Assembly (NCBI GenBank): GCA_013286645.1
Contig: JABDFJ010000004.1
Span: 12 to 64,011 of the forward strand
Length of the DNA: 64,000 nucleotides
Reading direction: 5' to 3'
Source: Chlamydiota bacterium
GTDB taxonomy: Bacteria; Chlamydiota; Chlamydiia; Chlamydiales; Parachlamydiaceae
In this document: piece by piece, positions 1-64,000 of the stretch
Numbering within the stretch: the first letter of the stretch is position 1
Layout: every line of letters begins with the position of its first letter
Program-made: the position numbers and the translations under genes
Notes under the pieces: generated by a model
What the model saw: only the letters and a program-made list of their open reading frames with translations
Told to the model about the DNA's origin: nothing
Databases searched by the model: none

Positions 1-231
1 CGAGGATAAATGAGCGATTTTCCCAAAAATCAACGTAAACAGCGCCATATTCAATAGTGGACGCACCACCGCCCAAGCGACACCAAACGAGGCTTGTTTA
101 TAGCGCACTAAAATGTCGCGCCACGCAAGAAAATAAAAGAGCTCGCGGTAACGGATGAGATCTTTGAAATACTCTTTAGGTTCGCGATTGGCTTCGATGA
201 TGCGATCAAAGCTAGGGGATACTTCTGACAT
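1..231 (-). CDS. ABC-2 type polysaccharide/O-antigen export permease (Wzm/TagG/KpsM-like), N-terminal 77 codons only; the gene runs off the window start
   Basis: Own translation of the minus strand from ATG at 231: MSEVSPSFDRIIEANREPKEYFKDLIRYRELFYFLAWRDILVRYKQASFGVAWAVVRPLLNMALFTLIFGKI. This is the typical N-terminus of ABC-2 exporter permeases. It is not in the ORF track because it has no stop inside the window. Confidence 0.6.
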   Translation of the reverse strand, partial: MSEVSPSFDRIIEANREPKEYFKDLIRYRELFYFLAWRDILVRYKQASFGVAWAVVRPLLNMALFTLIFGKIAHLSS

Positions 232-270
232 TGTTCTCTTAATACTTTGGAAAATGCTAATCGTTCGTCT

Positions 271-389
271 TAGAGGCCGAGCAAATTGGGGTCTGGCCTG
301 TGATTTGTGATTTGACCGTTTTCATAATATTGCCAAAATCATGTCAAATCGCAAATCGCAGGCCTGACCCCAATTTTTTTCTCGCCTCT
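271..389. repeat. Family-E palindromic element, copy 1 (aattggggtcaggcctg + [t/c]gatttg modules)
   Basis: Inverted arms agaggccgag-caaattggggtctggcctgtgatttgtgatttgac and gtcaaatcgcaaatcgcaggcctgaccccaattttttt-ctcgcctct. Related copies at 20768..20878 and 52351..52452. Confidence 0.8.
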
Positions 390-1450
390 TATGAAGGCAC
401 CAGCTCAGCTAATAGTGAATTTTTTTTTAGGCCTTCGTCTTGCACAATTTCGATCCACTCTTGGTTGTTCAAGTACCACGCCACAGTTTCTTTTAAGCCC
501 TGGTGGAACGAATGATCAGGAGCCCAACCTATTTCTTTCTTGATTTTTGTGCAGTCAATCGCATAGCGGAAATCATGGCCAGGGCGATCTGTAACATAGC
601 TAATCAAAGCTTCCAATTCGCGCTTGTCTTTGCCTTGAAGGTCAGCAATCACCCGGATGATCTCATGGATCAAATCAATATTTTTCCATTCAGACTCACC
701 ACCAACATTGTAGGTTTCCCCTTTCCGCCCTTTCAATAACAACATCCAAATGGCTTTGGCATGGTCATTCACATACAACCAATCACGCACGTTTTGTCCT
801 GTTCCATATACTGGAAGCTTCTTTCCATTAAGGCAGTTGAAGATCATCAACGGGATCAGCTTCTCAGGAAATTGGTAAGGGCCATAGTTATTACTGCAAT
901 TTGAGATGCATACCGATAGGTTGTACGTATGACCATAAGCTTTTACCAAATGATCTGATGCAGCTTTAGAAGCCGAATAAGGCGAATTCGGACGATACGG
1001 GGTCTCTTCCGTAAAAAAGCCCGTAGCCCCCAAACAACCATAGACTTCATCCGTAGAGATATGGTGGAAATGGATGTGTGGATACTTCTTCAAAACCTCT
1101 AAAAGATGAAACGTGCCCAACACATTAGATTCAATGAAAGCTTGCGGACCAGAAATGCTGCGATCGACATGGCTTTCGGCGGCAAAATGGACAATAGTAT
1201 CGATTCCATGTTCCGCGCATAAGCGCTCTACTAACGCTTGATCGCGAATATCCCCTTTGTGAAATTGATAACGGGGATCTTGATCGATTTCGGCTAAATT
1301 CGCCAGATTGCCAGCATAGGTCAAAACGTCCAAATTGTGGCACTTGCCATTAAAAGAAGGTACCTGCGTTAACACATAGCGGATAAAGGCTGAACCAATG
1401 AAGCCCGCGCCTCCTGTCACAAGAATATTTTTTACTTTACGTGACTGCAT
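389..1450 (-). CDS. rfbB: dTDP-glucose 4,6-dehydratase
   Basis: 353-aa ORF with Rossmann motif GGAGFIGS and SDR catalytic [10 protein letters not shown] (YxxxK). It resembles RmlB/RfbB along its full length. Its start overlaps the rfbA stop by 19 nt. Confidence 0.9.
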
Positions 1451-2352
1451 GACAATTCTTTATTAAGATGATTTGAAATATGTTCATTATTATTGGCTAA
1501 ATAATGCAGATGCTCCCCATAGCTGTTCTTGCCAAGCATCTCTGCTAATTTCTTAAGCTGGACACGATCAATAAATCCTTTGTGATACGCAATCTCTTCC
1601 AAGCAACCCACAAAGTTCCCTTGCCGCTCCTCTATCGTTTGCACAAATTGTCCCGCCTGCATCAAACTTTCATACGTGCCAGCATCAAGCCAAGCAAAGC
1701 CTTTTCCAAGCACATTAACTGTTGCTTTCCCTTGTTCTAAATACACCCTATTGACATCCGTAATTTCAAGCTCGCCACGGGGCGATGGCTTCAAATGCTT
1801 CGCAATTTCAACCACATGGTTATCATAAAAATAGAGCCCCGTCACGGCAATATTGGACTTCGGCTGTTTTGGCTTTTCTTCAATAGATAAGGCGCGCCCA
1901 TGGGCATCAATTTCAACCACACCATAACGTTCAGCCGACTTCACTTCATATCCAAAAAGGGTAGCGCCCGCTTTTTGCTGACAAGCTTTGCTTAAAAATG
2001 GATCTAAATTTTCCCCATAGAAAATGTTATCCCCCAAAATAAGGCATACCGAGCTATCACCGATGAATTTCTCACCGATAATAAAAGCCTCTGCTAACCC
2101 GTTGGGTTTGGATTGCGTGGCATAAGTAAATCGCACACCCCATTGAGAACCATCTCTAAGCAAACGCTGAAAAAGTTGCTGCTCTTCAGGGGTGGTGATG
2201 ATCAATATCTCTCGTATCCCCGCTTGCATCAAAACAGAAAGAGGATAGTAAATCATGGGTTTATTATAGACGGGTAACAATTGCTTTGATACGCCCAATG
2301 TCAATGGATGAAGTCGCGTCCCACTTCCTCCCGCCAACACAATCCCTTTCAT
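1432..2352 (-). CDS. rfbA: Glucose-1-phosphate thymidylyltransferase
   Basis: [39 protein letters not shown] is the RmlA signature. I moved the start to the internal ATG at 2352, which is preceded by GAGGAG, instead of the ORF-track start at 2397. Confidence 0.9.
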
Positions 2353-2667
2353 GAACAATTCTCCTCGAAAATTCCTTAGCCGTTGGAAGAGAATCATACG
2401 GATTATGAGATATGAGTCAATAGCACATTACCCCCTGAAATTGATTTCAAAGCAATAATATGACAAACCAAACAAAGTAAAGCGCTATTAGTCAAATACT
2501 TAAAGAAGAATACTCAACGTCATCGAAACAGCAATTTCTGCTAATGAATTGTGTGAATAAATTCTCGCTGTTCTACATGTCTACTTTTTACCGGATGGGC
2601 AAAAATTGGCAACGGCCGCGATTTGAGGGTATTTTGTCAGATTTATTAAGCAAAGTCACACAAAAAT

Positions 2668-3273
2668 AACAGGATGGGCAGGATAGACGGGATGCTCCTC
2701 GCAGCCAGATCAACGATGGAAACGATAAAACGATATAACGATTGTTTTAATATTCAAAACGAAATTAGTTCTTCAGCCATGTCTACATCAATAATACATT
2801 CCTGGTTGCTTTGCAATTATAAAAATCCAGGTCTAAGTTCTTTCATTATTTCAAAACAACAGTTCAAAACGTACATGTTCAGGGCATATGCAGCCTGCCG
2901 CGGTAGCGGCCTGAGAGATTAGCCCCGGGTGGAGCGATTAGCGAAACCCGGGGTTCTTAAAGAAACGATATAGCCCCGGTAGGGGCGTAAGAAAGCGTTT
3001 AGGCAAAATCTCTATACCATGAGCTTTCTTACGCCCCTACCGGGGCTGGTATTTTTTTCCAATACCCCGGGTTCCGCTAATCGCTCCACCCGGGGCTAAT
3101 CTCTCAGGCCGCTACCGCGGCAGGCTGCATATGCCCTGAACAGGTACTTCAAAACACTTCCTGTCAATTCAAAGTTGGGGAGTTATTGTCTTGTTCTATC
3201 GTTATATCGTTACATCGTTTCCATCGCTGATCTTGCTGCGAGGTACGTCCCGTCCTGCTCATCTTGCTCATCC
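2668..3273. repeat. About 600-bp composite nested palindrome (family-F outer arms, family-G inner palindrome)
   Basis: Outer arms are 2668..2743 (aacaggatgggcagg...caacgatggaaacgat...cgatataacgatt) and an imperfect inverse at 3198..3273. Inner 77-bp arms at 2877..2953 and 3065..3141 are reverse complements with one mismatch. A further perfect 25-bp arm pair agccccggtaggggcgtaagaaagc lies inside these. Confidence 0.9.
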
Positions 3274-4395
3274 TTGAAATTCAAAGCTTTGCTTGAGAGC
3301 AAAATTATCCGTCGCGCGAATAAGCGCGTCCGTCATTTCGGGATGATAAGGTGTATGCGCACCATTTTCGACTAAATCAAAACTGACATTCCCCCCAACA
3401 CTTCTAATGCCATCTACAAGCTTTTCTGCAATCTTATAACAGCACAAATTATCTTTTTTACCTTGCACCACCTTGACAGGGATATCCTTAAGCGACTGCA
3501 TGCGGCTTTCATCCAAAAGGTTCACCATCTTTGGCACAGTGTCAAACATCTGCGTTTCCCAAACTCCAATCGAGCGCTCTTCAGGTGTCGTTTCTGTGAC
3601 ATCATCCGACAACAAGCGATGAAGGTTTTCTTGATTTCCAGGCTCATCGACATAATCTTCATACGTCTTCCAAATACGGGCTGCCACGAAATCATTTTTC
3701 TCTACCACCAGCTTGCGATATGCCTCATAAATGGTTTGTGGTTGGCACATATCGATATCAACGCCTTTGCTCTTAGCATATTCCTCAATGCGCTTTAAGA
3801 CAGCTGGCTCCCAATCTTTGCCGGCAAGTCTTTTAAGACGCTCTTCAGAAAATAGCATCTCATTCTCTTTGTGCGTCCCCAAATATATCCCTCTCACCAC
3901 AACGCCAGAGCAACTTGCTGGAAACTGTTGTGCATAATAGAGCGAAAGGGTTGATCCCCATGAGCCACCAAAAACCAACCATTTTTCAATGCCTAGATGC
4001 TTCTTTAATACTTCAATATCTTCTGCCAATGTTTGGATGGTGATATCTTTGAAAATGTTAGCGTCGGTAGCAAGATCCATAGCCGATGGCGTGCAATGAT
4101 AGGTGCCCCGTTGTTGAAAGACGATGATGCGGTATTTTTCAGGATCAAACCATTGACAGTCTTTAGGATTGAAAGCCACTCCTGGTCCTCCATGTACAAA
4201 GACTGCAGGGATGCCGTGAGGATTGCCCGATTCTTCCACATGGATGTGCCACCCTTTAGCTACTTCCACAGTCGAAATGATGGGTGCAGTAGGACGATGT
4301 TGTGTTCTCAACGCATCTACCGCACTCTTTTTTGTTTCAATTGGCAGAATATTCAACGGAAGTGAGGGATCAAGTTTTATTGCGTGAACGCCCAT
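3268..4395 (-). CDS. pip: Prolyl aminopeptidase / alpha-beta hydrolase (S33 family)
   Basis: HGGPG oxyanion motif, GGSWGSTL nucleophile elbow, and FQQRGTYHCTP resembling DQRGxGxS. Start moved to ATG 4395 behind GGAGG. Confidence 0.75.
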   Translation of the reverse strand: MGVHAIKLDPSLPLNILPIETKKSAVDALRTQHRPTAPIISTVEVAKGWHIHVEESGNPHGIPAVFVHGGPGVAFNPKDCQWFDPEKYRIIVFQQRGTYHCTPSAMDLATDANIFKDITIQTLAEDIEVLKKHLGIEKWLVFGGSWGSTLSLYYAQQFPASCSGVVVRGIYLGTHKENEMLFSEERLKRLAGKDWEPAVLKRIEEYAKSKGVDIDMCQPQTIYEAYRKLVVEKNDFVAARIWKTYEDYVDEPGNQENLHRLLSDDVTETTPEERSIGVWETQMFDTVPKMVNLLDESRMQSLKDIPVKVVQGKKDNLCCYKIAEKLVDGIRSVGGNVSFDLVENGAHTPYHPEMTDALIRATDNFALKQSFEFQG

Positions 4396-4461
4396 AGATT
4401 GCCTCCAAAAGATTAGAGGCAACATCCTACTTTGTTTATGAAATTCCTGGCAAGAGACTAA

Positions 4462-4720
4462 GAGGAACCAAAAGGACCTAAACGACCTAAAGGACTAAAC
4501 GACAGTGTCCTTTAGTCCTTTAGGTCGTTTTGGTCCTTTAGAGGTAATTGCATAATTCCCGTTTATCGCTTTTTGGCGCTTTCGCCAATCTTCGCCATTT
4601 TGCGCAAATCCCCTACTCTCAAGAGTATGTGGATTTGCGCAAAATGGCGAATCTTGCCAAAATCATCCAAAAATCGATTAAACGGGAATTATGCAATCAC
4701 CTCTTTAGGTCGTTTTTTTA
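4462..4720. repeat. Family-A MITE-like palindromic element, copy 1 (core 4541..4703) with ggacctaaa/cgac flank modules
   Basis: The core is gaggtaattgcataattcccgttta...gccattttgcgcaaatcccctactctcaagagtatgtggatttgcgcaaaatggc...taaacgggaattatgcaatcacctc. Near-identical cores occur at 13018..13181 (same orientation) and 20577..20739 (inverted). 5' fragments occur at about 25115 and about 45885. Confidence 0.85.
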
Positions 4721-5077
4721 ATGGGAACTATTGGGACAAAACGCCGCAAGTTTATCGCCCCACGCCTTCACATTGGCTTTAAACTCCTCCCTTTTATCAG
4801 GATGTTCATCCGCGATCGAGATGAATTCTTTATACACTTGATTAATGCTCTTAACGAGTCGCTGACTCACTTGTTCCGAATATACTGTCCTGTCAGCAAA
4901 CAGATCAACTAATCCATTTTTCTCGCCACCTGAATTTAAGTAACACAAGATACTAGCTTTAAAATGAGTTTTAGTTTGGCGCTTATCAGAGGATTTTACA
5001 TAGAATTCATTGAAAGGACCCACCCCTCCTGCACCACTTGGAGAAATTGGACCATAAACCCCACCCACAAAAGACAT
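4718..5077 (-). CDS. Hypothetical protein (119 aa)
   Basis: ORF with ATG at 5077 preceded by GAGAGG. I recognise no family. Confidence 0.4.
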   Translation of the reverse strand: MSFVGGVYGPISPSGAGGVGPFNEFYVKSSDKRQTKTHFKASILCYLNSGGEKNGLVDLFADRTVYSEQVSQRLVKSINQVYKEFISIADEHPDKREEFKANVKAWGDKLAAFCPNSSH

Positions 5078-5191
5078 AAAACCTCTCAATAGATATTAAC
5101 TATTTAGCGATTGCGTTTATAGAAAGAATGCAGGTATTCTGTGATGTCCACAGGCTTTCAAATAGTTCTTTCTAGTCCTTAAATCAGCTGT

Positions 5192-7336
5192 ATGATTCGC
5201 ATAACGCAACCTATACTTCTACTCCTGCTACTCACGTTTATCCCACTCCATGCGGATTCATTGAGCGAGCAAGAAAATCTCATGAACGACCTCCTCATCG
5301 TCGATTATTGGAACAAAAAGATCAACGACCGCCTTCCCGTCACATATAACAACCTCCTACAAGGCGGATATTTTGCCATGCCCTCCGCCCGCATGGGCGC
5401 CGATGGCGAAATCGGCGGCGGCTATGCCTATGTCCCTCCCTACCGCCTTTATAATATCCGCTGCCAAATCCTCGACCGCCTCGAGCTCTCTGGCAACTAC
5501 CGCGTCTTCCATGGCGTTAAAGACCCCGTCCTCTCCCAACATGGCTTCGGCGACTTCTCCGATAAAGGGGCTAACCTCAAATTTTCGCTTTTTAGTCCGG
5601 AGGATAGCGAATATCAGCTCCCAGGAGTAGCCCTTGGCTGTGAAGACTTCATCGGCACGCGCGCTTTCAATGCCCAATATTTAGTCTTTACCCAAGTATT
5701 CTTAAAGCAAAATCTCGAGATTAGCTTAGGCTATGGCATCAACCGCATTCGTGGTTTCTTTGGTGGCTGCAACTGGATGCCGTTTCGCAAAAGCTGCTGG
5801 CCGCTGCTCGACTCGCTAAGCTTAACCGCCGAATATGACGCCACCCCCTATCGCAGCAAAAGGATAGAACCCCACCCCAGAGGTCACACCAAAAATTCCC
5901 CCTTTAATTTTGGCATGAAATACCGCATTTGGGACTATTTCGATCTATCTTTGAGCTATATGCGTGGGCATACTCTCTCGTTTACAGCTTCGGCCTTCTA
6001 CAACCTCGGCCACACCAAAGGCTTCCTGCCTAAAATTGATGATCCTCTGCCCTACAAGGCCCCCATCAACGTGGAACCTATCGGTATCCGTCGCCCCGAA
6101 GATGCTCTATCCACAGAGCTCCTCTTTGCCTTCCAAGAGCATGGACTGACACTACTTGACATCTACCTCTCATACAACACCTGCAACCGAAAAGTCCTAC
6201 GTCTGAATGTACTCAATGAAACCTACCGCCTAGAAAACGACCTACGCATTCGCCTCAACCACTTTTTAAGCGCCCTGATTCCAAGAGATATCGACGAAGT
6301 CATCATCGTCATCAATTCCGAAGGCTTTCCGATCCAAGAATACCGCTATCAAATGGAATATGTGCGCATGTATGCCGCCAAGGAGATAGGGCCGCACGAA
6401 CTTAAAATCCTCACGCCCCTGCATGAGGTCAGCTGGCCTAATCCCTACACCTCGGCCCACCTCTTACAACGCAAACGCCATCTCTATAACTTTGAATTAG
6501 CCCCTCGCATCCCCGCTATCTTCGGCAGCGCCAGTGGAAAATTCAAATACGCCCTAGGACTCAATGCCGACTTCAATGGCTTTCTATGGAATGACATTTA
6601 TTTTAGCGTACTTTTGGGATACAATTTCATTTCCCATCTTGGCAAAGCGCAAGGGCACGACAGATTAAATCCCTCACAGATCATTCAAGTGCATTCCGAT
6701 GTCATTCGCTATTACCATCAAACGGGTTTGCAATTGGATAATGCCTATCTGCAAAAAAACTGGAATATGGGCTGTGGCTGGTATGGGAAAATTGCTGCCG
6801 GATATTTCGAAGAAGAATATGGCGGCATTGCCAGCCAGCTTCTCTATTATCCTGTCTCTTCTCCATGGGCCATCGGCTTTTCTTATGCCGTCCTCAAAAA
6901 GCGCTCCTATAAAGGATGGGGTTTCACCAGTAAAGTCCGTAAACTTGATGGCTTAAAGCTCACTCACCGCAAATTTCTGGGGACTCAAGGCTTTTTACAC
7001 CTCTATTACGATTGGGAAGCCGCGCGCATGGATTTCAAAATCAGTGCGGGTAAGTTTTTGGCCAACGATTGGGGAGTGCGCAATGAGATCTCGCGTTATT
7101 TTCCTAGCGGCCTGCGCTTGACCTTGTGGTATACGCTGACAAATGGACATGACAAAGTCAATGGGAAGACCTATTACGACAAGGGGATAGCGTTTTCTGT
7201 GCCCTTCGATATCCTCTACACCTATAGTGAGCGCACACGTTGGACCTATGGCATGTCAGCCTGGCTGCGCGACGTCGGCGTGCAGTCCATGACCGGCCTC
7301 GACCTCTACGAACTCATCAACGACCAACGTCAATGA
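5192..7336 (+). CDS. YjbH/GfcD-family outer-membrane exopolysaccharide protein
   Basis: 714 aa with a signal peptide. LLQGGYFAMPSARMGADGEI matches the YjbH GLLQTPTARM..EGE motif. DKGANLKFSLF....PGVALGCEDFIGTRAFNAQYLVFTQ matches the DKAFDLKLRL....[25 protein letters not shown] region of E. coli YjbH as I recall it. Confidence 0.65.
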   Translation: MIRITQPILLLLLLTFIPLHADSLSEQENLMNDLLIVDYWNKKINDRLPVTYNNLLQGGYFAMPSARMGADGEIGGGYAYVPPYRLYNIRCQILDRLELSGNYRVFHGVKDPVLSQHGFGDFSDKGANLKFSLFSPEDSEYQLPGVALGCEDFIGTRAFNAQYLVFTQVFLKQNLEISLGYGINRIRGFFGGCNWMPFRKSCWPLLDSLSLTAEYDATPYRSKRIEPHPRGHTKNSPFNFGMKYRIWDYFDLSLSYMRGHTLSFTASAFYNLGHTKGFLPKIDDPLPYKAPINVEPIGIRRPEDALSTELLFAFQEHGLTLLDIYLSYNTCNRKVLRLNVLNETYRLENDLRIRLNHFLSALIPRDIDEVIIVINSEGFPIQEYRYQMEYVRMYAAKEIGPHELKILTPLHEVSWPNPYTSAHLLQRKRHLYNFELAPRIPAIFGSASGKFKYALGLNADFNGFLWNDIYFSVLLGYNFISHLGKAQGHDRLNPSQIIQVHSDVIRYYHQTGLQLDNAYLQKNWNMGCGWYGKIAAGYFEEEYGGIASQLLYYPVSSPWAIGFSYAVLKKRSYKGWGFTSKVRKLDGLKLTHRKFLGTQGFLHLYYDWEAARMDFKISAGKFLANDWGVRNEISRYFPSGLRLTLWYTLTNGHDKVNGKTYYDKGIAFSVPFDILYTYSERTRWTYGMSAWLRDVGVQSMTGLDLYELINDQRQ

Positions 7337-7358
7337 ATGAGGCTTTAGCCTCATTTTG
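7336..7358 (+). terminator. Possible intrinsic terminator after the YjbH-like gene
   Basis: aatgagg-ctttag-cctcatt hairpin followed by ttgt, directly after the stop codon. Confidence 0.4.
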
Positions 7359-7969
7359 TAGCTTAGACTTTAGTCCAATGTCATTAAGTTAAGAGATAAG
7401 TGATTTAATATTAGGGGTTCTAAAGAGCTCCAACGGAGCAAACAGGTGTAAAGCCCACAGTGTAGCGCTGCCGGCGCAAACTGTGGGGATACGAAAACAA
7501 ATATAGAGCTCCAACGGAGCGGCCAGGTGTTCTTCCATGACATGACTACAGCACACCTGGTCGCTCCGTTGGAGCTCAGATCCCCTTTTTATGAGACCCA
7601 CAGTTTGCGCCGGCAGCGCTACACTGTGGGCTTTACACCTGTTTGCTCCGTTGGAGCTCTTTAAACTTCTTCATAGTAAGTTACTTACCTCTTAACTAAA
7701 CGACATTGGACTTTAGTCTGAGCTTTAGCCTGCCACGCGCCGCCTGCGGTAGCAAGGCGAGGCGCGCTCACGTGTGGCAAAGTGCTGTTATCACAAAATG
7801 CGCTAAGGCTAAGGTTAAGGCTAGAGTGCATGGGGCTAAGGCGGCGGTCACTAGGGTGCAACAGGTGTGAGGCCACGACACCAAGCGCGTCACGCATCGC
7901 TACCGCTCGCTGCGCGTGGCATGGCTAAAGCCATGCCAAAACGAGCTCAGACTAAAGTCTAAGCTACAA
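7358..7969. repeat. Whole-spacer nested palindromic composite: outer arms, family-B element (7425..7659) and family-I element (7718..7969)
   Basis: Outer arms are gtagcttagactttagtc (7358..) and gactaaagtctaagctac (..7967). Family B has perfect 63-bp inverted arms gagctccaacggagcaaacaggtgtaaagcccacagtgtagcgctgccggcgcaaactgtggg, with a second inner arm pair carrying one mismatch. Family I (gccacgcgc...gcatcgctaccgctcgctgcgcg...gccaaaacgagctcag) recurs at 16985..17263. Confidence 0.9.
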
Positions 7970-8006
7970 TGCTGGAACTCTGCGATCTTGCTGAAAGGGT
8001 GCCTAT

Positions 8007-9932
8007 CTATTCATTGCTAGGCTTGGGAAATTGATAGCGTTGGATAAAAATATTTCCCCGATTGTTGGTATCAATCGTCATGCCTTTATAGCCTAGCCTT
8101 ATGTTGGAATCATTACTTTCATTGGTCATCGAAAATACGATGAACAGCTGGTTCTTACTATTCACCGACATCCGCAACCCTTCTAAAGTTGTACTAGCAT
8201 ATTGACTAGTTTCAATGGCAATGTCGGCGGTTTTAATACCCATAACACGCGCGTCAAAAGAGTGCGGCGTCACACGCCTTTCTTCCACAAAATCCAAACC
8301 GATTCCCGTACTGCCACCGGTAGGGTCATCCACTTCTTTATAGATATCCAACCACACATCTGTCTGCAAAGGCTTGGTAAATATATCTTCGCCGGGACGC
8401 CCGGTCCAATTTCTAAAATCGTAATAGGCCACGACATAATGGCCATCATGCGTCATGAGGGCGTACTGTCCAAACGCTTGCTGTTTACCAAAAGGGATGT
8501 TGGTGGGAGTACGATTGATCTGCACGGAGCGCGACCAACTTACCCCCTGGTCGCTGGAAGCACTCACCAGTACATAGGGAAAAATCGATGCTATTACCTC
8601 ATCATCGGGAAATGCTGCTCGATTACCCGCCCCATAAGTCAAATAGATGCGCCCTGTAAAGGGACTCACAATAGGAGAGGTGCCTTGACCTGAAGTTCCA
8701 TTCAATACCTGAACCACTCTGGGTAAAATGGTCCCAGGATCGTGCGCTAGAGCAGCGAAAATATATTGCTCTGTGGTGCCAGCCACCTCCAGCCAGGTCT
8801 TTCCATTATCCAAGGATCTGACAACAGCTTGATCATAATTCGTGTCAAATGGGGTTCCTAAATAGCTTTTGGCTCCAATCTTAGGATACTGGCGTAAAAT
8901 GGGTAATAGAAGCACATTGTGGTCAACCACCAGTGGATGCGCCGAACTAAGACTAAGTCCTCCAAAGGCCAAATAAAAGGGGTTCGTAATCTGTGGATCA
9001 AAATGTTTGGCTTTCCATACCGGATCCCCTATCAAACTATAAACTTGTTTGGGTTTAGAAAAAGTGCTGCCCCCATTTTTAGAGCGAAAATAATAGAGAT
9101 TCCCAAGCAGATTATCTGTGCTAAAATTGTCGACAGTTGAAAATAGAGGAAACATCGAACTAGCATGAATGAGCTCATTATGGGCCGGATCGATCGTCGT
9201 ATGAAACTCTCTTGGCCCTTGGCCTAGAGGTACAAAAGGACCACTGGTGATCCACCAATTCACAGGAGAGGTTAAAACAATATTAGGCTCGGCCCAACTC
9301 TTCCCATTATCGTCTGAATAGGTAAACAGAAATCCGGTCTCAGGAACTGAATTACCGTGATTCAGCACCATATCGTCAAACCCGTGGCCTGAAGCAAACA
9401 GTCTCCCCTGCTTATTATATTGCATAAATAAACCTGGACCAAGGGAAGCATTGATAATTTGCGAAATGTGGCCGCCCAAGGGTATAATCTGTTCCACCGG
9501 GGGGCCATAACTCCAAGATTTGCCTCCATCTGCCGATAAGGCAATAGTATTCGTACCTATGGTAGTCAAAAAAGTGAACGAAGCATCATACACGATATTT
9601 TGCCCAATTTGAATGGACATAATATTATCGTCTAAAGGATTGAAGATCACAGGCGAACTGGCGGTATAGGTGTTTGTCTGCAATAGAATATCCGACAGAT
9701 AACCTGGAGTTCCTCCGGCGTACACAGGCTTCTGGTAATGGTTATCCATCACCGCCCGCAAATTTGCTAGGATGGGATCAGGGTTAGCCGGACCGGGCGT
9801 GGGACTGATCCTCTGGGCGCCGCCGATGGGAATGGCGACAGGGCACGTCCCAAAAATTGTGCCGCCGCTGATGATAAGCGCACTCAATAGTGTTAAAGCC
9901 CATTTCGCTGCATATTCATACCAACAAATCAT
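8007..9932 (-). CDS. BNR/Asp-box repeat protein (sialidase-like beta-propeller), exported
   Basis: Five Asp-box-like motifs: GGKSWSYG, DDNGKSWAEP, SKNGGSTFSKP, LDNGKTWLEV, SSDQGVSWSRS. There is an N-terminal hydrophobic signal or anchor. Confidence 0.7.
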   Translation of the reverse strand: MICWYEYAAKWALTLLSALIISGGTIFGTCPVAIPIGGAQRISPTPGPANPDPILANLRAVMDNHYQKPVYAGGTPGYLSDILLQTNTYTASSPVIFNPLDDNIMSIQIGQNIVYDASFTFLTTIGTNTIALSADGGKSWSYGPPVEQIIPLGGHISQIINASLGPGLFMQYNKQGRLFASGHGFDDMVLNHGNSVPETGFLFTYSDDNGKSWAEPNIVLTSPVNWWITSGPFVPLGQGPREFHTTIDPAHNELIHASSMFPLFSTVDNFSTDNLLGNLYYFRSKNGGSTFSKPKQVYSLIGDPVWKAKHFDPQITNPFYLAFGGLSLSSAHPLVVDHNVLLLPILRQYPKIGAKSYLGTPFDTNYDQAVVRSLDNGKTWLEVAGTTEQYIFAALAHDPGTILPRVVQVLNGTSGQGTSPIVSPFTGRIYLTYGAGNRAAFPDDEVIASIFPYVLVSASSDQGVSWSRSVQINRTPTNIPFGKQQAFGQYALMTHDGHYVVAYYDFRNWTGRPGEDIFTKPLQTDVWLDIYKEVDDPTGGSTGIGLDFVEERRVTPHSFDARVMGIKTADIAIETSQYASTTLEGLRMSVNSKNQLFIVFSMTNESNDSNIRLGYKGMTIDTNNRGNIFIQRYQFPKPSNE

Positions 9933-10188
9933 AGCCGATCCTATAAAGAATATTCATCGTTCGACGGTGAACATATAAGTTGAAAGGAAACATAGGAGAT
10001 GGAGGTTGTTTTTGTCTATTTCTTATGACAATTTTCAACAGCTTATAGTAAAGATTCAGCAATTCCCCCAAATAAACCTTCTCAAGGAAAAGCAATCACT
10101 TTAGCAACATTTTTTTCGTAAAATCCCATATTTTCGGGCAAGGGCACGGTTTTTTTTAGCGGGAACTGCTGTAAGAGATTTTCATCTA

Positions 10189-10217
10189 TTGAAAATAAAA
10201 TATTTTTTTGATATCAT
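10189..10217 (+). promoter_or_regulatory. Sigma-70-like promoter candidate for the NHLP precursor gene
   Basis: TTGAAA (10189..10194), a 17-nt spacer, then TATCAT (10212..10217). A GGAAGGAGGGG Shine-Dalgarno sits just before ATG 10258. Confidence 0.3.
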
Positions 10218-10257
10218 AATGCTATAGCACTCAGCGCCTAGCGCGGAAGGAGGGGAA

Positions 10258-10638
10258 ATGGATCGTGCTGAATTAGAACAAAAAATTATTGCTAAAGCAT
10301 GGAAAGACCCCGCATTCAAAAAGAAATTGTTAGAAAAACCGAAGGAAACTATTCACCGCTTTGTCCAAGAGGTCTATCATAATCAAGATATTCTCCCCAA
10401 AGATGTCAAATGTCAGGTGCTTGAAGATAACGGTAATATGCTCACAATTGTGATCCCGCCGACCCCAGAAAATAGTGGTGAACTGTCAGAGGCTGACATC
10501 GCGCAGGTTGTAGGAGGGAAGGGTTCACCCAACCATAGTAAGAGTGCTAGAAATCCTAGAATCATTTATCATCCTAGTAACCAAGAAAACTTTGGTGCTG
10601 GTGGGAAAGGGATTATAAGATCTGCCGATGTGGGTTAA
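10258..10638 (+). CDS. NHLP (nitrile hydratase leader peptide) family RiPP precursor; leader aa 1-87 ending VVGG, 39-aa core
   Basis: RAELEQKIIAKAWKDPAFKKKLLEKPKETI....LPKDVKCQVLEDNGNMLTIVIPPTP....ELSEADIAQVVGG matches the NHLP leader consensus (ELExKIIxKAWxDxxFKxxLLxxPKxxI...LPxxVxxxVxE...xLxLVLPPxP...LSxEELExVAGG). The Shine-Dalgarno is strong. Core: KGSPNHSKSARNPRIIYHPSNQENFGAGGKGIIRSADVG (10519..10635). Confidence 0.8.
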   Translation: MDRAELEQKIIAKAWKDPAFKKKLLEKPKETIHRFVQEVYHNQDILPKDVKCQVLEDNGNMLTIVIPPTPENSGELSEADIAQVVGGKGSPNHSKSARNPRIIYHPSNQENFGAGGKGIIRSADVG

Positions 10639-10732
10639 GCGAACCTTACAAAAAATCTTGCTATGTCGCTTTGTCATCGTAGGCTCATCATCTATAGATT
10701 CTGGTATACAAGGCAGCTTCCGTTGAAACTGC

Positions 10733-12733
10733 CTAAAAGCGCCAATTAACAGCAATACTGCCGCTTTGATCTGTGTACTTATGGCCAAACTCTCCATTCC
10801 AATCTAAAGTGATAGAAAGTTGGTCATGACAATAGTAGCTAGCCAGAGAAAAATTGGCTCTAAACAAGCTAACATTTGGTGAGTAATCACACACCGTGAA
10901 GAAGAAATCGGCGTCTTCAAAACGTGCTTTGGTGGACTTAGCACCAAAACGCACATCTCTTATCCAACCGAGAAGCACATTTGGCACCCATTTCCCCCAC
11001 CTCTCTGTCTCGTAGCAGGTGGATAAGTTCACACCTAGTTCACCGCGTACTAAAGAAGCATCACGCGCGTCAACATGTAAGTTGATGCTATCAGCCCCAT
11101 GCTCATGATAGCCATCTTCATGCAACCATAAGTAATCCACACCCATGAATGGACGAATTTTATAGCTGTCATACGCAAACAATAGGCCAGTGTCTAGACG
11201 CACATCCACGCCACCCCCTTGCTGCTTGTGGCGGGCTGTGCGATCGATTTTGCCAAACTCAATGTTACGGTGTGCTTTGGCCCAATTCCAAACACCAAGC
11301 ACGACCCCATTGGCATACCACCATTCATCCGACCAATTACCATACAAAGATCCATAGGCACTGTGGAGGGTGCCCTTGCCTCGATGTTCTTTCCAGTCGA
11401 TGAGGCTTTTGCTATAGACTGCACTAGCGCCTAAAACCAGATGACGCGAGACAACCCGATCGCCGCCAGCGATAAAGCCATAAGAACTTCGGTCAAAGCC
11501 GACTAAATGACAGGCGTGTTGTTGCTGGGCCCAATCGCCGAAGGCATCATCCCATACTGCAAAACATCCATCGTCTTGTAAGCAACAAGCGCCGTTGTAG
11601 CGCGCTTCTAATCGTTCAGAAATGATTTCACGTACATGCAAAGTCAGCTCCTCATTGCTAAGCAATATCCCTTGGAAGAGGGTCGGGTCGAGCTGTTCAA
11701 GCGCGTTGTTCATCGATGTTGAGTTTGGCTGGGCCTTCAAACTTTCAATGATATTGACGAGATCATTGCCTGGTAGTGGATTAATATCGTAGATATACTG
11801 CGCCACGACCGCCGCATTAGCATCGGTGGCCAAAAGAATATAGGGTGGTGTCAACAACAGCTGACACCTATTTTCAGCATTGGACCACAGACCTAATACC
11901 GTGTAGGGATGTCCATTTAAGACAACTTCTCCTTGGAGAGGGTCTGGACAAAGTCCGGAAATTTCGCCACCTTGGAGAGCGGAAAAATCTAGCCAACCAT
12001 AAATCTGAAAGTCGGCTATCGGATCAGTGATTGCCTTCGCCAGAGCACTCGAGTAATTCGCCTGTTGGTTTTCTAATAGCGTGCCTGAGCCACAATCCAA
12101 TTTTCCCACGCCTTTCCCACACTCAGGCATCACGGCATACATGAAGGTGGCATCTTGGGTGCTCATGACTGAATTATAGTCACAAAATCCGTTGACCAAG
12201 TCGCATGAGGTACCAAAAACATCAGAGATAATGGTGATATCTGCAGGAAACTCGATCATATAGAGACTTGTGGGCTGACCGCTGGCATCAGCTTGAGGAG
12301 CGGGCAAATGACCGGCGTTCAATTGGAACACCAACTCCTGTTGGATTTCGGCATCAGTGATTGTCTTGCTGGTATTTTGCGGCTTGATTTTAAACTGTCC
12401 ATTAAAAGTCCCTCGTTCTATCACCTGATTCGTAGTTGGAGCGGGCAAACCTAGAGTATTGTATTGCGCCAGACCATCGATCCAAGGACTATTGACGAGA
12501 TCATTCAAAAAGCCAGGTAGGGAAGCAGCGACTTCCTGATTAACACCGTCACCCCACAGCACAGATGACACTTGTACACTCGAAATGACAGGCCCTGCGA
12601 AATAGTTGAAGAAAGGCTGGCCTGGCCGGCTGACATCGTCAACATTTGTGTGCTTACCACCACATTTGGCATAACTAGGAGTGACGTTGAAGGCTAATAA
12701 ACTGACAGCTAGCGTGAATACAATTTTGCGCAT
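10733..12733 (-). CDS. Autotransporter with an unclassified Cys-containing passenger domain
   Basis: Signal peptide MRKIVFTLAVSLLAFNVTPSYA. The C-terminal ~280 aa has an amphipathic beta-strand pattern ending IAVNWRF, as in an autotransporter barrel. The ~300-aa N-terminal passenger has no Pmp-type repeats. Confidence 0.7.
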   Translation of the reverse strand: MRKIVFTLAVSLLAFNVTPSYAKCGGKHTNVDDVSRPGQPFFNYFAGPVISSVQVSSVLWGDGVNQEVAASLPGFLNDLVNSPWIDGLAQYNTLGLPAPTTNQVIERGTFNGQFKIKPQNTSKTITDAEIQQELVFQLNAGHLPAPQADASGQPTSLYMIEFPADITIISDVFGTSCDLVNGFCDYNSVMSTQDATFMYAVMPECGKGVGKLDCGSGTLLENQQANYSSALAKAITDPIADFQIYGWLDFSALQGGEISGLCPDPLQGEVVLNGHPYTVLGLWSNAENRCQLLLTPPYILLATDANAAVVAQYIYDINPLPGNDLVNIIESLKAQPNSTSMNNALEQLDPTLFQGILLSNEELTLHVREIISERLEARYNGACCLQDDGCFAVWDDAFGDWAQQQHACHLVGFDRSSYGFIAGGDRVVSRHLVLGASAVYSKSLIDWKEHRGKGTLHSAYGSLYGNWSDEWWYANGVVLGVWNWAKAHRNIEFGKIDRTARHKQQGGGVDVRLDTGLLFAYDSYKIRPFMGVDYLWLHEDGYHEHGADSINLHVDARDASLVRGELGVNLSTCYETERWGKWVPNVLLGWIRDVRFGAKSTKARFEDADFFFTVCDYSPNVSLFRANFSLASYYCHDQLSITLDWNGEFGHKYTDQSGSIAVNWRF

Positions 12734-12814
12734 GATAAACCTTAATTTAACGGAACATCTAAATATAAATATTATTTTGATTTAATCAACATGTTTCATC
12801 ACGAAGAAAATGTA

Positions 12815-13327
12815 GAGCTCCAACGAAGCAAACAGGTGTAAAGCCCACAGTGTAGCGTAAACGAGATGGCGACGCCTCTGGGTGCGCCGCTTGCCTAAAG
12901 TCAATTGTGAACCTTTCTGTCCCTGTCTCTAATGTCCCTAAAGTCGCTTAAGTCCCTAATGTCCCTACTTTTGGGTGATAGGAATGGTGCTCGTCATCTC
13001 AAATTTAGGGACCTTAGGAGGTAATTGCATAATTCCCGTTTATCGCTTTTTGGCGCTTTTGCCAACCTTCGCCACTTTGCGCAAATCCCCTACTCTTAAG
13101 AGTATGTGGATTTGCGCAAAATGGCGAATCTTGCCAAAATCATCCAAAAATCGATTAAAACGGGACTTATGCAATTACCTCTTAGGGACTTAAGCAACCT
13201 AAGGGACATTAGAGACAGGGGCAGAAAGACGATGCATTTGATCGCAAGCGGCGCTGGAGCGCCGCATATCAAGAGTCTCTACTTGACACCTGTACCGGCT
13301 TTACACCCGGTCGCTCCGTTGGAGCTC
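12815..13327. repeat. Nested repeat: degenerate family-B arms enclosing gtccctaa modules enclosing family-A core (13018..13181)
   Basis: Left arm gagctccaacgaagcaaacaggtgtaaagcccacagtgtagcg. Right arm ggctttacacccggtcgctccgttggagctc. Inverted gtccctaa/ttagggac module blocks sit at 12920..12968 and 13181..13222 around the A core. Confidence 0.85.
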
Positions 13328-13334
13328 TGTGATC

Positions 13335-16300
13335 TTACTTCTGCTTCATCACATAGACCCCATCCCAACCTTCTGGAATTGGTCCCTGGAGGAATCCTTC
13401 ACAACGTTCGATGAATAAAAGGGTGGATGGATTGCCTGGACTTAGTTGCAGAGCTTCCTTAAATTGATTTAAGGCTTCAGCAAAATTTCCTTTTTCATAG
13501 GCTCTAAAAGCCGCCTCATAGAGCTTGTTAAAAGCTAGTTTGTTAGCATCGACACTATTTGTAAAGCTAACCTCGTACAAATAGATCGCCTTCTTTTTCC
13601 CTTTAACCACCACTTTATCTAACAAACGCATGATATACTGCTTCTCATCTTGTAGCGCGTGGATGGTACTTTCACTGGCTAAGAATTCGGTGCCATAAAA
13701 CTTATTCAGACTCTCAATACGTGAAGTGAGGTTGATCGTATCGCCAATCACATTGGCACTAAGGCGTTCTTTTTCCCCCAAGATGCCGATCATGGCCATC
13801 CCTGTATTCAAAGCATAACCTACTTTCACCGCAGCTAGATGACCAGCTTGACTTTGATTGAAAGCTTCTTGCGCTTCTTTCATGGCTTGGATGGCTCTTA
13901 TGCCGTCGTCAGCACTGCGAGGAAACAGCGCCATGATGCCATCACCCATAAACGAGTTGATAAAGCCATTATGCGCGCGAATGATGGGGGCCACAGCTTC
14001 TAGATAGGCATTAATGAAGACAAAAGCTTCTTCTGGAGTTTGCTTTTCCATGATACTGGTGTACCCACGGATATCACTAAACATCGTTGTCACCATTACA
14101 TCGATAGCTTCACCTAGCTTGACATCTTGGATATGCTCCTTATGCAAGATATCGAAATAGTTTTTAGGCACAAACCTCTCCGTCGCCCGATATAGAATCT
14201 GTAACCTCTCATACCTCCTCCTAAGCACTGCTGTCCGCCACATGTGGATTATATAAATCACCGTGAACACACAGCTTAAATAGATACCATATGCCCACCA
14301 TGTTCTATACCACGGAGGAAGGACCCTAAAGGTATAAGTGATGGGCTCACTCCACACACCAAAAGGACTGCGTGCTTTGATTTTCAATTGATAGGCCCCT
14401 TCAAATATATTGCCAAAGTCGGCGCTGGTCCCCTTTGAAGGAGGGCTCCAATCTTTGTTATACCCCTCTAGCTTATATTGATAGAGCACGTTTTGCGCCC
14501 GATCGGGTTCAATGGCCATGAAATCAAAGGTCAGATGATTGTATTCGTAAGGAAGTTTAAGATCTTCGGGTAGATAGTAAAATTTCGTGATGCCTGTAAA
14601 GGTGAGAGCGCCAAATTTACGCCGCATCACCTCGATCTCTTCTTTAGTTAAAGTCCTGCCGAAGGTGATCTCTTCTTCGGCAACATTTGGAGCAACGGTA
14701 CCCTTGTCAATGGGCAACTCATTCTCCTTCAAATCATACCAACTCACTTTTTCGTCGTTGACCTTCATGTTTTGAATGACCACATGGGGAGGGGCTTTGG
14801 TGGTATGCAGGGCAGCGTAATCAAAACGCACCAAACCGGTTTTGTCCGATCCTGTGCCGAACCAAATGATTCCTTCTTTATCAAGGAAGATACTATTTTG
14901 ACCTGAGTTCAAATCAGGGATAGGGTATCCCGTTTTCTCATTGAAAATTTCAAACACAGGGGTATAGTCTTTCAGCTCAGCATTGGACACGTTATTTTGG
15001 GCAGGGAGTTTCGCTGTCGCTTGGTTGCCAGATGGTTTCCGAATATATTCTTTTAAAATCGCTATGCCTTTATTCGTGCCGATGAGTAGATCTTGTTGTG
15101 GCGTGGCAATCGTGCGATAAGCTAAATTATCGGGAAGGCCTTGTAAAGTGGTATAGGTAAGGAATGATTTTCCATCATAGCGCAGCAAACAACTGTCGGT
15201 GTTGATCCATAAATTCCCCATTGTATCTTCAAAAATGCTTATGGCGAAATTATTGCCGAGTCCTTGCTCCTTTGTATAATTTGTGAACGTGTGGCCGTCA
15301 AATTTACTGATCCCCTCATTTGCACTAAGCCACAAATTTCCATGACTGTCTTTTAAGATACTTTTAAGATAATTACCCACTAACCCCTGCTCAGTGGTGT
15401 AATTCGTAAACGAAGTACCATCGAACCTACTCAAACCACCACCAAAGGTGGCAAACCATATATCACCCGCTTGATCTTGGTAGATACAACGCACATCGTC
15501 ATTGCCAAGTCCTTGGGCTGTAGTGTAGGTAGTAAACGACTTGCCATCGAATTTGGCAACTCCACCTCCATGTGTGCCAAACCACAGATAGCCCTCTTGG
15601 TCTTCTAAGACACCTCTGACTTCATTATAGGGCAACCCTTGCGCCGTTGTATAGTTGGTAAACTCTTTGCGATCGTACTTCGTTAACCCTCCAAGCGTAC
15701 CAAACCACATATTGCCCGAGGTGTCGTTAAGAATACTCATGACACCACTATTACCTATCCCTTGCACGCTAGTATAGTTTTGAAAGGCCTCTCCCTCATA
15801 ACGACAAACCCCTCCTTCTTCAATGCCGAACCATAGATTTCCAATTTTATCCTCAACGATAGTCAAGACGGTGCTGCCAGATAACCCATTGCTCTTTGAA
15901 ATATTGGTAAAGGTTTTTCCATCATAACGGCTGGCCCCTCCTTTATCGGTGCCGAACCATAGATTTCCTTTAGTGTCTTCAAAAGCTACCCAAACTTTGT
16001 TTTTAGCAAGGCCTTCGGCTTGTGTAAAATTGACAAAGGTTTTGCCATCATACTTGCTCACCCCATTTTCGGTAGCAAACCACAGATTGCCGGCTTTATC
16101 TTGCACAACAGAATGCACGAAATTATCGGCTAACCCTTGTGCCTTGGTGTAGTTAGTAAACGCTGTTCCGTCGTATTTGCTCACACCATCCTGCGTAGCA
16201 AACCAAATATTTCCCTCTCGGTCTTCTGTGATGCTCCACACAGAGTTATGCACTAATCCTTGAGCTACAGCATAATTCTTAAAGGATTTTCCATCGTATT

Positions 16301-16937
16301 GGCTGACCCCTCCACCTTCTGTGCCAAACCATACATTCCCTTTTTTATCCTCATACATGCATCGAATGAAGGGATTTGGCAGTCCATCCTTGGTGGTGAA
16401 GACGGTGCAGTCTTTCCCATCGTACTTACTTGCTCCCTCTTCTGCGCCGAACCATAAATTCCCCTGGCTATCTTGCAAAATGGACCACACGATGGTCCCC
16501 ATAAAAGGGTAATTTGTGAAGGCATAGCCATCAAAGCGGCTTACTCCACCCCCACGTGTGCCGAACCACAAATTTCCTGCTCTATCCATCGCGCTGGCTG
16601 TGACGTAATCCAATGCCAAGCCATCTTCTGCGGTGTAGTTACGCATGATGTAGTACAGGACAGCAGGTTTAACTTCTGGAGGCAACAACGCAATTTTAGT
16701 CTCTTTCCCATTTTCTTTAAGCGTTGTAAATTTACCTGCTTCTAGCGGCACTTCTGTCGTGATTGGTTTGGGCATGTCTGCCAGGGAAACAGTTTTAGGC
16801 GGCTTCAGATTGGCAGCAGGAACCACAACGCCATGAGCTTCAGATATATTTGGAGCATTACTGACGGTTGTTTCGCTTTTGTCTTGTTGCTGACAAGCGC
16901 ATAATAGAGCTAATAGGCAGAAAAGCTGATGTCTCAT
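13335..16937 (-). CDS. Receptor-type class III adenylate/guanylate cyclase with periplasmic double beta-propeller (Reg_prop repeats + Y_Y_Y), one TM segment and a C-terminal TPR-like tail
   Basis: About 13-14 repeats of GNLWFGT.GGVSRYDG..FTNYT..GL..N.V (two-component regulator propeller). YQYKLEGYNKDWSP is a Y_Y_Y motif. TM segment WWAYGIYLSCVFTVIYIIHMW. Cyclase core MFSDIRGYTS...SFMGDGIMALFP...GDTINLTSRIESL. Possible lipobox LLCAC. Confidence 0.85.
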   Translation of the reverse strand: MRHQLFCLLALLCACQQQDKSETTVSNAPNISEAHGVVVPAANLKPPKTVSLADMPKPITTEVPLEAGKFTTLKENGKETKIALLPPEVKPAVLYYIMRNYTAEDGLALDYVTASAMDRAGNLWFGTRGGGVSRFDGYAFTNYPFMGTIVWSILQDSQGNLWFGAEEGASKYDGKDCTVFTTKDGLPNPFIRCMYEDKKGNVWFGTEGGGVSQYDGKSFKNYAVAQGLVHNSVWSITEDREGNIWFATQDGVSKYDGTAFTNYTKAQGLADNFVHSVVQDKAGNLWFATENGVSKYDGKTFVNFTQAEGLAKNKVWVAFEDTKGNLWFGTDKGGASRYDGKTFTNISKSNGLSGSTVLTIVEDKIGNLWFGIEEGGVCRYEGEAFQNYTSVQGIGNSGVMSILNDTSGNMWFGTLGGLTKYDRKEFTNYTTAQGLPYNEVRGVLEDQEGYLWFGTHGGGVAKFDGKSFTTYTTAQGLGNDDVRCIYQDQAGDIWFATFGGGLSRFDGTSFTNYTTEQGLVGNYLKSILKDSHGNLWLSANEGISKFDGHTFTNYTKEQGLGNNFAISIFEDTMGNLWINTDSCLLRYDGKSFLTYTTLQGLPDNLAYRTIATPQQDLLIGTNKGIAILKEYIRKPSGNQATAKLPAQNNVSNAELKDYTPVFEIFNEKTGYPIPDLNSGQNSIFLDKEGIIWFGTGSDKTGLVRFDYAALHTTKAPPHVVIQNMKVNDEKVSWYDLKENELPIDKGTVAPNVAEEEITFGRTLTKEEIEVMRRKFGALTFTGITKFYYLPEDLKLPYEYNHLTFDFMAIEPDRAQNVLYQYKLEGYNKDWSPPSKGTSADFGNIFEGAYQLKIKARSPFGVWSEPITYTFRVLPPWYRTWWAYGIYLSCVFTVIYIIHMWRTAVLRRRYERLQILYRATERFVPKNYFDILHKEHIQDVKLGEAIDVMVTTMFSDIRGYTSIMEKQTPEEAFVFINAYLEAVAPIIRAHNGFINSFMGDGIMALFPRSADDGIRAIQAMKEAQEAFNQSQAGHLAAVKVGYALNTGMAMIGILGEKERLSANVIGDTINLTSRIESLNKFYGTEFLASESTIHALQDEKQYIMRLLDKVVVKGKKKAIYLYEVSFTNSVDANKLAFNKLYEAAFRAYEKGNFAEALNQFKEALQLSPGNPSTLLFIERCEGFLQGPIPEGWDGVYVMKQK

Positions 16938-16984
16938 AAAATCCCCATCATCATATCGACTAAGGCTAGAGCCTAAACCGAAGG

Positions 16985-17263
16985 TTGTAGCTTAGGCTTC
17001 AGCCTGAGCTCGTTTTGGCAGGCTCGTAGCTTAGGCTTCAGCCTGAGCTTTAGCCATGCCACGCGCAGCGAGCGGCAGCGATGCATGACGCGCTCGATGT
17101 CGCGACCTCACTAACGTTAGGCAAATCCCCGAGGCGTCAACAGCAGACACCTTCGCAACGTCCACACTTCCAAAACACCGAGCGCGTCATGCATCGCTAC
17201 CGCTCGCTGCGCGGGCAGGCTCAAGCCTGCCAAAACGAGCTCAGGATAAAGCCTAAGCTACAA
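16985..17263. repeat. Family-I palindromic element, copy 2
   Basis: ttgtagcttaggcttcagcctgagctcgttttggcagg...gccacgcgcagcgagcggcagcgatgcatgacgcgctcg and its inverse cgagcgcgtcatgcatcgctaccgctcgctgcgcg...cctgccaaaacgagctcagg...gcctaagctacaa. Confidence 0.85.
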
Positions 17264-17272
17264 TCCTGCGGC

Positions 17273-20131
17273 TTACCAGCGGGCTTCTACCCCTGCTAAG
17301 TAATTGAAGGAAGAAATCCTTTCCCAACGTTGTCCAGAAAATTCCCCATAGAGTGTCCATCCTTCCATAATTTCTTTAGAAATGGTGACAGCTCCTTCAA
17401 AGCTATTGCGCTCTTCAGAGACCCCTTTAATCTTAAAGGGCGTGCCAAAGGCGCGAAAGCGCTCATTGAGGTGATCTTGTCTCTCGGTAAAGCGATATTG
17501 CCAGGCTAAATCTACACTTAAGGCTAAGTCATCACACAATTCTTGTGTGAGGTGCAAACCGAGGCTACCATAAGCATTGAAGAGGTGCTTCTTAAACACC
17601 ACTAAATCTAGTGAATCGGCGCCATGTTCCGAAAATTTGTCGCGCTGGGCATAGCTCAGCTCCACACCAAGAAAAGGCTGCACGAGGATACATTCCCAAC
17701 AGAAATCTTTACCTGCCTCCAGATAGAAGGTGCCTTCATAAATTTGAGGCTTGCTGTGCGCTGTGCGCCTGATGTCTCCAAAGTCGATATGACGCTTGAC
17801 TTTGTTGTCGCTGGCCCCAAAGATAGCATCGGCCATCACATAGTAGTCACAAGGACGATATAACCCGTAAAGTCCACCTAAATAGGTATGATTAGTACCA
17901 TCACCATTACCTCGATAGTGCACGTGATCGAGCGCATAGCCAGCGGCAACACCTACAGTTAAATTCGACGCAATCGCTGCTTGTCCACCGCCAGCGAGTT
18001 CAAAACCGCTAGTCGTAAAGCGTGCTTCATGTTGGTTGCCGCGCACGAAGCTGCGGCTGCCGCCCACTTCAAACCAAAAGTCTAGCTCACAATTGGCCGG
18101 ACAGCAGTCGCTTGCGCAAGGCACCGTGGTGACGAGCGCGCGTACTGGGTCGTAGAGACGTTTTAAAAACTGACGGTTGGTGATCTCGGTTGTCAGCAAT
18201 TCGCTGAGGTATTGCTGTCCTGTCATTTGGTCTAGTGCCTTACTAGCTTGATGTGGCGATAGCCCCACCAGTGTGTTCAAAATCAGCGTTTCATCCACAT
18301 TGGGATTGACGATGCTATCGAGTTGCTCGGCTACAGCTCTTTCATTCGATGTTTCGGCTGCATTGACCAGCGTGGTTTGCACGCTAAAGAAGGCATCAGT
18401 GGCATCATACGATAGGATTGCACCCACAAGCGTATTGTCGGTAATGGTTGAGCTAACGCCGGCAAATGTCCCACTTAGTCCATTGACGGCATGCAAGATG
18501 TCATATGGGGTGTTGAGCTTATATTGTCCATCTGTCGAGGCGACGACCACTTCGCCTCCTTCCAGCGAGGCACTTCCTGCGACATTGATGAGACTGCTAG
18601 CGCCTGTCTCATCGATTTGCACTTGATAGGTCGTGTTGGCATGTTGCGAGTAGTTGCCACCTACATTTAAGGTGCCAATGCTATTACCTGGAGCGATGGT
18701 ACCTCCTGTGGCTACGGTCAGGTTGTTTTGCACTATACCTATACCTTTGAGGATACCCGTATGGGCAACTGTCGTACTGCCACCACCTAGGGTGGTGTTT
18801 AACACCAGTGCACCAGCATTGACAAATGTCGTGCCGTTAAAATCGGCTACGTTTGAAGTTTCCTGACTAAAAGTGAGAGCTTTAGATCCATCTTTAAGCA
18901 CTTTACCGTTACCAGCGATAGTGCCGTTAAAGGTGCCATCGGCATTATCTAGAGTAAATTGCAACGTCGCCTGGTTATCAATCGAGCCTTGTAAGGTTTT
19001 AGTATTACCTACCAACGTACCATCCAGGATAGTAGTTCCCCCACTATATGTGGATATGCCATCGAGGATCAAAGTGCCGCTGCCTTGTTTGATTAAGCTG
19101 CCAGTACCGATAATCTCACCTTTGAATGAGCTCTCAGTAGTATTGACAACTGTCAGCGTGCCACTACCCAAATTGACTGTACCGCCATTAGTGTCGGAAT
19201 CAAGTCCCGCAATCGTATTGGAAAAGTTATTAAGATCTAAGATGCCTATCGATTCACGCACCGAGTTACTTAAAGCTACTGCTGAATGTGGCGAAAAAGC
19301 ATCGTCTGCTCCCGCTCGCAATGTGCCATTAGGAATCTGTGTTATTCCACTATAGGTCACAACATTGCTACCTGCCAATGTAAGAGCTGAAGGGGGAGGA
19401 GGGGGGCCAAAGTTGGACTCTACTCCAATTTCTAATTTTCCCGTTCCTGATATGCTACCATAATAGGTCGTGTCATTTTCCCCAACAATAACCAGTGTGC
19501 CACTTCCCAATAACACCGTGCCTGACGTGGCTGCATAATCAGCCAAGGTTAATATTTCGACAATATGGTTATTAAGATCTAAGGTGGCGCTGCTACTTAG
19601 ACCATCGCCTAAAATGACCGCTGAGTTGAACGAAAAACCGAAATCTGCTCCGGCTTGCAATGTGCCGCTACGCACTAACGTGTCGCCGCTATAGTCGGTG
19701 CCATTAAAAAAAACGCCTTCCAAAATCAATGTGCCAGTATTTTCCATAGTGAGTCCAGCCGTGCCATTTAAAGGCAGCTGGATATCTACCGTAGAATTAG
19801 CATCCCCGCCCGCTATCAATATACTAGAGCTGACATTCACTGGATTGCCCATTAAAGTATATGAGCCGCCATTGGGAGGATTGATGGTCATGCTATTGGG
19901 CTGTACGAATTCATCATTATTGGAGATAAAGCGAGTGACACCACTAGCCGGAAAAGTCATGTCGCACCCATCGTTCGGGGATTCCCCCGGAGGGATGGAA
20001 GTCCAATTGGTTGGATCGCTCCAATTTTCAGAGGTGAGGCCATTCCAGGTGATCATTTGGTCAGGTATAGCTGTTAAGGAAGCGCTCATTACAAGCAGCT
20101 GGCAGGTCGCGAGGGCAAACTTCTTATGCAT
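17273..20131 (-). CDS. Pmp-like autotransporter with autotransporter-associated beta-strand repeats
   Basis: Signal peptide MHKKFALATCQLLVMSASLTA (ATG 20131 behind GGAGAA). Multiple G(S/T)GTL.(L/V).G..TYSG.T.I..GTL repeats. The C-terminal beta-barrel domain ends LAGVEARW. Confidence 0.8.
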   Translation of the reverse strand: MHKKFALATCQLLVMSASLTAIPDQMITWNGLTSENWSDPTNWTSIPPGESPNDGCDMTFPASGVTRFISNNDEFVQPNSMTINPPNGGSYTLMGNPVNVSSSILIAGGDANSTVDIQLPLNGTAGLTMENTGTLILEGVFFNGTDYSGDTLVRSGTLQAGADFGFSFNSAVILGDGLSSSATLDLNNHIVEILTLADYAATSGTVLLGSGTLVIVGENDTTYYGSISGTGKLEIGVESNFGPPPPPSALTLAGSNVVTYSGITQIPNGTLRAGADDAFSPHSAVALSNSVRESIGILDLNNFSNTIAGLDSDTNGGTVNLGSGTLTVVNTTESSFKGEIIGTGSLIKQGSGTLILDGISTYSGGTTILDGTLVGNTKTLQGSIDNQATLQFTLDNADGTFNGTIAGNGKVLKDGSKALTFSQETSNVADFNGTTFVNAGALVLNTTLGGGSTTVAHTGILKGIGIVQNNLTVATGGTIAPGNSIGTLNVGGNYSQHANTTYQVQIDETGASSLINVAGSASLEGGEVVVASTDGQYKLNTPYDILHAVNGLSGTFAGVSSTITDNTLVGAILSYDATDAFFSVQTTLVNAAETSNERAVAEQLDSIVNPNVDETLILNTLVGLSPHQASKALDQMTGQQYLSELLTTEITNRQFLKRLYDPVRALVTTVPCASDCCPANCELDFWFEVGGSRSFVRGNQHEARFTTSGFELAGGGQAAIASNLTVGVAAGYALDHVHYRGNGDGTNHTYLGGLYGLYRPCDYYVMADAIFGASDNKVKRHIDFGDIRRTAHSKPQIYEGTFYLEAGKDFCWECILVQPFLGVELSYAQRDKFSEHGADSLDLVVFKKHLFNAYGSLGLHLTQELCDDLALSVDLAWQYRFTERQDHLNERFRAFGTPFKIKGVSEERNSFEGAVTISKEIMEGWTLYGEFSGQRWERISSFNYLAGVEARW

Positions 20132-20216
20132 TAAAATTCTCCAGTATTTCTTTTGTGAGTTATTCTCCATTTATGAAGATGTAAAGAATATTTTGTCAAA
20201 AGATAACTCGCAAGCA

Positions 20217-20878
20217 TGGACGACATGGACTGCATGGACTGAATGGACGACATGGACGATATGGACAAAGCACGATCTCGCGTTTGGAGCTTCAAAGAAG
20301 CGGCCAGGTGTAAAGCCCACAGTGTAGCGCTGCCGGCGCAAACTGTGGGAATACGAAAACAAATATAAAGCTCCAACGGAGCGGCCAGGTGTTCTTCCAT
20401 GACATGACTACAGCACATCTGGTCGCTCCTTTGGAGCTCAGATCATTTTTTTGTGCGACCCACAGTTTGCGCTGGCAGCGCTACACTGTGGGCTTTACAC
20501 CTGGCCGCTTCTTTGAAGCTATAAGTGCGCCATGACGCTTTGTCCATGCCGTCCATTTCGTCCATGTCGTCCATTCGAGGTGATTGCATAATTCCCGTTT
20601 AATCGATTTTTGGATGATTTTGGCAAGATTCGCCATTTTGCGCAAATCCACATACTCTTGAGAGTAGGGGATTTGCGCAAAATGGCGAAGATTGGCGAAA
20701 GCGCCAAAAAGCGATAAACGGGAATTATGCAATTACCTCATTCAGTCCATTTCGTCCATGTCGTCCAAAAATTGGTGTCAGGCCTGCGATTTGCGATTTG
20801 ACATGTTCTTAGAAATACTATGAGAGGGAGCAAATCACAAATCACAGGCCTGACACCAATTTTTTCTCGGCCTCTACA
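20217..20878. repeat. 660-bp spacer made entirely of concatenated repeat modules: tggac block, family B (20286..20520), gtcca block, family-A core (20577..20739, inverted), gtcca block, family E (20768..20878)
   Basis: tggacgacatggactgcatggactgaatggacgacatggacgatatggac at 20217..20266. The family-B arms are near-identical to 7425..7659. The A core is the reverse complement of 4541..4703. The E element is an inverted copy of 271..389. Confidence 0.9.
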
Positions 20879-22316
20879 GCGTGCTTGAATGGGCCTGCTG
20901 CAGGCTGGGCTTTGCCAAGCGCACATACACAGACACCACTACATAGGCCAACAACGAGCAGCTGGCGCCGAAGGTGGCAGCAGAAAACAAGATGTTTTCG
21001 CCATCTGAAAAGAGCTGCTGCCCATGATAGAGGATATAGCCCGCCCAGCACACCAGCCCACCTAATAATGCTGCCCAGGCAGATGGGCGCGTCGCGCCCT
21101 TCCAGAACAGTGCCGCTGAAGCTGGCACGAAGATCGACACAAAGAGGGTCGCTCCCGAATGGACCATCATGTCGAAAATGGTCTGGCCACTTAATGCCAA
21201 CGCAAAGGAAAGCATGGCAATGAAAATATTTGTCCAGCGTAGATACGATATTTTCCGCTTTTCGTTCGCCGTAGGCCACATTTCTAAGATGATATTTTTG
21301 GTAACAAGTGATGTACCTGCCAGCAGATAGCTATCCGCCGTGCTCATGATAGCTGAAAAGATGCCGCAAGCAAAAATGGTAAATAGCAACGGCGAAAGAT
21401 ATTCTTTGGCCAAGAGCGGCATCAACAGTTCAGGGCGTTCCAAAGAGGGAAAGATATCCCTGCCGGCCAAACCGATAAATAAGGGAATCATGCCCAGCAA
21501 CAAATACAAAAAAGCTCCCACAATAGAACTATAACGAGCTACCGCAATCGAACGACACGCCAAGGAACGCTGAATGAGATCTTGTCCCATGATCGCCCCA
21601 AGTCCCGTCATCAAGATTCGTCCGCTATATGCAAGCCAATCAACGCTAGCTTGATTTGAGGGCAGCAGCGTAAAAAATTCATTGCGAAAGAGGGTGAACA
21701 AAGCATCATGATCTGGCGTATGGGTCAAGCTCACAGGCACCAGTAAGGCTAATCCCAGCATCAGCAATCCTAGCTGAATGAAATCGGTGATACTCACCGC
21801 CCACATCCCACCAGAGACCGTATACACAACGACAATCATCGAGCCAATGAAGATCCCCATTTCTGCTTCCATGCCAGAGACAATGTGAAAGATATACCCC
21901 ATAGCCAACATCTGCGAAGCCAAAGTACCAATGTAGAAGGGTATCATCAAGACCGTCGCCACCCGCTCGAAACGGGCTCCATAGGCCTGGCGCAGCAAAT
22001 CTGAAATCGTGGTGAGCTTCATACGCCTAAAAGGGGCGGCATAAAATAGACCTGTAATCAGCAGGGCTAAAGAACACCCAAAAGGATCGGCTAACACACC
22101 GAAATAGCCGTTAGAATAGACTGTCCCTGAGACCCCCATACATGAGCCAGCCCCAAACCACGTGGCGACAATCGTGGGTACCGCCAAATAGAAGGGCAGA
22201 CGCCGTCCAGCAATCAAATAATCATCCATCGTATTGACACGGCGACTGGCAAGATAGCCGACTGCGAGCATCAGTAGAAAATAGAAGCCTGTGCCGATTA
22301 GGAAAATTGCGCTCAT
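20874..22316 (-). CDS. Sodium:solute symporter family (SSF) transporter
   Basis: Polytopic membrane protein. DYLIAGRRLPFYLAVPTIVATWFGAGSCMG is typical of the PutP/PanF/SglT family. ATG 22316 overlaps the hemB stop (ATGA). Confidence 0.8.
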   Translation of the reverse strand: MSAIFLIGTGFYFLLMLAVGYLASRRVNTMDDYLIAGRRLPFYLAVPTIVATWFGAGSCMGVSGTVYSNGYFGVLADPFGCSLALLITGLFYAAPFRRMKLTTISDLLRQAYGARFERVATVLMIPFYIGTLASQMLAMGYIFHIVSGMEAEMGIFIGSMIVVVYTVSGGMWAVSITDFIQLGLLMLGLALLVPVSLTHTPDHDALFTLFRNEFFTLLPSNQASVDWLAYSGRILMTGLGAIMGQDLIQRSLACRSIAVARYSSIVGAFLYLLLGMIPLFIGLAGRDIFPSLERPELLMPLLAKEYLSPLLFTIFACGIFSAIMSTADSYLLAGTSLVTKNIILEMWPTANEKRKISYLRWTNIFIAMLSFALALSGQTIFDMMVHSGATLFVSIFVPASAALFWKGATRPSAWAALLGGLVCWAGYILYHGQQLFSDGENILFSAATFGASCSLLAYVVVSVYVRLAKPSLQQAHSSTL

Positions 22317-23377
22317 GGGCAATCATCGCCTTTGAGCAAACGCTCGGCCATCTCGCGGGCGGCATAGGTGAAGATAAAGTCCGCTCCGGCGCGTTTGATC
22401 GCATATAAACACTCTTTCATCACGCGATCGCCATCGATCCACCCATTCAGGGCGGCGGCTTTCACCATAGCATATTCCCCACTGACATGATATCCACCTA
22501 CAGGAAGGTCTGTTCTTTCGCGCACCTTAGCAATAATATCGAGATAGGCCAGGGCAGGCTTAATTAGCAGCATGTCAGCCGCTTCATACTCATCTAGAGC
22601 GCATTCGATGAGCGCCTCACGTGCATTCGCTGGATTGAGCTGATAGGTTTTCTTATTGCCGAATTTCGGCGCTGAGCTAAGAGCTTCGCGAAAGGGACCA
22701 TAAAAGGCAGACGCATATTTGGCAGCATAGGCCAAGATGCTGACGTCGACGAAACCAGCTTGATCTAACGCCATACGAATGCTGCCGATGCGTCCATCCA
22801 TCATATCGCTGGGGGCTACGACATCAGCCCCTGCCGCAGCCGCCAGTACTGACAGCTGTGCCAAGATAGCTACCGTCTCATCATTGATCACGTCCCCTGT
22901 TTCATTCACCACGCCATCATGCCCATGACTCGTGAATGGATCGAGGGCTATATCTGCCATGACACAGAGTTCAGGGAATTCCGTTTTCAAGGCCGCGATA
23001 GCACGCAAAAATAAATTATTTTCCTGCAGTGCCACTGTGCCCCATGCGTCTTTATCTTCGCTGGCCATGACAGGAAAAAGATCGACGGCTTTGATCCCTA
23101 GATTCAAGAGGATTTCTACTTCTTTTAGTAGCAAGTCAATCGACAGACGATAGACACCTGGCATGCTGTTAATGGGTTGCTTTTGGGCTTTTCCATCGAT
23201 GACAAACAAGGGAGCCACAAAATTGCTGGGATGTAAACGCGTTTCTTGCAACAGCGCACGCATAGCAGGGGATTTGCGATTGCGGCGGGGGCGTTTAGGC
23301 AGATCGATCAAAGGAGGTTGCGGTTGGCGGATCCATGTCGCCGCATTAGAAACATCAGAATCGGTTGTTGTATGCAT
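22313..23377 (-). CDS. hemB: Porphobilinogen synthase (delta-aminolevulinate dehydratase)
   Basis: RPRRNRKSPAMRALLQETRLHPSNFVAPLFV, plus the active-site region ...DIALDPFTSHGHDG... and ...SAFYGPFREA.... Full-length HemB-like. Confidence 0.9.
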   Translation of the reverse strand: MHTTTDSDVSNAATWIRQPQPPLIDLPKRPRRNRKSPAMRALLQETRLHPSNFVAPLFVIDGKAQKQPINSMPGVYRLSIDLLLKEVEILLNLGIKAVDLFPVMASEDKDAWGTVALQENNLFLRAIAALKTEFPELCVMADIALDPFTSHGHDGVVNETGDVINDETVAILAQLSVLAAAAGADVVAPSDMMDGRIGSIRMALDQAGFVDVSILAYAAKYASAFYGPFREALSSAPKFGNKKTYQLNPANAREALIECALDEYEAADMLLIKPALAYLDIIAKVRERTDLPVGGYHVSGEYAMVKAAALNGWIDGDRVMKECLYAIKRAGADFIFTYAAREMAERLLKGDDCP

Positions 23378-23530
23378 AAATTGTTTACCTTAGTTTGTTA
23401 ACAAATAATGCTAACAATGATGTGATTATGATTCAAGGATTAGCGATTTTTCTAGGCAATAATATCTTTTTTTTTGATGATCGCTATTTTATAAAAAAAT
23501 ATCACTATATGTCTTTACAGTGAGGAAAAT

Positions 23531-25072
23531 ATGTCAGTACGAGTTCCAGTAGGCAGCAGGAGCCCATATGACTCCTTTGCCACGCCATCTTCCGTGGTTG
23601 CGACCCTCCAAAAGCCGACAAGCCCCCTATCTCTCAATGAAGTGCAACTAACACCGCATCCTAAAGAATCGGAGGAAGATTCTACGACGAGCACACATTC
23701 CTTAAGTAGCCTAGGCGGTGGTCTTGGCCCGCTACATAAACAATATTCAACAGCAGATTTGGTTGACATTATCAGTCAACGGGACACCACCAGAGACCGT
23801 TTAGCACAACTACGTGAGACCAAAGAATTGTCTCAAAGACAATCTATCGTTCCAGAAGCACTCGCGCTGGTTGACCCAAAAAAAACACTCAAGCGCTTAG
23901 ATGATGACACGTTACAGCGAAGCACTTCCATCTGGGATTGTGGCAGACCCAAGATTACATTAGAAAATTTGCAAAGTAGATTACTGCTTCGTAAAAATTT
24001 CATCCAAGAAATCGCTGAGACATTAGGGCAATTTATGAAGAAAAACCCTAATCCTACAGCGGCGGACATCAGCCCCTACAAAGACATGCTCACAAGAGCT
24101 AGTCACTATCTGAACGGCATTCGAATCGACGCTATACTAAAACTTGATGAACTTTTTAACGAAACTATCTGTTGCGGACAGATTTCTAAAGAATGGGCTG
24201 CTTCCGAAGTAGTGACTTATGTCCAATATGTATCGGGCTTAACAACTCTCATAGCTGCACTTGCTACCGCTATTCTAGCCTCACCTATTGCCGCTCTAAT
24301 CACTATAGGAACAACAGCTGTGGCTAGCGCATCGACGGTGGCGAAAGATGACGCAGTTGAATATAAAGAAACCATCAGAAAAGTCTCCGAAGTGTTAGAA
24401 GGCGCGCAAGCCTCACACAGTCAAGTTAAAGTAGCCAAACAAGTCTTAAAAATGCTAATGACCTCACGAGAACAAAATATGCAATATGCAGCTGCAGAAT
24501 TTGAACATCGCATCGGTTTTATTCCAAAGGAAAGCAAATTGCGCGAAGTTCTCACTTGCGAACAAGCGACCCACCTCTACCATAGCGCTTCGACAAGCAC
24601 ATCTGCCACTTCACCAACGCATCGCACAACGCCCATCGGTCAATCGCCTCCAGAACGCCCTCCAACGGTTTTACAAGCTAACCAAAATCAACAGATTTCA
24701 CAACTCCAACAGCAAGTCGAGGAGTTAAGTCAACTTATCGCTGAAATGAGCCGTAGCTATGCAGCCACTAAGCCTGAAAGGTCGCATATCTCAAGATATC
24801 ACGCCTCAAAAGATGATGATCTTGGGTCTGAAGTGCGTGAAGGCGATCCGGGTGAAGAAGAAATCGAGACAGACACTGGTCACACTAGACCTACTGATAC
24901 CGAGCCCACACATCATTCACGCAGCAAAGAAGAAAAAGCAGATCCTCGAGACGTTACCTACGACTTTGTCGATGGCACCGAAGAACTACCCGAGGAACCA
25001 AACGGTCGCCCTAACGTACCTCATAGACAGTGTGATATGCTGCCCTTCGGCTTGCACCCATCACGCCATTGA
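23531..25072 (+). CDS. Hypothetical protein with a central bilobed hydrophobic domain (Inc-like candidate) and an acidic, low-complexity C-terminus
   Basis: About 44 uncharged residues, VTYVQYVSGLTTLIAALATAILASPIAALITIGTTAVASASTVA (about 24212..24343), are flanked by long hydrophilic regions. GAGGAAAA Shine-Dalgarno. No recognisable enzyme motif. Confidence 0.5.
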   Translation: MSVRVPVGSRSPYDSFATPSSVVATLQKPTSPLSLNEVQLTPHPKESEEDSTTSTHSLSSLGGGLGPLHKQYSTADLVDIISQRDTTRDRLAQLRETKELSQRQSIVPEALALVDPKKTLKRLDDDTLQRSTSIWDCGRPKITLENLQSRLLLRKNFIQEIAETLGQFMKKNPNPTAADISPYKDMLTRASHYLNGIRIDAILKLDELFNETICCGQISKEWAASEVVTYVQYVSGLTTLIAALATAILASPIAALITIGTTAVASASTVAKDDAVEYKETIRKVSEVLEGAQASHSQVKVAKQVLKMLMTSREQNMQYAAAEFEHRIGFIPKESKLREVLTCEQATHLYHSASTSTSATSPTHRTTPIGQSPPERPPTVLQANQNQQISQLQQQVEELSQLIAEMSRSYAATKPERSHISRYHASKDDDLGSEVREGDPGEEEIETDTGHTRPTDTEPTHHSRSKEEKADPRDVTYDFVDGTEELPEEPNGRPNVPHRQCDMLPFGLHPSRH

Positions 25073-25104
25073 CATTGCGCTAAGTGTCAAATGAAGCCAT
25101 AAAA

Positions 25105-25480
25105 AAAAGGACCTAAAGAGGTAATTGCATAATTTCCGTTTAATCGATCTTTGGCGCTTTTGTAATCGTCTCGAATGGGCTCTACCTCCGAAAGAGACGA
25201 TTACATTAGTTTAGGCTTCAAACTAAATCCTGAGACTTGATAGCCCGGTGCTTTACCCCTGAAAGGGGTTACGGCTTGTAGCCCAGGGTAAGCGACAGCG
25301 CAACCCTGGGAGATTTATATTAGATGTTGTACCCCAGAAAGGGGTACGGGCATACTATGTGCGTTGCGGACAAAAATGGCCCGCACCCCTTTCTGGGGTG
25401 CTATATTGTATTCTTATATACCCAGGGTTACGCTGCCGCTAACCCTGGGCTACAAGCCGTTACCCCTTTCAGGGGTATAA
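25105..25480. repeat. Family-A 5' fragment plus family-H nested palindrome (25242..25480)
   Basis: aaaggacctaaagaggtaattgcataatttccgtttaatcgat, followed by arms cccctgaaaggggttacggcttgtagcccagggt... and ...accctgggctacaagccgttacccctttcagggg, with inner hairpins (ccccagaaagggg/cccctttctgggg). Confidence 0.8.
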
Positions 25481-25558
25481 TACAGCAGATTTTTACTTAT
25501 GCAATCATCTCTAAAAGAGCACGGTCGCTTAGTCCTTTAGGTCGTTTATCCTTTAAGC

Positions 25559-27031
25559 CTATTCTTGATCGAAATCGAAAGCTTTTAAGATGTTATTGGC
25601 CGCAGCATCGCGCGACGAAAGCGGACGCAAGCCCCAGCGGTCTTCAATAAACTTCAAAATCGACACCGTTTCATAGCACGTATGATCGACATGCCCTTTC
25701 TTTGCAAAAGGGGAGATGATGATTGCTGGAACGCGTGCGCCTGGACCAAAACGATCTACAACAGGTGGGGAGACATGATCCCACCGTCCCCCATTCTCAT
25801 CATATGCAATGATGATGGCACATTCTTCCCAGATAGGACTCGCTTGGATGGCTTCTACTATGTCGACAGTGAAGTTCAGCCCCTCCAACAACGATCCCTT
25901 GCCAGGATGTTCGCTGAATTCATCAAGGGTGCGAATAAAAGAGACTTCAGGCACTTGATTTTTGGCCAGATCGGCATAGAAATTATCGAGATCGAAAAGG
26001 TGTTCAGCCCTGCCCTTGGTTCCCGGGGCATATTGTGGGAAATAGACAGGAGCTTGATGATGGAAAGCGAAGGTTGGTGCCGGATGCCCCGCCAAAGCAG
26101 CATCCCACCCTTGGGCATACCACTTCCAAGAGACCCCCTTTGCGCTCAACCTATCACCAATTGTCTTATAGTGCTGAGGAGGCACCCTCAGCTCTGCAGG
26201 CACCCCAGCCAAATAGGGTTTGAAAAAGGGCTGGGCATCATTGATGGCATATCCATCCAAAGAAACTAAGCCAGGAACGACATCCACATTTCCGGGCGTG
26301 ATTTGCACAACAACGGACTGTGGCGCATTCGGCCAGACAGGCATGCGACCAGCGAAGAGCCAAAGCACGCCGCACATAGAGCCACCATAGCACGAGTGGA
26401 ACCAATTGTCACACAGCACATACTGTTTCGTGAGCTCTCCCATGCGTGTGTTGATGATGTCATAATAGCTCATCGCCAAACCACCCGCAGTACTGTAGGT
26501 AGCGAAGCTGTTCATCTGTCCACCATTGATTTGGTACTGCTCATAGTAGAAATCGTGGTTGAGGTTGCCCGTTAAACCATCGATGGGCAGATAGGGCTGC
26601 AAATCAAAAGGGCCATTAGGTAAATAGGTGGGGATTTGAGGGTAGGGCTGACCGGTGGCTAAATTGATCACGGGCACCGAATTGGTAAAAGGAATGCCAT
26701 TGAGATCGATCTGTTGCCGTTGTTTACGTGTGGAATGTTTAATCCCATGGGCACCAGGAAAGAAACCATACAAAGAATCAAAAGACCAATTCTCTTGCAA
26801 CAACACGATTAGGTATTTGATTTTTTTCGAGGCTTCGATTCGCTCGTCGCTAAAAAAGACTCTTTTAGGCGGTTTCCTTTTACCATCATTGACGCCAACA
26901 CTTGGCATTTCTGTGGATGAGACGCGCCTGGCATTAGGGGGAATCGCAGAGGCAGAGCGCTCCTGGTCGCTTGCAAACAGTCCACCAGAAAACACTAGAA
27001 AGCTCATGATCAGCCAACGCAACTTTGACAT
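25559..27031 (-). CDS. Phosphoesterase family protein (AcpA-type acid phosphatase / non-haemolytic phospholipase C family), exported
   Basis: Signal peptide. LIVLLQENWSFDSLYGFFPG matches the ENRSFDxxFG motif of the phosphoesterase family. 490 aa, similar in size to AcpA. Confidence 0.75.
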   Translation of the reverse strand: MSKLRWLIMSFLVFSGGLFASDQERSASAIPPNARRVSSTEMPSVGVNDGKRKPPKRVFFSDERIEASKKIKYLIVLLQENWSFDSLYGFFPGAHGIKHSTRKQRQQIDLNGIPFTNSVPVINLATGQPYPQIPTYLPNGPFDLQPYLPIDGLTGNLNHDFYYEQYQINGGQMNSFATYSTAGGLAMSYYDIINTRMGELTKQYVLCDNWFHSCYGGSMCGVLWLFAGRMPVWPNAPQSVVVQITPGNVDVVPGLVSLDGYAINDAQPFFKPYLAGVPAELRVPPQHYKTIGDRLSAKGVSWKWYAQGWDAALAGHPAPTFAFHHQAPVYFPQYAPGTKGRAEHLFDLDNFYADLAKNQVPEVSFIRTLDEFSEHPGKGSLLEGLNFTVDIVEAIQASPIWEECAIIIAYDENGGRWDHVSPPVVDRFGPGARVPAIIISPFAKKGHVDHTCYETVSILKFIEDRWGLRPLSSRDAAANNILKAFDFDQE

Positions 27032-27078
27032 AACACACCCACCTAAAATTTATTTAAGGTCACACATTACAATAATTT

Positions 27079-29091
27079 TTAATGATTTTGCAAATATTCT
27101 TTAAACCATTGTAGATTTTTTTCCATCACTTCGACTGCCAAGCTTGGTTCAGCCACCCCGTGTGGTGTCCTAGGATAAAGCAAAAGAACAACCTCCTTTT
27201 GCTTGTGTTTTAGCGCGCGATACGCCTCATAGGCTTGCGTAACCGGCACACGCACATCTTCCAAGCCATGTTGAATTACGCAGGGTGTCATCACACGATC
27301 GACAAAATAAATGGGAGAACGCGATTTTATTAAATCGAAATTCGCAGCAAGATCCCCCAGATAATATTGAGGTAAGCCTGGGATGTCTGTCGTTCCATAC
27401 ATACTCGTCAGATTCGCCGGAGCAGCACCTACAGAGGCAGCTTTAAAGCGGTTTGTCTGGGTGATGATCCACGCTGTCATGTAGCCGCCATAACTCCACC
27501 CCATCACTCCCAACCGATCCCCATCTGCCACGCCGCTAGCAATGACAGCATCCACGCCTGCCATCAAGTCAAAATAGTCCTTGCCACCCCAGTCTAATAC
27601 ATTGGCCATGCGGAAAGCTCTTCCATACCCTGTTGAACCGCGTGGGTTGGGTCTTAATATCGCAAATCCTTCTTCGGCAAAAGCGGCTAAGGGATAGGGT
27701 GACATCCCTCCCAGATACCCTTCATTAAAGAACCCTACTGGTCCACCATGGATCACCAACAATAACGGATAACGTTTGCCTGCTTCATAATTTAAGGGAT
27801 AGGTTAGCAACCCTTCGATTTCCACTCCATCCGGTGCTTGCCATTTGATGATCTCTGTGCGGGCTGTGGGATAACGTTCAAACTTTTGATTCAGTTGTGA
27901 TATAGGTTTAGGCTTAAAATCATGCAATGCTGCCACTTGAGCTTCTGGGGGTTTTTCAGGGGTCTGTGCCACAAAGCCTAGCATCGTGCGATCTTTACTC
28001 AGTGCAGGACAATTGAAAAACAAATCTCCTGTAGCCACTGTTTGTGCTGGGGTTCCATCTAAGGGTACATATTGCAAATGGAATTTTGTCCCTTTGGGCT
28101 CAAAGACTAATACGCGCTGTCCATCACTCCCCCAGCCCAACAAATTTGGTCCAGCTAAGAACACTCCTGCATTATCCGTAGGAGCTAACTGTCGGTATGA
28201 AGAGGCATCTTTGGCACGTACGGCAACGCGGCGATCCATCAGCCAGCCCGTGGGGGTGTCACTTTCAAGATAGGCAATCCATTTGCCATCAGGAGAATAA
28301 CGTGGCATCGATTCGTGTTGCGCTTTCTTTTCCCAGCGCACGATTTGGCCTGTTTGTAGATCCAAAGTGGCTAAACTGCTATCCTGATGATAATATTCAA
28401 AACCTGCACCCGGCGAATAACCGAAAGTGATGGCGCTGCTATCGGGTGCCCAATCAAATTCGATGTTGGTGGTCCCGAAATCCCCTTTACCCCGCACATA
28501 AAAGTCATCTGTCGTGAGGGGCTTTGGTTTCGATGGGGATAGAACATCAATTATCCATAGGCGGTTGATGGTCAAGTCCTGGTCATAGACAATGGCTTCA
28601 ATTTTCGTCTTGGATGGTTGATTCGCAAGTTTATCATCGGCCATCACAAAAGCAATATGTTGGCTATCGGGTGACCACAAAAACGTCTGAATATTGCGCG
28701 CCATTTTTGTAAGCGCCGTGGCTTCTCCCCCATTAGGATTGATGAGGTAGAGATCGAAGACACCTGAGCGGTCGGACAGGAAAGCCACCCACTTGCCATC
28801 GGGAGACCATTGAGGCTGCACACACGAGCTTGTCTTTTGTGTCAGAGGAGTGGGGTCGCGCTCCCCATGCAACACTTTCTTAAATAGCTGGGTTATGAAG
28901 GCTTCCTTTTCTCCGCGTTGTGCTGGACACGAGGCCGCAAATACCACGGTTTTATTGTCTGGGGACAGTTGTACGTCGTGAAAGGTATACACCTGCACCA
29001 TTTCGCGCGGTGTCCATACAGCTTCTAAAGAAAGGATCGATGCCTGGATCGACACAGCAATGAGTGCGAAGAAAACAAGAAAGCGGCGCAT
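27079..29091 (-). CDS. S9 prolyl oligopeptidase-family serine peptidase with an N-terminal TolB-like beta-propeller
   Basis: PQWSPDGKWVAFLSDRSG and YSPDGKWIAYL propeller repeats. Catalytic GWSYGGYM (GxSxGG). C-terminal D and H regions (QHGLEDVRVP, PRTPHG). Signal peptide. Confidence 0.85.
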   Translation of the reverse strand: MRRFLVFFALIAVSIQASILSLEAVWTPREMVQVYTFHDVQLSPDNKTVVFAASCPAQRGEKEAFITQLFKKVLHGERDPTPLTQKTSSCVQPQWSPDGKWVAFLSDRSGVFDLYLINPNGGEATALTKMARNIQTFLWSPDSQHIAFVMADDKLANQPSKTKIEAIVYDQDLTINRLWIIDVLSPSKPKPLTTDDFYVRGKGDFGTTNIEFDWAPDSSAITFGYSPGAGFEYYHQDSSLATLDLQTGQIVRWEKKAQHESMPRYSPDGKWIAYLESDTPTGWLMDRRVAVRAKDASSYRQLAPTDNAGVFLAGPNLLGWGSDGQRVLVFEPKGTKFHLQYVPLDGTPAQTVATGDLFFNCPALSKDRTMLGFVAQTPEKPPEAQVAALHDFKPKPISQLNQKFERYPTARTEIIKWQAPDGVEIEGLLTYPLNYEAGKRYPLLLVIHGGPVGFFNEGYLGGMSPYPLAAFAEEGFAILRPNPRGSTGYGRAFRMANVLDWGGKDYFDLMAGVDAVIASGVADGDRLGVMGWSYGGYMTAWIITQTNRFKAASVGAAPANLTSMYGTTDIPGLPQYYLGDLAANFDLIKSRSPIYFVDRVMTPCVIQHGLEDVRVPVTQAYEAYRALKHKQKEVVLLLYPRTPHGVAEPSLAVEVMEKNLQWFKEYLQNH

Positions 29092-29159
29092 GGCAATCTC
29101 CTAAAAAAATATAAAGCAGTATAGGATAGTCTTGAAAAAAACAGTATTAAAATATCTTA

Positions 29160-29187
29160 TTGACAACGAAAGCGATTTTGCTATGAT
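29160..29187 (+). promoter_or_regulatory. Sigma-70-like promoter candidate upstream of bcp
   Basis: TTGACA (29160..29165), a 16-nt spacer, then TATGAT (29182..29187). GAGGAG Shine-Dalgarno before ATG 29217. Confidence 0.35.
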
Positions 29188-29216
29188 GCTGTCTCCACGA
29201 CGAGGAGTTTTCACGG

Positions 29217-29693
29217 ATGACAAACAGCATCAAAGTTGGCGATTCCATGCCATCATTTTCCATTCATGACGATGAAGGGATAGAGATCGATAGCCAAGAT
29301 CTTTTGGGGAGTCCGTTTGTCTTATACTTCTATCCTAAAGATGACACCCCAAGTTGCACCCTTGAAGCTTGTTCTTTTAGAGACAACTTTGAGAAACTCG
29401 ACGAACTTAATACCATGGTCATTGGAGTGAGTCCCGACTCCGCAGAATCACATGCTAACTTCCGACATAAGTTCGGCCTCAATTTTACCTTATTTTGTGA
29501 CCATCAGTTGGAACTTGCCCGCAAGTTCGATGCTGTACAAGAAAAAGAGGTCGATGGCAAGAAAAAGCTAGCCATTTTACGCTCTACCTTCATCATCGAC
29601 TCTTCCGGCATCATTCGTTGGATCGAAAAACCAGTCTCTGTTGAAGGCCACATCGAACGCGTGTTGGCAGCAGTACGACAAAATATTAAATGA
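29217..29693 (+). CDS. bcp: Thiol peroxidase / peroxiredoxin Bcp
   Basis: FVLYFYPKDDTPSCTLEACSFRD contains the PxxxTxxC peroxidatic motif of Bcp/PrxQ. Confidence 0.85.
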   Translation: MTNSIKVGDSMPSFSIHDDEGIEIDSQDLLGSPFVLYFYPKDDTPSCTLEACSFRDNFEKLDELNTMVIGVSPDSAESHANFRHKFGLNFTLFCDHQLELARKFDAVQEKEVDGKKKLAILRSTFIIDSSGIIRWIEKPVSVEGHIERVLAAVRQNIK

Positions 29694-29703
29694 CAACGGT
29701 ACT

Positions 29704-30486
29704 ATGGAACTACATGAAATTAGTGTGACAGTTTTGGCCAAAAACAGTCGAAAGTACCTCAAGGAGGTACTTAAAGCGCTAGCCCCCTTTGGGGAAGTCT
29801 TGCTTTATGATACAGGTTCCACTGACGACACAATAGAAATAGCCAAAACGTTTCCCAATGTTAAAGTCGTGAAAGCCCCATTTGTGGGGTTTGGTCCCAC
29901 TCATAATATGGCATCGGCAGCTGCCGCTAACGATTGGATATTGTCTATCGATAGCGATGAAGTCGTCACTCCTGCGTTAGTCGACGCACTGAAAACAGAA
30001 GAACTAGATCCTAAAGCTGTCTACGCCTTTCCCCGTCACAATTACTTTAATGGAAAATTCATTAAATGCTGTGGGTGGTATCCTGATCGACAGATTAGGA
30101 TTTACAACCGCATTAAAACACGTTTTTCCGATGACCAGGTACATGAAGCGATCATTTCCGAAGGGATGCGTTATAGCACTTTGCAAGCACCTATCATCCA
30201 CTATTCTTATGGCTCCATCTCTGATTTCCTTGCTAAGATGCAAACATACTCCACACTTTTTGCTGAACAAAACAGGGGCAAACGTCACTCATCTCCTATG
30301 AAAGCGCTCTTGCATGCTGCCTTTGCGATGTTTAAGAGTTATATCCTTAAAAGAGGCTTTTTATATGGATATGAGGGGTTAGTCATCTCCATGTACAATT
30401 GTCATACCGCCTATTACAAATATCTCAAACTGTACGAGGCAAACTGCCAATTGAAACAACATCGCAAAGATGTCAACAAGGATTAA
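29704..30486 (+). CDS. Family 2 glycosyltransferase
   Basis: ISVTVLAKNSRKYLKEVLKAL...LLYDTGSTDDTIEIA...ILSIDSDEVV (DxD region). Start moved to ATG 29704, after the bcp stop. Confidence 0.7.
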   Translation: MELHEISVTVLAKNSRKYLKEVLKALAPFGEVLLYDTGSTDDTIEIAKTFPNVKVVKAPFVGFGPTHNMASAAAANDWILSIDSDEVVTPALVDALKTEELDPKAVYAFPRHNYFNGKFIKCCGWYPDRQIRIYNRIKTRFSDDQVHEAIISEGMRYSTLQAPIIHYSYGSISDFLAKMQTYSTLFAEQNRGKRHSSPMKALLHAAFAMFKSYILKRGFLYGYEGLVISMYNCHTAYYKYLKLYEANCQLKQHRKDVNKD

Positions 30487-31483
30487 TACAAGCATGAGCG
30501 GCAATCTCGACGAGCTGTCAAATACCATCAAAACCCATTGTGTCAAATTCCAAGCAGCGCAAGATGAAATTTCTAAAGTCCTTGTCGGACAAAATGAAAT
30601 GATCAAAAGTCTCCTCATCGCTTTGCTGGCAGATGGACATTTGCTGCTCGAAGGGCTGCCTGGGCTAGCCAAGACATTAGCCGTCACAACATTGGCTAAA
30701 GTCATCCAATGCGATTTCAAGCGCATCCAGTTTACTCCAGATCTCCTCCCCGCCGATTTGATTGGCACATCGATTTATAACCCTAAAGACGGCACATTTA
30801 GTATTAATAAAGGTCCAATCTTTACACAGATATTGCTGGCAGATGAGATCAACCGCGCGCCGGCGAAAGTGCAGTCTGCGCTTCTGGAAGTGATGCAAGA
30901 AAGGCATGTGACTATTGCTGGTACGACTTTTGCAGCTGAGGAACCCTATCTTGTGTTAGCTACACAAAACCCCATTGAACATGAAGGCACCTATCCTTTG
31001 CCCGAAGCACAAACCGATCGCTTCATGATGAAAGTCAAAGTAGATTACCCCACACAAAGTGAAGAGAAAGAAATTTTGCAACGCATGGGCACCTTAAGCA
31101 AGCCCCCAGAAGGGAAAGCTGTATTATCTGCGCATGATATTTTGGCAGCTCGCAAAGTGGTTAATGATATCTACATCGATGACAAAATCATCGACTATAT
31201 TCTCAACATTGTCTTTGCAACACGTACGCCAGAGGCTTTTAATATCGATATTGGCGGCATGCTTCTTTATGGTGCTTCACCAAGGGCTAGCATTGCTCTA
31301 AAATTGACCGCAAAAGCACATGCGTTTCTCGCGGGGAGAGCATTTGTCACTCCTCACGATATCAAACAAGTCACCCATAACGTCTTACGCCACCGCTTGC
31401 GCCGCACTTACGAAGCAGAGGCTGAAGAGGTTTCGGCCGACGACATCATCGACACCATTCTTAGTGCGATACCTGTACCCTAG
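30470..31483 (+). CDS. MoxR-family AAA+ ATPase
   Basis: Walker A region HLLLEGLPGLAKT. ILLADEINRAPAKVQSALLEVMQERHVTIAG is the MoxR signature. The alternative start at ATG 30494 is also possible. Confidence 0.9.
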   Translation: MSTRINTSMSGNLDELSNTIKTHCVKFQAAQDEISKVLVGQNEMIKSLLIALLADGHLLLEGLPGLAKTLAVTTLAKVIQCDFKRIQFTPDLLPADLIGTSIYNPKDGTFSINKGPIFTQILLADEINRAPAKVQSALLEVMQERHVTIAGTTFAAEEPYLVLATQNPIEHEGTYPLPEAQTDRFMMKVKVDYPTQSEEKEILQRMGTLSKPPEGKAVLSAHDILAARKVVNDIYIDDKIIDYILNIVFATRTPEAFNIDIGGMLLYGASPRASIALKLTAKAHAFLAGRAFVTPHDIKQVTHNVLRHRLRRTYEAEAEEVSADDIIDTILSAIPVP

Positions 31484-31490
31484 GAGGCAC

Positions 31491-32375
31491 ATGGTAGATA
31501 CAAGCTCTAGCCTTTTAAAGAAAATCCGGCGGATTCAATTCCAAACCACCCACCTTGCTGATGATGTATTAGCTGGGGCCTACCGTTCCGCTTTTAGAGG
31601 ACGTGGCATGGAATTCGAAGAGGTCAGAGAATATCAACCTGGCGATGAGATCCGCACTATCGATTGGAATGTTACTGCCAGGATGAATCATCCTTACGTG
31701 AAAAGCTTTAGAGAAGAGCGTGAAATCACCCTGACTTTAGCCGTCGATATCTCTTCCTCAACGCGCTTTGGAAGCGGACACCATCTCAAAAGTGATCTCA
31801 TCGCCGAGATCGCCGCGGTCTTAGCCTTCTCGGCGATAAAAAATAATGACAAGGTGGCTTTACTACTATTCTCACAAGATGTAGAGAAATATTATCCTCC
31901 CAAAAAAGGACTGCGGCATGTCTTAAAAATCATCAGAGAATTATTAGTCACCACTCCGCGACACCAGGGCACTAATATCAGCGCAGCGCTCGCATTTTTA
32001 GGGCGAGTCAAACAACGCTCAGGCATTTGTTTTCTAATCTCGGATTTTATCTGCCAAGATTATTCGCATGAAGCTGCTATCATTGCCAAAGAACATGAAT
32101 TGGTGTGTCTTGCCCTTTCAGATCCTACCGAAAGTCGCTTTCCAGCCATGGGATTGACGACATTATACGACCTCGAAACTGGTGTTGAATGTCTCATCGA
32201 TACCGAATCAAGCCAAGTGCAAAAGGCCCTTAAAAGCAAAAGCGCTGAACGCATGGACAACAATAGGCAATTGATGCGCAAAGTTGGAGGAGACTTCTGT
32301 GAGATCCATACAGAACGTCCCTATCTGGCTCAATTGCGTAAATTTTTCTTGCTACGTCAAATGAGGCGCCGATGA
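31491..32375 (+). CDS. DUF58 (vWA-like) protein, MoxR partner
   Basis: SAFRGRGMEFEEVREYQPGDEIRTIDWNVTAR is the DUF58 signature. ATG 31491 follows TAGGAGG, so I reject the ORF-track upstream extension from 31320. Confidence 0.85.
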   Translation: MVDTSSSLLKKIRRIQFQTTHLADDVLAGAYRSAFRGRGMEFEEVREYQPGDEIRTIDWNVTARMNHPYVKSFREEREITLTLAVDISSSTRFGSGHHLKSDLIAEIAAVLAFSAIKNNDKVALLLFSQDVEKYYPPKKGLRHVLKIIRELLVTTPRHQGTNISAALAFLGRVKQRSGICFLISDFICQDYSHEAAIIAKEHELVCLALSDPTESRFPAMGLTTLYDLETGVECLIDTESSQVQKALKSKSAERMDNNRQLMRKVGGDFCEIHTERPYLAQLRKFFLLRQMRRR

Positions 32376-33418
32376 AGAAATGCCTCGTTGTCCTTTTGTT
32401 AGCTTTAACCATGAGTGTCTATGCGATCGAGACAAAAACACCTCAAGGGCATTTCTCTGCGGAAGTCAAACTTTCTCCCATGCATTTACAGCTTAATGAT
32501 CTGTTAAATGTAGAAATAGCTTTAACATTTCCACCGACATATCTTCCACAGATCGATCTTTTACGCAAAGACCTCTTCACCTTTGAAGGGCTCCAAGAAC
32601 CTCCTTTTACGCTTGCCAGTGAAAACATTGCTGCTGCCCATCTACAAGAGGACGGCATGAACCAACAAATAATTACGTTTACACTAGCACCACAAATAAC
32701 TGGTAAACACTATCTAGCATTTCGAAAAATTATCTTTCACTCCATGAAAAATGAGGAATTCCCAGCTGTTACACTAATTTCCAATGTATTCGAAGTGTCT
32801 GTCACAGCCCCACCCATCGATTTCAACTCACAAGATCTCATTGAACCATTATTACCCCTTTCTAAAGAGCTCCCAGTGAATATGACGATGGCAAATCGAC
32901 ATAAATACACGCGTAACCCTGCTTTGAAAGCGCACGAAGCCGCCCAAGCCTTAGTAACAATACAAAGGAAAACCTTACCTTGGGAAATGATTCTGGCTCT
33001 CATCACGGTAAGTGTGGTTTATGTGCTGATCACCAAATACCCTTCAAAAACACCACCTCCAAAAGTGGGTCTATCAGCTATAAGAGCCCCTTCGACGGTG
33101 GCCTTAGAACAATTGCAAGCATTGCTCGACAGTAAACTTATGGAAAAAAAAGATTATCAAAACTTCTTTTATACTTTAGATCATATCGTCCGCACTTACA
33201 TCGACCGCAAATATCAACTTAATGCGCAGATGTTTACCACAAAGGAATTTGTAGAAAAGTCCATCACATCCTCAGCGATTGATGGTGAGACCAAACAAAA
33301 GCTAGCTGCTTTTTTTGAAAATTCCGATCGCGTGAAATTTGCGCGCTACAAACCCACCCAAGAAGAGTGCGCTACAGCTATGCATGCCGCACAGCAGTTC
33401 CTCGCAGAAGACAAATAA
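32372..33418 (+). CDS. BatD/DUF4381-like membrane protein of the MoxR operon
   Basis: Signal peptide, one internal TM segment (ILALITVSVVYVLI), and a C-terminal ...FFENSDRVKFARYKP... motif as in the BatD/DUF4381 tail. ATGA overlap with the DUF58 gene. Confidence 0.5.
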   Translation: MKKCLVVLLLALTMSVYAIETKTPQGHFSAEVKLSPMHLQLNDLLNVEIALTFPPTYLPQIDLLRKDLFTFEGLQEPPFTLASENIAAAHLQEDGMNQQIITFTLAPQITGKHYLAFRKIIFHSMKNEEFPAVTLISNVFEVSVTAPPIDFNSQDLIEPLLPLSKELPVNMTMANRHKYTRNPALKAHEAAQALVTIQRKTLPWEMILALITVSVVYVLITKYPSKTPPPKVGLSAIRAPSTVALEQLQALLDSKLMEKKDYQNFFYTLDHIVRTYIDRKYQLNAQMFTTKEFVEKSITSSAIDGETKQKLAAFFENSDRVKFARYKPTQEECATAMHAAQQFLAEDK

Positions 33419-33424
33419 CTGTTG

Positions 33425-33775
33425 CTAACCTATTTTTGCTTCTAAAGCTTTTACGGCGTCATCTTCATCATGAAAGATCTCGAACACTTTGTCCATTGCC
33501 GTCAAGCGGAACAAATTGCTCACACTAATGGTTAACCCAAAGATCACCAGATGGCCTTGCCGCGCTTTCACCCCTTTAGCACACGTGACAATAACACCAA
33601 GACCACTACTATCTAAAAATTCCACTAACGATAAATTCAGAGCAATGTAATTATTACCATCCATAATGAGCTCGTTAAGCTTGGTCTTAAAATCGACGCT
33701 ACAGCTCGCATCGATACGTTTAGCTAACGGTCTCGCTACCACAATTTGTCCGATGTCTTTGCACTGAATTTCCAT
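33425..33775 (-). CDS. STAS-domain anti-sigma-factor antagonist (RsbV/SpoIIAA-like)
   Basis: 116 aa. LDSSGLGVIV carries the conserved phosphorylatable Ser context. Confidence 0.8.
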   Translation of the reverse strand: MEIQCKDIGQIVVARPLAKRIDASCSVDFKTKLNELIMDGNNYIALNLSLVEFLDSSGLGVIVTCAKGVKARQGHLVIFGLTISVSNLFRLTAMDKVFEIFHDEDDAVKALEAKIG

Positions 33776-33797
33776 GAGTTTCCCCGGTTATTTATGC

Positions 33798-34493
33798 TTA
33801 TTCCTCATCATCGTCTTTAAAACGATATCCCACTCCTCTTACCGTTTCGATCCAATGGAAGCTGGGCCCTAGTTTCTTACGCAATGAAGCAATATGCACA
33901 TCGATATTGCGATCGACAACAAAAGCATCGCTGCTTTGAATATCGTCAAGCAACTGATTACGCGTCAGGACCTTACCTCTACTTTGCACTAAACGGCGCA
34001 GAATCCCAAATTCCGATAATGTCAGGGTTATATGTTTATCCTTCTTGCGCAACAAATAGCGGTCAACTTCCATAGTGAAAGGGCCGAACACAAGGTGCTG
34101 CGGGCCTTTTTCAGGCTCTTTGCCACGACGCAATACGGCGCGCACACGTGAGAAAAGGATTTTGGGTGAAAAGGGTTTGCTGACATAATCATCGGCACCG
34201 AGTTCTAAGCCTAACACCACATCTAGTTCTTCACTCTTTGCCGACAAAATAATGACTGGAATATTTTTCAGATCGGGGTTGGTTTTGATTTTGCGGCATA
34301 CATCGAGTCCACTTTGTCCTGGTAGCATGATATCGAGGATGACAAGATCTGGTTTTTCACGTTCCACGGCGCGAAATCCATTTAAGCCGTCGACTTCAAC
34401 ACTTAGCTTATAGCCAGAAATTTCGGCATGCAGTTTTATTAGCGCCGCAATATCTTCTTCATCTTCAATGAGGAGAATTTTAGGTTTTTGCAT
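33798..34493 (-). CDS. OmpR/PhoB-family response regulator
   Basis: Receiver domain (ILLIEDEEDI...DLVILDIMLPGQSG...SAKSEE) plus a winged-helix C-terminus (...IETVRGVGYRF). Confidence 0.9.
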   Translation of the reverse strand: MQKPKILLIEDEEDIAALIKLHAEISGYKLSVEVDGLNGFRAVEREKPDLVILDIMLPGQSGLDVCRKIKTNPDLKNIPVIILSAKSEELDVVLGLELGADDYVSKPFSPKILFSRVRAVLRRGKEPEKGPQHLVFGPFTMEVDRYLLRKKDKHITLTLSEFGILRRLVQSRGKVLTRNQLLDDIQSSDAFVVDRNIDVHIASLRKKLGPSFHWIETVRGVGYRFKDDDEE

Positions 34494-34610
34494 AAGAATA
34501 TATTACCTTTGGGGAGGCCTTGTTTTAATTACTTTGTTTATAGCTATCTCTTTATTTACATGCAAAGTGATTGTCGATCGCTCCAGACGAATAATCAATA
34601 AAACACCTTT

Positions 34611-34754
34611 TTGAAACACAGAGGCACAGAGAACACAGAGCGTTTGAGGTCTTGAGAAGCAATTACAAAGTTCTGTTTAATTGGATTTTGCAATTACGTT
34701 CCAAATAGATGAAACCAAACCTCTCTGTGTTCTCTGTGCCTCTGTGTTTCAAAA
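34611..34754. repeat. Family-D palindromic element (aaacacagaggcacagagaacacagag arms)
   Basis: ttgaaacacagaggcacagagaacacagag...ctctctgtgttctctgtgcctctgtgtttcaaaa. Related copies at 43987..44181 and 61086..61206, and a half-copy at 57148..57186. Confidence 0.85.
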
Positions 34755-34883
34755 TTCATTTTACACTCAGTCACTTGTCGATTTTCATAAATTTCATATT
34801 TTCTTTTAACCTTAAAAAGAGTATTCTCTTAATATTATTACGTTATTTTATTCTTAAAACGGCGCACAATATTTAGGGTTAGA

Positions 34884-35801
34884 ATGTTTCTTGTCATTTT
34901 ACTTTACGCTCTATTTGCAAGTGTTTTTACGATTGGCAAAACAGGCTTAGAGTTTTCCCAACCTCTTTTCTTTGTGGGCTCACGGATGTTCCTAGCGGGC
35001 TTATTGCTGCTTGCCTATCAGTTTAGCTGCAAACGCAGCGAATTCCTGTTTAGAAAAAGCGATTTCTGGAAAATCTTTGGTCTCTCTGTTTTTAATATCT
35101 ATCTAACCAATGTCTTTGAATTTTGGGGGCTAAAGTATCTCACTTCGTTTAAGACTTGTTTCATTTACAGTCTATCTCCCTTTCTATCGGCGTTGCTGTC
35201 TTACTTTATGTTTGCCGAGAAAATGAGTTTGAAAAAGTGGATGGGACTGCTTGTGGGTTTCATTGGATTTTTACCTATCCTCATCAATCACTCTTCTACC
35301 GAAGAGGAAACTGGCCATCTATTTTTCTTCTCTTGGGCCGAATTGGCGGTGATGGGCGCCGCGATTTGCGCCGTTTATGGCTGGATCCTACTGCGTCAGC
35401 TCGTCAAAGACAGTGGCTACACTTCAATGATGGCCAATGGGTTGAGCATGACCTTGGGTGGCGCCATGGCCTTGATGCACTCCTATCTTGTCGAAGATTG
35501 GAATCCGGTACCTGTGACTGAAATGATGCCTTTTATGGAATGTGCGTTTTTATTGATCATCATCTCCAACTTGATTTGCTACAACTTATACGGTCATCTG
35601 TTAAAAAGCTATTCTGCCACCTTCATATCCTTTGCCGGCTTCATTACCCCTCTCTTCAGTGCTTTTTTTGGCTGGTATTACCTTGGCGAGGTGATCACCC
35701 TGCCATTTTATCTGTCGGCGGCTATCGTCTTTTGCGGCTTATTGATCTTCTATCAAGAAGAACTTAAAGAAGATTATCAGCTACCTGTTAGCGCTTCTTA
35801 A
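34884..35801 (+). CDS. EamA/DMT-family transporter
   Basis: 10-TM pattern with two EamA-like halves. Confidence 0.75.
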   Translation: MFLVILLYALFASVFTIGKTGLEFSQPLFFVGSRMFLAGLLLLAYQFSCKRSEFLFRKSDFWKIFGLSVFNIYLTNVFEFWGLKYLTSFKTCFIYSLSPFLSALLSYFMFAEKMSLKKWMGLLVGFIGFLPILINHSSTEEETGHLFFFSWAELAVMGAAICAVYGWILLRQLVKDSGYTSMMANGLSMTLGGAMALMHSYLVEDWNPVPVTEMMPFMECAFLLIIISNLICYNLYGHLLKSYSATFISFAGFITPLFSAFFGWYYLGEVITLPFYLSAAIVFCGLLIFYQEELKEDYQLPVSAS

Positions 35802-35864
35802 AAGTACTTGCAATAATGTGTAAGTTATGCGATTTTGTGGGCCAAATTAGACCCACTCAATTCT

Positions 35865-36911
35865 ATGACAAGCAACTCCCAAATCCAATCAAATACCTTC
35901 CTATTGGACGAAAAGTCCATGTATCACGACCAACTCAATAAAGTTTTCGATCCTATTTTTTTTGAGTTCGATGGGGTCATGAAACGCTATGTAGCTTTTA
36001 ACATATTTTTCATTGTCTTATGTATCGCTGAAGTTGTTCTGTTAGGCACTTTTTTTGCTTTGTTGGCTCAATCTTTAATTTTAGCACTAAGCTTAGCCGT
36101 AGTCTTTTTCACTTTCTTCGCCTACTTCACCCTGCGCATCTACTTCAAAACGAAAAAACCAGAACAATTGCGTCTGATCAAAGAAAACTACATAAGAAGC
36201 TGTAAAGTCCTTTTAAACTATCAAGAAGGGGTGACTGAACATTATGTCGCCCTAGCCAACGCATGCTGTAAGCTAGCCAACCGTTTACATGCCCGTGAAT
36301 ACGATTATTACCTACCCCCTAGATGGTTTGCCTCTTTCACTCCATGGCTGGAAAAATTCAGCTGCTGGTGGCACTGGGAAGATGTGCATTTTATGAAAGA
36401 ACTGCTGCTTTTAGAAGCTGTCAACGAACACATCAAAATGGTAAAAAGTCAACCCACAAGTCTGGAAGCGCATGCTTCTTTAGCTAATGCCTACGTGATG
36501 CTTTCCGGACTCTATATCGATCCACGCAAAATGGAAGGCTATGATGATGATCGTTGGATCCCTGAAAACAAGTTTAGTGAGTTGTTCGATTTCAAGTTCA
36601 GAAGCACAGCAGAAAGGGCTATTGAAGAATTCAAGATTCTTGGCGAATATGCACCTGATGATCCATGGGTGCATAGTCAGTTAGCTTACAGCTACCACGA
36701 CTTACAAATGCCTCATGAAGAGATCAAAGAATATGAGTCGATCCAAAAGCTCGTCCCTGATGATAAAGACAATTTATATAAGCTAGGCATGCTCTATTTC
36801 CAACAAGGCCTCAATGCTAAAGGCTTGCGCGTGTATGAAGAACTCAAAAAAGCTCATTATATCAAAGCTGAGAGTCTCATCAAATACTACGGTTCTTATA
36901 CGACCTTCTAA
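35865..36911 (+). CDS. Hypothetical membrane protein with a TPR-like C-terminal region
   Basis: Two adjacent TM helices (VAFNIFFIVLCIAEVVLLGTFFALLAQSLILALSLAVVFFTFFAYF). The C-terminus has TPR-like helices (HASLANAYVMLSGLY..., LYKLGMLYFQQGLNAKGLRVYEEL). Start set at ATG 35865 rather than TTG 35835. Confidence 0.5.
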   Translation: MTSNSQIQSNTFLLDEKSMYHDQLNKVFDPIFFEFDGVMKRYVAFNIFFIVLCIAEVVLLGTFFALLAQSLILALSLAVVFFTFFAYFTLRIYFKTKKPEQLRLIKENYIRSCKVLLNYQEGVTEHYVALANACCKLANRLHAREYDYYLPPRWFASFTPWLEKFSCWWHWEDVHFMKELLLLEAVNEHIKMVKSQPTSLEAHASLANAYVMLSGLYIDPRKMEGYDDDRWIPENKFSELFDFKFRSTAERAIEEFKILGEYAPDDPWVHSQLAYSYHDLQMPHEEIKEYESIQKLVPDDKDNLYKLGMLYFQQGLNAKGLRVYEELKKAHYIKAESLIKYYGSYTTF

Positions 36912-36945
36912 TTTATTGAGTCTTGCGTGCCTGTTTTTCCAACGA

Positions 36946-37039
36946 TTGGACATGGACGAACTGGACTGATTAGACATCTTTCAGCGGGGATGTCCAATTC
37001 GTCCAGGTAGTCCAATCAGTCCAGTTCGTCCATGTCCAA
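36946..37039. repeat. Palindrome built from tggac/gtcca modules (terminator-like)
   Basis: ttggacatggacgaactggactgattagacatc...gatgtccaattcgtccaggtagtccaatcagtccagttcgtccatgtccaa. The module type is the same as at 20217..20266. Confidence 0.8.
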
Positions 37040-37119
37040 TTATTTTACGTTGTGAATTTCGTTGATTTTTTATTGCCTACTCCTCATTTTGCTATATTGG
37101 AATAAAGAAGGTGACGATT

Positions 37120-38400
37120 ATGTTTTGCAAGCAATGTGGCGAAGGGATCGAAACACAAGCTAATTTTTGCCCAAATTGTGGCCAAAAGCTTAAAACTACC
37201 GCCGAACCGCAACAACCCACTCGAAAAGCAAGTAAAGCCGGCTTTTGGCTGAAATCCATTTTTACCCTGCTCTTCATATTCGGAGCTATCGGTGTCTATC
37301 TCTCAATATCCACAGCCGAACCTAGTGAAACCGTGGAAAATCAACTGCAGGCCCTACGCAATGACCATATCACCGAAGCCTATTATCACTATACCTCTAA
37401 AGCCTTTCAAGATTCTGTTTCACTAGAACATTTCCGCCAGTTTGTCCAACATTATCCCACCTTAACCAAATATACAGCCGCCCGCTATGTGCAGCTTAAA
37501 CTCGACAAAAACATCAGCGCCTTAGATGTTTTACTGACACCAGTGCAGGGTCCGGACTTAAAAATCCAATACCGCTTGATTAAAGAAGGAGATAGCTGGA
37601 AAATCTTGGGTCTTAAACTGGAAGATCCCACTGTAAATGAAGCACACACTGCCCAAGAAACCGATCCTAAAGTAGAAGCCGCTCCTTTAAAAACAGAACC
37701 TTTTGATTCTCAACCCCTTTTAGAGGTCATTCAGAAACAACTCAATCAAATTCGTCAGAAAAATATCGAAAAAGCCTATAGCGATTACACTTCAAAAGAC
37801 TTCCAAAAAACGACCACAGAGCAGGTCTTCAACAATTTTATCCAAGGTCATCCCGGTTTTTCCGATAACAAAGCGATCAATTTGGGACGTATCATGACCG
37901 TTGATAATAATGTTGTCACCTTTTCAGGGACCTTAACCACGAATACCGGACATACCTATCCTGTCGAATATAATCTCATCTCTGAAGACGGGACATGGAA
38001 GATTCTGCATATCGAAGTTGAAAAAGAAAGCACCAATCCCCCTAAGGAAGTCGCCCAAAAAGCCCCACTGCAATTTAATAAGTTTGTGTTAGGCAATCAA
38101 GTTAATGCCAACGGACTTGTAGCTAATCCGACAGTGATTTTTAATAAAGATTCGGGTCAAATTCACTTAAATCTCTATATCCATGACTCTGTTGCTGGCA
38201 CGCAAATAGAAGTACTTTTTCAGCACATCGAAAGTAAATCTAAAGCCCCGCTTGTCACAGCACGGGTGCCTGATGATGGTGATGAAATCCTTTCCTTTGC
38301 ATTTTCCCCTCCTGTCAATGGCTGGCCAAAAGGGCACTATCAAATTGAAGCAAAAGCGTCTAGCGGTGAACAAGGGACCGTGGATTTTTCGGTTGAATAA
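37120..38400 (+). CDS. Zinc-ribbon membrane protein with repeated DUF4864-like domains
   Basis: MFCKQCGEGIETQANFCPNCGQKL zinc ribbon, one TM segment, then three similar ~110-aa modules (ITEAYYHYTSKAFQD..., IEKAYSDYTSKDFQK...). The ATG at 37120 is better placed behind GAAGGTGA than the GTG at 37111. Confidence 0.55.
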   Translation: MFCKQCGEGIETQANFCPNCGQKLKTTAEPQQPTRKASKAGFWLKSIFTLLFIFGAIGVYLSISTAEPSETVENQLQALRNDHITEAYYHYTSKAFQDSVSLEHFRQFVQHYPTLTKYTAARYVQLKLDKNISALDVLLTPVQGPDLKIQYRLIKEGDSWKILGLKLEDPTVNEAHTAQETDPKVEAAPLKTEPFDSQPLLEVIQKQLNQIRQKNIEKAYSDYTSKDFQKTTTEQVFNNFIQGHPGFSDNKAINLGRIMTVDNNVVTFSGTLTTNTGHTYPVEYNLISEDGTWKILHIEVEKESTNPPKEVAQKAPLQFNKFVLGNQVNANGLVANPTVIFNKDSGQIHLNLYIHDSVAGTQIEVLFQHIESKSKAPLVTARVPDDGDEILSFAFSPPVNGWPKGHYQIEAKASSGEQGTVDFSVE

Positions 38401-38405
38401 TTCAC

Positions 38406-38999
38406 ATGCAGATTATTGCTGGAACATTTAAAAATAGGCCCATCACCACACCCAAGGGTTTGAAGACGCGCCCAACTTCTGGACGTCTACGCGAAACACT
38501 TTTTAACATATGTCAAAATGATATCGATAGCGCGCATTTCCTCGATCTATTTGCCGGCTCTGGAGCCATGGGATTAGAGGCGATTAGCCGTGGAGCAGCC
38601 TCTTCCACACTTGTCGATAACAGCAAAGAAAGTATTCGCTGCATCCAAAATAATGCACGTATCTTGCAAGTGGAAAGCCACACTGACATCATTTACGGCG
38701 ACGTTTTCGAAGTGCTCGTTAAATTAGCCAAACGAGGGAAAGTTTATGATATCATCTATGCAGATCCTCCCTATGATACGATCCAAAAGGATGACACCGA
38801 AGAACATTCCTATAGCGCACAAGTGCTGAAATTCATCGACGGTCATAATCATCTGCTCAAGGCTGGCGGCTCACTTTTTCTTGAAGATGCTGTTACAGCA
38901 TTGCCAGAAAATGAAACACTGCATAACCTCACGCTTAAAAGCTCTCGTCGCATGGGGCGTTCATCCCTTCAACACTATATCGTCAAGGATGTGTCATGA
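38406..38999 (+). CDS. rsmD: 16S rRNA (guanine966-N2)-methyltransferase
   Basis: RPTSGRLRETLFNI, DLFAGSGAMGLEAISRGA, IIYADPPY. Confidence 0.85.
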   Translation: MQIIAGTFKNRPITTPKGLKTRPTSGRLRETLFNICQNDIDSAHFLDLFAGSGAMGLEAISRGAASSTLVDNSKESIRCIQNNARILQVESHTDIIYGDVFEVLVKLAKRGKVYDIIYADPPYDTIQKDDTEEHSYSAQVLKFIDGHNHLLKAGGSLFLEDAVTALPENETLHNLTLKSSRRMGRSSLQHYIVKDVS

Positions 39000-39508
39000 G
39001 AAGTGCATTATATCCAGGGGTCTTTGATCCACCTACTACCGGTCATATAGAAATTATCCAGCGCGCAGCTCAGCTTTTTGACAAACTATATGTGGCTGTA
39101 TCCACTCAAACAGGTAAAAGGACGTGCTTCTTCACTGCCGATGAAAGGAGGGATTTAATCCGCACAGCCACCACAGCCTTAAACAATGTTGAAATCATCA
39201 CTTTTTCTGGGCTGGCTGTTGATTGTGCCAAGAATTTAAACATCAACGTACTCGTACGGGGATTGCGCAATGGCACCGACTTCGATTATGAGTATCAAAT
39301 GGCAGCGGCAAATCGTCAAATGACAGGTGTCGAAACAGTATTTCTCGTTTCATCACCCAAAGATCTCCACCTTAGCTCAACGCTCATCCGCGAAATTGCA
39401 ACCAATGGCAGGCGCTTGCATGATTTCGTCCCTAAAACGATTGAAGAGCAGGTCTTCAAGCGCCTATCGCAATCAAATCCTTCCAGAGCCTGTGATAAGA
39501 GAATCTAA
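38996..39508 (+). CDS. coaD: Phosphopantetheine adenylyltransferase
   Basis: ALYPGVFDPPTTGHIEIIQRA (T/HxGH motif). ATGA overlap with rsmD. Confidence 0.9.
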   Translation: MRSALYPGVFDPPTTGHIEIIQRAAQLFDKLYVAVSTQTGKRTCFFTADERRDLIRTATTALNNVEIITFSGLAVDCAKNLNINVLVRGLRNGTDFDYEYQMAAANRQMTGVETVFLVSSPKDLHLSSTLIREIATNGRRLHDFVPKTIEEQVFKRLSQSNPSRACDKRI

Positions 39509-39539
39509 GGGCATTAAAGTCTGATACTACTACTGTTAA

Positions 39540-39899
39540 TCAAGCTTTGTGGTCCTCGGAGCTTTCCCCAAAGAGGGAATCGAAACGCTTTTTGGGGTCC
39601 ACATTGCCACCAGCATCATCCACATCGTCGCCAAACAGACGCTTTGCCACGGACCCACTATCTACTTTCTTGGCAGGGGCTTGTCCAAGCAGTTTAAAAT
39701 CTTCACAGAAGTTTGTAGCTGTGCGATCGGCTACATAATCTGTACCTGGCACAGCGCAATCATTGGGTTGACCCGGTTTATAATAGATACAATTTTTGCA
39801 GCAATGCAAAGCTGCATTACACACATCGCAGATAGCCCGAAATGACAACTTTCCCCATGAGGGTTCATCAAGCGTTGCACCACAATTCCAACATTTCAT
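39540..39899 (-). CDS. Small Cys-rich zinc-ribbon protein
   Basis: MKCWNCGATL...CDVCNAALHCCKNCIYY...; ATGA overlap with the upstream MORN-repeat gene. Confidence 0.5.
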   Translation of the reverse strand: MKCWNCGATLDEPSWGKLSFRAICDVCNAALHCCKNCIYYKPGQPNDCAVPGTDYVADRTATNFCEDFKLLGQAPAKKVDSGSVAKRLFGDDVDDAGGNVDPKKRFDSLFGESSEDHKA

Positions 39900-42427
39900 T
39901 CCACATCATCCCATGCACGATTTTCTTGGGGGGTTTTCTTCTTATCAAGCAGCTTATCTTCTGCATAGGATTGAAGGACGAGAGACTTGCCTTCCGCAGT
40001 GTATTTGTTGAATTTGCCATGTCGTTTACCTGCATTATATTCTGCTTCAAAGATAAGCACTCCACTCTTGCTCCACTCCTTGCAAAGACCATTCAGCTTG
40101 CCATGGCAATAGTTGTAGAGACTGATGAGCTGTCCATTGGTAGCAAAGGTTTTTTCTTCCCCTTCCTTTAGATCTTCAACAAAGAGCACTTGCTTTTTGA
40201 TAACTCCATTGGGGTGGTATTCATAGGCCATTCCATTTTGGTTATCGTGGTGAAATTCTGCCGCGATGCTAATGCGTCCCTCATGATTGTATACAGTGAC
40301 AATCCCTTCTTTGAGCCCTTTTTGGTAAGGGGTGCTACCCACTTTGGTGCCAGCTTGGTTATATTCCGAGACTTCCCCTTCAAGCAATCCATTCACGTAA
40401 TTAGCTTCCAATGCTTTGACTTTACCAAAGAAGTCATCTAAAGGATAATAAACCTGATGCAGCCCATCCAGCTCATTGTTTTTATAGTGATAAACGTATT
40501 CACTGTCATCTGCTTTGCGGATATAATAGCGCCCTTCTAGCGAACCCTCATGATAATGAGCCTCCTCGAGGATCTCTCCAGCATTATCCCACAACACCTT
40601 TTTGCCATGGAGAATCCCATCGCGGTATTCCATGAGGATTTTACTTTGGCCATCAGGGAAATATCCCTTTTGTTCCCCGTGCAACTTCCCATCTTGGTAA
40701 TTCATCATACGCGCAATCTGTTGTGGGTGCTCATTTTCTATAGGATAGTAAACCCGTTGCTCACCGATAGGCAAACCACTTGCATAGTGTGAAACTTGCT
40801 GGGGAGCACCATCTTCAAACCAAGAGAGCCATTCTCCATCCAATTTACCAGCCACATATTGTCCTTTACTCGTCATCTTACCATTGGCATGAAATTCTTC
40901 CACAATACCATCAAGATTCCCGTTAATATGCTGAGAAACATTTTTTACAGTGCCATCCTCAAACCACTCTCGATGGCTCCCATGTTTGACGCCATTCACA
41001 TATTCACTTTGTGTTTTGAGTTTGCCGTTGTCATACCATTCTTGGGTTGTCCCTTCCAATAGCCCCTGCAGATAGACAGCTTCGCTGGCTTTTTGTCCAT
41101 TCGCATACCAGGTGTGACTCGGACCCTGTTTTTTACCTTGATCGTAGGTGATAGATACTGCTAGCTTGCCATCAGGATACCATTCCTCATAGACGCCATC
41201 TTTTTTACCACTTTTATATAGTGTTCGCAGTTTAGGTGTATTGTCAGCATAATGTTCTTGTTGCAAACCATCAAAATCGCCCCTCACGTACATGTATTGG
41301 CGCTGCACTTCCCCTTCAGGATAGTACTCCAAAAATTCGCCCTCGTGGACTCCATTGACCAAATAATATTGCTTTTTCAGTTTTCCAGCTGGAGTGTATT
41401 CTTTAACGGGCTCGACGAGCCTGCCGTAATCGTCATAATTGGCAATCCCAATCACTTTACCTTCAGGAGTGCTTTTGGTATGTTTACCTACAGGATTTCC
41501 TGCCACATAACGTCCCTCTCCGATGAGGATACCCTCAATAGAATAGTAGCATTCAGCACCCTGTTTTTTACCTTCGACGTAGCCCACGCGATAGCATTCT
41601 TTGCCATTATCATAGTACTGAACGTATGTACCATACGGTTGCCCCTGCCGGAAATCTTGCACTTCGGCCATGACTCCATTAGGATGATAGCGTGTTAAAG
41701 CATGGCGTTGTCGTTCGCTATTCAGCAACCCTTTTGTATAAAGAGCGACACGTTTAACTTTGCCATCCGGGTACCATTCGATGGATTCTCCAGTTAATAA
41801 ACCATCTTTGTAGTGACGAGAGGCTGCTTTTTTTTCCTCTTCGAAATATTGTGTCACTTCTCCCGTAATGACCCCATGACTATAATGTGAGCGCTCGGCG
41901 ATATCTCCATTAGCATGATATTTCTCCGCAGCTCCATCGTAAATTCCATGTTTTATAGGAACAAAAGACTTCAACAAGCCATTAGCATAAAAAGATTTCA
42001 CACTATGAAAGGGAACGTTTTTGTTATAAAAGGCAATTGTGTCAGCGCTCCCTTCTGGGCTGTAAACCACAGAAGGACCATGAAGCATAAATGCGTAGCT
42101 GCCGGCATCATCTGGAGGAAGGGCTAACAAGTCCGTTTCACTATACAGAGATCCCTCTGCTCTATATACCAGAAGCTTGACAGGCGATTTCTGTTCGGTA
42201 CCTTGCATAGGCTCTAACAATAACACTTTTTTTGGCGACCCATTTTCATACGCTTCCAAAATTTCCGGCACCCAATTGGGTTGGCGCATTTTCAACTTTG
42301 TTGATGGTGTAGGTATATGTGAACTTTCTTGAAGAGCTGCCTTGTTGGCAGTTTCTTGCGCAGCTAAAGAGCTGACGGATATAGAGCTAGCAATAAAAAT
42401 CACAGCAATAAAAAGGAACCGATCCAT
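39896..42427 (-). CDS. Exported MORN-repeat-variant (YwqK-like) repeat protein, about 840 aa
   Basis: More than 25 tandem ~23-aa units of the type G.(K/H).G....(W/Y)Y.(N/D)G.(L/K). Signal peptide MDRFLFIAVIFIASSISVSSLAAQ from ATG 42427. Confidence 0.75.
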   Translation of the reverse strand: MDRFLFIAVIFIASSISVSSLAAQETANKAALQESSHIPTPSTKLKMRQPNWVPEILEAYENGSPKKVLLLEPMQGTEQKSPVKLLVYRAEGSLYSETDLLALPPDDAGSYAFMLHGPSVVYSPEGSADTIAFYNKNVPFHSVKSFYANGLLKSFVPIKHGIYDGAAEKYHANGDIAERSHYSHGVITGEVTQYFEEEKKAASRHYKDGLLTGESIEWYPDGKVKRVALYTKGLLNSERQRHALTRYHPNGVMAEVQDFRQGQPYGTYVQYYDNGKECYRVGYVEGKKQGAECYYSIEGILIGEGRYVAGNPVGKHTKSTPEGKVIGIANYDDYGRLVEPVKEYTPAGKLKKQYYLVNGVHEGEFLEYYPEGEVQRQYMYVRGDFDGLQQEHYADNTPKLRTLYKSGKKDGVYEEWYPDGKLAVSITYDQGKKQGPSHTWYANGQKASEAVYLQGLLEGTTQEWYDNGKLKTQSEYVNGVKHGSHREWFEDGTVKNVSQHINGNLDGIVEEFHANGKMTSKGQYVAGKLDGEWLSWFEDGAPQQVSHYASGLPIGEQRVYYPIENEHPQQIARMMNYQDGKLHGEQKGYFPDGQSKILMEYRDGILHGKKVLWDNAGEILEEAHYHEGSLEGRYYIRKADDSEYVYHYKNNELDGLHQVYYPLDDFFGKVKALEANYVNGLLEGEVSEYNQAGTKVGSTPYQKGLKEGIVTVYNHEGRISIAAEFHHDNQNGMAYEYHPNGVIKKQVLFVEDLKEGEEKTFATNGQLISLYNYCHGKLNGLCKEWSKSGVLIFEAEYNAGKRHGKFNKYTAEGKSLVLQSYAEDKLLDKKKTPQENRAWDDVE

Positions 42428-42458
42428 GAGTAAGCCCGTTTTGTTTAATCTCGATTTT

Positions 42459-43652
42459 TCACAATTTTGGAAGTGCCACCGTCTCAACTTCATCTTGGGG
42501 CAATTGATAAGCTGCAGCACTACCAATTAGAAATAATCCCCCTAGAATAGCTAATGCTTTAGCTGGAGCGTCATCGGTGAAACAAGTAGCTAACACTCCT
42601 CCACCTACCTGTCCAATTCCTTCCGAAATGCACCATACCATTCCCATCAAGAAAGCAATCACCATCCCCTTTTGCTCCGGAGCCAATTGGGTTCCAAGCG
42701 AAATAGCCACAGGCTGCACCACCCCCACAGCAGCTCCCAAAATAAATAATAAGCTCAACAATGCCACATTGCTGTAAGCAGGAACAAATAGCAGGGTATA
42801 AAAGGCACACATCCCGATCAACATCGAAATCAATATCACCAGACGACTAGAAAAACGATCTGCTAAGTGACCTGCTGGAATCATCATTAAAGCCCCACCT
42901 AAGATAAACATCATATGCCCTCCTCCAAAAGAAATCCAGGGAGCATAACCACGTGAGCTAAGTAGATCGGGAAGCAAAAACATCGTCCCCCATAACATAC
43001 TTGCATTACATACTTGCGTAAAATAAAGCAGACGCAAGTCTCTATGGCGAAAAAAATTAATAAAAACTTTTAAATCAAAATGCTTGTTGGCTGTCAACAC
43101 ATTGGCTGGTTTCGGAGAGACTAAACTGATAAAGGCCACTAATACCAGAGCTACCGTAGGGATCGCCAACCAGACCACATGACCATCGAACCATTGATGA
43201 AAGGAAGTGAATAAAATCTGACTAAAAGCCATCCCAAAAGCACCGCCAGACGTAAACAACGAGATTAATAAGCCCTTACTTTTCGGTGATAATTCACTCA
43301 TCATACTAGCTGCGGAAGGATGGAAGGCACCAGAACCAGCACAAGTGCATAGATAGAGCGCGAATAGACACAAATAATTGTCGGTGTAGACAAAACAGGC
43401 ACTTGCCGCCGTAGCCAGCAAGCCGCCCAAAATTAGCGCTTTGCGGTAGCCCCTATCACTTAGGGAACCGAAAAGAACTTGCAAACCTTCTCCTACAAAA
43501 GCACAGATACCGCCAATCAAGCCTGCTATGGCCAGATCGAGATGAGCTAACGTCTTATACACGGGCCAGATGCCAATCATGACATCAACCATAAAATGGC
43601 CCAGACATACGATGATGACAGCCAGTAACAATGTTTTTTTCGAAGAGATCAT
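42459..43652 (-). CDS. MFS transporter
   Basis: 12-TM pattern. GSLSDRGYRK matches the loop 2-3 MFS motif. Confidence 0.8.
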   Translation of the reverse strand: MISSKKTLLLAVIIVCLGHFMVDVMIGIWPVYKTLAHLDLAIAGLIGGICAFVGEGLQVLFGSLSDRGYRKALILGGLLATAASACFVYTDNYLCLFALYLCTCAGSGAFHPSAASMMSELSPKSKGLLISLFTSGGAFGMAFSQILFTSFHQWFDGHVVWLAIPTVALVLVAFISLVSPKPANVLTANKHFDLKVFINFFRHRDLRLLYFTQVCNASMLWGTMFLLPDLLSSRGYAPWISFGGGHMMFILGGALMMIPAGHLADRFSSRLVILISMLIGMCAFYTLLFVPAYSNVALLSLLFILGAAVGVVQPVAISLGTQLAPEQKGMVIAFLMGMVWCISEGIGQVGGGVLATCFTDDAPAKALAILGGLFLIGSAAAYQLPQDEVETVALPKL

Positions 43653-43752
43653 AAAAATGCTATTAGTTTTATAAATTATATAATGCCATATAACAGTATA
43701 CCTAATTATTGCATTTTTTGGTAACTAATTAATTTATTTCATGAAATTAGTT

Positions 43753-43982
43753 TTTCGGGCAAGGGCACGCACGGTACATGTTCACGTTCGGTATAGCTTT
43801 CGTGCCCGTGTGCGTGCCCGTGCCCGTGCCCGAATTTATCTACCCGCTATCTTTAGAACTTTTAACCTTAATTAACGTTGCCGATCACGTTTTCATTCCC
43901 ACTCTTCTTTCGGGCACCGGCACGGGCACGCACACGGGCACGAAAGCTACACTCTCCCTGAACATGTACCACGCACGCGCCT
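43753..43982. repeat. Family-C palindromic element, copy 1 (cgtgcccgtg modules)
   Basis: gtacatgttcacg...ctttcgtgcccgtgtgcgtgcccgtgcccgtgcccgaa and its inverse ttcgggcaccggcacgggcacgcacacgggcacgaaag...gaacatgtac. The second copy at 56671..56871 shares the central spacer (cacgttttcattc.cactcttctttcggg). Confidence 0.85.
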
Positions 43983-43986
43983 CCTA

Positions 43987-44181
43987 ATTACCCATAAGTC
44001 CGCATTGCATTAAAAACACTATTCTGAAACACAGAGGCACAGAGAACATAGAGAGGGAAATTTTGTTTCGTTAAATACATATAGAGACTTCTCCATATAG
44101 AGACTTCTCCATCCTCTCTGTGTCCTCTGTGTCTCTGTGTTTCAAAAATATGGTTTGATGCAATGCGGACTTATGGGTAAT
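43987..44181. repeat. Family-D element nested inside the additional arm pair acccataagtccgcattgcat / atgcaatgcggacttatgggt
   Basis: Read directly from the sequence. Inner arms are gaaacacagaggcacagagaacatagagagg and cctctctgtgtcctctgtgtctctgtgtttc. Confidence 0.85.
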
Positions 44182-44343
44182 AGCATGGGGGCACGAAATT
44201 CATTAGGTCATGCAAGATATCTAGATAAATAGGCATAAAGGCTGAGACACCGACCGTATAGCTTAAAAAAAACTTGAAAGTTTACACCCTGAATGTTAAG
44301 AAAGAAATTAGACAAAAACCAAACTTCATTTAGGAGATTTCCC

Positions 44344-45396
44344 ATGAAAAAAATCAATAAGCCTGATCTGAAAAAGTTGGCCTTACTAGGTCTAGCAGGT
44401 GGCACAATCATAGCTTCGCAGCAAGCTTCAGCTGATCAGTTACAAGATCTCAATAACTATGGCACTCTATTAGCATTTGCTGGTTGTGGTGGCGGAAGCT
44501 GCGGTGCCAAGCTCCCAGTTCCACCTCAAACAGCAGGAAGAGAAACTGCTTGGAATGGCAGCTACAACCAAAGCGGACAAAACTATTACTCTGATTACCA
44601 ACAACCTTCACATGGTTGCGGTTCATCTTCACAACAATGGCAATCCTACAACTATCAACAACCATCTCACGGCTGTGGATCTGCTCAACCAGCGCCATCC
44701 TACTACACCAACGCACAACCACAGCAATCTCATGGTTGTGGCGCAGCTCAGCCCGCTCCTTCATACTACACCAACTACCAACCGCAACAATCGCATGGCT
44801 GTGGCGCAGCTCAACCAGCACCACAAGCGCAAGCTTCCTACCAAAATAACAATTCCCAAGGATGGAATCGCTATACTGCAGATGCAGCCCCTACTTCCAC
44901 AGATCAATCTACCATGCCAGCTCCCGCACCTGTAAAACCTGTAAAGCCAGGACAGCCAATGCCAACAGATCCAACTGCGCCACAAACGCCTCCTCCTGCT
45001 TCATACAACAACAGCAATGCACGCAATAATAACACCAGTCTTTCTGCCTATTTCACAGCCGATGCGAGCAAGCCTGCTACTCAACAAGCTAGCGACAAAC
45101 AAGCTCCAATGTCTGAAAGCGAGCTAGTATCCAAGCTTAATAGCGAAGGTAAAGCCACTTTTCAAAGCTTAGATCCTGCTGGCAAAGCTTTGGCTCTCAA
45201 GTTAGCTAACCAAACTTGCAAAGGTCAAAACGACTGCAAAGGCTTAAATTCCTGCAAAACAGCTAACAACAGCTGCGCTGGCAATGGCAGCTGCAAAGGG
45301 ACAAGCAAAGGACCTTTCACAGACAAAAATACAGCTGTAAAAGTAGCAGCTAAAAAAATGAGCGACAAGCGTGTCAACGCAGCTTCTCCAAGCTAA
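44344..45396 (+). CDS. Secreted repeat protein with four SHGCG tandem repeats and a 5-Cys C-terminal module; candidate MNIO substrate (large precursor)
   Basis: ATG 44344 behind AGGAGA. Signal peptide MKKINKPDLKKLALLGLAGGTIIASQQASA. Repeats lie at 44596..44841. The CKGQNDCKGLNSCKTANNSCAGNGSCKG module lies at 45208..45300. It is on the same strand as, and upstream of, the DUF692/DUF2063 genes. Confidence 0.6.
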   Translation: MKKINKPDLKKLALLGLAGGTIIASQQASADQLQDLNNYGTLLAFAGCGGGSCGAKLPVPPQTAGRETAWNGSYNQSGQNYYSDYQQPSHGCGSSSQQWQSYNYQQPSHGCGSAQPAPSYYTNAQPQQSHGCGAAQPAPSYYTNYQPQQSHGCGAAQPAPQAQASYQNNNSQGWNRYTADAAPTSTDQSTMPAPAPVKPVKPGQPMPTDPTAPQTPPPASYNNSNARNNNTSLSAYFTADASKPATQQASDKQAPMSESELVSKLNSEGKATFQSLDPAGKALALKLANQTCKGQNDCKGLNSCKTANNSCAGNGSCKGTSKGPFTDKNTAVKVAAKKMSDKRVNAASPS

Positions 45397-45472
45397 TTGG
45401 AGAAGTTATGCCATCACCTCTCGAACTCTATATTCGAGAGAATGGCATTTTATTTTCTGTCCGTGTAATTTA

Positions 45473-45499
45473 TTAGCCGGCATCAGCCGGCTAATTTTT
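45473..45499 (+). terminator. Intrinsic terminator or attenuator between the two precursor-candidate genes
   Basis: ttagccgg-catcag-ccggctaa followed by ttttt. A second hairpin ctctcgaa...ttcgagag lies at 45418..45440. Confidence 0.5.
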
Positions 45500-45521
45500 A
45501 AGTAAAACAAGGAGAATTTTA

Positions 45522-45845
45522 ATGAAAAAGTCCAAACTAACAAAACTCGCCTTACTCGGCATGGCCGGTGGTGTACTCGCTGCTGCACAGCCAAGCTTAG
45601 AAGGTGTCCAAGATAATAATTCTATCGACATCCAACACCTCATAGCAATGCCAAAATGTGCCGCGCATGGATGTGCCTCTTTAACGGCTGATTCTGACGC
45701 CCCTACTAAAGCAAGTGATGATAAAGCCAATGGGGTCGATTTAGACGATGACACCGATCAACCCAAAACCGATGATAAAACAAAAAATAGCACCCCTAAA
45801 AAATCGGACGCTCCAGCAGCTTCGAAATATATGCTTCAATGCTAA
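45522..45845 (+). CDS. Small secreted protein (107 aa) with KCAAHGC motif and a C-terminal Cys; second candidate MNIO substrate
   Basis: Strong Shine-Dalgarno AAGGAG. The signal peptide MKKSKLTKLALLGMAGGVLAAAQP is homologous to that of the 44344 gene. The tail is acidic and Lys-rich. Confidence 0.55.
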   Translation: MKKSKLTKLALLGMAGGVLAAAQPSLEGVQDNNSIDIQHLIAMPKCAAHGCASLTADSDAPTKASDDKANGVDLDDDTDQPKTDDKTKNSTPKKSDAPAASKYMLQC

Positions 45846-45878
45846 ATTGGGTGTTAATGAACGTGCACTGTAAGCGGC

Positions 45879-46149
45879 AAAAGGACCTAAAGAGGTAATT
45901 GCATAAGTCTCTTTTAATCGATTTTTGGATAATTTCAAGGAGAGAATGATCAAGATGGTACCAGAAGATTTGTCTTGAGCATGTATACCGAACGTGATTC
46001 AAAAGTTGGCATTTCCAGCTGCGCGAAAATCCCCGCGGATCAAATATCCCAAGCGACCCAATATTAGCAATATGGGGTCGCTTGGGATATTCGATCCCCG
46101 GAGTTTTGGCGCGCTCGAAATGCCAACTTTTGAGTCACATTCGATATAC
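45879..46149. repeat. Family-A 5' fragment plus a separate 167-bp palindrome (45983..46149)
   Basis: aaaaggacctaaagaggtaattgcataagtctcttttaatcgatttttggat, followed by arms gtataccgaacgtgattcaaaagttggcatttc... and ...gaaatgccaacttttgagtcacattcgatatac around inner arms atcccaagcgacccaatatt/atatggggtcgcttgggat. Confidence 0.8.
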
Positions 46150-46301
46150 TTTAATAAATAAAAACTTTCTTCGCGTTATCTTCGCTTACTTCGCGACCTT
46201 CGCGGTTAAATAGTGCGCTACTCTAATTTGTGATGAGGGTTATTTTTCCTCCACGCAAAAAAGCTTTTTGTATATCATACATATTTTATCTGGTAACAAC
46301 C

Positions 46302-47180
46302 ATGCAACGTCGATCATCACTCCCCAATTTAGGCATCGGCATAGGGCTGCGCATCCCGCACTATGAGGACATCTTTACACAACAGCCTAATATCGACTGG
46401 TTTGAAATCATCAGTGAAAATTTTATGGTTGATGGAGGCAAGCCACTCGAAAATCTACATCGCATACTCGAAAGATATCCCGTCGTACAGCATGGAGTAT
46501 CTTTAGCTATAGGCAGTCCAGATCCCCTCGATTTTGAATATCTCAAGCAACTCAAAGCCCTGACCAAAATTACTAAGACTCCATGGGTTTCCGACCATCT
46601 ATGTTGGGGACGGCTTCCTGGGGCACATTATCACGATTTACTTCCCTTGCCCTATACAAAAGAAGTCATCAACTATGTAGCTGAGCGTGCCCGCATTGTA
46701 CAAGATTATCTCGAATTGCCATTTGCCCTCGAAAACTTATCTTCATATGTCGCCTTCCGTAAGGATGAAATGACTGAATGGGAATTTTATAGCGCCGTCG
46801 TAGAAAAAGCTGACATCTTTATGATGCTCGATGTAAACAACATTTATGTCTCTAGTCGCAATCACGGTTTCGACCCCAAGGAATATTATACAAACATCCC
46901 TCTCGACCGCGTGATACAAATCCATCTCGCTGGGCATAGCGATTATGATGCTTATGTTTTAGACACACATGATAACTATGTTAGAGATGAAGTGTGGAAG
47001 ATCTATGCCGACGTTTACCCTCTTACAGGAGGGGTATCGACATTACTCGAATGGGATGATAAATTCATTAGCTTCCAAGACACCTGGGATGAAGCCCTTA
47101 AAGCCAAACAATTCCAACAAGATATCCATCAGCGTCATCCTCATTTAGCTAAAGCTGGTTTGCAGGAGCTATGCAAATGA
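46302..47180 (+). CDS. DUF692/UPF0276 protein = multinuclear non-heme iron oxidase (MNIO; MbnB/BufB/HvfB family)
   Basis: LGIGIGLRIPHYEDIF, IDWFEIISENFM, HGVSLAIGS, WVSDHLCW, PFALENLSSYV, LDVNNIYVSSRNHGFDP and IHLAGH follow the conserved order of DUF692 TIM-barrel proteins. Start set at ATG 46302. Confidence 0.85.
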   Translation: MQRRSSLPNLGIGIGLRIPHYEDIFTQQPNIDWFEIISENFMVDGGKPLENLHRILERYPVVQHGVSLAIGSPDPLDFEYLKQLKALTKITKTPWVSDHLCWGRLPGAHYHDLLPLPYTKEVINYVAERARIVQDYLELPFALENLSSYVAFRKDEMTEWEFYSAVVEKADIFMMLDVNNIYVSSRNHGFDPKEYYTNIPLDRVIQIHLAGHSDYDAYVLDTHDNYVRDEVWKIYADVYPLTGGVSTLLEWDDKFISFQDTWDEALKAKQFQQDIHQRHPHLAKAGLQELCK

Positions 47181-48076
47181 CCTATGATGCTAAAGTACCC
47201 ACACTTTTGAAGCGCGAGCAACAGTGGTTTGGAGGTATCATCGGACGCCCTATCGATGAAGATAGCCGCATGAACCCCATCGCCCCTTCTGGCGAACCTA
47301 TGGAAATAGAAGCAGCGGACCATATTGCACCCAGTCCCACACTGAGACCTGCGCAACGCATCCAAATATACAACCAACAATACTGGTGGCGTCTGCTCAA
47401 TACATTGCATGATTCTTTTCCCATGCTTACGCGTCTATTTGGTTATTATGATTTCAACAAAACCATTGGCATTCCCTATTTAGTCAAAAATCCACCACAC
47501 CATTGGTCGTTGAATTTATTAGGAGATCATTTATTGCAATGGCTAGAAGGCTGCTATCATGCTAAAGACAAAAAACTCGTATGCAATGCTGCCCATTTAG
47601 ATTGGGCCTTCAGCCATAGCTTTGTGGCAGGGCAACGCCCTCCTATCACCGTTGAGCAGCTATCAAATGCTGAAGAGAGAGAACAAATCTTAAGCCAAAC
47701 CATTTATTTACAGCCCCATATCCACTTATTTCAGATGGAACACCATCTGTTTAATTTTAGAAACGAATTTTTAAAAGAAAATCCTGAATATTGGCTGACA
47801 AATGATTTCCCCAAACTTGAACGCGACAAAACTTATCTCTTCATTCTATACCGCAATGCAAAAAAAGATATTTCATGGAAAGAAATCTCTCTTGGAGAAT
47901 ATCATTTGCTAAGCTTCTTCAAGCAGGGAGCGACAATAGAAAACGCATGTGATTGGCTTGAAAAACAAGACGACACCTTGTGCGAAGAAGCCACGAACAA
48001 TTTACAACTATGGTTCCAAGAATGGTCCCAGCGGGGATGGCTTTCTCTTTCCCCATCACTTACACCCGCCTTATGA
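47171..48076 (+). CDS. DUF2063-domain protein (MbnC/BufC/HvfC-like MNIO partner)
   Basis: IQIYNQQYWWRLLNTLHDSFPMLTRLFGYYDFNKTIGIPYLVKNPPHHWSLNLLGDHLLQWL fits the DUF2063 N-terminal helical domain pattern. It overlaps the MNIO gene by 10 nt. Confidence 0.75.
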   Translation: MQMTYDAKVPTLLKREQQWFGGIIGRPIDEDSRMNPIAPSGEPMEIEAADHIAPSPTLRPAQRIQIYNQQYWWRLLNTLHDSFPMLTRLFGYYDFNKTIGIPYLVKNPPHHWSLNLLGDHLLQWLEGCYHAKDKKLVCNAAHLDWAFSHSFVAGQRPPITVEQLSNAEEREQILSQTIYLQPHIHLFQMEHHLFNFRNEFLKENPEYWLTNDFPKLERDKTYLFILYRNAKKDISWKEISLGEYHLLSFFKQGATIENACDWLEKQDDTLCEEATNNLQLWFQEWSQRGWLSLSPSLTPAL

Positions 48077-49317
48077 CACCTCGTGAAGCCGCATATTGCG
48101 CCCTATTAGCCTCATTACGCCAGGAAAACTTCATCACCCATTCGCTTGAAGCATGGCAACAAAAACATCATCCCTCCTCACTAGACTTTGCCTTCGCCCT
48201 AGAAATAGCCTCTGGCTCTGCTCGTATGGCTCTTGCTTTAGACCATATTGCCGCACAACTTTCTACCCATCAAAAACTGTCACTCAAATTGAAAGAGCGC
48301 GCTCTATTGCGTACCGCCATTTATCAACATTACTACATGGATAAAGTGCCCCTTTACGCCATTGTCAATGAAACCATCAACATCGGTAAAAAATATTGTC
48401 ATCGCACATTTGTCAGTTACCTCAATGCCATGCTGCGACAATTAAATGTCATATCACCGACCCTCCCAACTGGTGACTCTACACATAATTTAAGTGTCCG
48501 CTATTCCTATCCTGAATATTTTGTCCAGCAGCTAGTGAAAGACTATGGACAAGCAACCACCATCGACATCCTCAATGCTGGCAATCAACGTCCTGTCACC
48601 ATGGTGCGGTTACGTCCCGGTATGCATTTAGAAGGAGATGCCTTTAGACAACTTACCCCTCTTAAACACGCCGAGCTTCCCGTCGCGATTTGCTATTTGC
48701 AAAATGTTATGATTGACATAGCAGCTTCTCCAGGGTGTTACATCCAAAATGCCACACCAGCCACATTAATTGCCGATTTAGCCCAGCTGAGTCCGACGCC
48801 CCAACGCATTTTAGATTTATGTGCCTCGCCTGGAGGCAAATTACTTGCAGCCCACGATGCCTTCCCTCAAGCTACTTTGTACGCCAATGATATCTCTCCC
48901 GATAAACTGCAACGCCTCACACAAAATCTAATCAAATATAAAACATCGGCCCAATTGTCGTGTGGACAAGGAGAAGATTACCCCACCAACGAACAATTTG
49001 ATATCGTCATTTTAGATGTACCTTGCAGCAATAGTGGTGTGTTAAACAAACGTTCAGAGGCACGCTGGCGCTTAACACCGGAAGCCTTGCAACAATTAAA
49101 GTTAACACAGCAAAAACTGTTAGCACACGCCTCCAAATTGATCAACAAAGAGGGTGTGCTTTGGTATCTAACGTGCAGTATTCTTAAAGAGGAAAACGAA
49201 CAGCTGCTAGCAGCGTTTTGTCAGCAGCATGCCATGAGAATAACCTATTCCCGCACCGTCTTGCCCAATGTGGAAGGATGGGATGGAGGCTATGCTTGCT
49301 TATTGCAAAAAAGCTAA
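48073..49317 (+). CDS. rsmB: 16S rRNA m5C methyltransferase (RsmB/Sun family)
   Basis: NusB-like N-terminal domain, SAM site DLCASPGGKLL, and catalytic ILDVPCSNSGVL and TCSI. ATG 48073 overlaps the DUF2063 stop (ATGA). Confidence 0.8.
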   Translation: MTPREAAYCALLASLRQENFITHSLEAWQQKHHPSSLDFAFALEIASGSARMALALDHIAAQLSTHQKLSLKLKERALLRTAIYQHYYMDKVPLYAIVNETINIGKKYCHRTFVSYLNAMLRQLNVISPTLPTGDSTHNLSVRYSYPEYFVQQLVKDYGQATTIDILNAGNQRPVTMVRLRPGMHLEGDAFRQLTPLKHAELPVAICYLQNVMIDIAASPGCYIQNATPATLIADLAQLSPTPQRILDLCASPGGKLLAAHDAFPQATLYANDISPDKLQRLTQNLIKYKTSAQLSCGQGEDYPTNEQFDIVILDVPCSNSGVLNKRSEARWRLTPEALQQLKLTQQKLLAHASKLINKEGVLWYLTCSILKEENEQLLAAFCQQHAMRITYSRTVLPNVEGWDGGYACLLQKS

Positions 49318-49862
49318 CAACAGCAGCCAGTGCTTGATACGGGCTTTTGTTGGCTTGGCGGCAAGGCTATCGCACTGATCAGGCGTCCTCCCAAATCCTT
49401 GACTATGCCAACCGCTTCACGACCGATCCACAATCCAAGAAATAAACCACAAAAAGGCACATAAAATTGAGGATCATGGCGCATGTGAGCCCCTATGAAG
49501 GTAGCTGTGGCAACAGTGCCGATTTCAGAAGGGAAGCGCATTCCGGAAAGAAAATCCATATAACCTTGCGCACACACAGGTTTGCTTTCCCCTGCTGGAA
49601 ATAGAGGCTTCTTTAACCAAGAGCAGGAGAAGGCATATCCTCCACCAACGATAATACCTAAACCTAGACTGACACCAAAATGCATAGGGGCAATCCATGC
49701 CGCAAAGATGCCGATAGCAACGCGACAGATGCGGTCAATAATCTTAAGCCAGGGCGATGCCTTGGAGGTTGGCTGACAACAACTAGTTTGATTTACGTCC
49801 GCCACAGGTTCCTTGGGTGCTACGAGTGCAGCGGGTGCAACAACAACAGAAGATAAATGCAT
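49314..49862 (-). CDS. Hypothetical membrane protein with Cys-rich termini
   Basis: GAGAGG Shine-Dalgarno. Two paired hydrophobic segments (VAIGIFAAWIAPMHFGVSLGLGIIVGGGYAF and VPFCGLFLGLWIG). SCC near the N-terminus and GCCC at the C-terminus. Confidence 0.45.
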   Translation of the reverse strand: MHLSSVVVAPAALVAPKEPVADVNQTSCCQPTSKASPWLKIIDRICRVAIGIFAAWIAPMHFGVSLGLGIIVGGGYAFSCSWLKKPLFPAGESKPVCAQGYMDFLSGMRFPSEIGTVATATFIGAHMRHDPQFYVPFCGLFLGLWIGREAVGIVKDLGGRLISAIALPPSQQKPVSSTGCCC

Positions 49863-50021
49863 GATGATAAACCTCTCATATTATGCTTAAGACACTATTA
49901 AAAAAATAAGTTTTTGTAAAGTCTTAAGATAAATTTGGAGCTTGCAATATGACCTTCAGAATTTTATATTCAATCATGTCGAAAAGAAACAATACTCACT
50001 GCACCCTAACCACAGCCTATC

Positions 50022-50774
50022 ATGCTCTATAAACGTCATCATGAGTTACATTGGCTTGAATTCGAACTGCTGGCCGATTGTCCAATCATTCACGGATCGT
50101 TTCTACGCCATGGAGGAACAAGCACAGGCCCCTTAGGCAGTCTCAATCTAGGCAAAAGTAGAGGCGATCTACCTGAAAATGTTAGTGCAAACATAAAAAA
50201 AGTTGCCGATACCCTCTCTTTACCCGATATACTCTCGGCTAGAATCTGTCACGGTGACGCCATCACGGCGGTCAATAACGCTCACCTAATCCCTCCCATG
50301 AGCGATGGATTGTCCACCAGCACACCCCATTTAGGCCTGATGGTTACCCAAGCCGATTGCCAAGCAGCCATCTTCTATGACCCTATCCGCCATGCTTTAG
50401 CGAATGTCCATTGTGGCTGGAGGGGCAATGTACAAAATATCTATGCCGCTACAGTGAATCACATGCAGCAAGTCTATGGCTCCATGCCTGCCGATCTCAT
50501 CGTGTGTATTTCGCCAAGTTTAGGACCCGATAGCTCCCAGTTCATTAACTATAAAGAGGAATTGCCTGCCGATTTTTGTGCTTTCCAAATCAAAGCCGAA
50601 TATTTTGACCTGTGGGCAATTAGTGAATGGCAACTTACAACAGCTGGCATACTCCCACACCACATTCAAATTGCCCGCATAGACACTTTTGCCCATCCAG
50701 CAGACTACTTTTCTCACCGCCGTAACCCTCAGTGCGGCCGTCAGGCTACGATCTGTGCTTTGCGAACAAGATGA
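50022..50774 (+). CDS. pgeF: YfiH/PgeF-family (laccase-domain) protein
   Basis: HGD..., GLMVTQADCQAAIFYDP and HCGWRG motifs in the canonical order. Confidence 0.8.
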   Translation: MLYKRHHELHWLEFELLADCPIIHGSFLRHGGTSTGPLGSLNLGKSRGDLPENVSANIKKVADTLSLPDILSARICHGDAITAVNNAHLIPPMSDGLSTSTPHLGLMVTQADCQAAIFYDPIRHALANVHCGWRGNVQNIYAATVNHMQQVYGSMPADLIVCISPSLGPDSSQFINYKEELPADFCAFQIKAEYFDLWAISEWQLTTAGILPHHIQIARIDTFAHPADYFSHRRNPQCGRQATICALRTR

Positions 50775-50841
50775 CTCAAGAAATTATTTTCAATTTAATA
50801 CTTCACGCATTAGACTGCAAGTTTACCACACAGGAGGATCT

Positions 50842-51162
50842 ATGCAAAAGCTATCCCTTTGCAGTTTACTATTGGGTTTCTGTTTCTTGCACACCCAAAC
50901 CGTGCAAGCTGATTGGGTCAATGGGTATTATGTTGAGCCAGCACCTGCTGTGGTTGTCGAACCTGCCCCTGTAGTAGTCGCAGAACCTGCTCCTGTTGTT
51001 GTGAGCGGTGGATATTACGGCGGCGCCGTATGGGGAAATGATCATTGGCATGGTTATCATGATGGCCATTATTCCTATCACTATGATAACTACCATTATG
51101 ATGATCATCATCATTATGGTAATGAGTATCATGGGGAAAGAGAAGGCGGCCACCGACGATAA
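50842..51162 (+). CDS. Small secreted His/Tyr-rich protein (106 aa)
   Basis: AGGAGG Shine-Dalgarno. Signal peptide MQKLSLCSLLLGFCFLHTQTVQA. Three EPAPxVV repeats, then HWHGYHDGHYSYHYDNYHYDDHHHYGNEYHGEREGGHRR. Confidence 0.5.
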   Translation: MQKLSLCSLLLGFCFLHTQTVQADWVNGYYVEPAPAVVVEPAPVVVAEPAPVVVSGGYYGGAVWGNDHWHGYHDGHYSYHYDNYHYDDHHHYGNEYHGEREGGHRR

Positions 51163-51267
51163 GCTAGCAGAAAACATGCACTTCTCAGTTTCTTGCAATT
51201 TAATTCTTTTTTTTGTATAATCTCTCTTATTTTATATTACACAACACACTTTTATTGCAGGTTTATC

Positions 51268-52350
51268 ATGTTGTTACTTGTTTGTGCTTTACTTCCCATT
51301 CTTTGCTTAAGCACTATTAATTCAATTAACGCACACACAGAAACATCGCCTGCCATCATAAAAAGTGAATGGATTAGCCCTCCCCTAACGAACTTCGACT
51401 GTCATGGTTCTAGCTTACTTGAAACGACTCCTGGATCTCTCTGCGCTGTCTGGAAAGGGGGTCCAGGGAAAGGGAAATGCAACTTTGAGATGACCCAAAA
51501 TGTGGGCATCTGGTTGTCCAATTACCAACAAGGACAATGGTCAGAACCACAGCAGATCATCCAATCCCCCAACAGTGTCACCTGGACTCCTATCTTAAGT
51601 AAATTGCCCTCCGGCGAGCTTCTCCTATTTTATCGCCTTGGACCATTCCCTTGGCAATCTATTTCTCTCCTCAAACGCTCTATAGATGATGGAAAAACCT
51701 GGAGTGCTCCCGAAGTCTTAAGCTCAGGCATCATAGGACCTACCCGTTCTTCGCCGCTTATTGATGCCAATGGAATGATGATCTGCGGCTCCTCATCAGA
51801 AAACGGCTCTCCTGATGATGAGTTCAAATCTACCGCTTGTTGGATTGAAATGTCTTCGGATGGAAATCACTGGACAAAGCATGGTCCTTTGGAATTACCC
51901 GGCAAAAAATTCGGTGTGATTGAGCCCACCTTATTCCACGATGTTCAGGGAAACCTCAGGATGTTATGCCGCGATCGTGCACATCGCGTCGGGGAAGAGG
52001 GGTGGATCCAGATGGCGACCTCTTTTGATGGAGGAAAAAGCTGGACACCATTCGAAAAGACTTCGTTACCCAATCCAGATGCAGCTTTTGATAGCGTCGA
52101 TTTAGGCCAAGGCAGAGTCTTGTTAGTCTACAATCATTCCCACAAAAATCGCTTCCCATTAAGTGTAGCGCTCACTACAGATGGTGGTGACACATGGGCA
52201 CCTATTCTAACATTAGAAAATACGTCTGGTGAATTTCCTTCCCTATGCCTTGCCGCTGATGGGATGGTGCACATGTGTTATTCCTCGATCCCCGCAGGAG
52301 CCACGCAAAGACGTATCAAGCATGTCGTTCTAGATCCAGCGCGTCTGTAG
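51268..52350 (+). CDS. BNR/Asp-box repeat protein (sialidase-like), exported
   Basis: Asp-boxes DDGKTWSAP, SSDGNHWTKH, SFDGGKSWTPF and TTDGGDTWAPI. Signal peptide from ATG 51268. Confidence 0.75.
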   Translation: MLLLVCALLPILCLSTINSINAHTETSPAIIKSEWISPPLTNFDCHGSSLLETTPGSLCAVWKGGPGKGKCNFEMTQNVGIWLSNYQQGQWSEPQQIIQSPNSVTWTPILSKLPSGELLLFYRLGPFPWQSISLLKRSIDDGKTWSAPEVLSSGIIGPTRSSPLIDANGMMICGSSSENGSPDDEFKSTACWIEMSSDGNHWTKHGPLELPGKKFGVIEPTLFHDVQGNLRMLCRDRAHRVGEEGWIQMATSFDGGKSWTPFEKTSLPNPDAAFDSVDLGQGRVLLVYNHSHKNRFPLSVALTTDGGDTWAPILTLENTSGEFPSLCLAADGMVHMCYSSIPAGATQRRIKHVVLDPARL

Positions 52351-52452
52351 AATCATTGGGGTCAGGCATGTGATTATGTGATTTGAGCGGGAAAAAGCCC
52401 CTCGCCATCAATGGTCCTCAAATCGCAAAATCGCATGCCTGACCCCAATGAT
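52351..52452. repeat. Family-E palindromic element, copy 3, between convergent genes (likely bidirectional terminator)
   Basis: aatcattggggtcaggcatgtgattatgtgatttgag...ctcaaatcgcaaaatcgcatgcctgaccccaatgat. Confidence 0.8.
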
Positions 52453-52467
52453 GCTGCCCCCAATTTA

Positions 52468-53820
52468 TTACACACTATTAGAAAGCTTACTTTTGAGGGC
52501 CTGCAGATCGACCTCCTCCACGTTTGTAATATGCTTACAAATCTCCATTAGCAATTGATCTTGCCTACGTCCTTTAACAAGCGCTTCAGTATAAGGCATG
52601 CAACTAAAGGTCACCATCGAATATTTCGACAAGAATTCTTCAGGGTAAGCGGCTTCTAGAGCACCCTCTAACTTGCTTTTCAGCTTAAACAGCGGATCGC
52701 TAACCCTTTCGCGTAGCTCAACAAAGTTATCAAAGGAAAGCTCAGCAATAGCATCTGTATTTGCCCTTCGCCCTTGCTCATAAGCATGGAATATCAAATC
52801 CCACTTCCCCGCATGTTCATCAATACAACGACTAAGAAAGGCACAGTTCTCAAATCCACAATTCAAACCTTGACCATAGAATGGAACAATACCATGTGCA
52901 GCATCACCTATTAACAAGATTTTGTTTTGAAAGGACCATGGATCGATTTTCACCGTCGTCAAGCGCCCCACAGGATACTCAATCATTTGTCTAAAGAAAT
53001 CTTTCATTAAAGGCAGAGCATCGCTAAACTCGCGTTGAAAGAACGCAACAGCCGCATCCTGCTGCTTGAGATGTGCAAAGCTCCTTTCTCCCTCGTGGGG
53101 TAAAAAAAGTGTGCAGGTAAAAGAACCATCAGGATTTGGCAAGGCGACCATTAAATGCCCACCTCTTGGCCACAAATGTAAAGCATTTTTTTCCAGCAGG
53201 TGACCTTGTGACGCAGGAATCGTCAACTCTTTATAATCGTAATCAAGGTGTTGTTGCGAAAAATTAGTGTAGGGCACACGCAAAAGAGAGGTGCGGATCG
53301 CCGACCACATCCCTTCTGCACCAAAAGTAATCGATAAAGGTCTTTTATGCATTAATTTTGAACGCATATTTTGGAAAAGAATTGTCTGTGCTTTAAGATC
53401 AATACCCAAGCAATTTTCGTTATAATGAAATCTGATATTAGAGTTCATTGCAGCTTCATCTAATAATACTTTATTTAGCTCCATCCGAGTGATTGAATAA
53501 ATCAAACGATCTGCACGTGGACTATATGGAATGAAATGCTGCCGTGCATCTTTATCGTGCACGAGGCGCCCTTTCATCTGCACAGCATGTGGCAAGAGCT
53601 GTTTATTCACACCTACCTCATTGAGTGCACAAAGACCGCGTGTTGATAGAGCCAAATTGATAGAGCGCCCTTCAGGCTCCATATGAGAGCGAGGATCCCC
53701 TCTCTTTTCAAACACATCGACACTGTATCCTTTTTTTGCCAAATGAAGCGCTAAAAGAGTACCCACAGGGCCTCCTCCGACAATTGTGAGCTCTTCTTTG
53801 ACACCATGATTTGTTTTCAC
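52468..53820 (-). CDS. kmo: Kynurenine 3-monooxygenase (FAD-dependent)
   Basis: [28 protein letters not shown] dinucleotide fold, [23 protein letters not shown]-like motif, ~450 aa. GTG start overlaps the kynU stop (GTGA). Confidence 0.8.
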   Translation of the reverse strand: [450 protein letters not shown]

Positions 53821-55082
53821 TTGTCAGCCTCTTGTTTTAAAAATCGGTAGAGTTCATAGACGTCACTAAAGGTGTTATATAAAGGCACAGGTGCAATACG
53901 AAGACGATTGGGAGGACGTAAATCACAGATAAAACCGGCACACTTAAGGCGTTCCAATAGATCTCCTGCTTGATGTTTGACTAAAAGCGTCAATTGGCAC
54001 CCTCTTTCTGAAGCTTGTTGGGGCGTTATCACCGATAAATTTGGATGATCCACAGCATTAACGAGGAATTCTAGATACCCTGTTAGCCGGATACTTTTTT
54101 CACGCAAACGCTTCATTCCTGCTTGTTGAAAAATATCTAATGAGGCTCTTAGGCAAGCTAAAGATAATATCGAAGGATTACTCAACTGCCACCCTTCGGC
54201 ACCTTCAATGGGCTTAAACTCGAGATTATTCATAAACCGGGTCTGTAATTCATGCCCCCACCACCCTGCAAGCCTTGGCAAATCATCCTTATGATGCTTT
54301 TGATGAACAAAACACCCTCCGATAGTGCCAGGACCTCCATTAAGATATTTATAGGAACACCAAACTGCAAAGTCCACTTGATCCTCATGCAATGTCAACT
54401 CTCGATTTCCCATTGCATGTGCAAGATCGAATCCAACGACACATCCTTGTTGATGTGCCATCTTAGTAATATGAGCAATATCAAAGGCTTGTCCACTGTA
54501 ATAATTGATCGCTTCCATCATGACAAGCGCGATGGATGCACCTTCGTTGTGCAAAATTGTATCTATCTCTTCAGCAGGTACAATCCCTTTGTTAGAAGCC
54601 GGCAGCACCACAATTGCCTTGGCTGGATCTAAACCATGGAATTTTACTACGGAACAAAGGGCATAATAATCCGATGGAAATAGATTGGCATTAATGAGAA
54701 TCTTATACCTTGTAGCTGTGGGACGATAAAAGGAGACGAGCATCAAATGCAAATTCACCGTTAAACTATTCATAAAGACAACTTCGGTGGGCTTCCCTCC
54801 TATTAAATCAGCGGCCTTATCTGTTAATAACTGCTGGTAGAGAATCCATGGAGAACCATTTTGATGGTGTCCTTCAACACCTAAATATTTCCATGTCTCC
54901 AGCTCTTTCATAACATATGGAACGACATCTTTAGGTTGGGCTCCAAGTGAATTGCCTGTGAAATAATGTGTATCTTGTCCATTACTTTGCTTTGGAATAT
55001 AAAACTTATCCCTGAAGTCTCGCAACACATCCTTTTGATCTTGCAGCAACGCATAGTCTGCATCTAAAGCATAGCTTTCCAT
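53817..55082 (-). CDS. kynU: Kynureninase (PLP-dependent)
   Basis: FYIP...YFTGNSLGAQPK..., ...FAVWCSYKYLNGGPG... (PLP-Lys region), ...RLAGWWGH.... Start moved to ATG 55082. Confidence 0.85.
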   Translation of the reverse strand: MESYALDADYALLQDQKDVLRDFRDKFYIPKQSNGQDTHYFTGNSLGAQPKDVVPYVMKELETWKYLGVEGHHQNGSPWILYQQLLTDKAADLIGGKPTEVVFMNSLTVNLHLMLVSFYRPTATRYKILINANLFPSDYYALCSVVKFHGLDPAKAIVVLPASNKGIVPAEEIDTILHNEGASIALVMMEAINYYSGQAFDIAHITKMAHQQGCVVGFDLAHAMGNRELTLHEDQVDFAVWCSYKYLNGGPGTIGGCFVHQKHHKDDLPRLAGWWGHELQTRFMNNLEFKPIEGAEGWQLSNPSILSLACLRASLDIFQQAGMKRLREKSIRLTGYLEFLVNAVDHPNLSVITPQQASERGCQLTLLVKHQAGDLLERLKCAGFICDLRPPNRLRIAPVPLYNTFSDVYELYRFLKQEADK

Positions 55083-55089
55083 CGCACAC

Positions 55090-56130
55090 CTATTTCTCTT
55101 TAATGACAGAAAATAATGGAATGTAGCTGGCTGGTAGTAAGAGCATGGGAATAAGATACAAATCCGCAAACACATCATACTTTTCAACTGTTGCCTGCAA
55201 ATAATGCACACCAGAAGAGCCTCCAGTGCCTTTTTTCCAGCCAATCAACTTTTGGACCATTAAGCTATGCCTATAGCGCCACAACAAAAAGCTCGCATTG
55301 ACATCCATGACTTCAGTGAGCAATAGATCCGACACATGTAGCAAGGGATGGTTTCGATAAAGACGGATGAACAATGCCCCCAGAAATGCCTTATAAGCAA
55401 GGCGATGTTCGCCACGCTGCAACGATGCTTCATACTCGGCCTGAACAAAATGTTGCTGAAAAATCGCTTGTAGCTCCTCGATGCGCTTAGATACCCCAGG
55501 AGTGTCATCCACACTTTTTTTAGCATCTAATATCATCTGCTCAAAAGCCTCTTGAAAGGCGAATTGAAAGTCATAATGCTCTGTTTTAAGATAAGGTAGT
55601 GTCTGCAACCATCTCTCTACATGATCAAATAATGAAAGCTCGCTTTCAACGCGACGTAAGATTTCCTGCTGATCGTGCTTTGCTCCGAATTCATAGGGGC
55701 ATTTAGCATACGGCACTCTCTCATCTCGCTTGATGCCGAATTTGGCTTCGATGAGACGAAACTGATGACTTTGAAATCCCGACATTGTCCCTAACAAACC
55801 CCGGAAATTCATATATTGCAAGGGAGTTAACGTCTCTAAAACATCTAATTGTTGGATCAATAAGCCAAAAATTTTATTGATACGTTGCAAACGCATCAAG
55901 ATAAGTCCCATATCGCGTTCAGAGGCTTGTTCTTTAAAAATTCCAAAGATACTGTCGAGATCTGCAATGATTTGCTTAAACCACAATTCATACACTTGAT
56001 GCATGATAATAAAAAATAACTCCTCATGCACCGGCTGCCCAGCCTCCCCACTCAAAAGCTTCTGGGCGGAAAGCACTTTGTCCAGCTGCAAATAATCAGA
56101 ATAATGTTCTTTAGGAGGTGTTTTTTTCAT
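55090..56130 (-). CDS. kynA: Tryptophan 2,3-dioxygenase
   Basis: YSDYLQLDKVLSAQKLLS....VHEELFFIIMHQVYELWFKQI is the TDO N-terminal signature. ATG 56130 is preferred over TTG 56145. It overlaps the upstream gene's stop by about 20 nt. Confidence 0.85.
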   Translation of the reverse strand: MKKTPPKEHYSDYLQLDKVLSAQKLLSGEAGQPVHEELFFIIMHQVYELWFKQIIADLDSIFGIFKEQASERDMGLILMRLQRINKIFGLLIQQLDVLETLTPLQYMNFRGLLGTMSGFQSHQFRLIEAKFGIKRDERVPYAKCPYEFGAKHDQQEILRRVESELSLFDHVERWLQTLPYLKTEHYDFQFAFQEAFEQMILDAKKSVDDTPGVSKRIEELQAIFQQHFVQAEYEASLQRGEHRLAYKAFLGALFIRLYRNHPLLHVSDLLLTEVMDVNASFLLWRYRHSLMVQKLIGWKKGTGGSSGVHYLQATVEKYDVFADLYLIPMLLLPASYIPLFSVIKEK

Positions 56131-56656
56131 TTTGCCCCTTTTCAAGTGGCGGTTGCATCACATAACCACATCTCTTGCACCGCCTTTTTTCTTCATCATC
56201 ATAAAAGCGTTTGAAAATTTCGGGCAATTGATGTTCGACATCATTAACAGCTACAAATTCTTCGTACAGCTTATGATGACACTTTTCACAATACCACTGA
56301 AATCCATCGAGTTCAGAACCATGCCTTTTATATTCGATCACCACCCCAATAGTTCCCGCTGGCCGCTGTGGCGAATGAGGTGTCTTGGATGCAATGAGAA
56401 ATATCTCCCCCTCACGGATAGGCACATCGAGGCTTTGCCCATTTTCAATAATTTTTAAGACGATATCTCCCTTAACTTGATAAAAAAATTCTTCCCCTTC
56501 ATTGATGTGATAATCTTTGCGCGCATTCGGACCTTCCACGACCATCACAATAGTATCAGTATCTTCCCAAATGACCTTGTTACCTACAGGCGGCTTAAAA
56601 TTTTCATGATTTTCTTCGATCCATTTCTTCAGATCTATGGCGGATTTTGGAAACAT
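56111..56656 (-). CDS. 3-hydroxyanthranilate 3,4-dioxygenase (cupin) with a C-terminal rubredoxin-like site
   Basis: FKPPVGNKVIWEDTDTIVMVVEGPNARKDYHINEGEEFFYQVKGD...EGEIFLIASKTPHSPQR...WYCEKC...CKRCG aligns along its whole length with bacterial HAO (NbaC) as I recall it. Confidence 0.85.
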   Translation of the reverse strand: MFPKSAIDLKKWIEENHENFKPPVGNKVIWEDTDTIVMVVEGPNARKDYHINEGEEFFYQVKGDIVLKIIENGQSLDVPIREGEIFLIASKTPHSPQRPAGTIGVVIEYKRHGSELDGFQWYCEKCHHKLYEEFVAVNDVEHQLPEIFKRFYDDEEKRRCKRCGYVMQPPLEKGQNEKNTS

Positions 56657-56670
56657 TGATTATTCCTAAA

Positions 56671-57186
56671 GTACATGTTCACAGTAGCGATCTAAGAGAA
56701 TAAATTTCGTGCCCGTGTGCGTGCCCGTGTGCGTGCCCGAATTTATCTACACGTTATCTTAAGGACTTTAAACCTTTGAACCTTATCTATCACGTTTTCA
56801 TTCACACTCTTCTTTCGGGCACCGGCACGGGCACGCACATGGGCACGAAAGCCACACACCTCGTGAACATGCAATGGTGTCAAATTAAAAAAATATTTAC
56901 AACTAAAAATTGAGGCTAGTCTAGCTTCAATGAGGCATGGGCGCACTGAGACGATTGCAAAAGTCAATTGCTGAGCAAAAAAAGAACAGGATGGGCAGGA
57001 TAGGCAGGATGTACCTTGCAGCAAGATCAACGATGGAAACGATGTAACGATATAACGATTTTTTTTGAAATCTTAATAGGATCGCTAAAATACTCATTGC
57101 AATTCAAAGCTTGATGAATATGACTAGTGTTTTTGCCACACTAATTGGACTTCTCCGTGTACTCTGTGCCTTTGTGTTTCAAAAAT
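56671..57186. repeat. Divergent-promoter spacer filled with repeats: family C copy 2 (56671..56871), family F copy 3 (56985..57059), family D half-copy (57148..57186)
   Basis: Direct sequence similarity to 43753..43982, 2668..2743 and 34611..34754 respectively. Confidence 0.85.
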
Positions 57187-57272
57187 CACCTTGATAAATA
57201 TCGTTACTTGAAAAACTATCACAAAACTGCTTAAGCTGCTAATTTCATGCTTTACAACTGAAAGGCACAGTC

Positions 57273-58139
57273 ATGTCTGTTAGAAATACAAAAACACTAC
57301 ACAAAGAACTCCCGCGAATCGTCATCAAAGAGATGGTAATACGCGCCTTGGAAGAAGATCTGGCCGCTGGGGATGTCACCACTGAAGCTTGCATCGATGA
57401 CAATTCAAACTCTGTAGCAAATGCCGTAGCACGCCATGATTTAATAGCGTGTGGTTCAAACGTGGCGGCGTGTGTGTTTGAAATGGTCGACCCCGACCTT
57501 AAATTCGAAGAGCTTATCGCAGATGGCACTTCAGTACAGAAAGGACAAATCCTGTGGCGTGTCACAGGAAAAACACGTTCCATACTTATGGGAGAGAGGG
57601 TAGCTCTAAATTTCGTCCAACGTTTATCGGGCATTGCTACTATGACACATACTTATGTCAAAGCCATTCCCCCAGGTTTCCACACCCGTATTAGCGATAC
57701 GCGCAAAACAACCCCTGGTTTACGTGCTTTTGAACGCTATGCGGTTAGGATGGGCGGCGGCTTTAACCACCGCGACAACTTGAGCAGTGCTGTTTTGATA
57801 AAAGACAACCATATCGCTGCTTGTGGTGGTGTAACAACAGCAATTAAAAGAGCAAAGACGTATGCCTCACATACATGTCGCATCGAATGCGAAGTCGAGA
57901 CGCTAGAACAATTGAAAGAAGCCTTGGATGTTGGAGTTGATGTTGTCTTATTGGATAATATGCCCCCACTATCTATTGTTGAGGCTGTAAAATTAGCCAA
58001 AGGCAGAGCCATCATAGAAGCTTCTGGCGGCATAACTTTGACGCACATTGAAGAACTCGCACGTGCTGGTGTCGATGTGATTTCAACTGGGGCTATCACA
58101 CATTCGGCACCTGCGGCTGATATAGGTCTTGATATGTAA
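57273..58139 (+). CDS. nadC: Nicotinate-nucleotide pyrophosphorylase (quinolinate phosphoribosyltransferase)
   Basis: DVTTEA..., ERVALNFVQRLSGIAT, DTRKTTPGLR, HRDNLSSAVLIKDNHI and EASGGIT motifs. Confidence 0.9.
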   Translation: MSVRNTKTLHKELPRIVIKEMVIRALEEDLAAGDVTTEACIDDNSNSVANAVARHDLIACGSNVAACVFEMVDPDLKFEELIADGTSVQKGQILWRVTGKTRSILMGERVALNFVQRLSGIATMTHTYVKAIPPGFHTRISDTRKTTPGLRAFERYAVRMGGGFNHRDNLSSAVLIKDNHIAACGGVTTAIKRAKTYASHTCRIECEVETLEQLKEALDVGVDVVLLDNMPPLSIVEAVKLAKGRAIIEASGGITLTHIEELARAGVDVISTGAITHSAPAADIGLDM

Positions 58140-59892
58140 GATTGCAAGGCAGAATGATGGTGAATGTTGTTCCTTCTCCCACCTTCGATCGTACTGAAAT
58201 CTGACCAAAATGTTTATGGATCACAGTTTGCACAATAGACAACCCAAGCCCTGAGCCACCCATCTTTTGGGAATGTGCCTTATCAACGGTATAAAAGCGG
58301 TCGAAGATATGCTCTTGGTCGATATCTGGAATACCAATACCTTTGTCTGAGATGATAACCGAAATTTTATCCTCACTCTTCTCCAAAGTGATATCGATCA
58401 TGGCTGGTGGTTTTGAATATTTGGCAGCATTTTCAATCAAATTCATAAATGCCAGTTCCATCAGGCTAGGATCAGCAATCAATAACATGGGCATATCACT
58501 TTTCACATGCATATTGATTTGGGCATCCGCATGAATCTCATGCAACGTATCACAACACCCTCTAATCAGCTGTGTCAAGTCGCATTCGACCAAACGGGAA
58601 TGGGGAATGTTCTCAATATCTGATAACGTAAGCAAATCTTTAATTAAAGTAGTCATGCGTTCACAGTTCTTCACAATTTTGCGAGTGACTTCGATGCGCG
58701 TACTTTCCGGTAGATCTGGATGGTCGTGCAAAGCCTCAGCAAATCCCCGAATGATCGTTATCGGCGTCTTCAACTCATGCGAGGCATTAGCCACAAAATC
58801 TTTACGCATTTCCATTAGCTTATAATGTGAGGACTTATCCTGTATCACCAAGATGGCCCCGCTGCTGGCTCCTTTTGGTGCCGCCACTAAGTCCAAGTAT
58901 CTCTTGACTCCACCTTCTTTGGTGATGGTTAGCGTTTCAGTCAAAGCCTTTTTTTGCTTCTGACAACCGACAAGCAGGGCATACCCCTGTGGCTGTTCTA
59001 CCATTCCAAAATTATGTCCGATTAATTTAGATCTTTCTGTATCCAAGAGTTTCAACGCCATCTCATTAACATATGTCACGTCCAATGCATTATCAATAGC
59101 AATGACCCCTTCGACAAGTGATTCTAGGATAGCTTCCTTTTCATTTCGCTCTGTAGTTAATGTGTCGATATGCTTTTGGATCTTGGCTGAAAGCGAATTT
59201 AACGTCATGGCAAGCTTGCTGAATTCATCTTCTGAATTCGCAGATTTCAATTGGATCTCAGGAATTGTGGTTTGCTTGCCCTCTTGATAAGGGGAAACGG
59301 CATTGATAATCTCTTGAATAGGACGAGTAAAATGGTTGATAATCAACCACGTCAACATGCTAAACAATAACAGGATAGCTGTAGTTAGTACCAAGAAACC
59401 AATTTCGCAATCTCGAGTCAAATCATTGAAATACTTATAAGGAAATGCTGTACGTATTACGTAAGGCTTTCCATGAAAATCAAACGATTTTGCAAAATAA
59501 GAAAACTTTTGTTCTAATAGCTCCGAGTAATCCTCATTATACCCTATGCCATGTTCAAAGGCTTCTATCACTTCTGGGTGATCGACAATATACTCCTGGC
59601 TAAAGCGTGGACCTAACAAACGCTTTGTATGTGAGTCATAAAGTAAGCGCCGATCATTGGTGATGACACTTACACCAAGAAAAATCAAATGTTGCTGTTC
59701 TTTAAGCCTTCGAATGAGCGCATCGTTATTAGGAGCTGATTGGATCTTTCCAATCAGCTCATCAGCCCTATCTTCCATCGCTTTGGCAGCAATGGTGCGC
59801 ACGATGTTGGTGACGAGGGGAAAAGTGATCGTCGTGAAAACAAAAAATGAAACCACATAGCCGATTAAGATTTTCTGTCTAAAGCTGAACAT
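58096..59892 (-). CDS. Sensor histidine kinase (PhoR-like: 2 TM, HAMP, PAS, HisKA, HATPase_c)
   Basis: H-box FVANASHELKTPIT, N-box LIENAAKYS, G-boxes DKGIGI and GGSGLGLSIV. The 3' end overlaps nadC by 44 nt (convergent). Confidence 0.85.
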   Translation of the reverse strand: MFSFRQKILIGYVVSFFVFTTITFPLVTNIVRTIAAKAMEDRADELIGKIQSAPNNDALIRRLKEQQHLIFLGVSVITNDRRLLYDSHTKRLLGPRFSQEYIVDHPEVIEAFEHGIGYNEDYSELLEQKFSYFAKSFDFHGKPYVIRTAFPYKYFNDLTRDCEIGFLVLTTAILLLFSMLTWLIINHFTRPIQEIINAVSPYQEGKQTTIPEIQLKSANSEDEFSKLAMTLNSLSAKIQKHIDTLTTERNEKEAILESLVEGVIAIDNALDVTYVNEMALKLLDTERSKLIGHNFGMVEQPQGYALLVGCQKQKKALTETLTITKEGGVKRYLDLVAAPKGASSGAILVIQDKSSHYKLMEMRKDFVANASHELKTPITIIRGFAEALHDHPDLPESTRIEVTRKIVKNCERMTTLIKDLLTLSDIENIPHSRLVECDLTQLIRGCCDTLHEIHADAQINMHVKSDMPMLLIADPSLMELAFMNLIENAAKYSKPPAMIDITLEKSEDKISVIISDKGIGIPDIDQEHIFDRFYTVDKAHSQKMGGSGLGLSIVQTVIHKHFGQISVRSKVGEGTTFTIILPCNLTYQDLYQPQVPNV

Positions 59893-59896
59893 AACA

Positions 59897-61006
59897 CTAC
59901 CTCAACACCGGCGCTATGGAACGCTTAGTAAGGTTCTCATGCCCTGAAGGAGTGATAACCACGGTGTCTTCAATACGTACGCCACCTACCCCTGGCAAAT
60001 AGATGCCCGGTTCAACAGTAATCACCATTCCAGCCTCCAACGAGATATTCGCAACCCCTTCTGATTTCCTGATAATAGGATATTCATGAATATTTAATCC
60101 AACTCCATGTCCCAAACTATGCGTAAAATTCGAGCCATATCCCTTCGCTTTAATAAGCTCACGTGCCGCAGCATCGAGGGCATTCAAAGTAGTGCCTGGA
60201 TGACATAATGCTAAAGCCGCTTGCTGTGCTTCGGCTACAATAGCATGTATTTCAACGATGCGTGGATCGGGCTGACCGAAAAAAGCCATACGTGTCATAT
60301 CGGAGTGATAATGATTTAGATTGACGCCAATATCAATTAAGACGACTTGTCCTTTTTGCAATCGAGTTGTACCAGCCCTATAATGGGGCATAGAACTATT
60401 TTCACCAAAGGCAATGATAGGATCGAAAGCCACCGTTTTACTCCCCCGCTGCTTCCAAAACACCTCAAGTTCTGTGGCTAATTCATGCTCTGAGATGCCT
60501 TCACGCAGTAAACTACATACAAAATCGAAGCCTTGAGCACCCAGATCAGCGGCTTTCCGCAACAATTCGATTTCTTGAGCATCCTTGATAAGGCGAATCC
60601 CCTTAAGCGGCGCATCAAGTGGAATGACTTTGACTACATTTTTATCCGAGCGCTTACCTTCAATGGCTTTAGCTAGCTTGCCGAGCTGCTCATAATTTTT
60701 ATATGAGGTATTCTCACTGTCAAAAGCGAGTTCTTGGATAAACGCAAGCTCTGGAGTGCTAAGCCGGCTTTCAAGGCTTGGCTGATCCAACAACTGCACC
60801 GGAAATGGACTTTTCTTGCGACACAATTCAAGATAGCGATTGTCAACAAACAGTATTGCGCCATGCGCATACACTAGTAACTTGCCGGCTGATAGCTCTA
60901 AGCCTGTGAGATAGTATAGATTGGTTTTATCCTCAACCAGTAAGGCATCGCAAGCCGATTCTTTTAATACTTGCTGCAAACGATAAAGTCGCTGTTGATA
61001 GTTCAT
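59897..61006 (-). CDS. pepP: Xaa-Pro aminopeptidase (M24B)
   Basis: Creatinase-like N-terminal domain plus metal ligands in DIGVNLNHYHSDMTR, HSLGHGVGLNIHE and VITVEPGIY/IRIEDT. Start placed at ATG 61006 (or 61045). The upstream ORF extension runs into repeat D. Confidence 0.85.
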   Translation of the reverse strand: MNYQQRLYRLQQVLKESACDALLVEDKTNLYYLTGLELSAGKLLVYAHGAILFVDNRYLELCRKKSPFPVQLLDQPSLESRLSTPELAFIQELAFDSENTSYKNYEQLGKLAKAIEGKRSDKNVVKVIPLDAPLKGIRLIKDAQEIELLRKAADLGAQGFDFVCSLLREGISEHELATELEVFWKQRGSKTVAFDPIIAFGENSSMPHYRAGTTRLQKGQVVLIDIGVNLNHYHSDMTRMAFFGQPDPRIVEIHAIVAEAQQAALALCHPGTTLNALDAAARELIKAKGYGSNFTHSLGHGVGLNIHEYPIIRKSEGVANISLEAGMVITVEPGIYLPGVGGVRIEDTVVITPSGHENLTKRSIAPVLR

Positions 61007-61085
61007 AAAATTCCATTGGATAGGTTCATAATGACCTTGTTGCATAAATCCAATATAACGATAAACCATTGAAGATAAAAAAATT

Positions 61086-61206
61086 AAAACACAGAGGCAC
61101 AGAGGGCACGGAGAGGGAAGAAAAAATAAACTGTCCTTAGGCATACACCACAATCAATCTCTAATTTTTCTCTTTCTCCGTGTTCTCTGTGCCTCTGTGT
61201 TTCAAA
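61086..61206. repeat. Family-D palindromic element
   Basis: aaaacacagaggcacagagggcacggagaggg...ctctttctccgtgttctctgtgcctctgtgtttcaaa. Confidence 0.85.
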
Positions 61207-61391
61207 CCTGTTTATGATAAAAGAATTACGGTGTGCTCCATTTATGCAACAAGGCTGTTCACAATCCCATTTTAAAGCTTATTACTCAATTAATACCAGG
61301 GCGTTTTATCAAGGAGCTTCTATGTAAAGATTGACGTTCATCGCTATTTATAGTAAATTTATTTTTAAAACCACCTCTAAAGTAAGCATCT

Positions 61392-64000
61392 ATGAACACC
61401 TTTCCCATCAATTACATTAAGAGATTGTTCTTGGGCCTCTCGAGGTTTATAGCAAAAACACATCACTCTTTTGCTGGCTGGAAAGATGCAATCAAGGGAG
61501 ATTTCAGGGAATTTAACAAAAGCGAAAGATTCTATCTTTATGGGCAGACTCTATTTCCAATTGTGCTTGCAATTCTATATATTGCCCTCCCTATGATCGT
61601 GCAGGCCATCACTGGTGATGTCGCTTTAATGGGCTTTGTACGCTCGGTTTATACTTTTACCATGGCCGGATGCTTTCTTTTTGCTGGTGAAATCATCCAG
61701 CGTAGCAATATGCAACGCGTATTAAATATCTCCATATCTGCGAGATGCATTATCTATGTCTTAATAGGCTCTTTGTTCTTTCTACATGCCTTGACATTCA
61801 ATATCTTACTCGTCTTGGTTGGCATGAGTGGCATCGTGATTACTTTCGAACTATTGCTCAATATAGACACCGCAGGTGCTAACAAAATATTTTCTTCGGC
61901 TCAAAAAAAAGAAAAAGCCTTTTATCTTTGTCAGCTCATTGAAAACACTTCTTTTTTGATTTTACCATTATTGATCGGCCCCATCATCGATCTGATAGAC
62001 TTTTATTTTGGACTGGGCTACGGCGCAGCAGTCTGTTTTTTAAGTTTTGCCGTCATCTTAATGGCCATGCGCTGGATTTATCTTTATAAAATTATCCCCA
62101 TTGAAGATTCAACAGATTCAAAAGCATTCAATACTTTCAAAGAAAAGCTAAGCCTTAAATTCGCTGCGGCTGTGGGAATTTGTGTTCATACGCCTAAGCG
62201 ACAATGGTTGACAATGAAAGTGATGTGGGCAAATAAATCGATTTTACAGCGCACCTTGATGGCTGCTCTTGAGAACTTTCTAAGTGACGCCTTATACACA
62301 GTCATATTACCCGCCTATGCTTTAAACATCTTGATGGCTGGCGCCACTGGAACAGGCTTTTTGCTTTCAGGAAGTAGTTTTGGAGGTCTGCTAGCAGCTT
62401 CAGCACTGCTAAAATATTCCAGAAAACTCCAAAAGCGATGGGGATTTTATCGTTTTATCTTTTTCCTTGGTTGTTTATCGATCTTAACATTCATCCCTTC
62501 AATAGTATTGTGGGCCTATCCATCCATTTGGCTAGCCGTGCCAGCAGTGGTTTTAATGGAAGCTTTTGCTACCCCTTTAACCTATCGCATGCACACCATG
62601 CTGCAAATCGAAATTAATAACGATGCCCGTGCCAAGGAACATGAAGAAGATATCTATAGCATTCTTAATCAAATAGAGAGCATCGTCTCCATCACGGGTC
62701 TGCTAGCAGTAACATGGTTGTTTCAACATTCTGCTCCTGGCACAGCTATGCACAATCTGTTCGGCGAAAATGCTGTGATGAAAATCGTCTCTCTTTTTCT
62801 TTTCGGCACTTCCTTCATCACTTGGCTTTGTCTTTTTTGGATCAAAAGCCAGGCCATTCGCGTGTTTAAATCACCTCCAGGCATAGAAGATAAGAGCTAT
62901 GAACTGTTAGAAGCTAACTTAAAAAAGATGCAACTTCCAAACTATCGCTCTGAAAATGTTGGCTGGGAAATTGTCTCCGACATGCCTTCTGTTGCCATTT
63001 TAAACTATCCTACCCTTGACCAACTAGCCATCGTCAAAGAAGGTGGACGGCAATCCTCAGGAAATATCCATTTAGCCTTTGATAGTTCCTGGTTTATACA
63101 AGAAAATCAGCCGGATCAATCAAAACGCTTATTACTTAAAAAAGGCTTTTGCTTTGATGATGATGGCACACCCCTCATCGTAGAATATAGTCCACCACGT
63201 CACGTTAACTATTTTGCAAATTTTCGCGACGATGGATCCCCTTTAGAAGAGCGCTTAAATACTGCTATGTCCCGTTCAATTCCCCTAGGAAGAATGTCTA
63301 ATCAAACTTGGCATCAATCCCCCCTAAAACCCCCTCCACTTTATTTCAAGATTAATCAAAACGATGAATCAAAACGCTACTGCTACCAGGATTCTAACCG
63401 TTTACCTTTGCATCTCTTGACGGTAGAAGAAATTCCGTCCGCCAAACCAGAAGAAAAAATAGACTGGTACTTCCGCCTACATGTATCACGAACTCCATGG
63501 AATGGAGCTCTAACTTCAAACATTATCATTCAAGGGCGCTCCTACAAAGCAGAATTAAACGAACAGTCAAACAAAGATAAGACCTCTTTCCTTTGGATCC
63601 AATATGAAGATGCCATCCAAGCACTGCGACAGCAACATCATTTATTACAAACTGAGGAAGAGGTTTGGAAGTTTAGATATGAATTAGAAATGATGGGAGT
63701 TTTCGCCTTTTATAAACAAGTAGAAGAGGAATTTAAACACCCACCTAAGCCCGGAGATCCCTTTCAAAAGCAAACAGATTACATCAATTTAATCGTTAAA
63801 GCTGAACTCAAAGATGGTCAATTGACACCAGAAGTAATAAGATTTGGCACGCATATCGCCAGTGGCCAATATGCCCTTGATGAATTCTATCCAGAAGAGC
63901 TTGGAGAAGCTTCGAAATTCTGGGTCGCCACCATGTTAGCCAGATCTTCACGCAGCGCCTTAAAAGAAAGACGTCTTCTTCTTGTGGGTGCAGGAGCAGC
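61392..64000 (+). CDS. Large multi-domain protein, 5' partial (at least 869 codons, runs off the window): MFS-like ~12-TM N-terminal domain fused to an unclassified soluble region
   Basis: Own translation from ATG 61392 found no stop up to 64000. No other ORF of 60 aa or more is listed in this 2.6 kb. The first ~480 aa are hydrophobic helices. The rest is hydrophilic and ends ...RRLLLVGAGAA (possible start of a dinucleotide-binding fold). Confidence 0.5.
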   Translation, partial: MNTFPINYIKRLFLGLSRFIAKTHHSFAGWKDAIKGDFREFNKSERFYLYGQTLFPIVLAILYIALPMIVQAITGDVALMGFVRSVYTFTMAGCFLFAGEIIQRSNMQRVLNISISARCIIYVLIGSLFFLHALTFNILLVLVGMSGIVITFELLLNIDTAGANKIFSSAQKKEKAFYLCQLIENTSFLILPLLIGPIIDLIDFYFGLGYGAAVCFLSFAVILMAMRWIYLYKIIPIEDSTDSKAFNTFKEKLSLKFAAAVGICVHTPKRQWLTMKVMWANKSILQRTLMAALENFLSDALYTVILPAYALNILMAGATGTGFLLSGSSFGGLLAASALLKYSRKLQKRWGFYRFIFFLGCLSILTFIPSIVLWAYPSIWLAVPAVVLMEAFATPLTYRMHTMLQIEINNDARAKEHEEDIYSILNQIESIVSITGLLAVTWLFQHSAPGTAMHNLFGENAVMKIVSLFLFGTSFITWLCLFWIKSQAIRVFKSPPGIEDKSYELLEANLKKMQLPNYRSENVGWEIVSDMPSVAILNYPTLDQLAIVKEGGRQSSGNIHLAFDSSWFIQENQPDQSKRLLLKKGFCFDDDGTPLIVEYSPPRHVNYFANFRDDGSPLEERLNTAMSRSIPLGRMSNQTWHQSPLKPPPLYFKINQNDESKRYCYQDSNRLPLHLLTVEEIPSAKPEEKIDWYFRLHVSRTPWNGALTSNIIIQGRSYKAELNEQSNKDKTSFLWIQYEDAIQALRQQHHLLQTEEEVWKFRYELEMMGVFAFYKQVEEEFKHPPKPGDPFQKQTDYINLIVKAELKDGQLTPEVIRFGTHIASGQYALDEFYPEELGEASKFWVATMLARSSRSALKERRLLLVGAGA

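Follow-up and report, generated by a model that had tools for sequence, protein, structure and literature searches.

The intergenic spacer between an autotransporter gene and a sodium:solute symporter (SSF) gene of an environmental chlamydia appears to be built of mobile elements, small, palindromic and non-coding, that belong to several unrelated families and have piled up there. We put at roughly three in four the probability that these families are non-autonomous, MITE-like elements that became nested through partly target-specific insertion and were mobilised in trans, presumably by enzymes encoded elsewhere in the chlamydial genome. The original prediction of an active non-autonomous element system finds support in the target duplications and identical copies of one family (A), in assembly breaks within two families (E and A) and in the dispersal of another (F). 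Systems of this kind are known from other bacteria, and what sets this one apart is its unusual density and modularity together with its occurrence in a chlamydia, a lineage for which we found no earlier report.

The spacer is part of a 64-kb stretch of DNA, which was analysed as a whole and is referred to as the window (Table 1). Its host is an environmental chlamydia related to the Parachlamydiaceae. The closest named relatives of the symporter are proteins from Parachlamydiaceae, Parachlamydia and Chlamydiae MAGs (65-67% identity, with more than 90% of the query aligned), and metagenome proteins reach up to 70-73% identity; for the autotransporter and HemB, no close locus was found in GTDB.

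BLAST identified a partner, either the segment's own other arm or a distant copy, for 90% of the 703-bp spacer, and the remainder consists of hairpin loops and the 46 nt adjoining the autotransporter start codon. The original prediction had described the spacer as containing no unique sequence, for which "almost none" is the correct wording; each block of the chain that it proposed (TGGAC, family B, GTCCA, inverted family A, family E) was found, with the family B palindrome present at a length of 237 bp rather than the 235 bp given. These blocks form four parts: a hairpin of TGGAC nonamers, family B at its centre, family A in its right arm, and family E. The first three are bound up in a large palindrome with arms at 20234-20349 and 20459-20574 and its continuation to the right of family A, in which the left array pairs unit by unit with both GTCCA arrays, the variable trinucleotides GAC, TGA, GAC and GA(T/A) being aligned. 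The TGGAC and GTCCA arrays of the spacer together form a single hairpin, with arms made of nonamers that differ from unit to unit. When folded as single-stranded DNA, the spacer reaches -268.9 kcal/mol, compared with -98.2 +/- 5.6 kcal/mol for dinucleotide shuffles (z = -30.7), none of 20 shuffles being as stable, and nearly all bases of positions 20217-20864 are paired.

Table 1. Coordinates and characteristics of the spacer, its neighbouring genes and the repeat elements of the window.
Feature	Position	Strand	Details
Spacer	20171-20873		703 bp; between autotransporter start codon and SSF symporter stop codon
Autotransporter gene	17273-20170	minus	start codon borders spacer
SSF symporter gene	20874-22322	minus	stop codon borders spacer
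ABC-2 permease ORF	1-228	minus	runs off window start
MFS-like ORF	61392-64000+		runs off window end
Family A, hallmark			ends GAGGTRATTGCATAA...
Family A in spacer	20577-20739	+	163 bp; inner arms asymmetric, giving orientation
Family A copy	4541-4703	minus	TTTA duplication on plus strand
Family A copy	13018-13181		TTAG duplication
Family A, split copy	ends 25118-25143 and 25497-25511		TAAA duplication; other palindromes (including 25254-25477) between ends
Composite with split family A	25097-25555		flanked by GGACCTAAA-type modules
Family A fragment	45892-45935		beside family F
Family M, hallmark			GGAC/GTCC module hairpins
Family M in spacer, left arm	20215-20266		(CATGGACGA) x5.8; six tandem nonamers, TGGAC core; TRF period 9
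Family M in spacer, right arm, first part	20542-20576		GTCCATNNC units, GTCCA array; terminal ATTC (20573-20576) is duplicated target
Family M in spacer, right arm, remainder	20740-20767		GTCCA array after second ATTC copy (20740-20743)
Stand-alone TGGAC module hairpin	36945-37040		3' of TPR-protein gene; RNA fold -65 kcal/mol, z = -10.4
GGACCTAAA-type module hairpin	4467-4717 (4467-4539 + tail)		family A copy 4541-4703 in right arm
GTCCCTAA module hairpin	12913-12967 / 13182-13228		carries family A copy 13018-13181
Family B, hallmark			ends GAGCTCCAACGGAGC
Family B composite palindrome	20287-20523		237 bp; core 20305-20503; small end hairpins GCTTC-AAA-GAAGC
B' (smaller B-type hairpin)	20366-20439		exact centre of family B
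Palindrome with family B	7360-7724 (within 7360-7974)		family B composite 7425-7660 at centre; further palindromes 7722-7931, 7950-7969
Long decayed palindrome	12806-13328		B-type ends around GTCCCTAA module hairpin
Family C	34609-34754		arms of CACAGAG modules; further copies 44013-44156, 57151-57188 (single arm), 61084-61205
Family D	43773-43970		ends GTACATGTTCA, arms with CGTGCC arrays; second copy 56671-56871
Family D-type ends	2871-3147		GTACATGTTCA ends, different interior
Composite	2670-3266		outer arms of CAGGATGGG and AACGATNN modules around palindrome 2871-3147; single arm again at 56979-57065
Family E, hallmark			core GGGGTCWGGCYTG and two heptamers
Family E in spacer	hairpin 20767-20864, element to 20873		34-nt arms 94% complementary; A5 before, T5-6 after
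Family E, outer-arm remnant in spacer			CTCGGCCTC
Family E copy	271-391		between rmlB stop codon and ABC-2 permease start; ends GAGGCCGAG/CTCGCCTC; TTA both sides
Family E variant	52349-52455		between two convergent genes
Family F	45984-46148	+	165-bp palindrome; ends TATACCGAACG...CGTTCGGTATA, end sequence also given as TATACCGAACGTGATTCAAAAGTTGGCATTTC
Palindrome with GTAGCTTAGGCTTCAGCCTGAGCT units	16985-17268		REP-like in form; encloses 17062-17100 / 17175-17213
Other families	2.7-3.3, 17.0-17.3, 25.25-25.48 kb

The same building blocks recur throughout the window. Self-BLAST of its 64 kb yielded 4,152 nt of repeats (6.5%), 3,862 of them outside CDS, and whole composites including their loops amount to about 5.0 kb (7.8%). 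After correction for ORFs that run off the window, non-coding DNA comes to about 8.35 kb, about 46% of which is repeat; one of these ORFs accounts for what looked like 2.8 kb without genes at the end of the window. The survey that had been made from the sequence beforehand stands up well to this census: the loci that it listed coincide exactly with the 15 spacers detected by self-BLAST, its families A-I are in line with the about ten that we recognise, and its coverage of about 5 kb or 8% agrees with the value including loops. Its statement that the elements occupy most spacers longer than 150 bp corresponds to 14 of 18, the four element-free ones measuring 153-418 bp, and its claim that they never interrupt a CDS holds, as the repeats in CDS are protein-internal (15792-15968, 44664-44813) or comprise a few gene-edge bases. 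The end motifs of families A, B, D and E are far over-represented compared with shuffles, the terminal-repeat motifs by a factor of 6 to 30: the terminal-repeat pattern of family A is found 10 times (0.35 expected), the terminal motif GAGCTCCAACGGAGC of family B 10 times (1.0 expected) and the core GGGGTCWGGCYTG of family E 6 times (0.21 expected). Several elements lie upstream of autotransporter and adhesin genes.

To put these values into perspective, we used as controls 758 kb of sequence, made up of 78 hemB loci of diverse bacteria. Local palindromes account for 47.9 bp/kb in the window, compared with 1.97 bp/kb in the controls (median 0, maximum 28.6), and tandem arrays of 6-12-mers that have an inverted counterpart close by number 0.25 per kb, compared with 0.014 per kb. 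The closest relatives show even higher palindrome densities (67.9 bp/kb in L082 and 142 bp/kb in L086), and values of 0-8 bp/kb were obtained for a more distant Parachlamydiaceae MAG. The spacers of the relatives, including L082 and L086, display the same nested palindrome style with modules of their own, and the oligomer modules of the arms vary both between copies and between genomes.

None of the about 50 window ORFs scanned matches a transposase family, in agreement with the original prediction, and the 64 kb contain neither a RAYT gene nor an autonomous insertion sequence with matching ends. The ORFs that fall inside the elements match no family. Rfam 15 returned no window match at the gathering score, the spacer giving only far-sub-threshold matches to miRNA precursors that are typical of long hairpins, and searches against plasmids, phages and known RNA families likewise gave no match. 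Scanning the spacer for consensus promoters and terminators was uninformative. A cyanobacterial origin and repeats of the HIP1/STRR type were also considered and rejected: GCGATCGC occurs only once, as by chance, and the proteins point to chlamydiae.

Insertion of family A into module arrays

Family A behaves as a classical MITE: its ends are inverted repeats, 4 bp of the target are duplicated and a particular kind of target is preferred. Its members measure 163-164 bp, the ORFs overlapping them have no family match, and their terminal inverted repeats of 25 nt, with GAGGTRATTGCATAATTCCCGTTTA at both ends, are 96% complementary. Three full copies, one split copy and one fragment make up five loci spread over 41 kb (4.5 to 45.9 kb). 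The copy in the spacer is identical at 163 of 163 positions to the reverse complement of the copy at 4541-4703, which lies 16 kb away in unrelated flanks, indicating that the element alone moved, and that it did so recently; its identity to the copy at 13018-13181 is 95.7%. The inner arms are only 81% complementary and their asymmetry is common to all copies, which implies that whole elements were copied rather than single arms. Family A therefore fits the structural definition of a MITE, save for an autonomous partner, none of which lies in the window. In GTDB genomes its core has no match, and JGI metagenome contigs contain only two chance 21-mers.

All four complete copies, counting the split one, are bordered by a 4-bp direct duplication (ATTC, TAAA, CTAA and TAAA in element orientation), each preceded by G[A/T]CC and situated between GGAC-type modules. 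This preference for targets between G[A/T]CC modules explains why family A is always found within module arrays. In the spacer, ATTC flanks the element at 20573-20576 and 20740-20743, and removal of 20577-20743 restores seven in-phase GTCCANNNN nonamers. Regular, in-phase 9-mer arrays were likewise reconstructed as the empty sites of all three copies checked (4.5, 13.0 and 20.6 kb). Target duplications are demonstrated for family A only, and it is for family A alone among the families that the mechanism of propagation is demonstrated.

Hairpin constraint and the ends of genes

Family F, present as a single copy in the window, offers a view of how such hairpins evolve across genomes. It is common to the window and L082 (84.5% identity), three chlamydial MAGs in GTDB and one JGI contig. 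In L082 it lies upstream of hemB, where the window has a 153-bp spacer; in the MAG ELA112 it occurs on at least 23 contigs, and two further chlamydial MAGs also carry it. A pattern scan for family F also gave 14 single matches in unrelated taxa, about 9 being estimated by chance for a pattern of that length. The neighbours of the copies checked are housekeeping genes (SHMT, ClpP, TIM, rmlC/D and others). All copies end in TATACC...GGTATA, and abutting and nested copies are found in L096 and L102. Between genomes, family F is 80-95% identical, compared with about 70-76% for coding DNA. Aligning 12 copies showed pairing in 93.5% of the cells, and 21 of 65 pairs have changed on both sides, compared with 8.0 +/- 1.7 in shuffles (none of 500 reaching this number) and 3-8 two-sided changes in controls with slid partners. 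This covariation demonstrates that the hairpin is maintained, and since mismatches are conserved, simple copying of one arm followed by fold-back is ruled out for this family. Hairpin formation is, thus, shown to be under constraint for family F only. Across the group, a single-stranded hairpin of DNA or RNA is probably either a stage that each element goes through or the form in which it acts. That it is whole elements which are copied is shown by the arm asymmetries conserved in families A, E and F. In ELA112, the ORFs scanned for an autonomous partner, which adjoin F ends or lie between them, proved to be housekeeping genes or to lack a Pfam match, and none is a transposase.

The covariation of the family F stems is also what would be expected if the palindromes served mainly the host, by terminating or attenuating transcription, by stabilising RNA or as arrays that bind proteins, and were retained by selection with their spread being secondary. 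The original prediction had named a structured-DNA/RNA function as its alternative; only family E looks like a terminator. All three of its copies directly adjoin gene 3' ends, the one in the spacer stopping one base short of the stop codon of the SSF gene, and T runs follow the stem in two of them. The spacer copy (20767-20864) is 85% identical to 271-378 and, as RNA, reaches -61.8 kcal/mol when folded from the minus and -60.9 kcal/mol when folded from the plus strand (z about -10). In L108, a relative from a different genus-level lineage, the rmlB-permease spacer likewise holds an E-like double hairpin, whose paired heptamers are GTATTCT rather than the TGATTTG of the window. Given the position of all three copies at 3' ends and the E-like hairpin in the same spacer of L108, a role as a terminator or attenuator is plausible, and family E may terminate transcription at gene ends, possibly as a side effect. 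A consensus terminator scan flagged none of the elements, which speaks against host function, although family E escapes such a simple scan because its stems and loops are too long for it.

Other features of family E fit less well with a function in RNA. The spacer copy has tracts of U5-6 on both strands, the copy at 271 a U7 tract only on the strand that rmlB does not use, and the variant at 52349 none, such that neither the U tracts nor the G.U-rich strand consistently match the transcribed strand. We rejected a strand-specific RNA function of family E, since the T:G asymmetry that its copies inherit bears no consistent relation to the direction of transcription. Across the window, 11 of the 15 composites touch a gene 3' end, again in keeping with a benefit for the host, whereas the other four lie in divergent promoter spacers. 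Moreover, host function has no need of the target duplications and identical copies of family A, ten unrelated families for one job would be unparsimonious, and no element matched Rfam above threshold. Taken together, these considerations make it distinctly unlikely that the palindromes are mainly host-functional.

Concentric shells

Many of the composites are single long palindromes, whose concentric segments, or shells, recur elsewhere in new combinations. Family B, found at three loci in the window, illustrates this principle. Its core in the spacer (20305-20503) matches 7443-7641 with 95% identity along 199 bp, and the composite is centred at 20404, within a few nt of the midpoint of the module hairpin around it. 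At 12.8-13.3 kb, the order of nesting is reversed: at 20.3 kb, family B lies within family M, whereas here family M lies within B-type ends, with the B shell centred at 13071.0 and the M shell at 13070.5. Similarly, GTACATGTTCA ends surround differing interiors at 2.9, 43.8 and 56.7 kb, and a family C element is nested in another palindrome at 44.0 kb. The centres of B' in B, B in M and M in B mostly agree within 0.5-5 nt, and no target duplication is visible at any of these shells. Simple random insertion does not predict that their centres coincide.

Insertion at the hairpin apex, exchange between palindromes and growth by fold-back are all conceivable origins of the shells. The first has a parallel in the insertion sequences IS1397 and ISKpn1, which target REP loops, and we favour it, as each shell belongs to a family and has boundaries that are symmetric. 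Carried further, the third would make the whole system a product of growth in place without transposition, in which fold-back repair or template switching generates inverted duplications, slippage gives rise to the modules and exchange between the arms keeps them alike. The concentric arrangement of the shells and their lack of target duplications are consistent with this scenario, as are the unit-by-unit agreement between the arms of the module hairpin and the very long, near-perfect palindromes of L082, with arms of 165 nt and a 1-nt loop. It would also account for the symmetric differences between family B copies, one of which has GCTCC-AAC-GGAGC in place of GCTTC-AAA-GAAGC, the changes on the two arms preserving the local hairpin and the long palindrome alike. 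However, growth in place leaves unexplained the identical or near-identical segments found at distant sites with unrelated flanks (family A at 100%, the family B core at 95%, family F across genomes), the target duplications of family A and the conserved arm asymmetries. In addition, outward growth should take in unique flanking sequence, whereas the shells are family members found elsewhere. We thus consider this origin improbable.

An artefact, be it mis-joined contigs in the assembly or chimeric inverted repeats produced by multiple displacement amplification, is almost certainly not the cause: although an L086 contig ends in a 100% inverted repeat (5262-5332 / 5799-5869) that may itself be artefactual, an independent short-read assembly of the same strain (Logan) contains a contig that matches 20831-25132 at 100%, the palindromes avoid CDS, and the families recur with divergence, also in MAGs from other studies. 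The Logan contig ends within the family E hairpin on one side and within a family A terminal repeat on the other, as expected of multi-copy repeats.

If the spacer indeed arose by nested insertion of MITE-like elements, the TGGAC nonamer hairpin and the terminator-like family E at the symporter 3' end would have been present at the outset. The family B composite would then have come to occupy the apex of the module hairpin, and the insertion of family A into its right arm would represent the latest event. Elements may have piled up at this site because earlier arrivals offered harmless landing sites and, for family A, preferred ones. It is tempting to speculate that the shells and module arms even reflect a structure-specific mode of propagation not previously described in bacteria, in which hairpins integrate at the apices of extruded hairpins or are rebuilt symmetrically by a single-strand- or cruciform-specific enzyme peculiar to this clade, with the hypervariable tandem modules acting as landing pads, an idea that we regard as rather unlikely. 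It would require a host in which long perfect palindromes are tolerated, for instance because SbcCD-type hairpin cleavage is lacking.

Relationship to known repeat systems

The elements share many properties with prokaryotic MITEs, such as the Correia elements of Neisseria, the QMITEs of Coxiella and their cyanobacterial counterparts, being small, non-coding, multi-copy and intergenic, with stable hairpins, terminal inverted repeats and, for family A, a target-site duplication. Unlike these, they are palindromic over their full length rather than at the ends alone, have no known cognate insertion sequence, reach a very high density in non-coding DNA and reside in a chlamydial host. Chlamydiae are absent from the main text of two recent MITE surveys (PMC10969869, PMC11602168). 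Among the papers searched, none was found to describe repeats of the MITE or REP kind for chlamydiae, the chlamydial genome papers treating insertion sequences and not such elements.

A second parallel is provided by the pneumococcal BOX, RUP and SPRITE elements, unrelated families of small repeats that cluster and insert into one another, with BOX being modular through its repeated boxB segment and SPRITE representing a mobile terminator-like hairpin (PMC10969869). Clustering, mutual insertion and modularity are common to both systems, and family E seems SPRITE-like. However, there is no sequence relationship, the modules of the window are 6-12-mers that form both hairpin arms, and the nesting is largely concentric. 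As a whole, the system most resembles these pneumococcal repeats together with the BIME/REPIN mosaics of proteobacteria (PMC3733652). The original prediction had placed the elements beyond ordinary REP or terminator hairpins, which is justified by a density about 25 times that of the control loci, whereas nested mosaics of small repeats have precedents in BIMEs and BOX/RUP/SPRITE (PMC10969869). Another analogy is suggested by reports on Volvox organelles (PMC2670323) and sponge mitochondria (PMC2800124), which describe selfish-looking palindromic hairpins that inflate intergenic DNA; there, too, hairpins expand a small genome within another cell, although the compartment differs.

These findings have several implications. 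Repeats that make up nearly half of the non-coding DNA of the window and break short-read assemblies bear on the quality of chlamydial MAGs. The target choice of family A provides an example of one small element aiming at the repeated module of another. Moreover, one family persists across related genomes with a hairpin kept by compensatory change, which makes it a useful case for studying how non-autonomous hairpin DNA survives in a lineage of obligate intracellular bacteria. Where elements lie upstream of genes for autotransporters and adhesins, or at the 3' ends of genes, they could plausibly affect expression or termination.

In architecture, the module hairpins recall the Foldback (FB) elements of Drosophila, which have long inverted arms of tandem short repeats that vary in number and sequence between copies. 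These elements are eukaryotic and kilobase-sized, and the tandem-repeat arms are an architectural analogy only, with no relationship implied. BIMEs and the REP/REPIN-RAYT systems are extragenic mosaics of palindromic units, with hairpin doublets and long persistence within lineages. The window shares these features as well as the use of one repeat as the target of another, and some of its units look like GTAG and a hairpin; on the other hand, its units are much longer than 20-40 nt, and no RAYT accompanies them in the window. Assignment to the BIME class was rejected, as the composites are concentric long palindromes of unrelated families and not REP arrays. A REP/RAYT reading is not favoured either: GTAG followed by a hairpin occurs 26 times, compared with a mean of 24 for other tetranucleotides, and is thus not enriched. 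Good individual examples of this arrangement are present at 16987, 17026, 17261, 7967, 25278 and 25453.

Repeat elements at gene starts and in shared spacers

The start codon of the autotransporter gene (minus strand) is separated from the pile-up of nested repeats upstream of it by only 46 nt of non-repeat DNA (20171-20216). Since no sigma-70-like promoter was found in window positions 20000-21000, the promoter of this gene may be located within one of the repeat elements. At another gene start, a family C palindrome (61084-61205), whose arms consist of CACAGAG modules, spans the listed TTG start of the Xaa-Pro peptidase ORF (59897-61153). The match to the peptidase family begins only at residue 55, so the true start probably lies further downstream, which would place the palindrome in the intergenic spacer.

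Upstream of the EamA transporter gene, the spacer holds a family C element in the window (34494-34883), whereas its counterpart in the related chlamydial MAG ELA112 (locus L097, 641-794) carries a family F element. The two lineages thus seem to have acquired insertions in this spacer independently.

Long inverted repeats in relatives

Among the contigs of the closest chlamydial relatives, L082 contains a 331-bp near-perfect palindrome (8166-8496; arms of 165 nt, 95% complementary, with a loop of 1 nt), which adjoins a copy of family F in the region upstream of hemB. Palindromes of about this size are poorly tolerated by E. coli. The called 137-aa gene that overlaps it is probably spurious. A second contig, L086, shows a 71-nt inverted repeat with 100% complementarity (5262-5332 and 5799-5869). 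This repeat extends to the end of the metagenome contig, which falls inside a YjbH gene; instead of being a genuine element, it probably reflects a fold-back artefact of the assembly.

Gene content and replication strand

A bufferin-type RiPP cluster is present in this chlamydial genome, its precursor and maturase genes being separated by palindromic elements that include family F. Elsewhere, a 126-aa ORF (10258-10638) next to an autotransporter gene matches nitrile hydratase alpha over a short stretch and may be an NHLP-type RiPP precursor. The window also encodes a complete kynurenine route to NAD, again in a chlamydia.

Features of the RiPP cluster and the kynurenine route
Feature	Position	Remarks
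Precursor protein, 367 aa	in cluster 44293-48076	BufA2-like domain at C-terminus
63-bp tandem repeat (x2.6)	44658-44823	within the gene of the 367-aa BufA2-like-domain protein
MNIO maturase BufB	46230-47180	member of bufferin-type cluster
DUF2063 protein	47171-48076	member of bufferin-type cluster
Kynurenine-route genes	52468-58139	KMO-like monooxygenase, kynureninase, tryptophan 2,3-dioxygenase, 3-hydroxyanthranilate dioxygenase
Quinolinate phosphoribosyltransferase	within 52468-58139	divergently placed

Judged by its base composition, the window is part of a single replichore with a C-rich plus strand, because GC skew is negative along its entire length (1-64000) and the cumulative skew declines steadily.

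Follow-up and report, generated by a model that had tools for sequence, protein, structure and literature searches.

Five genes on the plus strand of a 64-kb stretch of DNA (the window) lie in the order preA, preB, MNIO, DUF2063 partner and rsmB, and we read this locus, with a probability of about 0.7, as a RiPP cluster in which a Parachlamydiaceae-like bacterium encodes a divergent bufferin of the Buf2 type ("captophorin", Cys-Lys group). The candidate substrate proteins are unusually long, built of modules and annotated only as hypothetical. A first-pass annotation had proposed a metallophore RiPP locus comprising the first four of these ORFs, all of which are in place. That proposal stands as regards a bufferin-type MNIO, a PME-type-1 partner and likely precursors; its emphasis on the SHGCG motif and several of the differences that it claimed from described systems do not. 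It had also taken the host to be Chlamydia-like, which is confirmed by the closest relatives, MAGs of Parachlamydiaceae/Waddliaceae (69–88% MNIO identity).

A bufferin-type oxidase and its DUF2063 partner

The multinuclear non-haem iron oxidase (MNIO; 292 aa, 46302..47180, plus strand) matches PF05114 (MbnB_TglH_ChrH) over its full length (E 3.5e-104) and passes the curated equivalog threshold of NCBIfam MNIO_BufB (322 bits, cut-off 310). It falls below the cut-offs of the HvfB (245 vs 360), MbnB (40 bits vs 325), ApyH and ChrH models. Aligned to 3BWW and TglH (8HCI), it keeps HG, SDHL, LEN, LDVNN, HLAGH, DTHD and LLEWDD. The window MNIO and 27 chlamydial sequences retain every metal-binding motif as well as the Asp of LLEW-D-D, in agreement with the initial DUF692-type assignment. 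The catalytic Asp is followed by a second Asp in 26 of the 27 chlamydial MNIOs and by Glu in the other; in the window protein, Arg-Ile and Asp-Asp correspond to Arg-Arg and Asp-Phe in the HvfB-like 3BWW. A Phe-to-Asp switch at this position has been reported for Cys-Lys-type MNIOs, which the chlamydial Asp-Asp signature appears to match when aligned to 3BWW rather than to FonB or BufB2 themselves.

The partner gene (47177..48076, plus strand) encodes a 299-aa BufC-like protein. Read from 47171, it scores 45.8 bits against PF09836 (DUF2063; cut-off 27.2), as first assigned, and matches NGO1945_C below threshold. Its orthologues match PF09836 in 19/19 cases and NGO1945_C in 12/19, and this combination is the PME-type-1 architecture; published PME-type-1 partners are linked to precursors with signal peptides. 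The HvfC model gives only 31 bits (cut-off 142), and no relative of solved structure was found by sequence. We prefer the start at 47177 to that at 47171 (301 aa) because it overlaps the MNIO stop (47178–47180) as ATGA and lies 8 nt past a GGAG (47165–47168); the public gene call begins there too. The overlap, initially given as 10 nt, is thus 4 nt.

A second ATGA overlap (48073–48076) joins the partner to rsmB (48073..49317, plus strand), a 16S rRNA m5C967 methyltransferase gene by its Pfam/NCBIfam RsmB matches. This gene is translationally coupled to the partner and co-operonic with it, and is not thought to act on the peptide. The partner–rsmB order is common to most chlamydial loci. A Pfam scan of the ~30 neighbouring ORFs (about 20.9–61.2 kb of the window) found no copper-related genes.

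Modular architecture of PreA and PreB

The preA gene (44344..45396, plus strand) encodes a 350-aa exported protein. Its signal peptide and N-module precede four SHGCG repeats, and a disordered linker connects these to a C-terminal domain resembling BufA2. An alternative start at 44293 was rejected, as the alignment of homologues begins at the ATG at 44344. We found 110 homologues, nearly all from Chlamydiota, and 918 cluster representatives at E ≤ 1e-3; the family comprises about 200–900 clusters, almost all from Chlamydiota and all annotated as hypothetical. Its members begin with a conserved signal peptide and LLAxGCGxxxC motif; a disordered region with [H/S]-G-C-G repeats, whose number varies, and a disordered linker then lead to a BufA2-like core with helices on either side. 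The second precursor candidate, preB (107 aa, 45522..45845, plus strand), joins the same kind of N-module (signal peptide and LIAMPKCAAHGC, with its Cx4C pair) to a disordered, acidic tail ending in a terminal Cys. The details first noted for the two ORFs were all recovered: Shine–Dalgarno sequences before each ATG (AGGAG for preA, AAGGAG for preB), near-identical N termini (KKLALLGLAGG vs TKLALLGMAGG) and, in PreB, KCAAHGC and the terminal Cys. A word-indexed search found no preB homologues; preB-like ORFs of matching position and layout occur at loci L002, L030, L008 and L012, and at L040–L043 a small ORF lies between the preA-like gene and the MNIO.

The N-module of PreA (residues 1–56, 44344..44511, plus strand) is a Sec-type signal peptide (MKK..KKLALLGLAGG..ASA) followed by LLAFAGCGGGSC, a motif whose C48 and C53 form a Cx4C pair. 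Residues A13, G16, G20, A44, C48 and C53 are each at least 90% conserved among 103 sequences. Among all ORFs of the window, an HMM of this module matches only PreA and PreB (E 1.8e-14 for the latter), and in related loci it finds 1–4 tandem ORFs upstream of the MNIO. We propose that the N-module is a recognition ("leader") element and perhaps also a modification site.

Motif and tandem-repeat scans place the repeat region at 44596..44846 (plus strand). The four SHGCG motifs (44611–44805; C92, C111, C132, C153), three of them on 63-nt tandem repeats, recur every 19–21 aa within a Q/P/S/Y-rich region that AF2 predicts to be disordered. The family-wide motif around the mid-region Cys is [S/H/N]-[G/S]-C-[G/S/N]-[G/S/A]; relative to local composition, His is 10.8-fold enriched at −2 and Gly 4.4-fold at −1.

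The BufA2-like domain (residues about 255–346, 45106..45381, plus strand), recognized by NCBIfam BufA2, BLASTP and AF2, comprises three helices, the Cys core CKGQNDCKGLNSCKTANNSCAGNGSC and a final helix. PreA matches the BufA2 model with E 7.6e-9 and 35.7 bits, under the cut-off of 60; the model is hit by 102 of 103 family members. Its core (45217–45294; C292, C298, C304, C311, C317) aligns by ungapped BLASTP with Cys I–V of a canonical 83-aa BufA2 encoded beside a gammaproteobacterial MNIO (54% identity, E 3e-7), and Lys follows Cys at 4/5 positions. PreA and most long family members have no Cys VI, which pairs with Cys I by a disulfide in the model bufferin system. AF2 models residues 258–289 as helices (pLDDT 86–96) and the Cys core at low confidence. 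The first-pass annotation had correctly located the four tandem repeats and the 5-Cys tail, and had treated the repeats as the main core and the tail as secondary. Because the BufA2 homology lies in the tail and the MNIO bears the Asp-Asp signature of Cys-Lys-type enzymes, the sequence comparisons point instead to the tail as the BufA2 (Cys-Lys) core and to the SHGCG repeats as an extra module. Both Cys motifs are conspicuous locally, as had been remarked: beyond the preA repeats, HGCG occurs once in the window in all six frames, and Cx5Cx5Cx6Cx5C is found only in the preA tail.

Two tandem terminator-like hairpins, each followed by a U-run (45408–45447 and 45472–45495; plus strand, folding z −6.6 for 45408..45495), lie 3′ of preA and may attenuate transcription, giving a surplus of precursor transcript. 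The 457-nt preB–MNIO spacer holds palindromic REP/MITE-like elements (45879..46149) identified by repeat and folding analysis: a dispersed 57-nt element (45879–45935), present seven more times in the window, and a perfect hairpin element of 167 nt (45983–46149; −108 kcal/mol, z −14.7). In the closest loci the precursor–MNIO spacer is far shorter (L030, 4 nt; L002, 105 nt), so the repeats are secondary insertions into an otherwise compact operon; they are real elements, as first described, but not a distinguishing trait of the system. With this hairpin-bearing spacer and the terminator-like hairpins after preA, co-transcription of preA and preB with the MNIO is putative.

Linkage to the enzyme genes and candidate pathway

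Among the 27 chlamydial MNIO loci with enough upstream sequence, 21 have 1–4 upstream ORFs with an N-module or BufA2 core, and six have no adjacent precursor. Reached from the precursor side, 5/6 loci carry MNIO, partner and rsmB within 3 kb; one precursor locus, L039, has no MNIO within 6 kb. Orthologous MNIO/DUF2063 pairs therefore do adjoin such precursors. The earlier view of the upstream exported Cys proteins as likely MNIO substrates gains from the BufA2-homologous core of PreA and from the N-module genes that precede the MNIO. In seven loci the sole adjacent candidate is an N-module ORF without a BufA2 core, which argues that the Gly-flanked Cys motifs may be MNIO substrates in their own right.

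By analogy with characterised relatives, from which the chemistry, the modified Cys, the leader role, export and metal binding are all drawn, PreA and PreB would be translated with the conserved N-module (Sec signal peptide and LLAxGCGxxxC motif), to be recognized in the cytoplasm by the MNIO and its DUF2063/RRE-type partner. Using O2 and a multi-iron centre, the enzyme pair would convert Cys into 5-thiooxazoles (−4 Da each). The likeliest sites are Cys II–V of the PreA core (C298, C304, C311, C317); Cys flanked by Gly in the N-module and in the SHGCG repeats may be modified as well. In Buf2 of Caulobacter, the −4 Da change falls on the four central Cys and not on Cys I and VI, and the signal peptide is reported to lie within the recognition sequence. 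The modified proteins would then be exported by Sec to the periplasm, where they may act as ligands for excess copper, and perhaps for other soft metals, encountered in the amoebal host.

A narrower account, which we hold possible but doubtful, makes the BufA2-like core the sole MNIO substrate and the Cx4C and SHGCG Cys metallothionein-like Cys/His ligands or envelope disulfide sites; PreB would then be no RiPP precursor. The repeat Cys precede Gly, although the Asp-Asp MNIO is of the Cys-Lys type; repeat number and sequence vary freely among homologues (the L009 precursor has none), AF2 predicts the region to be disordered, and enrichment of His near the repeat Cys is what direct metal ligands would show. 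Against this, the flanks of the repeat Cys ([G/S]-C-[G/S/N]-[G/S/A]) are conserved amid otherwise free drift, and seven MNIO loci have only coreless N-module precursors. Moreover, Cys-Gly is the preferred dyad of the related enzyme FonB, whose F250D variant still installs thiooxazoles.

Chemistry other than thiooxazole formation, such as an oxazolone-thioamide (as in methanobactin) or cross-links with the neighbouring His, perhaps with a metal other than copper, is unlikely. MNIOs as a class catalyse many different reactions, thiooxazole versus oxazolone-thioamide is disputed for close relatives, and neither the His-Gly-Cys-Gly context nor the missing Cys VI has a characterised precedent; yet the enzyme is a BufB equivalog by score, and a 2026 study found that PME-type-1-dependent MNIOs broadly install 5-thiooxazoles. 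Chlamydial envelopes are built of disulfide-cross-linked Cys-rich proteins, and PreA and PreB could be periplasmic or envelope structural proteins of that sort, unrelated to the MNIO and beside it through inherited synteny, with the MNIO pair acting on some other, unseen substrate. The precursor genes keep their position beside MORN and MFS genes even in L039, and in the window, repeat elements and terminator-like hairpins part them from the MNIO. We nonetheless consider this highly improbable in view of the significant BufA2 similarity of the core in nearly every family member, a Cys spacing identical to that of the canonical BufA2 encoded beside its MNIO, close linkage at most loci, where the spacer can be as short as 4 nt, and the fit to the published correlation of Sec signal peptides with PME-type-1 partners.

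Relation to known systems

The Buf2-type reading places the locus close to Bufferin 2 of Caulobacter vibrioides (BufA2/BufB2/BufC2; Buf_6/12Cys family, "Cys-Lys" captophorins). Both have an MNIO of the BufB type that clears the curated cut-off, a DUF2063 and RRE-like partner, a precursor with a Sec signal peptide and neither DoxX nor sigma/anti-sigma genes; tandem precursor genes are a further trait of the family, and PreA shares the Cx5Cx5Cx6Cx5C spacing and Cys-Lys dyads of the canonical BufA2. The lack of DoxX and sigma genes, initially counted as distinctive, is usual for Buf2 clusters (PMC11626156; PMC12452194). Nor does a protein-sized precursor set the locus apart, since Buf2 precursors of 51–367 aa, with tandem genes and Sec signal peptides, are known (PMC12452194). 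Unlike Bufferin 2, PreA is 350 rather than about 80 aa, matches the BufA2 model only below cut-off, lacks Cys VI, carries its core C-terminally between conserved helices and adds two Cys modules N-terminal of it (Cx4C and the SHGCG repeats). Here the signal peptide and N-module show strong conservation and recur in coreless precursors, the enzyme genes are translationally coupled to rsmB, and the host is an obligate intracellular chlamydia.

Oxazolin (HvfA/HvfB/HvfC), fontiphorin and gonophorin, the "Lys-Cys" EGKCG-repeat captophorins, likewise have repeat-built, sometimes protein-sized precursors with signal peptides and one Cys then Gly per repeat, and share the enzyme and partner families; the PreA motif, in contrast, has no Glu or Lys, and the MNIO differs in its HvfB score and in its Arg-Ile/Asp-Asp residues. 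Compared by description, the PreA/PreB N-module resembles the "CxxxxC" MNIO-associated precursors (PMC12452194) in its signal peptide and Cx4C pair and in being encoded beside MNIO and DUF2063 genes. The 76 proteins of that group all come from Pseudomonadati, and DoxX and Lactamase_B_2 genes often accompany them. In Bufferin 1 (DUF2282) and methanobactin (MbnABC), too, an MNIO and partner convert Cys to copper ligands, as may happen here. PreA and PreB, however, have no DUF2282 match, the window MNIO scores far below the MbnB cut-off, and methanobactins are secreted chalkophores whose precursors carry leader peptides in place of Sec signal peptides.

A 2026 survey counted 11 Parachlamydiales MNIO-PME1 clusters with precursors. 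Neither the modular precursor architecture nor the shared N-module was found described in the literature examined, and these two features remain as the novelty of the locus. The source is an amoeba-associated Chlamydia-like bacterium.

The putative maturation enzymes and their operon

The four ORFs from which the first-pass annotation had assembled a candidate metallophore locus were all found in the window as described. The ORF it had read as a DUF692 enzyme (46302-47180) encodes a full-length multinuclear non-haem iron oxidase (MNIO) by Pfam search (PF05114, E 3.5e-104). The protein passes the NCBIfam equivalog model for bufferin maturases (NF050167, MNIO_BufB; 322 bits, cut-off 310) and scores below the curated cut-offs of the HvfB, ApyH, ChrH and MbnB models. 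In alignments with 3BWW, a DUF692 structure, and with TglH, it keeps the motifs HG, SDHL, LEN, LDVNN, HLAGH, DTHD and LLEWDD. The DUF692 assignment had been made to depend on conserved metal ligands; the residues H64, H99, E144, D177, H208, H212, D221, H223, E250 and D252, which cover the metal ligands and the catalytic Asp as assigned in published MbnB/TglH work, lie in these motifs and are kept in all chlamydial orthologues collected.

At the position adjoining the catalytic Asp, MNIOs of the Cys-Lys (BufA2-type) group have Asp and those of the Lys-Cys (EGKCG) group have Phe (PMC13097082, the 2026 'captophorin' paper). The window enzyme reads E-W-D-D here, Asp-Asp is present in 26 of 27 chlamydial sequences and Asp-Glu in the remaining one, and the HvfB-like 3BWW reads E-R-D-F. 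From this alignment we infer that the window MNIO bears the Asp-for-Phe specificity determinant of the Cys-Lys type, equivalence to FonB F250 being drawn via 3BWW, not FonB itself.

Assignment of the adjoining gene to DUF2063, originally for 47171-48076, was borne out (PF09836, 45.8 bits, cut-off 27.2), and the domain is present in all 19 partner orthologues. The C-terminal, RRE-type domain NGO1945_C scores 20.2 bits in the window partner (cut-off 27) and matches 12 of the 19 orthologues, with a best E of 1.1e-6. As judged from these profile matches, the combination of the two domains across orthologues fits the PME-type-1 architecture, for which a specific association with Sec-signal-bearing precursors has been reported (PMC12452194). 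PDB sequence searches with the partner, as a single sequence and as a 19-sequence profile, returned nothing meaningful and no solved relative.

The reported overlap between MNIO and partner exists; its length is more likely 4 nt than the 10 nt first proposed, with an ATG at 47177 that forms ATGA with the MNIO stop and a GGAG 8 nt upstream. A second ATGA overlap (48073-48076) joins the partner (47177-48076) to rsmB (48073-49317). Because both junctions have such overlaps, MNIO, partner and rsmB form one translationally coupled unit. This order is kept in most chlamydial loci (L002, L004, L005, L008-L012, L014, L016, L037 and L040-L043), and no dedicated regulator was found near it. A 182-aa ORF (49314-49862, -) runs convergent with rsmB; it combines a long hydrophobic region with a CC at the N-terminal end and a GCCC at the C-terminal end, and neither Pfam nor NCBIfam matches it.

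A modular family of candidate precursors

The two precursor candidates, preA (44344-45396, +; 350 aa) and preB (45522-45845, +; 107 aa), are each preceded by a strong Shine–Dalgarno site. Their near-identical, basic-then-hydrophobic N-termini, noted in the first reading, are confirmed (KKLALLGLAGG in preA, TKLALLGMAGG in preB). By inspection, the n-region of the preA signal peptide is basic (MKKINKPDLKK), its h-region hydrophobic (LALLGLAGGTIIA) and its c-region of the ASA type; the same layout is seen in preB and is conserved across 103 homologues. Homologue alignments and Shine–Dalgarno positions spoke against a 367-aa start for preA (44293), as they did a 316-aa start for MNIO (46230). We also rejected LLAFAG-C of preA as a lipobox: C48 lies ~24 residues past the hydrophobic core, and the corresponding residues of preB are P-K-C. 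True lipoboxes directly follow the h-region in some homologues (L020 and L026).

The Cys motifs of preA are a CGGGSC pair, four SHGCG motifs, three of them carried by 63-nt tandem repeats, and a C-terminal CKGQNDCKGLNSCKTANNSCAGNGSC. Translated in six frames, the window has a single further HGCG and no second occurrence of the pattern Cx5Cx5Cx6Cx5C. The NCBIfam BufA2 model (NF050166) matches residues 286-321 with an E of 7.6e-9 and 35.7 bits, below the cut-off of 60; the match covers only positions 27-62 of the 79 in the profile and includes five of the six Cys, Cys VI being absent. Since the similarity is significant but sub-equivalog, we file preA as a divergent relative of BufA2. A canonical 83-aa BufA2 encoded directly upstream of a gammaproteobacterial MNIO (locus L033) scores 72 bits on the same model and aligns without gaps to C292-C317 of preA, the five Cys of which correspond to Cys I-V.

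A word-indexed search yielded 110 homologues of preA, and an exhaustive search yielded 918, 480 and 217 cluster representatives at E <= 1e-3, 1e-10 and 1e-30, respectively. All named homologues are annotated 'hypothetical protein' and come from Parachlamydiaceae or Waddliaceae MAGs. The BufA2 model matches 102 of 103 family members, the best E of 2e-10 still being below the cut-off. The entire family (217-918 cluster representatives) falls under the curated threshold, and a dedicated profile would close this annotation gap.

Family members share a common plan. The conserved signal peptide is followed by LLAxGCGxxxC, in which C48 and C53 are at least 90% conserved; a Q/P/S/Y/N-rich region in which the Cys count varies (mean 6) and a linker lead to a C-terminal domain of ~95 residues, in which conserved helices flank the Cys core. 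AF2 modeling of preA with a 103-sequence alignment (mean pLDDT of the model 54) predicted residues 20-250 to be disordered, the flanking helices with pLDDT 86-96 and the Cys core with low confidence. Mid-region Cys across the family occur in the context [S/H/N]-[G/S]-C-[G/S/N]-[G/S/A], with enrichment over local composition of 10.8-fold for His at -2 and 4.4-fold for Gly at -1. This nonrandom context indicates that the HGCG motif, which the first-pass annotation had singled out, is a real family feature; it is, however, accessory and not the main core.

Word-indexed searching returned no homologue of preB beyond the query, and its relatives were recognized solely by position and a local HMM of the N-module (preA residues 1-56). 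Among the window ORFs this HMM matched preA and preB only, preB with an E of 1.8e-14. Same-position ORFs in two related loci (L002 and L030) have, like preB, a signal peptide, then A-K-P-S-C-K-A-H-G-G-C and an acidic tail. Given the N-module match and this shared layout, preB is a real, if fast-evolving, gene.

Gene order and spacers across chlamydial loci

With the MNIO as query, a genome scan identified 31 loci in chlamydiae, 27 of which had enough upstream sequence for precursor ORFs to be counted with local HMMs of the N-module and C-terminal domain. The expectation that enzyme pairs in relatives lie beside secreted Cys-motif proteins held in 21 of these 27 loci, with one to four tandem precursor ORFs upstream of MNIO; in six, no ORF with either domain was found there. 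The sole precursor in seven loci is an N-module-only candidate that lacks the BufA2 core. From the precursor side, on long contigs, MNIO-partner-rsmB lies within 3 kb in five of six loci, usually accompanied by an extra small ORF where preB would be. In L039 (6001-7874), on a chlamydial contig of 998 kb, two precursor genes stand by a MORN-like gene with no MNIO within 6 kb; one of the two has SHGCG-type repeats (three copies of WDHSCSHGCGS).

The recurrent order is a MORN-repeat protein (-), an MFS transporter (-), the precursor or precursors (+), MNIO, partner and rsmB, with a PF02578 gene often next in line. In the window, the genes for a MORN_2-repeat protein of 876 aa and for an MFS transporter (39896-43652, -) are divergent from preA, a pairing with precursors that is kept in many chlamydial loci. 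The PF02578 'Cu-oxidase_4' gene (50022-50774) was dropped as evidence for copper, the characterized members of this family being, as we take it, nucleoside or peptidoglycan-editing enzymes. A Pfam scan of ~30 neighboring ORFs (~20.9-61.2 kb) detected no DoxX, sigma/anti-sigma or copper-transport genes. On one Parachlamydiaceae contig (L010, 1-1062, -), a further MNIO copy with a broken frame lies, together with a DUF2063 fragment, ~6 kb from the intact pair, and no precursor gene adjoins either copy.

Two terminator-like hairpins with U-runs lie 3′ of preA. The preB-MNIO spacer, 457 nt long, contains a dispersed 57-nt element (45879-45935) and a near-perfect 167-nt hairpin (45983-46149; -108 kcal/mol, z -14.7). 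The corresponding spacer in the closest loci is only 4-105 nt, and both elements are therefore secondary insertions. No RNA family was matched by Rfam in the window, which argues against a riboswitch in the spacers, and a promoter scan stayed at background level. Palindromic, REP/MITE-like elements of several families are dispersed across intergenic regions of the window, and two of them flank the precursor genes. Elements lie at 43773-43970, 43987-44181, 45879-45935 and 45983-46149, with copies at 4540-4716, 13009-13186, 20577-20752, 25105-25154, 34600-34755, 56705-56871, 57152-57186 and 61084-61206.

Relation to known systems and proposed mechanism

Of the features put forward as departures from described systems, two prove to have precedent. 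Bufferin 2 (Buf2) clusters are without DoxX and without sigma/anti-sigma genes (PMC11626156, PMC12452194), so that their absence is the usual state. Buf2 precursors of 51 to 367 residues have been described, with both tandem and stand-alone precursor genes (PMC12452194), and the protein size of preA is thus no departure either. The window locus is a divergent variant of the known bufferin system and not a new kind. The first-pass observation stands, and its metallophore RiPP reading is supported in part.

Two other known systems fit less well. An oxazolin (HvfABC) locus would share the enzyme families, but the window MNIO reaches only 244.7 bits on the HvfB model (cut-off 360), and the repeats of that system are EGKCG, whereas those of preA are SHGCG without Glu or Lys. 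As for the methanobactin system (MbnABC), the window MNIO scores 40.4 bits on MbnB (TIGR04159, cut-off 325); MbnA is of the leader type without a signal peptide, unlike the window precursors. With the 'CxxxxC' MNIO-associated precursors, the window precursors share the pattern of a signal peptide and Cx4C.

The captophorin survey counted 11 Parachlamydiales MNIO-PME1 clusters with precursors. PMC12452194 tabulates complete genomes, and lists there one MNIO and one DUF2063 gene each for Waddlia chondrophila and Protochlamydia amoebophila and no Buf1, Buf2 or EGKCG precursor. In the literature searched, we found no discussion of chlamydial bufferins and no description of a tripartite precursor, an N-module common to precursors with and without the BufA2 core, loss of Cys VI, a helix-flanked core or rsmB coupling.

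Caulobacter Buf1/Buf2 (PMC11626156) and fontiphorin (PMC13097082) are the models for the bufferin-type mechanism that we favor for the window locus, with a probability of roughly 0.7. The MNIO-partner complex would bind the precursor in the cytoplasm via the conserved N-module and oxidize Cys to 5-thiooxazoles; the modified product would be exported by Sec and would buffer copper in the periplasm. It is from these analogues that we infer the chemistry, export and metal binding of the window system. Of the six Cys in Buf2, the central four are modified; I and VI are not, and probably pair in a disulfide (PMC11626156). By this precedent, we consider modification in preA most likely at C298, C304, C311 and C317. 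Gly-flanked Cys may be substrates as well, as the loci whose only precursor candidates are of the N-module type suggest.

A wider reading, which we hold as a whole to be rather unlikely, would have one MNIO/partner pair serve one to four tandem, fast-diverging, protein-sized precursors that share only the signal peptide and the LLAxGCGxxxC 'leader'. Thiooxazoles would then form in GCGxxxC, H-G-C-G repeats and C-K dyads, His-Gly-(thiooxazole)-Gly would represent a metal site of a new type, and the product would act in these obligate intracellular bacteria as a periplasmic copper sponge, disordered and polyvalent, with the signal peptide doubling as a universal RiPP leader.

If the chemistry of the bufferin-type mechanism holds, environmental chlamydiae make ribosomal copper-binding proteins. 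To our knowledge, chlamydiae, which are obligate intracellular bacteria, are not known for natural products. The same chemistry would tie them to the copper poisoning of intracellular bacteria by amoebae and macrophages; Legionella, also an amoeba resident, has up to seven MNIO genes (PMC12452194). With three Cys contexts on one polypeptide and one enzyme, preA is a naturally occurring test case for the site selectivity of MNIOs and for the idea that a Sec signal peptide can serve as leader.

Some further genes of the window deserve mention. A 106-aa ORF 3 kb downstream of the MNIO operon (50842-51162, +) begins like a signal peptide and has a tail rich in His, Tyr and Asp (…HWHGYHDGHYSYHYDNYHYDDHHHYGNEYHGE…); no Pfam model matches it, and it may encode a secreted metal-binding protein. 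At 30470-33418 (+), a row of ORFs for a MoxR-type AAA ATPase and a DUF58/VWA protein, completed by an unassigned 348-aa ORF, resembles a MoxR-VWA system. A complete tryptophan-to-quinolinate (kynurenine) NAD pathway cluster occupies 52468-58139, with genes for an FAD monooxygenase (52468-53820, -), kynureninase (53817-55244, -), tryptophan 2,3-dioxygenase (55090-56145, -), 3-hydroxyanthranilate dioxygenase (56111-56656, -) and quinolinate phosphoribosyltransferase (57273-58139, +). Tryptophan plays a role in the interplay of chlamydiae with their hosts, which makes this cluster notable in a Chlamydia-like organism.

Follow-up and report, generated by a model that had tools for sequence, protein, structure and literature searches.

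Why does an environmental chlamydia encode, upstream of an MNIO (DUF692) iron enzyme, a secreted protein that carries the same short cysteine motif four times? The question is raised by the gene at 44344..45396 of a 64,000-nucleotide contig stretch (the window), on whose forward strand all features described here lie. Reading the translation, comparing codons and, for all units except the first, running Tandem Repeats Finder delineated the repeats YQQPSHGCGSSSQQWQSYN (44596..44652), YQQPSHGCGSAQPAPSYYTN (44653..44712), AQPQQSHGCGAAQPAPSYYTN (44713..44775) and YQPQQSHGCGAAQPAPQAQASY (44776..44841), in exact agreement with the four tandem repeats that a preliminary description of the window had placed at 44596-44841. 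The units comprise 19-22 residues and each contains SHGCG, with the cysteines spaced 19-21 residues apart; Tandem Repeats Finder reports a 63-bp period with 2.6 copies and 77% matches (44658..44823). From the first copy to the fourth, SHGCG is encoded as TCA CAT GGT TGC GGT, TCT CAC GGC TGT GGA, TCT CAT GGT TGT GGC and TCG CAT GGC TGT GGC, and repeats 2 and 3 use different codons at 9 of 15 identical residues. These codon differences are consistent with the earlier proposal that the divergence at the DNA level reflects selection on the peptide, not recent slippage. Among 200,000 shuffles of the mature precursor, none contained two or more HGCG motifs.

The ATG at 44344, which follows an AGGAG (44333-44337) at a distance of 6 nt, is the likely start of the gene and yields a product of 350 aa (P0001, 100% identity). 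From the N- to the C-terminus, the product consists of a signal peptide, an N-terminal Cys pair, the four SHGCG repeats, a P/T/N-rich linker, a helical scaffold, a Cys-Lys cluster and a C-terminal helix. Its 11 cysteines are an odd number. That the protein is secreted, as the preliminary description had held, is borne out by the Sec-type signal peptide MKKINKPDLKKLALLGLAGGTIIASQQASA (44344..44433), whose n-, h- and c-regions were read from the sequence: a Lys-rich n-region, a 13-residue h-region and, judged by eye, a cleavage site between ASA and DQ; AF2 places a helix at residues 7-24. Inside this signal peptide sits a family-specific, leader-like motif, K-L-A-L-L-G-x-x-x-G, and K10, K11, L12, A13, L14, G16 and G20 are each at least 90% conserved in the family. 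The N-terminal Cys pair C-GGGS-C (residues 48-53, within LLAFAGCGGGSCGAK, 44485..44502) was delimited by its conservation in homologues, C48 being invariant and C53 at least 90% conserved in the family alignment. The CGGGSCG motif noticed earlier is therefore present (residues 48-54), about 18 residues past the cleavage site and not just after the signal peptide. A lipoprotein reading of LLAFAG followed by Cys was rejected: this Cys is residue 48, about 18 residues past the SPase I site, and a polar stretch follows the h-region.

Residues 24-249 are predicted to be disordered (AF2, pLDDT <50), and only about 64 residues of the model, which has a mean pLDDT of 52.8, are confident. The helical scaffold SELVSKLNSEGKATFQSLDPAGKALALKLANQ (residues 258-289, 45115..45210; pLDDT 85-95, conserved columns), has helices at 258-264, 267-275 and 278-289; no other folded part of the precursor family is conserved as well, and it is kept even where the Cys cluster is lost. 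The amphipathic C-terminal helix KNTAVKVAAKKMSDKR... (residues 328-347, 45325..45384; pLDDT about 85) coincides with the conserved residues D327, K328, N329, V332, K333, K338, M339, A340, K342 and R343. A search with the precursor (351-aa query) retrieved no Pfam family at E<=0.1, including the chlamydial Cys-rich envelope proteins of the OmcA/OmcB type. The homologue search found 77 homologues, and the family comprises 803 representative clusters at E<=1e-3 and at least 467 clusters (50% identity) at E<=1e-10.

The C-terminal 60 residues, overlooked earlier, contain the BufA2-type Cys-Lys cluster CKGQNDCKGLNSCKTANNSCAGNGSC (residues 292-317, 45217..45294; residues 286-321 in its wider extent); for proteins of this kind, such a cluster is the canonical target of the MNIO, with experimental precedent. 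The NCBIfam model NF050166 (BufA2) matches the precursor with E 7.6e-9 and 35.7 bits, below its cutoff of 60, over profile positions 27-62 of 79; no further NCBIfam family was retrieved for the precursor at E<=0.1. NF050166 also matches 53 of 55 family members, in each case weakly (best E 2.1e-10). BufA2 proteins have six (or twelve) core cysteines; the precursor has five, at positions 292, 298, 304, 311 and 317 with spacings of 5-5-6-5, and TSKGPF occupies the sixth position. Among relatives, about half have five cluster cysteines and half six. Like BufA2 proteins, the precursor has a Sec signal peptide as well as a BufB-type MNIO and a DUF2063 protein (BufC) as neighbors. Because the BufA2-type cluster coincides with a downstream BufB and its DUF2063 partner, we regard the 44344..45396 product as a composite bufferin/captophorin precursor of a Parachlamydiaceae-like environmental chlamydia.

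The maturase, BufB (46302..47180), is an MNIO of the DUF692 family (Pfam PF05114, E 4.6e-104) that reaches 321.7 bits with the NCBIfam model MNIO_BufB, above the cutoff of 310, and 244.3 bits with the HvfB model, below the cutoff of 360. It is matched by PDB 3BWW (E 9e-46), and its catalytic-base/specificity motif reads LLEWDD as opposed to LLERDF in the HvfB-like 3BWW. All chlamydial BufBs carry EWDD (one EWDE), whatever the precursor type; with the same specificity residues throughout, enzyme and substrate do not co-vary. The BufC/HvfC-like partner (47171..48076) combines an N-terminal DUF2063 domain (Pfam, 45.8 bits, cutoff 27.2) with an RRE-like C-terminal domain (NGO1945_C, 20.2 bits, below cutoff); the protein also matches NCBIfam HvfC (E 1.8e-7, below cutoff). 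With BufB and the DUF2063 partner encoded directly downstream, the previously claimed link between a Cys-containing secreted product and an MNIO holds. Co-location of an MNIO, a DUF2063/RRE partner and a Cys-rich precursor, which is the broad criterion for the captophorin class, is observed here and in L041, L043, L045, L046 and L047, and the gene order MFS, precursor, small ORF, MNIO, HvfC_N, RsmB is common to this locus and to L043, L045, L046 and L047.

The small ORF (45522..45845, 107 aa, P0078) encodes a second putative precursor, recognized as an ORF with a motif at a conserved position: a leader-like signal peptide as in the main precursor is followed by IAMPKCAAHGCASL, a C-x4-C motif with His, and then by an acidic disordered tail. 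The motif recurs at the corresponding place of L001, L029, L043, L044, L046 and L047, where it reads LAKPSCKAHGGCGG or MAKPKCAAHGCADL. When the small ORF was used as query, a word-indexed homologue search returned the query alone, and the stand-alone repeat protein of L005 (see below), used likewise, gave two weak matches and nothing more, so that the conservation of both is read from the compared loci. Between the precursor gene and the small ORF sits a terminator-like hairpin (45472..45495; 10-bp stem with six G-C pairs, T-run), assigned by consensus match only, which could, as an attenuator, determine the ratio of precursor to enzyme. A scan for promoter-like sites stayed at background, with 13 sites versus 11.1 expected.

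We then compared the locus with known systems. With the Buf2/BufA2 bufferins (Buf_6/12Cys, 'Cys-Lys' captophorins), such as Caulobacter vibrioides BufA2 with BufB2/BufC2 (PMC11626156, PMC12452194, PMC13097082), it has in common the Sec signal peptide, the spacing C-x5-C-x5-C-x6-C-x5-C with Cys-Lys-Gly and Cys-Ala-Gly dyads in the cluster, a neighboring MNIO of the BufB type in which the catalytic Asp is followed by Asp, and the DUF2063 partner; a DoxX gene is absent from this operon, as it is from Caulobacter buf2. In contrast to canonical BufA2-type precursors (83 aa, L032-L034), in which the Cys cluster directly follows the signal peptide, about 260 extra residues comprising the Cys pair, the repeats and the scaffold separate the two here. 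The precursor further differs from canonical BufA2 in its five of six cluster cysteines, its NF050166 score under the cutoff and its host from the Chlamydiota. Repeated short Cys-Gly units after a Sec signal peptide are shared with HvfA/oxazolin, fontiphorin and gonophorin (PMC11252979, PMC13097082). Unlike HvfA, the precursor has no KCG in its 350 aa and no tandem 5-mers, its units being 19-22 aa long and embedded in Q/P/Y-rich disorder, and the enzyme is of the BufB type, with EWDD in place of ERDF and its Phe after the catalytic Asp. Of the likeness to the EGKCG units of HvfA-type substrates that had been suggested for the repeats, only the Cys-Gly dyad thus stands: Lys-Cys is lacking, the NCBIfam match is to BufA2 alone, and the enzyme is BufB-type. 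Some homologues do carry true GKCGAGKCG units, an HvfA-like double 5-mer as in EGKCG captophorins, at the position of the N-terminal Cys pair. In these 'Lys-Cys' captophorins, many modification sites make a polyvalent Cu binder, and the repeats may resemble them in this respect. By description, the C-GGGS-C pair and the C-AAHG-C of the small ORF, both in signal-peptide proteins whose genes neighbor an MNIO, also have the C-x4-C arrangement of the 'CxxxxC' precursors, a family that is reported only from Pseudomonadati, often with a Lactamase_B_2 gene; the same paper mentions hundreds of unclassified precursors with 1-18 Cys (PMC12452194).

In Caulobacter Buf2, the central cysteines become 5-thiooxazoles, which bind Cu (PMC11626156). 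By analogy, BufB and BufC (DUF2063/RRE) of the window would convert the cysteines of the C-terminal cluster into 5-thiooxazoles in the cytoplasm, before export. The Q/P/Y/S-rich array, which is predicted to be disordered and hence accessible to an enzyme, would offer one Cys per repeat, sterically open within a [G/S]-C-x-[G/S/A] motif, and these cysteines, together with the N-terminal C-x4-C pair, may be additional targets of BufB/BufC or at least metal ligands. A frequent His at position -2 might serve as an auxiliary ligand, and the conserved signal-peptide motif may be the leader recognized by BufC. After maturation, the periplasmic protein would thus act as a polyvalent sequestrant of a metal, presumably copper, and not as a single-site bufferin. 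With a probability of roughly one half, we infer from the sequences a disordered, polyvalent metallophore to which the repeat cysteines contribute additional sites, either thiooxazoles or Cu-binding ones. The array probably provides extra metal-binding sites, a putative extension of the known bufferin system in which its cysteines may be chemically modified. Thiooxazole installation on Cys-Gly sites persists in FonB-F250D (PMC13097082), so the Asp that this BufB has at its specificity position is compatible with Cys-Gly substrates. Against the polyvalent reading, BufB belongs to the 'Cys-Lys' type (EWDD), yet the repeats have Gly after Cys; moreover, FonB/FonC needed two adjacent 5-mers and left a single repeat unmodified (PMC13097082), whereas the repeat cysteines of the precursor are 19-21 residues apart. 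The lack of co-variation between chlamydial BufBs and their precursors also counts against it.

To define the context of the repeat cysteines in the family, we evaluated 324-1019 of them from 77-189 relatives. The number of cysteines between the signal peptide and the BufA2 module ranges from 0 to 19 (at least 189 relatives). G/S occupies position -1 in 92% of sites (background 21%), and G/S/A occupies position +2 in 89% (background 28%); at -1/+1/+2, aromatics never occur and Pro occupies at most 0.3% of sites, each making up about 10% of the region, and charged residues, likewise about 10% of the region, are depleted next to Cys (3.1% at -1, 1.5% at +1). The preliminary description had taken HGCG as the invariant part and had proposed to align homologues: each repeat indeed has its Cys, the repeat number varies and a short core is kept, and HGCG is invariant within this protein, but the core across the family is [G/S]-C-x-[G/S/A]. 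His is found at -2 in 19.3% of sites versus 0.92% background (21-fold enrichment), which agrees with its suggested role as a possible metal ligand; being far from invariant, it cannot be an obligatory one. Units of the SHGCG type recur in unrelated repeat frames (WDHSCSHGCGS three times in L042; P0100, P0107, P0120, P0168). The preference for a small residue at -1 and Gly at +2 is common to the repeats and the precursor's own BufA2 cluster (S-C-K-G), and the small neighbors and the exclusion of Pro parallel the substrate needs of FonB/FonC, which do not tolerate Pro and need small residues beside Cys (PMC13097082). The [G/S]-C-G context, often with His at -2, is unlike the Cys-Lys or Lys-Cys motifs characterized so far.

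The same statistics bear on an alternative that we regard as rather unlikely, namely that the repeat cysteines and neighboring His are ordinary thiolates for metal binding or redox buffering, similar to metallothionein or Hpn, and that BufB/BufC modify only the BufA2 cluster, perhaps also the N-terminal pair or the small ORF. Helicobacter Hpn, its Gln-rich Hpn-like protein, metallothioneins and the copper storage proteins Csp serve metal storage and proposed metal buffering, and share with the precursor low complexity, Gln-richness and repeated His/Cys ligands; the proteins of this group are cytoplasmic or folded and are not known to be tied to a modifying enzyme. The 21-fold enrichment of His at -2 would suit direct His/Cys coordination and is not known as an MNIO requirement, and the wide Cys spacing is unlike that of every characterized MNIO substrate. 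The specificity residue of BufB, moreover, fits Cys-Lys and not Cys-Gly (PMC13097082). Conversely, small residues at -1/+2 and the exclusion of Pro and aromatics exceed the needs of metal ligation, periplasmic thiols left free would readily become oxidized, and, as described next, the leader-like motif extends to stand-alone repeat proteins and BufB/BufC are kept in operons that have lost the BufA2 cluster.

In five loci (L002, L005, L006, L007, L026) the Cys-repeat Q/S/Y-rich module exists, as a fission version, in a signal-peptide protein of its own, whose gene immediately precedes a BufA2 gene and BufB. These stand-alone proteins also carry the leader-like motif: across 330 kb of loci, 16 ORFs show the pattern K-[LMV]-A-[LV]-[LM]-G-x-x-x-[GSA], all 16 of which lie 350-1930 nt upstream of BufB and on its strand. 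In P0076, P0077, P0123, P0162 and P0168, the BufA2 Cys cluster is lost, with the helical scaffold and 5-9 repeat cysteines kept; P0168 has seven H[GS]C motifs. A location of P0077 on a contig was sought and none found. L046 and L047 are operons without any BufA2 cluster in which BufB (316-319 bits) and DUF2063 are intact; with contigs of no more than 4.8 and 11.4 kb, however, the two genomes may have a BufA2 gene at another site. Since the small ORF (SCKAHGGCGG) could be the sole substrate there, these two loci do not single out the repeats. Taken together, the fission genes, the shared leader-like motif and the cluster-less orthologues with intact BufB/DUF2063 suggest a link between the repeats and the MNIO. 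Against the polyvalent reading, no MNIO was found within 4 kb of the family member P0063 and its neighbor; in the other examined loci, the precursor family was found only in MNIO operons.

This restriction to MNIO operons speaks against a second, improbable alternative, in which the Q/P/Y-rich region is a structural envelope tether whose intermolecular disulfides, as in the chlamydial outer-membrane complex, anchor the bufferin module. Envelope proteins rich in Cys and linked by disulfides are a known trait of chlamydiae, and the low-complexity region predicted to be disordered, the odd Cys total and the absent sixth BufA2 Cys would fit such a tether; on the other hand, the precursor matches no Pfam family, chlamydial Cys-rich envelope proteins included, the local motif with its His enrichment is unexpected for simple cross-linking, and homologues have canonical GKCG units in the same region. 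That the repeats are a neutral, fast-evolving spacer with incidental cysteines, the BufA2 module alone being of importance, accords with their highly variable number and sequence (0-19 Cys) and with the absence of middle cysteines in 6 of 77 and 24 of 112 relatives, but this already disfavored reading is very improbable given one Cys per repeat in a constrained context across hundreds of divergent repeats, a peptide kept despite synonymous divergence, and repeat cysteines retained in members without BufA2 Cys.

Within the polyvalent metallophore reading, a bolder version is tentative and in our judgment somewhat doubtful: working on the scale of a whole protein, BufB would install thiooxazoles on single cysteines 15-20 residues apart in the disordered Q/P/Y-rich array, in a [G/S]-C-G context, producing a hypervariable, polyvalent His/thiooxazole copper sponge for amoeba-dwelling chlamydiae against phagosomal copper, with KLALLG acting as both Sec signal and RiPP leader. 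Environmental chlamydiae inhabit vacuoles of amoebae, in which the host could plausibly use copper intoxication as a weapon, and bufferins/captophorins are a recently recognized, very widespread bacterial response to copper stress. In the precursor family, a Cys-Lys module is joined to an array of different Cys motifs that is disordered and hypervariable. Natural versions in which the canonical module is gone and the enzyme retained offer a ready system for probing the substrate range of BufB-type MNIOs, and the family is also suited for asking whether a Sec signal peptide doubles as RiPP leader. Our literature search found no dedicated study on chlamydial DUF692. In a published survey table, the number of Buf precursors is 0 for both Protochlamydia amoebophila and Waddlia chondrophila, although each has an MNIO and a DUF2063 gene; given this table, the defense has probably been overlooked in the phylum. 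The published length range of Buf2 is 51-367 aa (PMC12452194), and its upper limit equals the length of the longest reading of the precursor ORF, which starts at ATG 44293 and comprises 367 aa.

The precursor gene lies in an open reading frame spanning 44293..45396 on the forward strand, in which translation most plausibly starts at the ATG at 44344, preceded by AGGAG at 44333-44337, yielding a protein of 350 aa. Region 44596..44841 encodes four units in direct succession, 19, 20, 21, and 22 residues long and all containing SHGCG; their translation agrees exactly with that in the preliminary description, whose observation is thereby confirmed. Tandem Repeats Finder detects a 63-bp period with 77% matches covering the last 2.6 units. 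Codon usage varies among the copies, the second and third using different codons at 9 of 15 identical residues, and among 200,000 composition-preserving shuffles, none yielded as many as two HGCG. The protein begins with a typical Sec signal (lysine-rich n-region, h-region of 13 residues, ASA↓DQ). At the other end lies a canonical BufA2 module that had been overlooked: its cluster reads CKG-x3-CKG-x3-CKT-x4-CAG-x3-CKG, corresponding to the "Cys-Lys" precursor type (PMC13097082), and the NCBIfam BufA2 model matches residues 286-321 (E 7.6e-9; at 35.7 bits, short of the curated 60-bit cutoff), while a Pfam scan of the protein matched no family. AlphaFold2 with the family alignment places helices at 258-289 and 328-347 (pLDDT 85-95); residues 24-249 remain at pLDDT below 50, so that the SHGCG repeats are predicted to be disordered. 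The repeats belong to a bufferin (captophorin) precursor that is composite and specific to Chlamydiota.

Directly 3′ of the precursor gene and 5′ of the remaining genes stands a strong terminator-like hairpin (45472..45495; 10-bp stem and T-run), followed by a 107-aa ORF (45522..45845, +), the BufB-type MNIO (46302..47180, +), and an overlapping DUF2063/HvfC-like partner (47171..48076, +). A hairpin between precursor and enzyme genes is a common RiPP operon layout, which keeps the precursor in excess. BufB matches Pfam PF05114 (E 4.6e-104) and NCBIfam MNIO_BufB (321.7 bits versus a cutoff of 310), and it reads LLEWDD where the HvfB-like structure 3BWW reads LLERDF; this Asp-for-Phe substitution is associated with Cys-Lys substrates (PMC13097082). 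Because a BufA2-type cluster, a BufB-type MNIO with Asp-for-Phe, and a DUF2063 partner come together, the locus is a buf2-like biosynthetic gene cluster, and the analogy to HvfA and its EGKCG units drawn previously has to be replaced by a system of the BufB/Cys-Lys type. In Caulobacter Buf2, the central cysteines are converted to copper-chelating 5-thiooxazoles (PMC11626156). In the 107-aa ORF, which has no match in Pfam or NCBIfam, a KLALLG-type signal peptide as in the precursor precedes IAMPKCAAHGCASL, a conserved stretch with C-x4-C and His, and the tail is acidic. Other loci carry near-identical counterparts (LAKPSCKAHGGCGG in L001, L029, L043, L046, and L047; MAKPKCAAHGCADL in L044), and the ORF probably represents a second type of precursor not described before.

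Conserved throughout the family are the signal peptide, in which K-K-L-A-L-L-G-x-x-x-G is unusually fixed, a hydrophobic LLAxxGC with a second Cys 4-7 residues on, the helical scaffold, a Cys-Lys cluster of 5 or 6 Cys, and the C-terminal helix. Between the N-terminal Cys pair and the scaffold, relatives carry 0-13 further Cys in one set and up to 19 in another, nearly always one per short repeat, in greatly differing frames such as QPSHGCG, GPSHSCQSY, QGSCGGAPR, KSCGASKCSSVA, HKCGGAHGCG, and WDHSCSHGCGS. Position −1 of the repeat Cys is G/S in 92% (background of the same regions: 21%), position +2 is G/S/A in 89% (28%), position −2 is His in 18-21% (0.92%), and position +1 is G, S, N, A, or Q and charged in only 1.5% of sites. 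Positions −1, +1, and +2 are free of aromatics, which constitute 10.7% of the repeat regions, and have Pro (10.3% of the regions) in ≤0.3% of sites. At least two H[GS]C are present in 44 of 189 family proteins. Judged by these residue frequencies, the HGCG previously described as invariant is a local instance of the family motif [G/S]-C-x-[G/S/A], in which His is optional but favoured. In the precursor's own BufA2 cluster (S-C-K-G), too, small residues are preferred at −1 and Gly at +2; FonB/FonC are reported not to tolerate Pro and to require a small residue adjoining Cys (PMC13097082). Canonical Lys-Cys-Gly units appear in the same region of some homologues (GKCGAGKCG; six copies of NKCGAGKCSTVA in P0074). 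At some loci (L005 5240..5962; L007 3747..5940), as many as four precursor genes stand in tandem and BufA2 proteins contain five DHGCKGKGGCG units, which illustrates that Cys motifs ahead of a single conserved BufB evolve in a cassette-like, hypervariable manner.

The proposal that the product is a polyvalent metal-binding protein whose cysteines are MNIO targets thus needed three corrections; it nevertheless survived the comparison of homologues that had been proposed with it and gained support from gene fission, a shared leader motif, and natural loss of the canonical core. Five loci (L002, L005, L006, L007, and L026) encode the Q/S/Y-rich module with its Cys repeats as a protein of its own, with a signal peptide, from a gene immediately upstream of a BufA2 gene and BufB. 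A stringent K-L-A-L-L-G pattern matched 16 ORFs in 330 kb read in six frames, comprising BufA2 proteins, stand-alone repeat proteins, and small ORFs; each of the 16 is read in the same direction as BufB and lies 350-1930 nt ahead of it, and in the 64-kb window only the locus's two ORFs match. In P0076, P0077, P0123, P0162, and P0168, the BufA2 Cys cluster has been excised (e.g., KLASQTTSPGPFRDKN), while the helical scaffold and 5-9 repeat Cys are kept. P0168, with seven H[GS]C units, occupies the syntenic first position in a locus of MFS, precursor, BufA2 gene, MNIO, HvfC_N, and RsmB. No BufA2 cluster is retained in the operons of L046 and L047, which consist of a cluster-less repeat protein, a small ORF (LAKPSCKAHGGCGG), DUF2063, and a BufB that is still intact (319 and 316 bits). 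On this comparative sequence evidence, we put the probability that the repeat cysteines are modified metal-binding sites at about one half.

Several observations count against modification. The BufB enzyme type fits Cys-Lys rather than Cys-Gly, the dyad in the repeats, although Cys-Gly is still processed by FonB-F250D (PMC13097082). A single isolated 5-mer is left unmodified by FonB/FonC (PMC13097082), and the repeat Cys of the precursor are spaced 19-21 residues apart. BufB specificity residues showed no co-variation with precursor type, and in L046 and L047, both short contigs, BufB may have the product of the small ORF as its only substrate. No MNIO lies within 4 kb of P0063 and its neighbour (L042 4001..5874, on a 998-kb contig), a tandem paralogue with three WDHSCSHGCGS repeats and a 6-Cys BufA2 cluster; both precursors are uncoupled from the enzyme locus. 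Repeat cysteines serving as unmodified ligands are the strongest alternative, at perhaps half the weight of modification: the ~21-fold enrichment of His at −2 accords with simple His/Cys coordination at least as well as with recognition by the enzyme. Structural disulfide sites, cross-linking in the chlamydial envelope, appear rather improbable, and neutrality of the repeat Cys is very unlikely.

Word indexing gave 77 homologues of the precursor protein, and a profile search against 1.84 billion representatives gave 803 clusters at E≤1e-3, or 467 at the stricter E≤1e-10; the named relatives and 31 of 35 BufB-anchored loci belong to Parachlamydiaceae, Waddliaceae, or other Chlamydiota MAGs. Existing profiles seem to have missed the chlamydial precursors, since the genome table of an MNIO survey lists one MNIO and one DUF2063 each for Protochlamydia amoebophila and Waddlia chondrophila and zero Buf1, Buf2, or EGKCG precursors (PMC12452194). 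The same survey reports that ORFs for signal-peptide proteins with 1-18 Cys, unclassified and numbering in the hundreds, precede MNIO genes (PMC12452194).

Divergently oriented upstream of the precursor gene are an MFS transporter (42459..43652, −) and a large 876-aa repeat protein with MORN-like (YxxGxxxG) repeats (39896..42526, −). Conserved synteny of these neighbours is suggested by their recurrence at related loci (MFS in L044 and L045; an ~840-870-aa gene without recorded Pfam match in L042, L043, L045, and L047). A predicted membrane protein of 182 aa (49314..49862, −), without a Pfam match, ends in ...SSTGCCC and has another CC near its N-terminus. Ahead of the precursor gene, the intergenic DNA contains a G+C-rich palindrome of CGTGCC(C/G) hexamers (43773..43970; 62-nt arms, 89% complementary, 74 nt apart), with a second copy ~13 kb away (56708..56847); against the A+T-rich background of the genome, it resembles a repeated element of the REP or MITE kind. 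Some 160 nt ahead of the precursor start is another inverted repeat, which is nested and unique in the window (43987..44181; 28-nt arms 96% and 44-nt arms 82% complementary). It surrounds two perfect tandem copies of CATATAGAGACTTCTC (44078-44109) and may function as an operator or attenuator, or represent a small mobile element.

Follow-up and report, generated by a model that had tools for sequence, protein, structure and literature searches.

A short gene for an acidic two-cysteine peptide as a candidate second bufferin/captophorin-type substrate gene in Parachlamydiaceae

The window analysed here, a 64,000-nucleotide stretch of contig JABDFJ010000004.1 (assembly GCA_013286645.1) from a member of the Parachlamydiaceae, carries a 107-residue open reading frame, ORF2 (45522–45845, + strand), between a gene for a long precursor (gene 1) and the genes for an MNIO enzyme and its DUF2063 partner. 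Comparison with relatives shows that ORF2 is a real and conserved gene, which encodes a small acidic peptide with one cysteine pair and is predicted to be exported. We consider it probable that ORF2 is the second substrate gene, after gene 1, of a bufferin/captophorin-type operon of Parachlamydiaceae, that its product is a copper peptide oxidised by the MNIO, and that the hairpins following gene 1 act as a terminator or attenuator. The ORF2 gene and its family are an unrecognised variant of a known system rather than a new kind of system. The hosts of the family are amoeba-associated chlamydiae, and the neighbouring MNIO is an iron enzyme of the kind that makes copper peptides.

Bufferin/captophorin systems form a very large class of copper-handling modified peptides, and the chlamydial substrates all escape the published precursor models. 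The ORF2 family offers a natural minimal substrate with one Cys pair in a disordered peptide, which would be useful for defining both what BufB-type MNIOs need and the smallest copper site. It also suggests that one enzyme pair in environmental chlamydiae may serve two very different substrates.

A conserved short gene between a long precursor gene and a BufB-type MNIO gene

Gene 1 (44344–45396, + strand, from the list of open reading frames) encodes a long precursor of 350 residues, which has a signal peptide at its start, a BufA2-like Cys-Lys domain at its C-terminus, and also the motif LLAFAGCGGGSCG and four SHGCG repeats. Residues 286–321 scored 35.7 bits against the BufA2 model NF050166, which is below the cutoff of 60, and this C-terminus is the sole BufA2-like domain of its own genome. 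After the intergenic hairpins, a Shine-Dalgarno sequence read as AAGGAG (45509–45514, + strand) stands 7 nt before the ATG of ORF2, and both the ribosome-binding site and the 107-residue frame are present as the initial annotation had described them. ORF2 lies on the same strand as, and adjoins, the genes for the MNIO and its DUF2063 (PME-type 1) partner. The MNIO (DUF692; 46302–47180, + strand) matched PF05114 with an E-value of 3.5e-104 and scored 322 bits against the BufB model NF050167, whose cutoff is 310; it is the one MNIO of its own genome (2.39 Mb, 79% complete). It has EWDD at the site of ERDF in the Haemophilus-type structure 3bww and is without the Phe that marks Lys-Cys MNIOs. The DUF2063/HvfC-like partner (47171–48076, + strand) matched PF09836 with 45.8 bits and NF050145 only weakly. 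No DoxX gene was found in the operon, and no Lactamase_B_2 gene was seen among the operon neighbours. Further out, a large MORN-repeat-type protein is encoded upstream on the opposite strand (39896–42526, − strand; syntenic in the metagenome relatives L089–L091), rsmB is coupled to the DUF2063 gene (48073–49317, + strand), and a Cu-oxidase_4 (PF02578) gene follows about 2 kb downstream (50022–50774, + strand), the latter two also being syntenic in metagenome relatives.

The ORF2-type gene is located 5–260 nt upstream of the MNIO gene in most loci, whereas the gap in the window is 457 nt. It is wider here because a palindromic element of about 168 nt (45983–46149, no strand assigned) has been inserted. 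The element consists of nested inverted repeats of 50 and 39 nt (I1 and I2). Other contigs carry at least seven full-length copies (77–97% identity) and many fragments, and the element resembles a dispersed repeat of the MITE type. The Rfam search gave nothing over gathering scores, and the sub-threshold miRNA-like matches on the palindromic repeat were regarded as noise. Because this repeat separates ORF2 from the MNIO gene, their co-transcription is not assured.

The Sec-type signal peptide region of ORF2 (45522–45605), which is conserved across the family, was read from the sequence by eye as a K-rich n-region, a 14-residue hydrophobic h-region LALLGMAGGVLAAA and AxA-type sites, with candidate cleavage after AAA22 or LEG28. 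The conserved core SIDIQHLIAMPKCAAHGCASLTADSD (45621–45698) holds Cys46 (45657–45659) and Cys51 (45672–45674) in C-x4-C spacing, both followed by Ala (K-C-A and G-C-A). The remaining acidic tail (45699–45842), K/T-rich and predicted to be disordered, ends in Cys107 (45840–45842), so that this copy has three Cys; the D/K/T-rich composition of the tail and its end in ...YMLQC agree with the earlier description. AlphaFold2 predicted no fold for ORF2 (pLDDT 47). Pfam and NCBIfam searches with ORF2 returned only low-complexity noise, and a first word-index protein search retrieved the query itself only.

Within the 2.39-Mb genome, gene 1 was the only other match to ORF2 (E 4.5e-4, residues 3–53), and a profile of the N-terminal module, comprising the signal peptide and the first Cys motif, found only gene 1 and ORF2 at E ≤ 1. 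The paralogy of the two signal peptides, which had been proposed from the sequence alone, is borne out by this search and runs past the signal peptide into the first Cys motif; ORF2 shares nothing else with gene 1. The initial annotation had also taken KCAAHGCASL of ORF2 as an echo of the HGC core in gene 1. The link between the two genes was correct, but the true counterpart is the first motif of gene 1, LLAFAGCGGGSCG, just after the signal peptide, and not the SHGCG repeats.

Whole-genome searches identified orthologues of 91 residues in G019 (E 1e-11) and 98 residues in G015 (E 3e-8), both at the same position behind a long precursor, and the same-position orthologues comprise those of G351 and G359 (genus g136), G015 (g16) and G019 (g20). 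In G351 and G359, whose MNIOs are 84–88% identical to that of the window, a long precursor that ends in a BufA2-like tail comes first, followed by hairpins, an ORF2-type gene of 85 or 123 residues, the MNIO gene and the DUF2063 gene. This order recurs in G015, where 15 nt lie between the short gene and the MNIO gene downstream of it, and in the metagenome contigs L089/L090, L091/L092 and L093. The first pair of contigs shares with the window the large upstream opposite-strand protein, rsmB and the Cu-oxidase_4 gene; the second shares the large upstream opposite-strand protein and rsmB. In every context with enough flank, covering four Parachlamydiaceae genera and three metagenome lineages, the ORF2-type gene is thus found between a long BufA2-tailed precursor and a BufB-type MNIO with DUF2063, except that the MNIO is unlinked in G019. 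There, the two precursor genes stay beside an MFS transporter gene (L028, G019:C85), and the MNIO-DUF2063-rsmB operon is located on another contig behind a DegT-type aminotransferase gene (L010/L047, G019:C19). Absence or disruption of the frame in syntenic relatives, which the initial annotation had named as a refutation, did not occur, since the frame is kept at the same position.

Could ORF2 nevertheless be a chance frame, or what decay has left of a longer second precursor of the BufA2 type? At position 2, several other genera of the family have a longer paralogue with the same N-terminal module and a BufA2-like domain, and the repeat element inserted downstream of ORF2 would also be compatible with decay. 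However, a tblastn search with the 186-residue second precursor of G023 detected no BufA2-domain remnant downstream of the ORF2 stop, and therefore ORF2 is not a recent truncation. Four genera and dozens of metagenome clusters keep the short form at full length. Moreover, pairwise divergence at codon positions 1, 2 and 3 was 0.48, 0.36 and 0.67 (nine genes, 71 gap-free codons), which is the pattern of a coding sequence. We therefore find a chance or remnant origin scarcely credible. As a separate observation, the ORF2-type genes of L089 and L090 (4001–4297), contigs from different samples, are identical, with 0 differences in 297 nt, while 13 differences separate their MNIO genes, 12 of which fall on third codon positions; even in its nucleotides, the short gene is thus unusually well conserved.

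The two-cysteine family and its link to the MNIO

A family profile built from ORF2 and two orthologues was scored against 1.84 billion protein cluster representatives and matched 61 of them at E ≤ 1e-3 and 24 at E ≤ 1e-10. Nearly all matches have 85–130 residues and align end to end. The members are named only as hypothetical proteins in their sources, and one comes from a Parachlamydiaceae MAG. When 400 genomes of the order were sampled, matches over the full length (E < 1e-20) were confined to the window's own family. In the alignment A5, which contains 35 sequences of the ORF2 family, the signal peptide follows the pattern MKKxELxKLALLG..G with a subsequent E-A/G position, the core reads S(I/L)D..hh-AKP-x-C-(K)xxx-GCGG-(L)TA-x-RD, and a D/E-rich stretch then leads into a polar K/T/P-rich end. 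The second Cys, C51, is invariant and the first, C46, is kept in at least 90% of the members; 32 of the 35 have exactly two Cys in the exported part. Most members have C-x5-C spacing, the consensus at the first Cys is C-K, and many place a His between the two Cys (CKAHGGC, CAAHGC). The median net charge of the family is −8.

None of the 35 members matched the BufA2 (Buf_6/12Cys) model NF050166 at E ≤ 1, any Pfam model including PF10048 (DUF2282, the BufA1 family with four conserved Cys) at E ≤ 1, or any NCBIfam model, and EGKCG repeats are absent from both ORF2 and the family alignment. ORF2 consequently fits none of the described precursor models. The family is uncatalogued, has no Pfam or NCBIfam model, and is restricted so far to Parachlamydiaceae; a profile from A5 could annotate dozens of genes that are now labelled hypothetical. 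The core unit is repeated in two cases. Protein P0030 (118 residues) contains the core unit three times, as C(K/R)AH.GC(A/G)GLTADR, and gene 2 of G396 (251 residues; L058, G396:C3, minus strand) has three WDHSCSHGCGSIADR units before a BufA2-like domain. Tandem repetition of this kind is typical of core sequences, whereas recognition sequences are usually not repeated so.

The N-terminal module also follows the enzyme. Profile A2, which represents this module, was tested in 150 sampled genomes of the order and matched in 50, of which 49 also have an MNIO; only one of the 84 genomes without an MNIO carried the module. Because relatives are not independent, these counts overstate the case, and we take the co-occurrence as supportive and not as a formal test. 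The matches are usually located on the same strand as the MNIO gene, 0.1–3 kb upstream of it. In the order-wide loci L031–L046, one to five tandem genes stand upstream of the MNIO/DUF2063 pair; they have in common the signal peptide MKKxDLKKLALLG..G and differ greatly in their Cys-motif bodies, some being lipoprotein-like (e.g. in G154). Synteny, family conservation, codon-position divergence and the co-occurrence of module and MNIO together lend good comparative support to the second precursor that had been suggested from the sequence of the window.

The most likely role of ORF2 is, in our reading, that of a minimal two-Cys bufferin/captophorin substrate. BufB/BufC turn Cys into 5-thiooxazoles, of which BufA1 carries two, and the signal peptide of BufA1 is dispensable for thiooxazole formation (10.1101/2024.03.18.585515). 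The enzyme pair FonBC requires two Cys units, with a preference for a small residue following Cys, and Cys-Lys-type MNIOs have Asp, not Phe, after the catalytic Asp (PMC13097082). By analogy to these precedents, and because of EWDD in the enzyme and the C-K consensus in the family, the MNIO/DUF2063 complex would be expected to oxidise both Cys46 and Cys51 in the cytoplasm, giving 5-thiooxazoles and a total mass change of −8 Da. The modified peptide would then be exported by Sec and lose its signal peptide, and in the periplasm the product of about 80 residues may provide a minimal copper site made of two heterocycles, next to the gene 1 product with its many sites. The first Cys of ORF2 itself is followed by Ala and not by Lys, which makes the fit to a Cys-Lys-type active site uncertain.

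Two other roles for an exported ORF2 product have to be weighed against that of a substrate. It is unlikely that the peptide is exported without being an MNIO substrate, although its unmodified CxxH.C pair could bind metal: in such a case the unmodified Cys-x2-His-x-Cys motif and the acidic tail would bind metal, or the product would serve as a periplasmic redox or escort peptide, for instance by buffering cations or accompanying the gene 1 product. The His found between the two Cys in many members, the strongly acidic tail reflected in the family's median charge, and the presence of only two Cys in a sequence unmatched by the precursor models would all suit this explanation. It accounts poorly for the tight association of the module with MNIO presence, for the short distance to the MNIO gene in most loci, and for the core, which in relatives recurs in the manner of a RiPP core and is joined to true BufA2 domains. 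Much less probable still is an accessory or regulatory peptide that is not the end product, acting either as a substrate mimic that titrates MNIO/DUF2063 or as a signal for a periplasmic sensor. That ORF2 has only the signal peptide and first motif in common with gene 1, and that the structured element before it is conserved, with a sequence-invariant apex suggestive of regulated expression, could be understood in this way. However, no sensor or regulator gene is conserved beside ORF2 in the window or in the contexts of L089–L093, the 79%-complete genome yielded no ArsR/SmtB or CsoR gene, and we know of no precedent for such a peptide in bufferin systems.

The initial annotation had further speculated that the C-terminal Cys is a site for TglH-type chemistry, given the terminal ...YMLQC. 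Beta-carbon excision or related chemistry at Cys107 has next to no probability in our estimation, because the terminal Cys occurs in none of the 34 aligned family members and none of the 8 orthologous genes, being unique to this genome, and because the enzyme scores above the BufB cutoff and is partnered by DUF2063 instead of a TglI-type protein. Taken together, all features observed in the initial annotation were found again and its reading of ORF2 as a second precursor has gained support, while the TglH link has not.

A bipartite hairpin element between the two precursor genes

The two hairpins reported after the 350-residue gene, the second with a GC stem and a T-run, were recovered in the sequence, in the terminator scan and by folding. 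Hairpin 1 (45408–45457, + strand, from the fold) is built of an outer stem, ATGCCAT (45408–45414) paired with ATGGCAT (45442–45448), and an inner stem, CTCTCGAA (45418–45425) paired with TTCGAGAG (45433–45440), closing the loop CTCTATA; it continues into the U-rich tail TTTATTTT. Hairpin 2 (45472–45500, + strand, from the terminator scan) resembles an intrinsic terminator, as its 10-bp stem ATTAGCCGGC/GCCGGCTAAT with six G-C pairs and a 4-nt loop (45472–45495) is followed by TTTTT. The 141-nt intergenic stretch folds with −45 kcal/mol (z = −6.2), and none of 200 shuffled sequences folded as well. A simple terminator scan found one site, compared with 2.9 ± 1.8 in shuffles, a count not above chance. 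The significance of the hairpins is therefore based on fold energy and on conservation across genera and not on the scan count.

In almost every relative, the upstream precursor gene has a strong hairpin behind it, so that the layout of a hairpin after the precursor, as pointed out in the initial annotation, is conserved. The apex of hairpin 1, (Y)GAACTYYAKATTC(R), which is GAA-CTCTATA-TTC here, was found after gene-1 orthologues in 11 loci (the window, G351, G359 with one mismatch, G023, G010, G367, L050, L088, L089/L090, L091 and L093). It is invariant across genera even though the gene 1 proteins are only ~38% identical, and the apex pattern is unique in the window's own genome. Outside the apex, the lower stems differ between loci and covary, with compensatory changes in 7 of 12 pairs; the invariant GAA/TTC apex stem is closed by a C-G pair in three sequences and by a U-A pair in another three. 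A T-run comes after hairpin 1 in most of its copies. The stem of hairpin 2, (A/G)GCCGGC-loop-GCCGGC(T) with a T-run, also occurs in G359, G023, G010, G367 and L089/L090. Seven further apex matches in 48 other genomes of the family were rejected as chance, as they lie inside coding regions without a hairpin and a reversed-pattern control gave eight.

The simplest reading is that the two hairpins are tandem intrinsic terminators or an attenuator after gene 1, such that gene 1 mRNA would be made in excess and ORF2 and the enzyme genes would be reached by read-through. The invariant apex of hairpin 1 hints at a specific binding partner, and the conserved 3' hairpin is a candidate cis-regulatory RNA, few of which are known in the phylum. 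There is a minor but appreciable chance that hairpin 1 is not mainly a terminator, and instead a DNA operator, a promoter element given the −10-like TATATT in the apex, or a factor-bound site for stabilising or processing mRNA. Besides the constancy of GAACTYYAKATTC across genera with such diverged gene 1 proteins, the apex holds a TAnAnT-like hexamer. On the other side, the lower stems covary without keeping their sequence, which points to selection on RNA pairing, a T-run follows most copies, and the promoter scan detected no sigma-70-like site here on the + strand. Neither an ArsR/SmtB (PF01022) nor a CsoR (PF02583) gene was found in the 79%-complete genome, and, together with the covarying stems, this left the DNA-operator version without support.

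A bolder proposal combines both parts of the locus: the two-Cys acidic peptides would be distinct, Parachlamydiaceae-specific minimal thiooxazole metallophores, and the bipartite element, made of the apex GAACUYYAKAUUC and the GCCGGC terminator, would be a regulated attenuator, bound by protein or RNA or responsive to metal, that sets how much of the long multi-site precursor is made inside the host cell relative to the short precursor and the enzymes. We regard this combination as decidedly unlikely in full.

Terminator or attenuator hairpins at precursor genes are familiar from lantibiotic and other RiPP operons. The element described here is like them in that a strong hairpin with a T-run stands between an upstream precursor gene and downstream genes, but it is bipartite, the apex of its first hairpin is sequence-invariant across genera, and it separates two precursor genes rather than a precursor gene from an enzyme gene.

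Comparison with known precursor families

Among characterised systems, bufferin 2 or 'Cys-Lys' captophorins, represented by BufA2-BufB2-BufC2 of Caulobacter vibrioides, offer a first comparison (10.1101/2024.03.18.585515, PMC12452194, PMC13097082). As in that system, ORF2 has a Sec signal peptide and stands upstream of a BufB-type MNIO over the NF050167 cutoff and of DUF2063, the enzyme has Asp after the catalytic Asp as in Cys-Lys-type MNIOs, the family consensus at the first Cys is C-K, and tandem precursor genes have been reported for such clusters. Unlike bufferin 2, however, the ORF2 family is unmatched by the BufA2 model, has two conserved Cys instead of six in C-K-type spacing, is restricted so far to Parachlamydiaceae, and has no DoxX gene in the operon of ORF2. 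Bufferins also adopt a small-protein fold, whereas ORF2 is predicted by AlphaFold2 to have none and has a long acidic tail.

Buf_EGKCG, oxazolin and fontiphorin, the 'Lys-Cys' captophorins, are similar to ORF2 in being disordered and in having Cys flanked by small residues, and two Cys units are likewise the minimal FonBC substrate in fontiphorin. They differ in that ORF2 is without EGKCG repeats and the enzyme in the window is without the Phe of the Lys-Cys type (EWDD vs ERDF). Nor does ORF2 correspond to the TglA/TglH-type (pearlin) substrates, since the ORF2 family has no conserved C-terminal Cys and is accompanied by a BufB-type enzyme with DUF2063.

Antoine et al. (2025) described the precursor families Buf1, Buf2, Buf_EGKCG and a small CxxxxC family, and reported tandem precursor genes together with hundreds of unclassified small signal-peptide ORFs before MNIO genes (PMC12452194). 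Their genome table lists Protochlamydia and Waddlia with MNIO, DUF2063 and a DoxX gene, and with no recognised precursor (PMC12452194). A literature search found nothing linking captophorins or DUF692 with Parachlamydiaceae, and a search of the supplements of PMC12452194 for ORF2-family sequence fragments gave no matching text. The CxxxxC family, which comprises 76 proteins, shares with ORF2 the small Sec-signal peptide, the conserved Cys pair, the C-x4-C spacing of ORF2 itself and the location beside MNIO and DUF2063 genes (PMC12452194). Most members of the ORF2 family are, in contrast, C-x5-C, and Lactamase_B_2 and DoxX, which are often present in the CxxxxC clusters, were both missing among the neighbours of ORF2 (PMC12452194). 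The C-x5-C majority and these missing partners argue, in a comparison by description only, that the ORF2 family is distinct from the CxxxxC family. With Buf1, Buf2, Buf_EGKCG and CxxxxC as the published families, the ORF2 family therefore counts as a new family of sequences within a known class, its separation from CxxxxC being by description.
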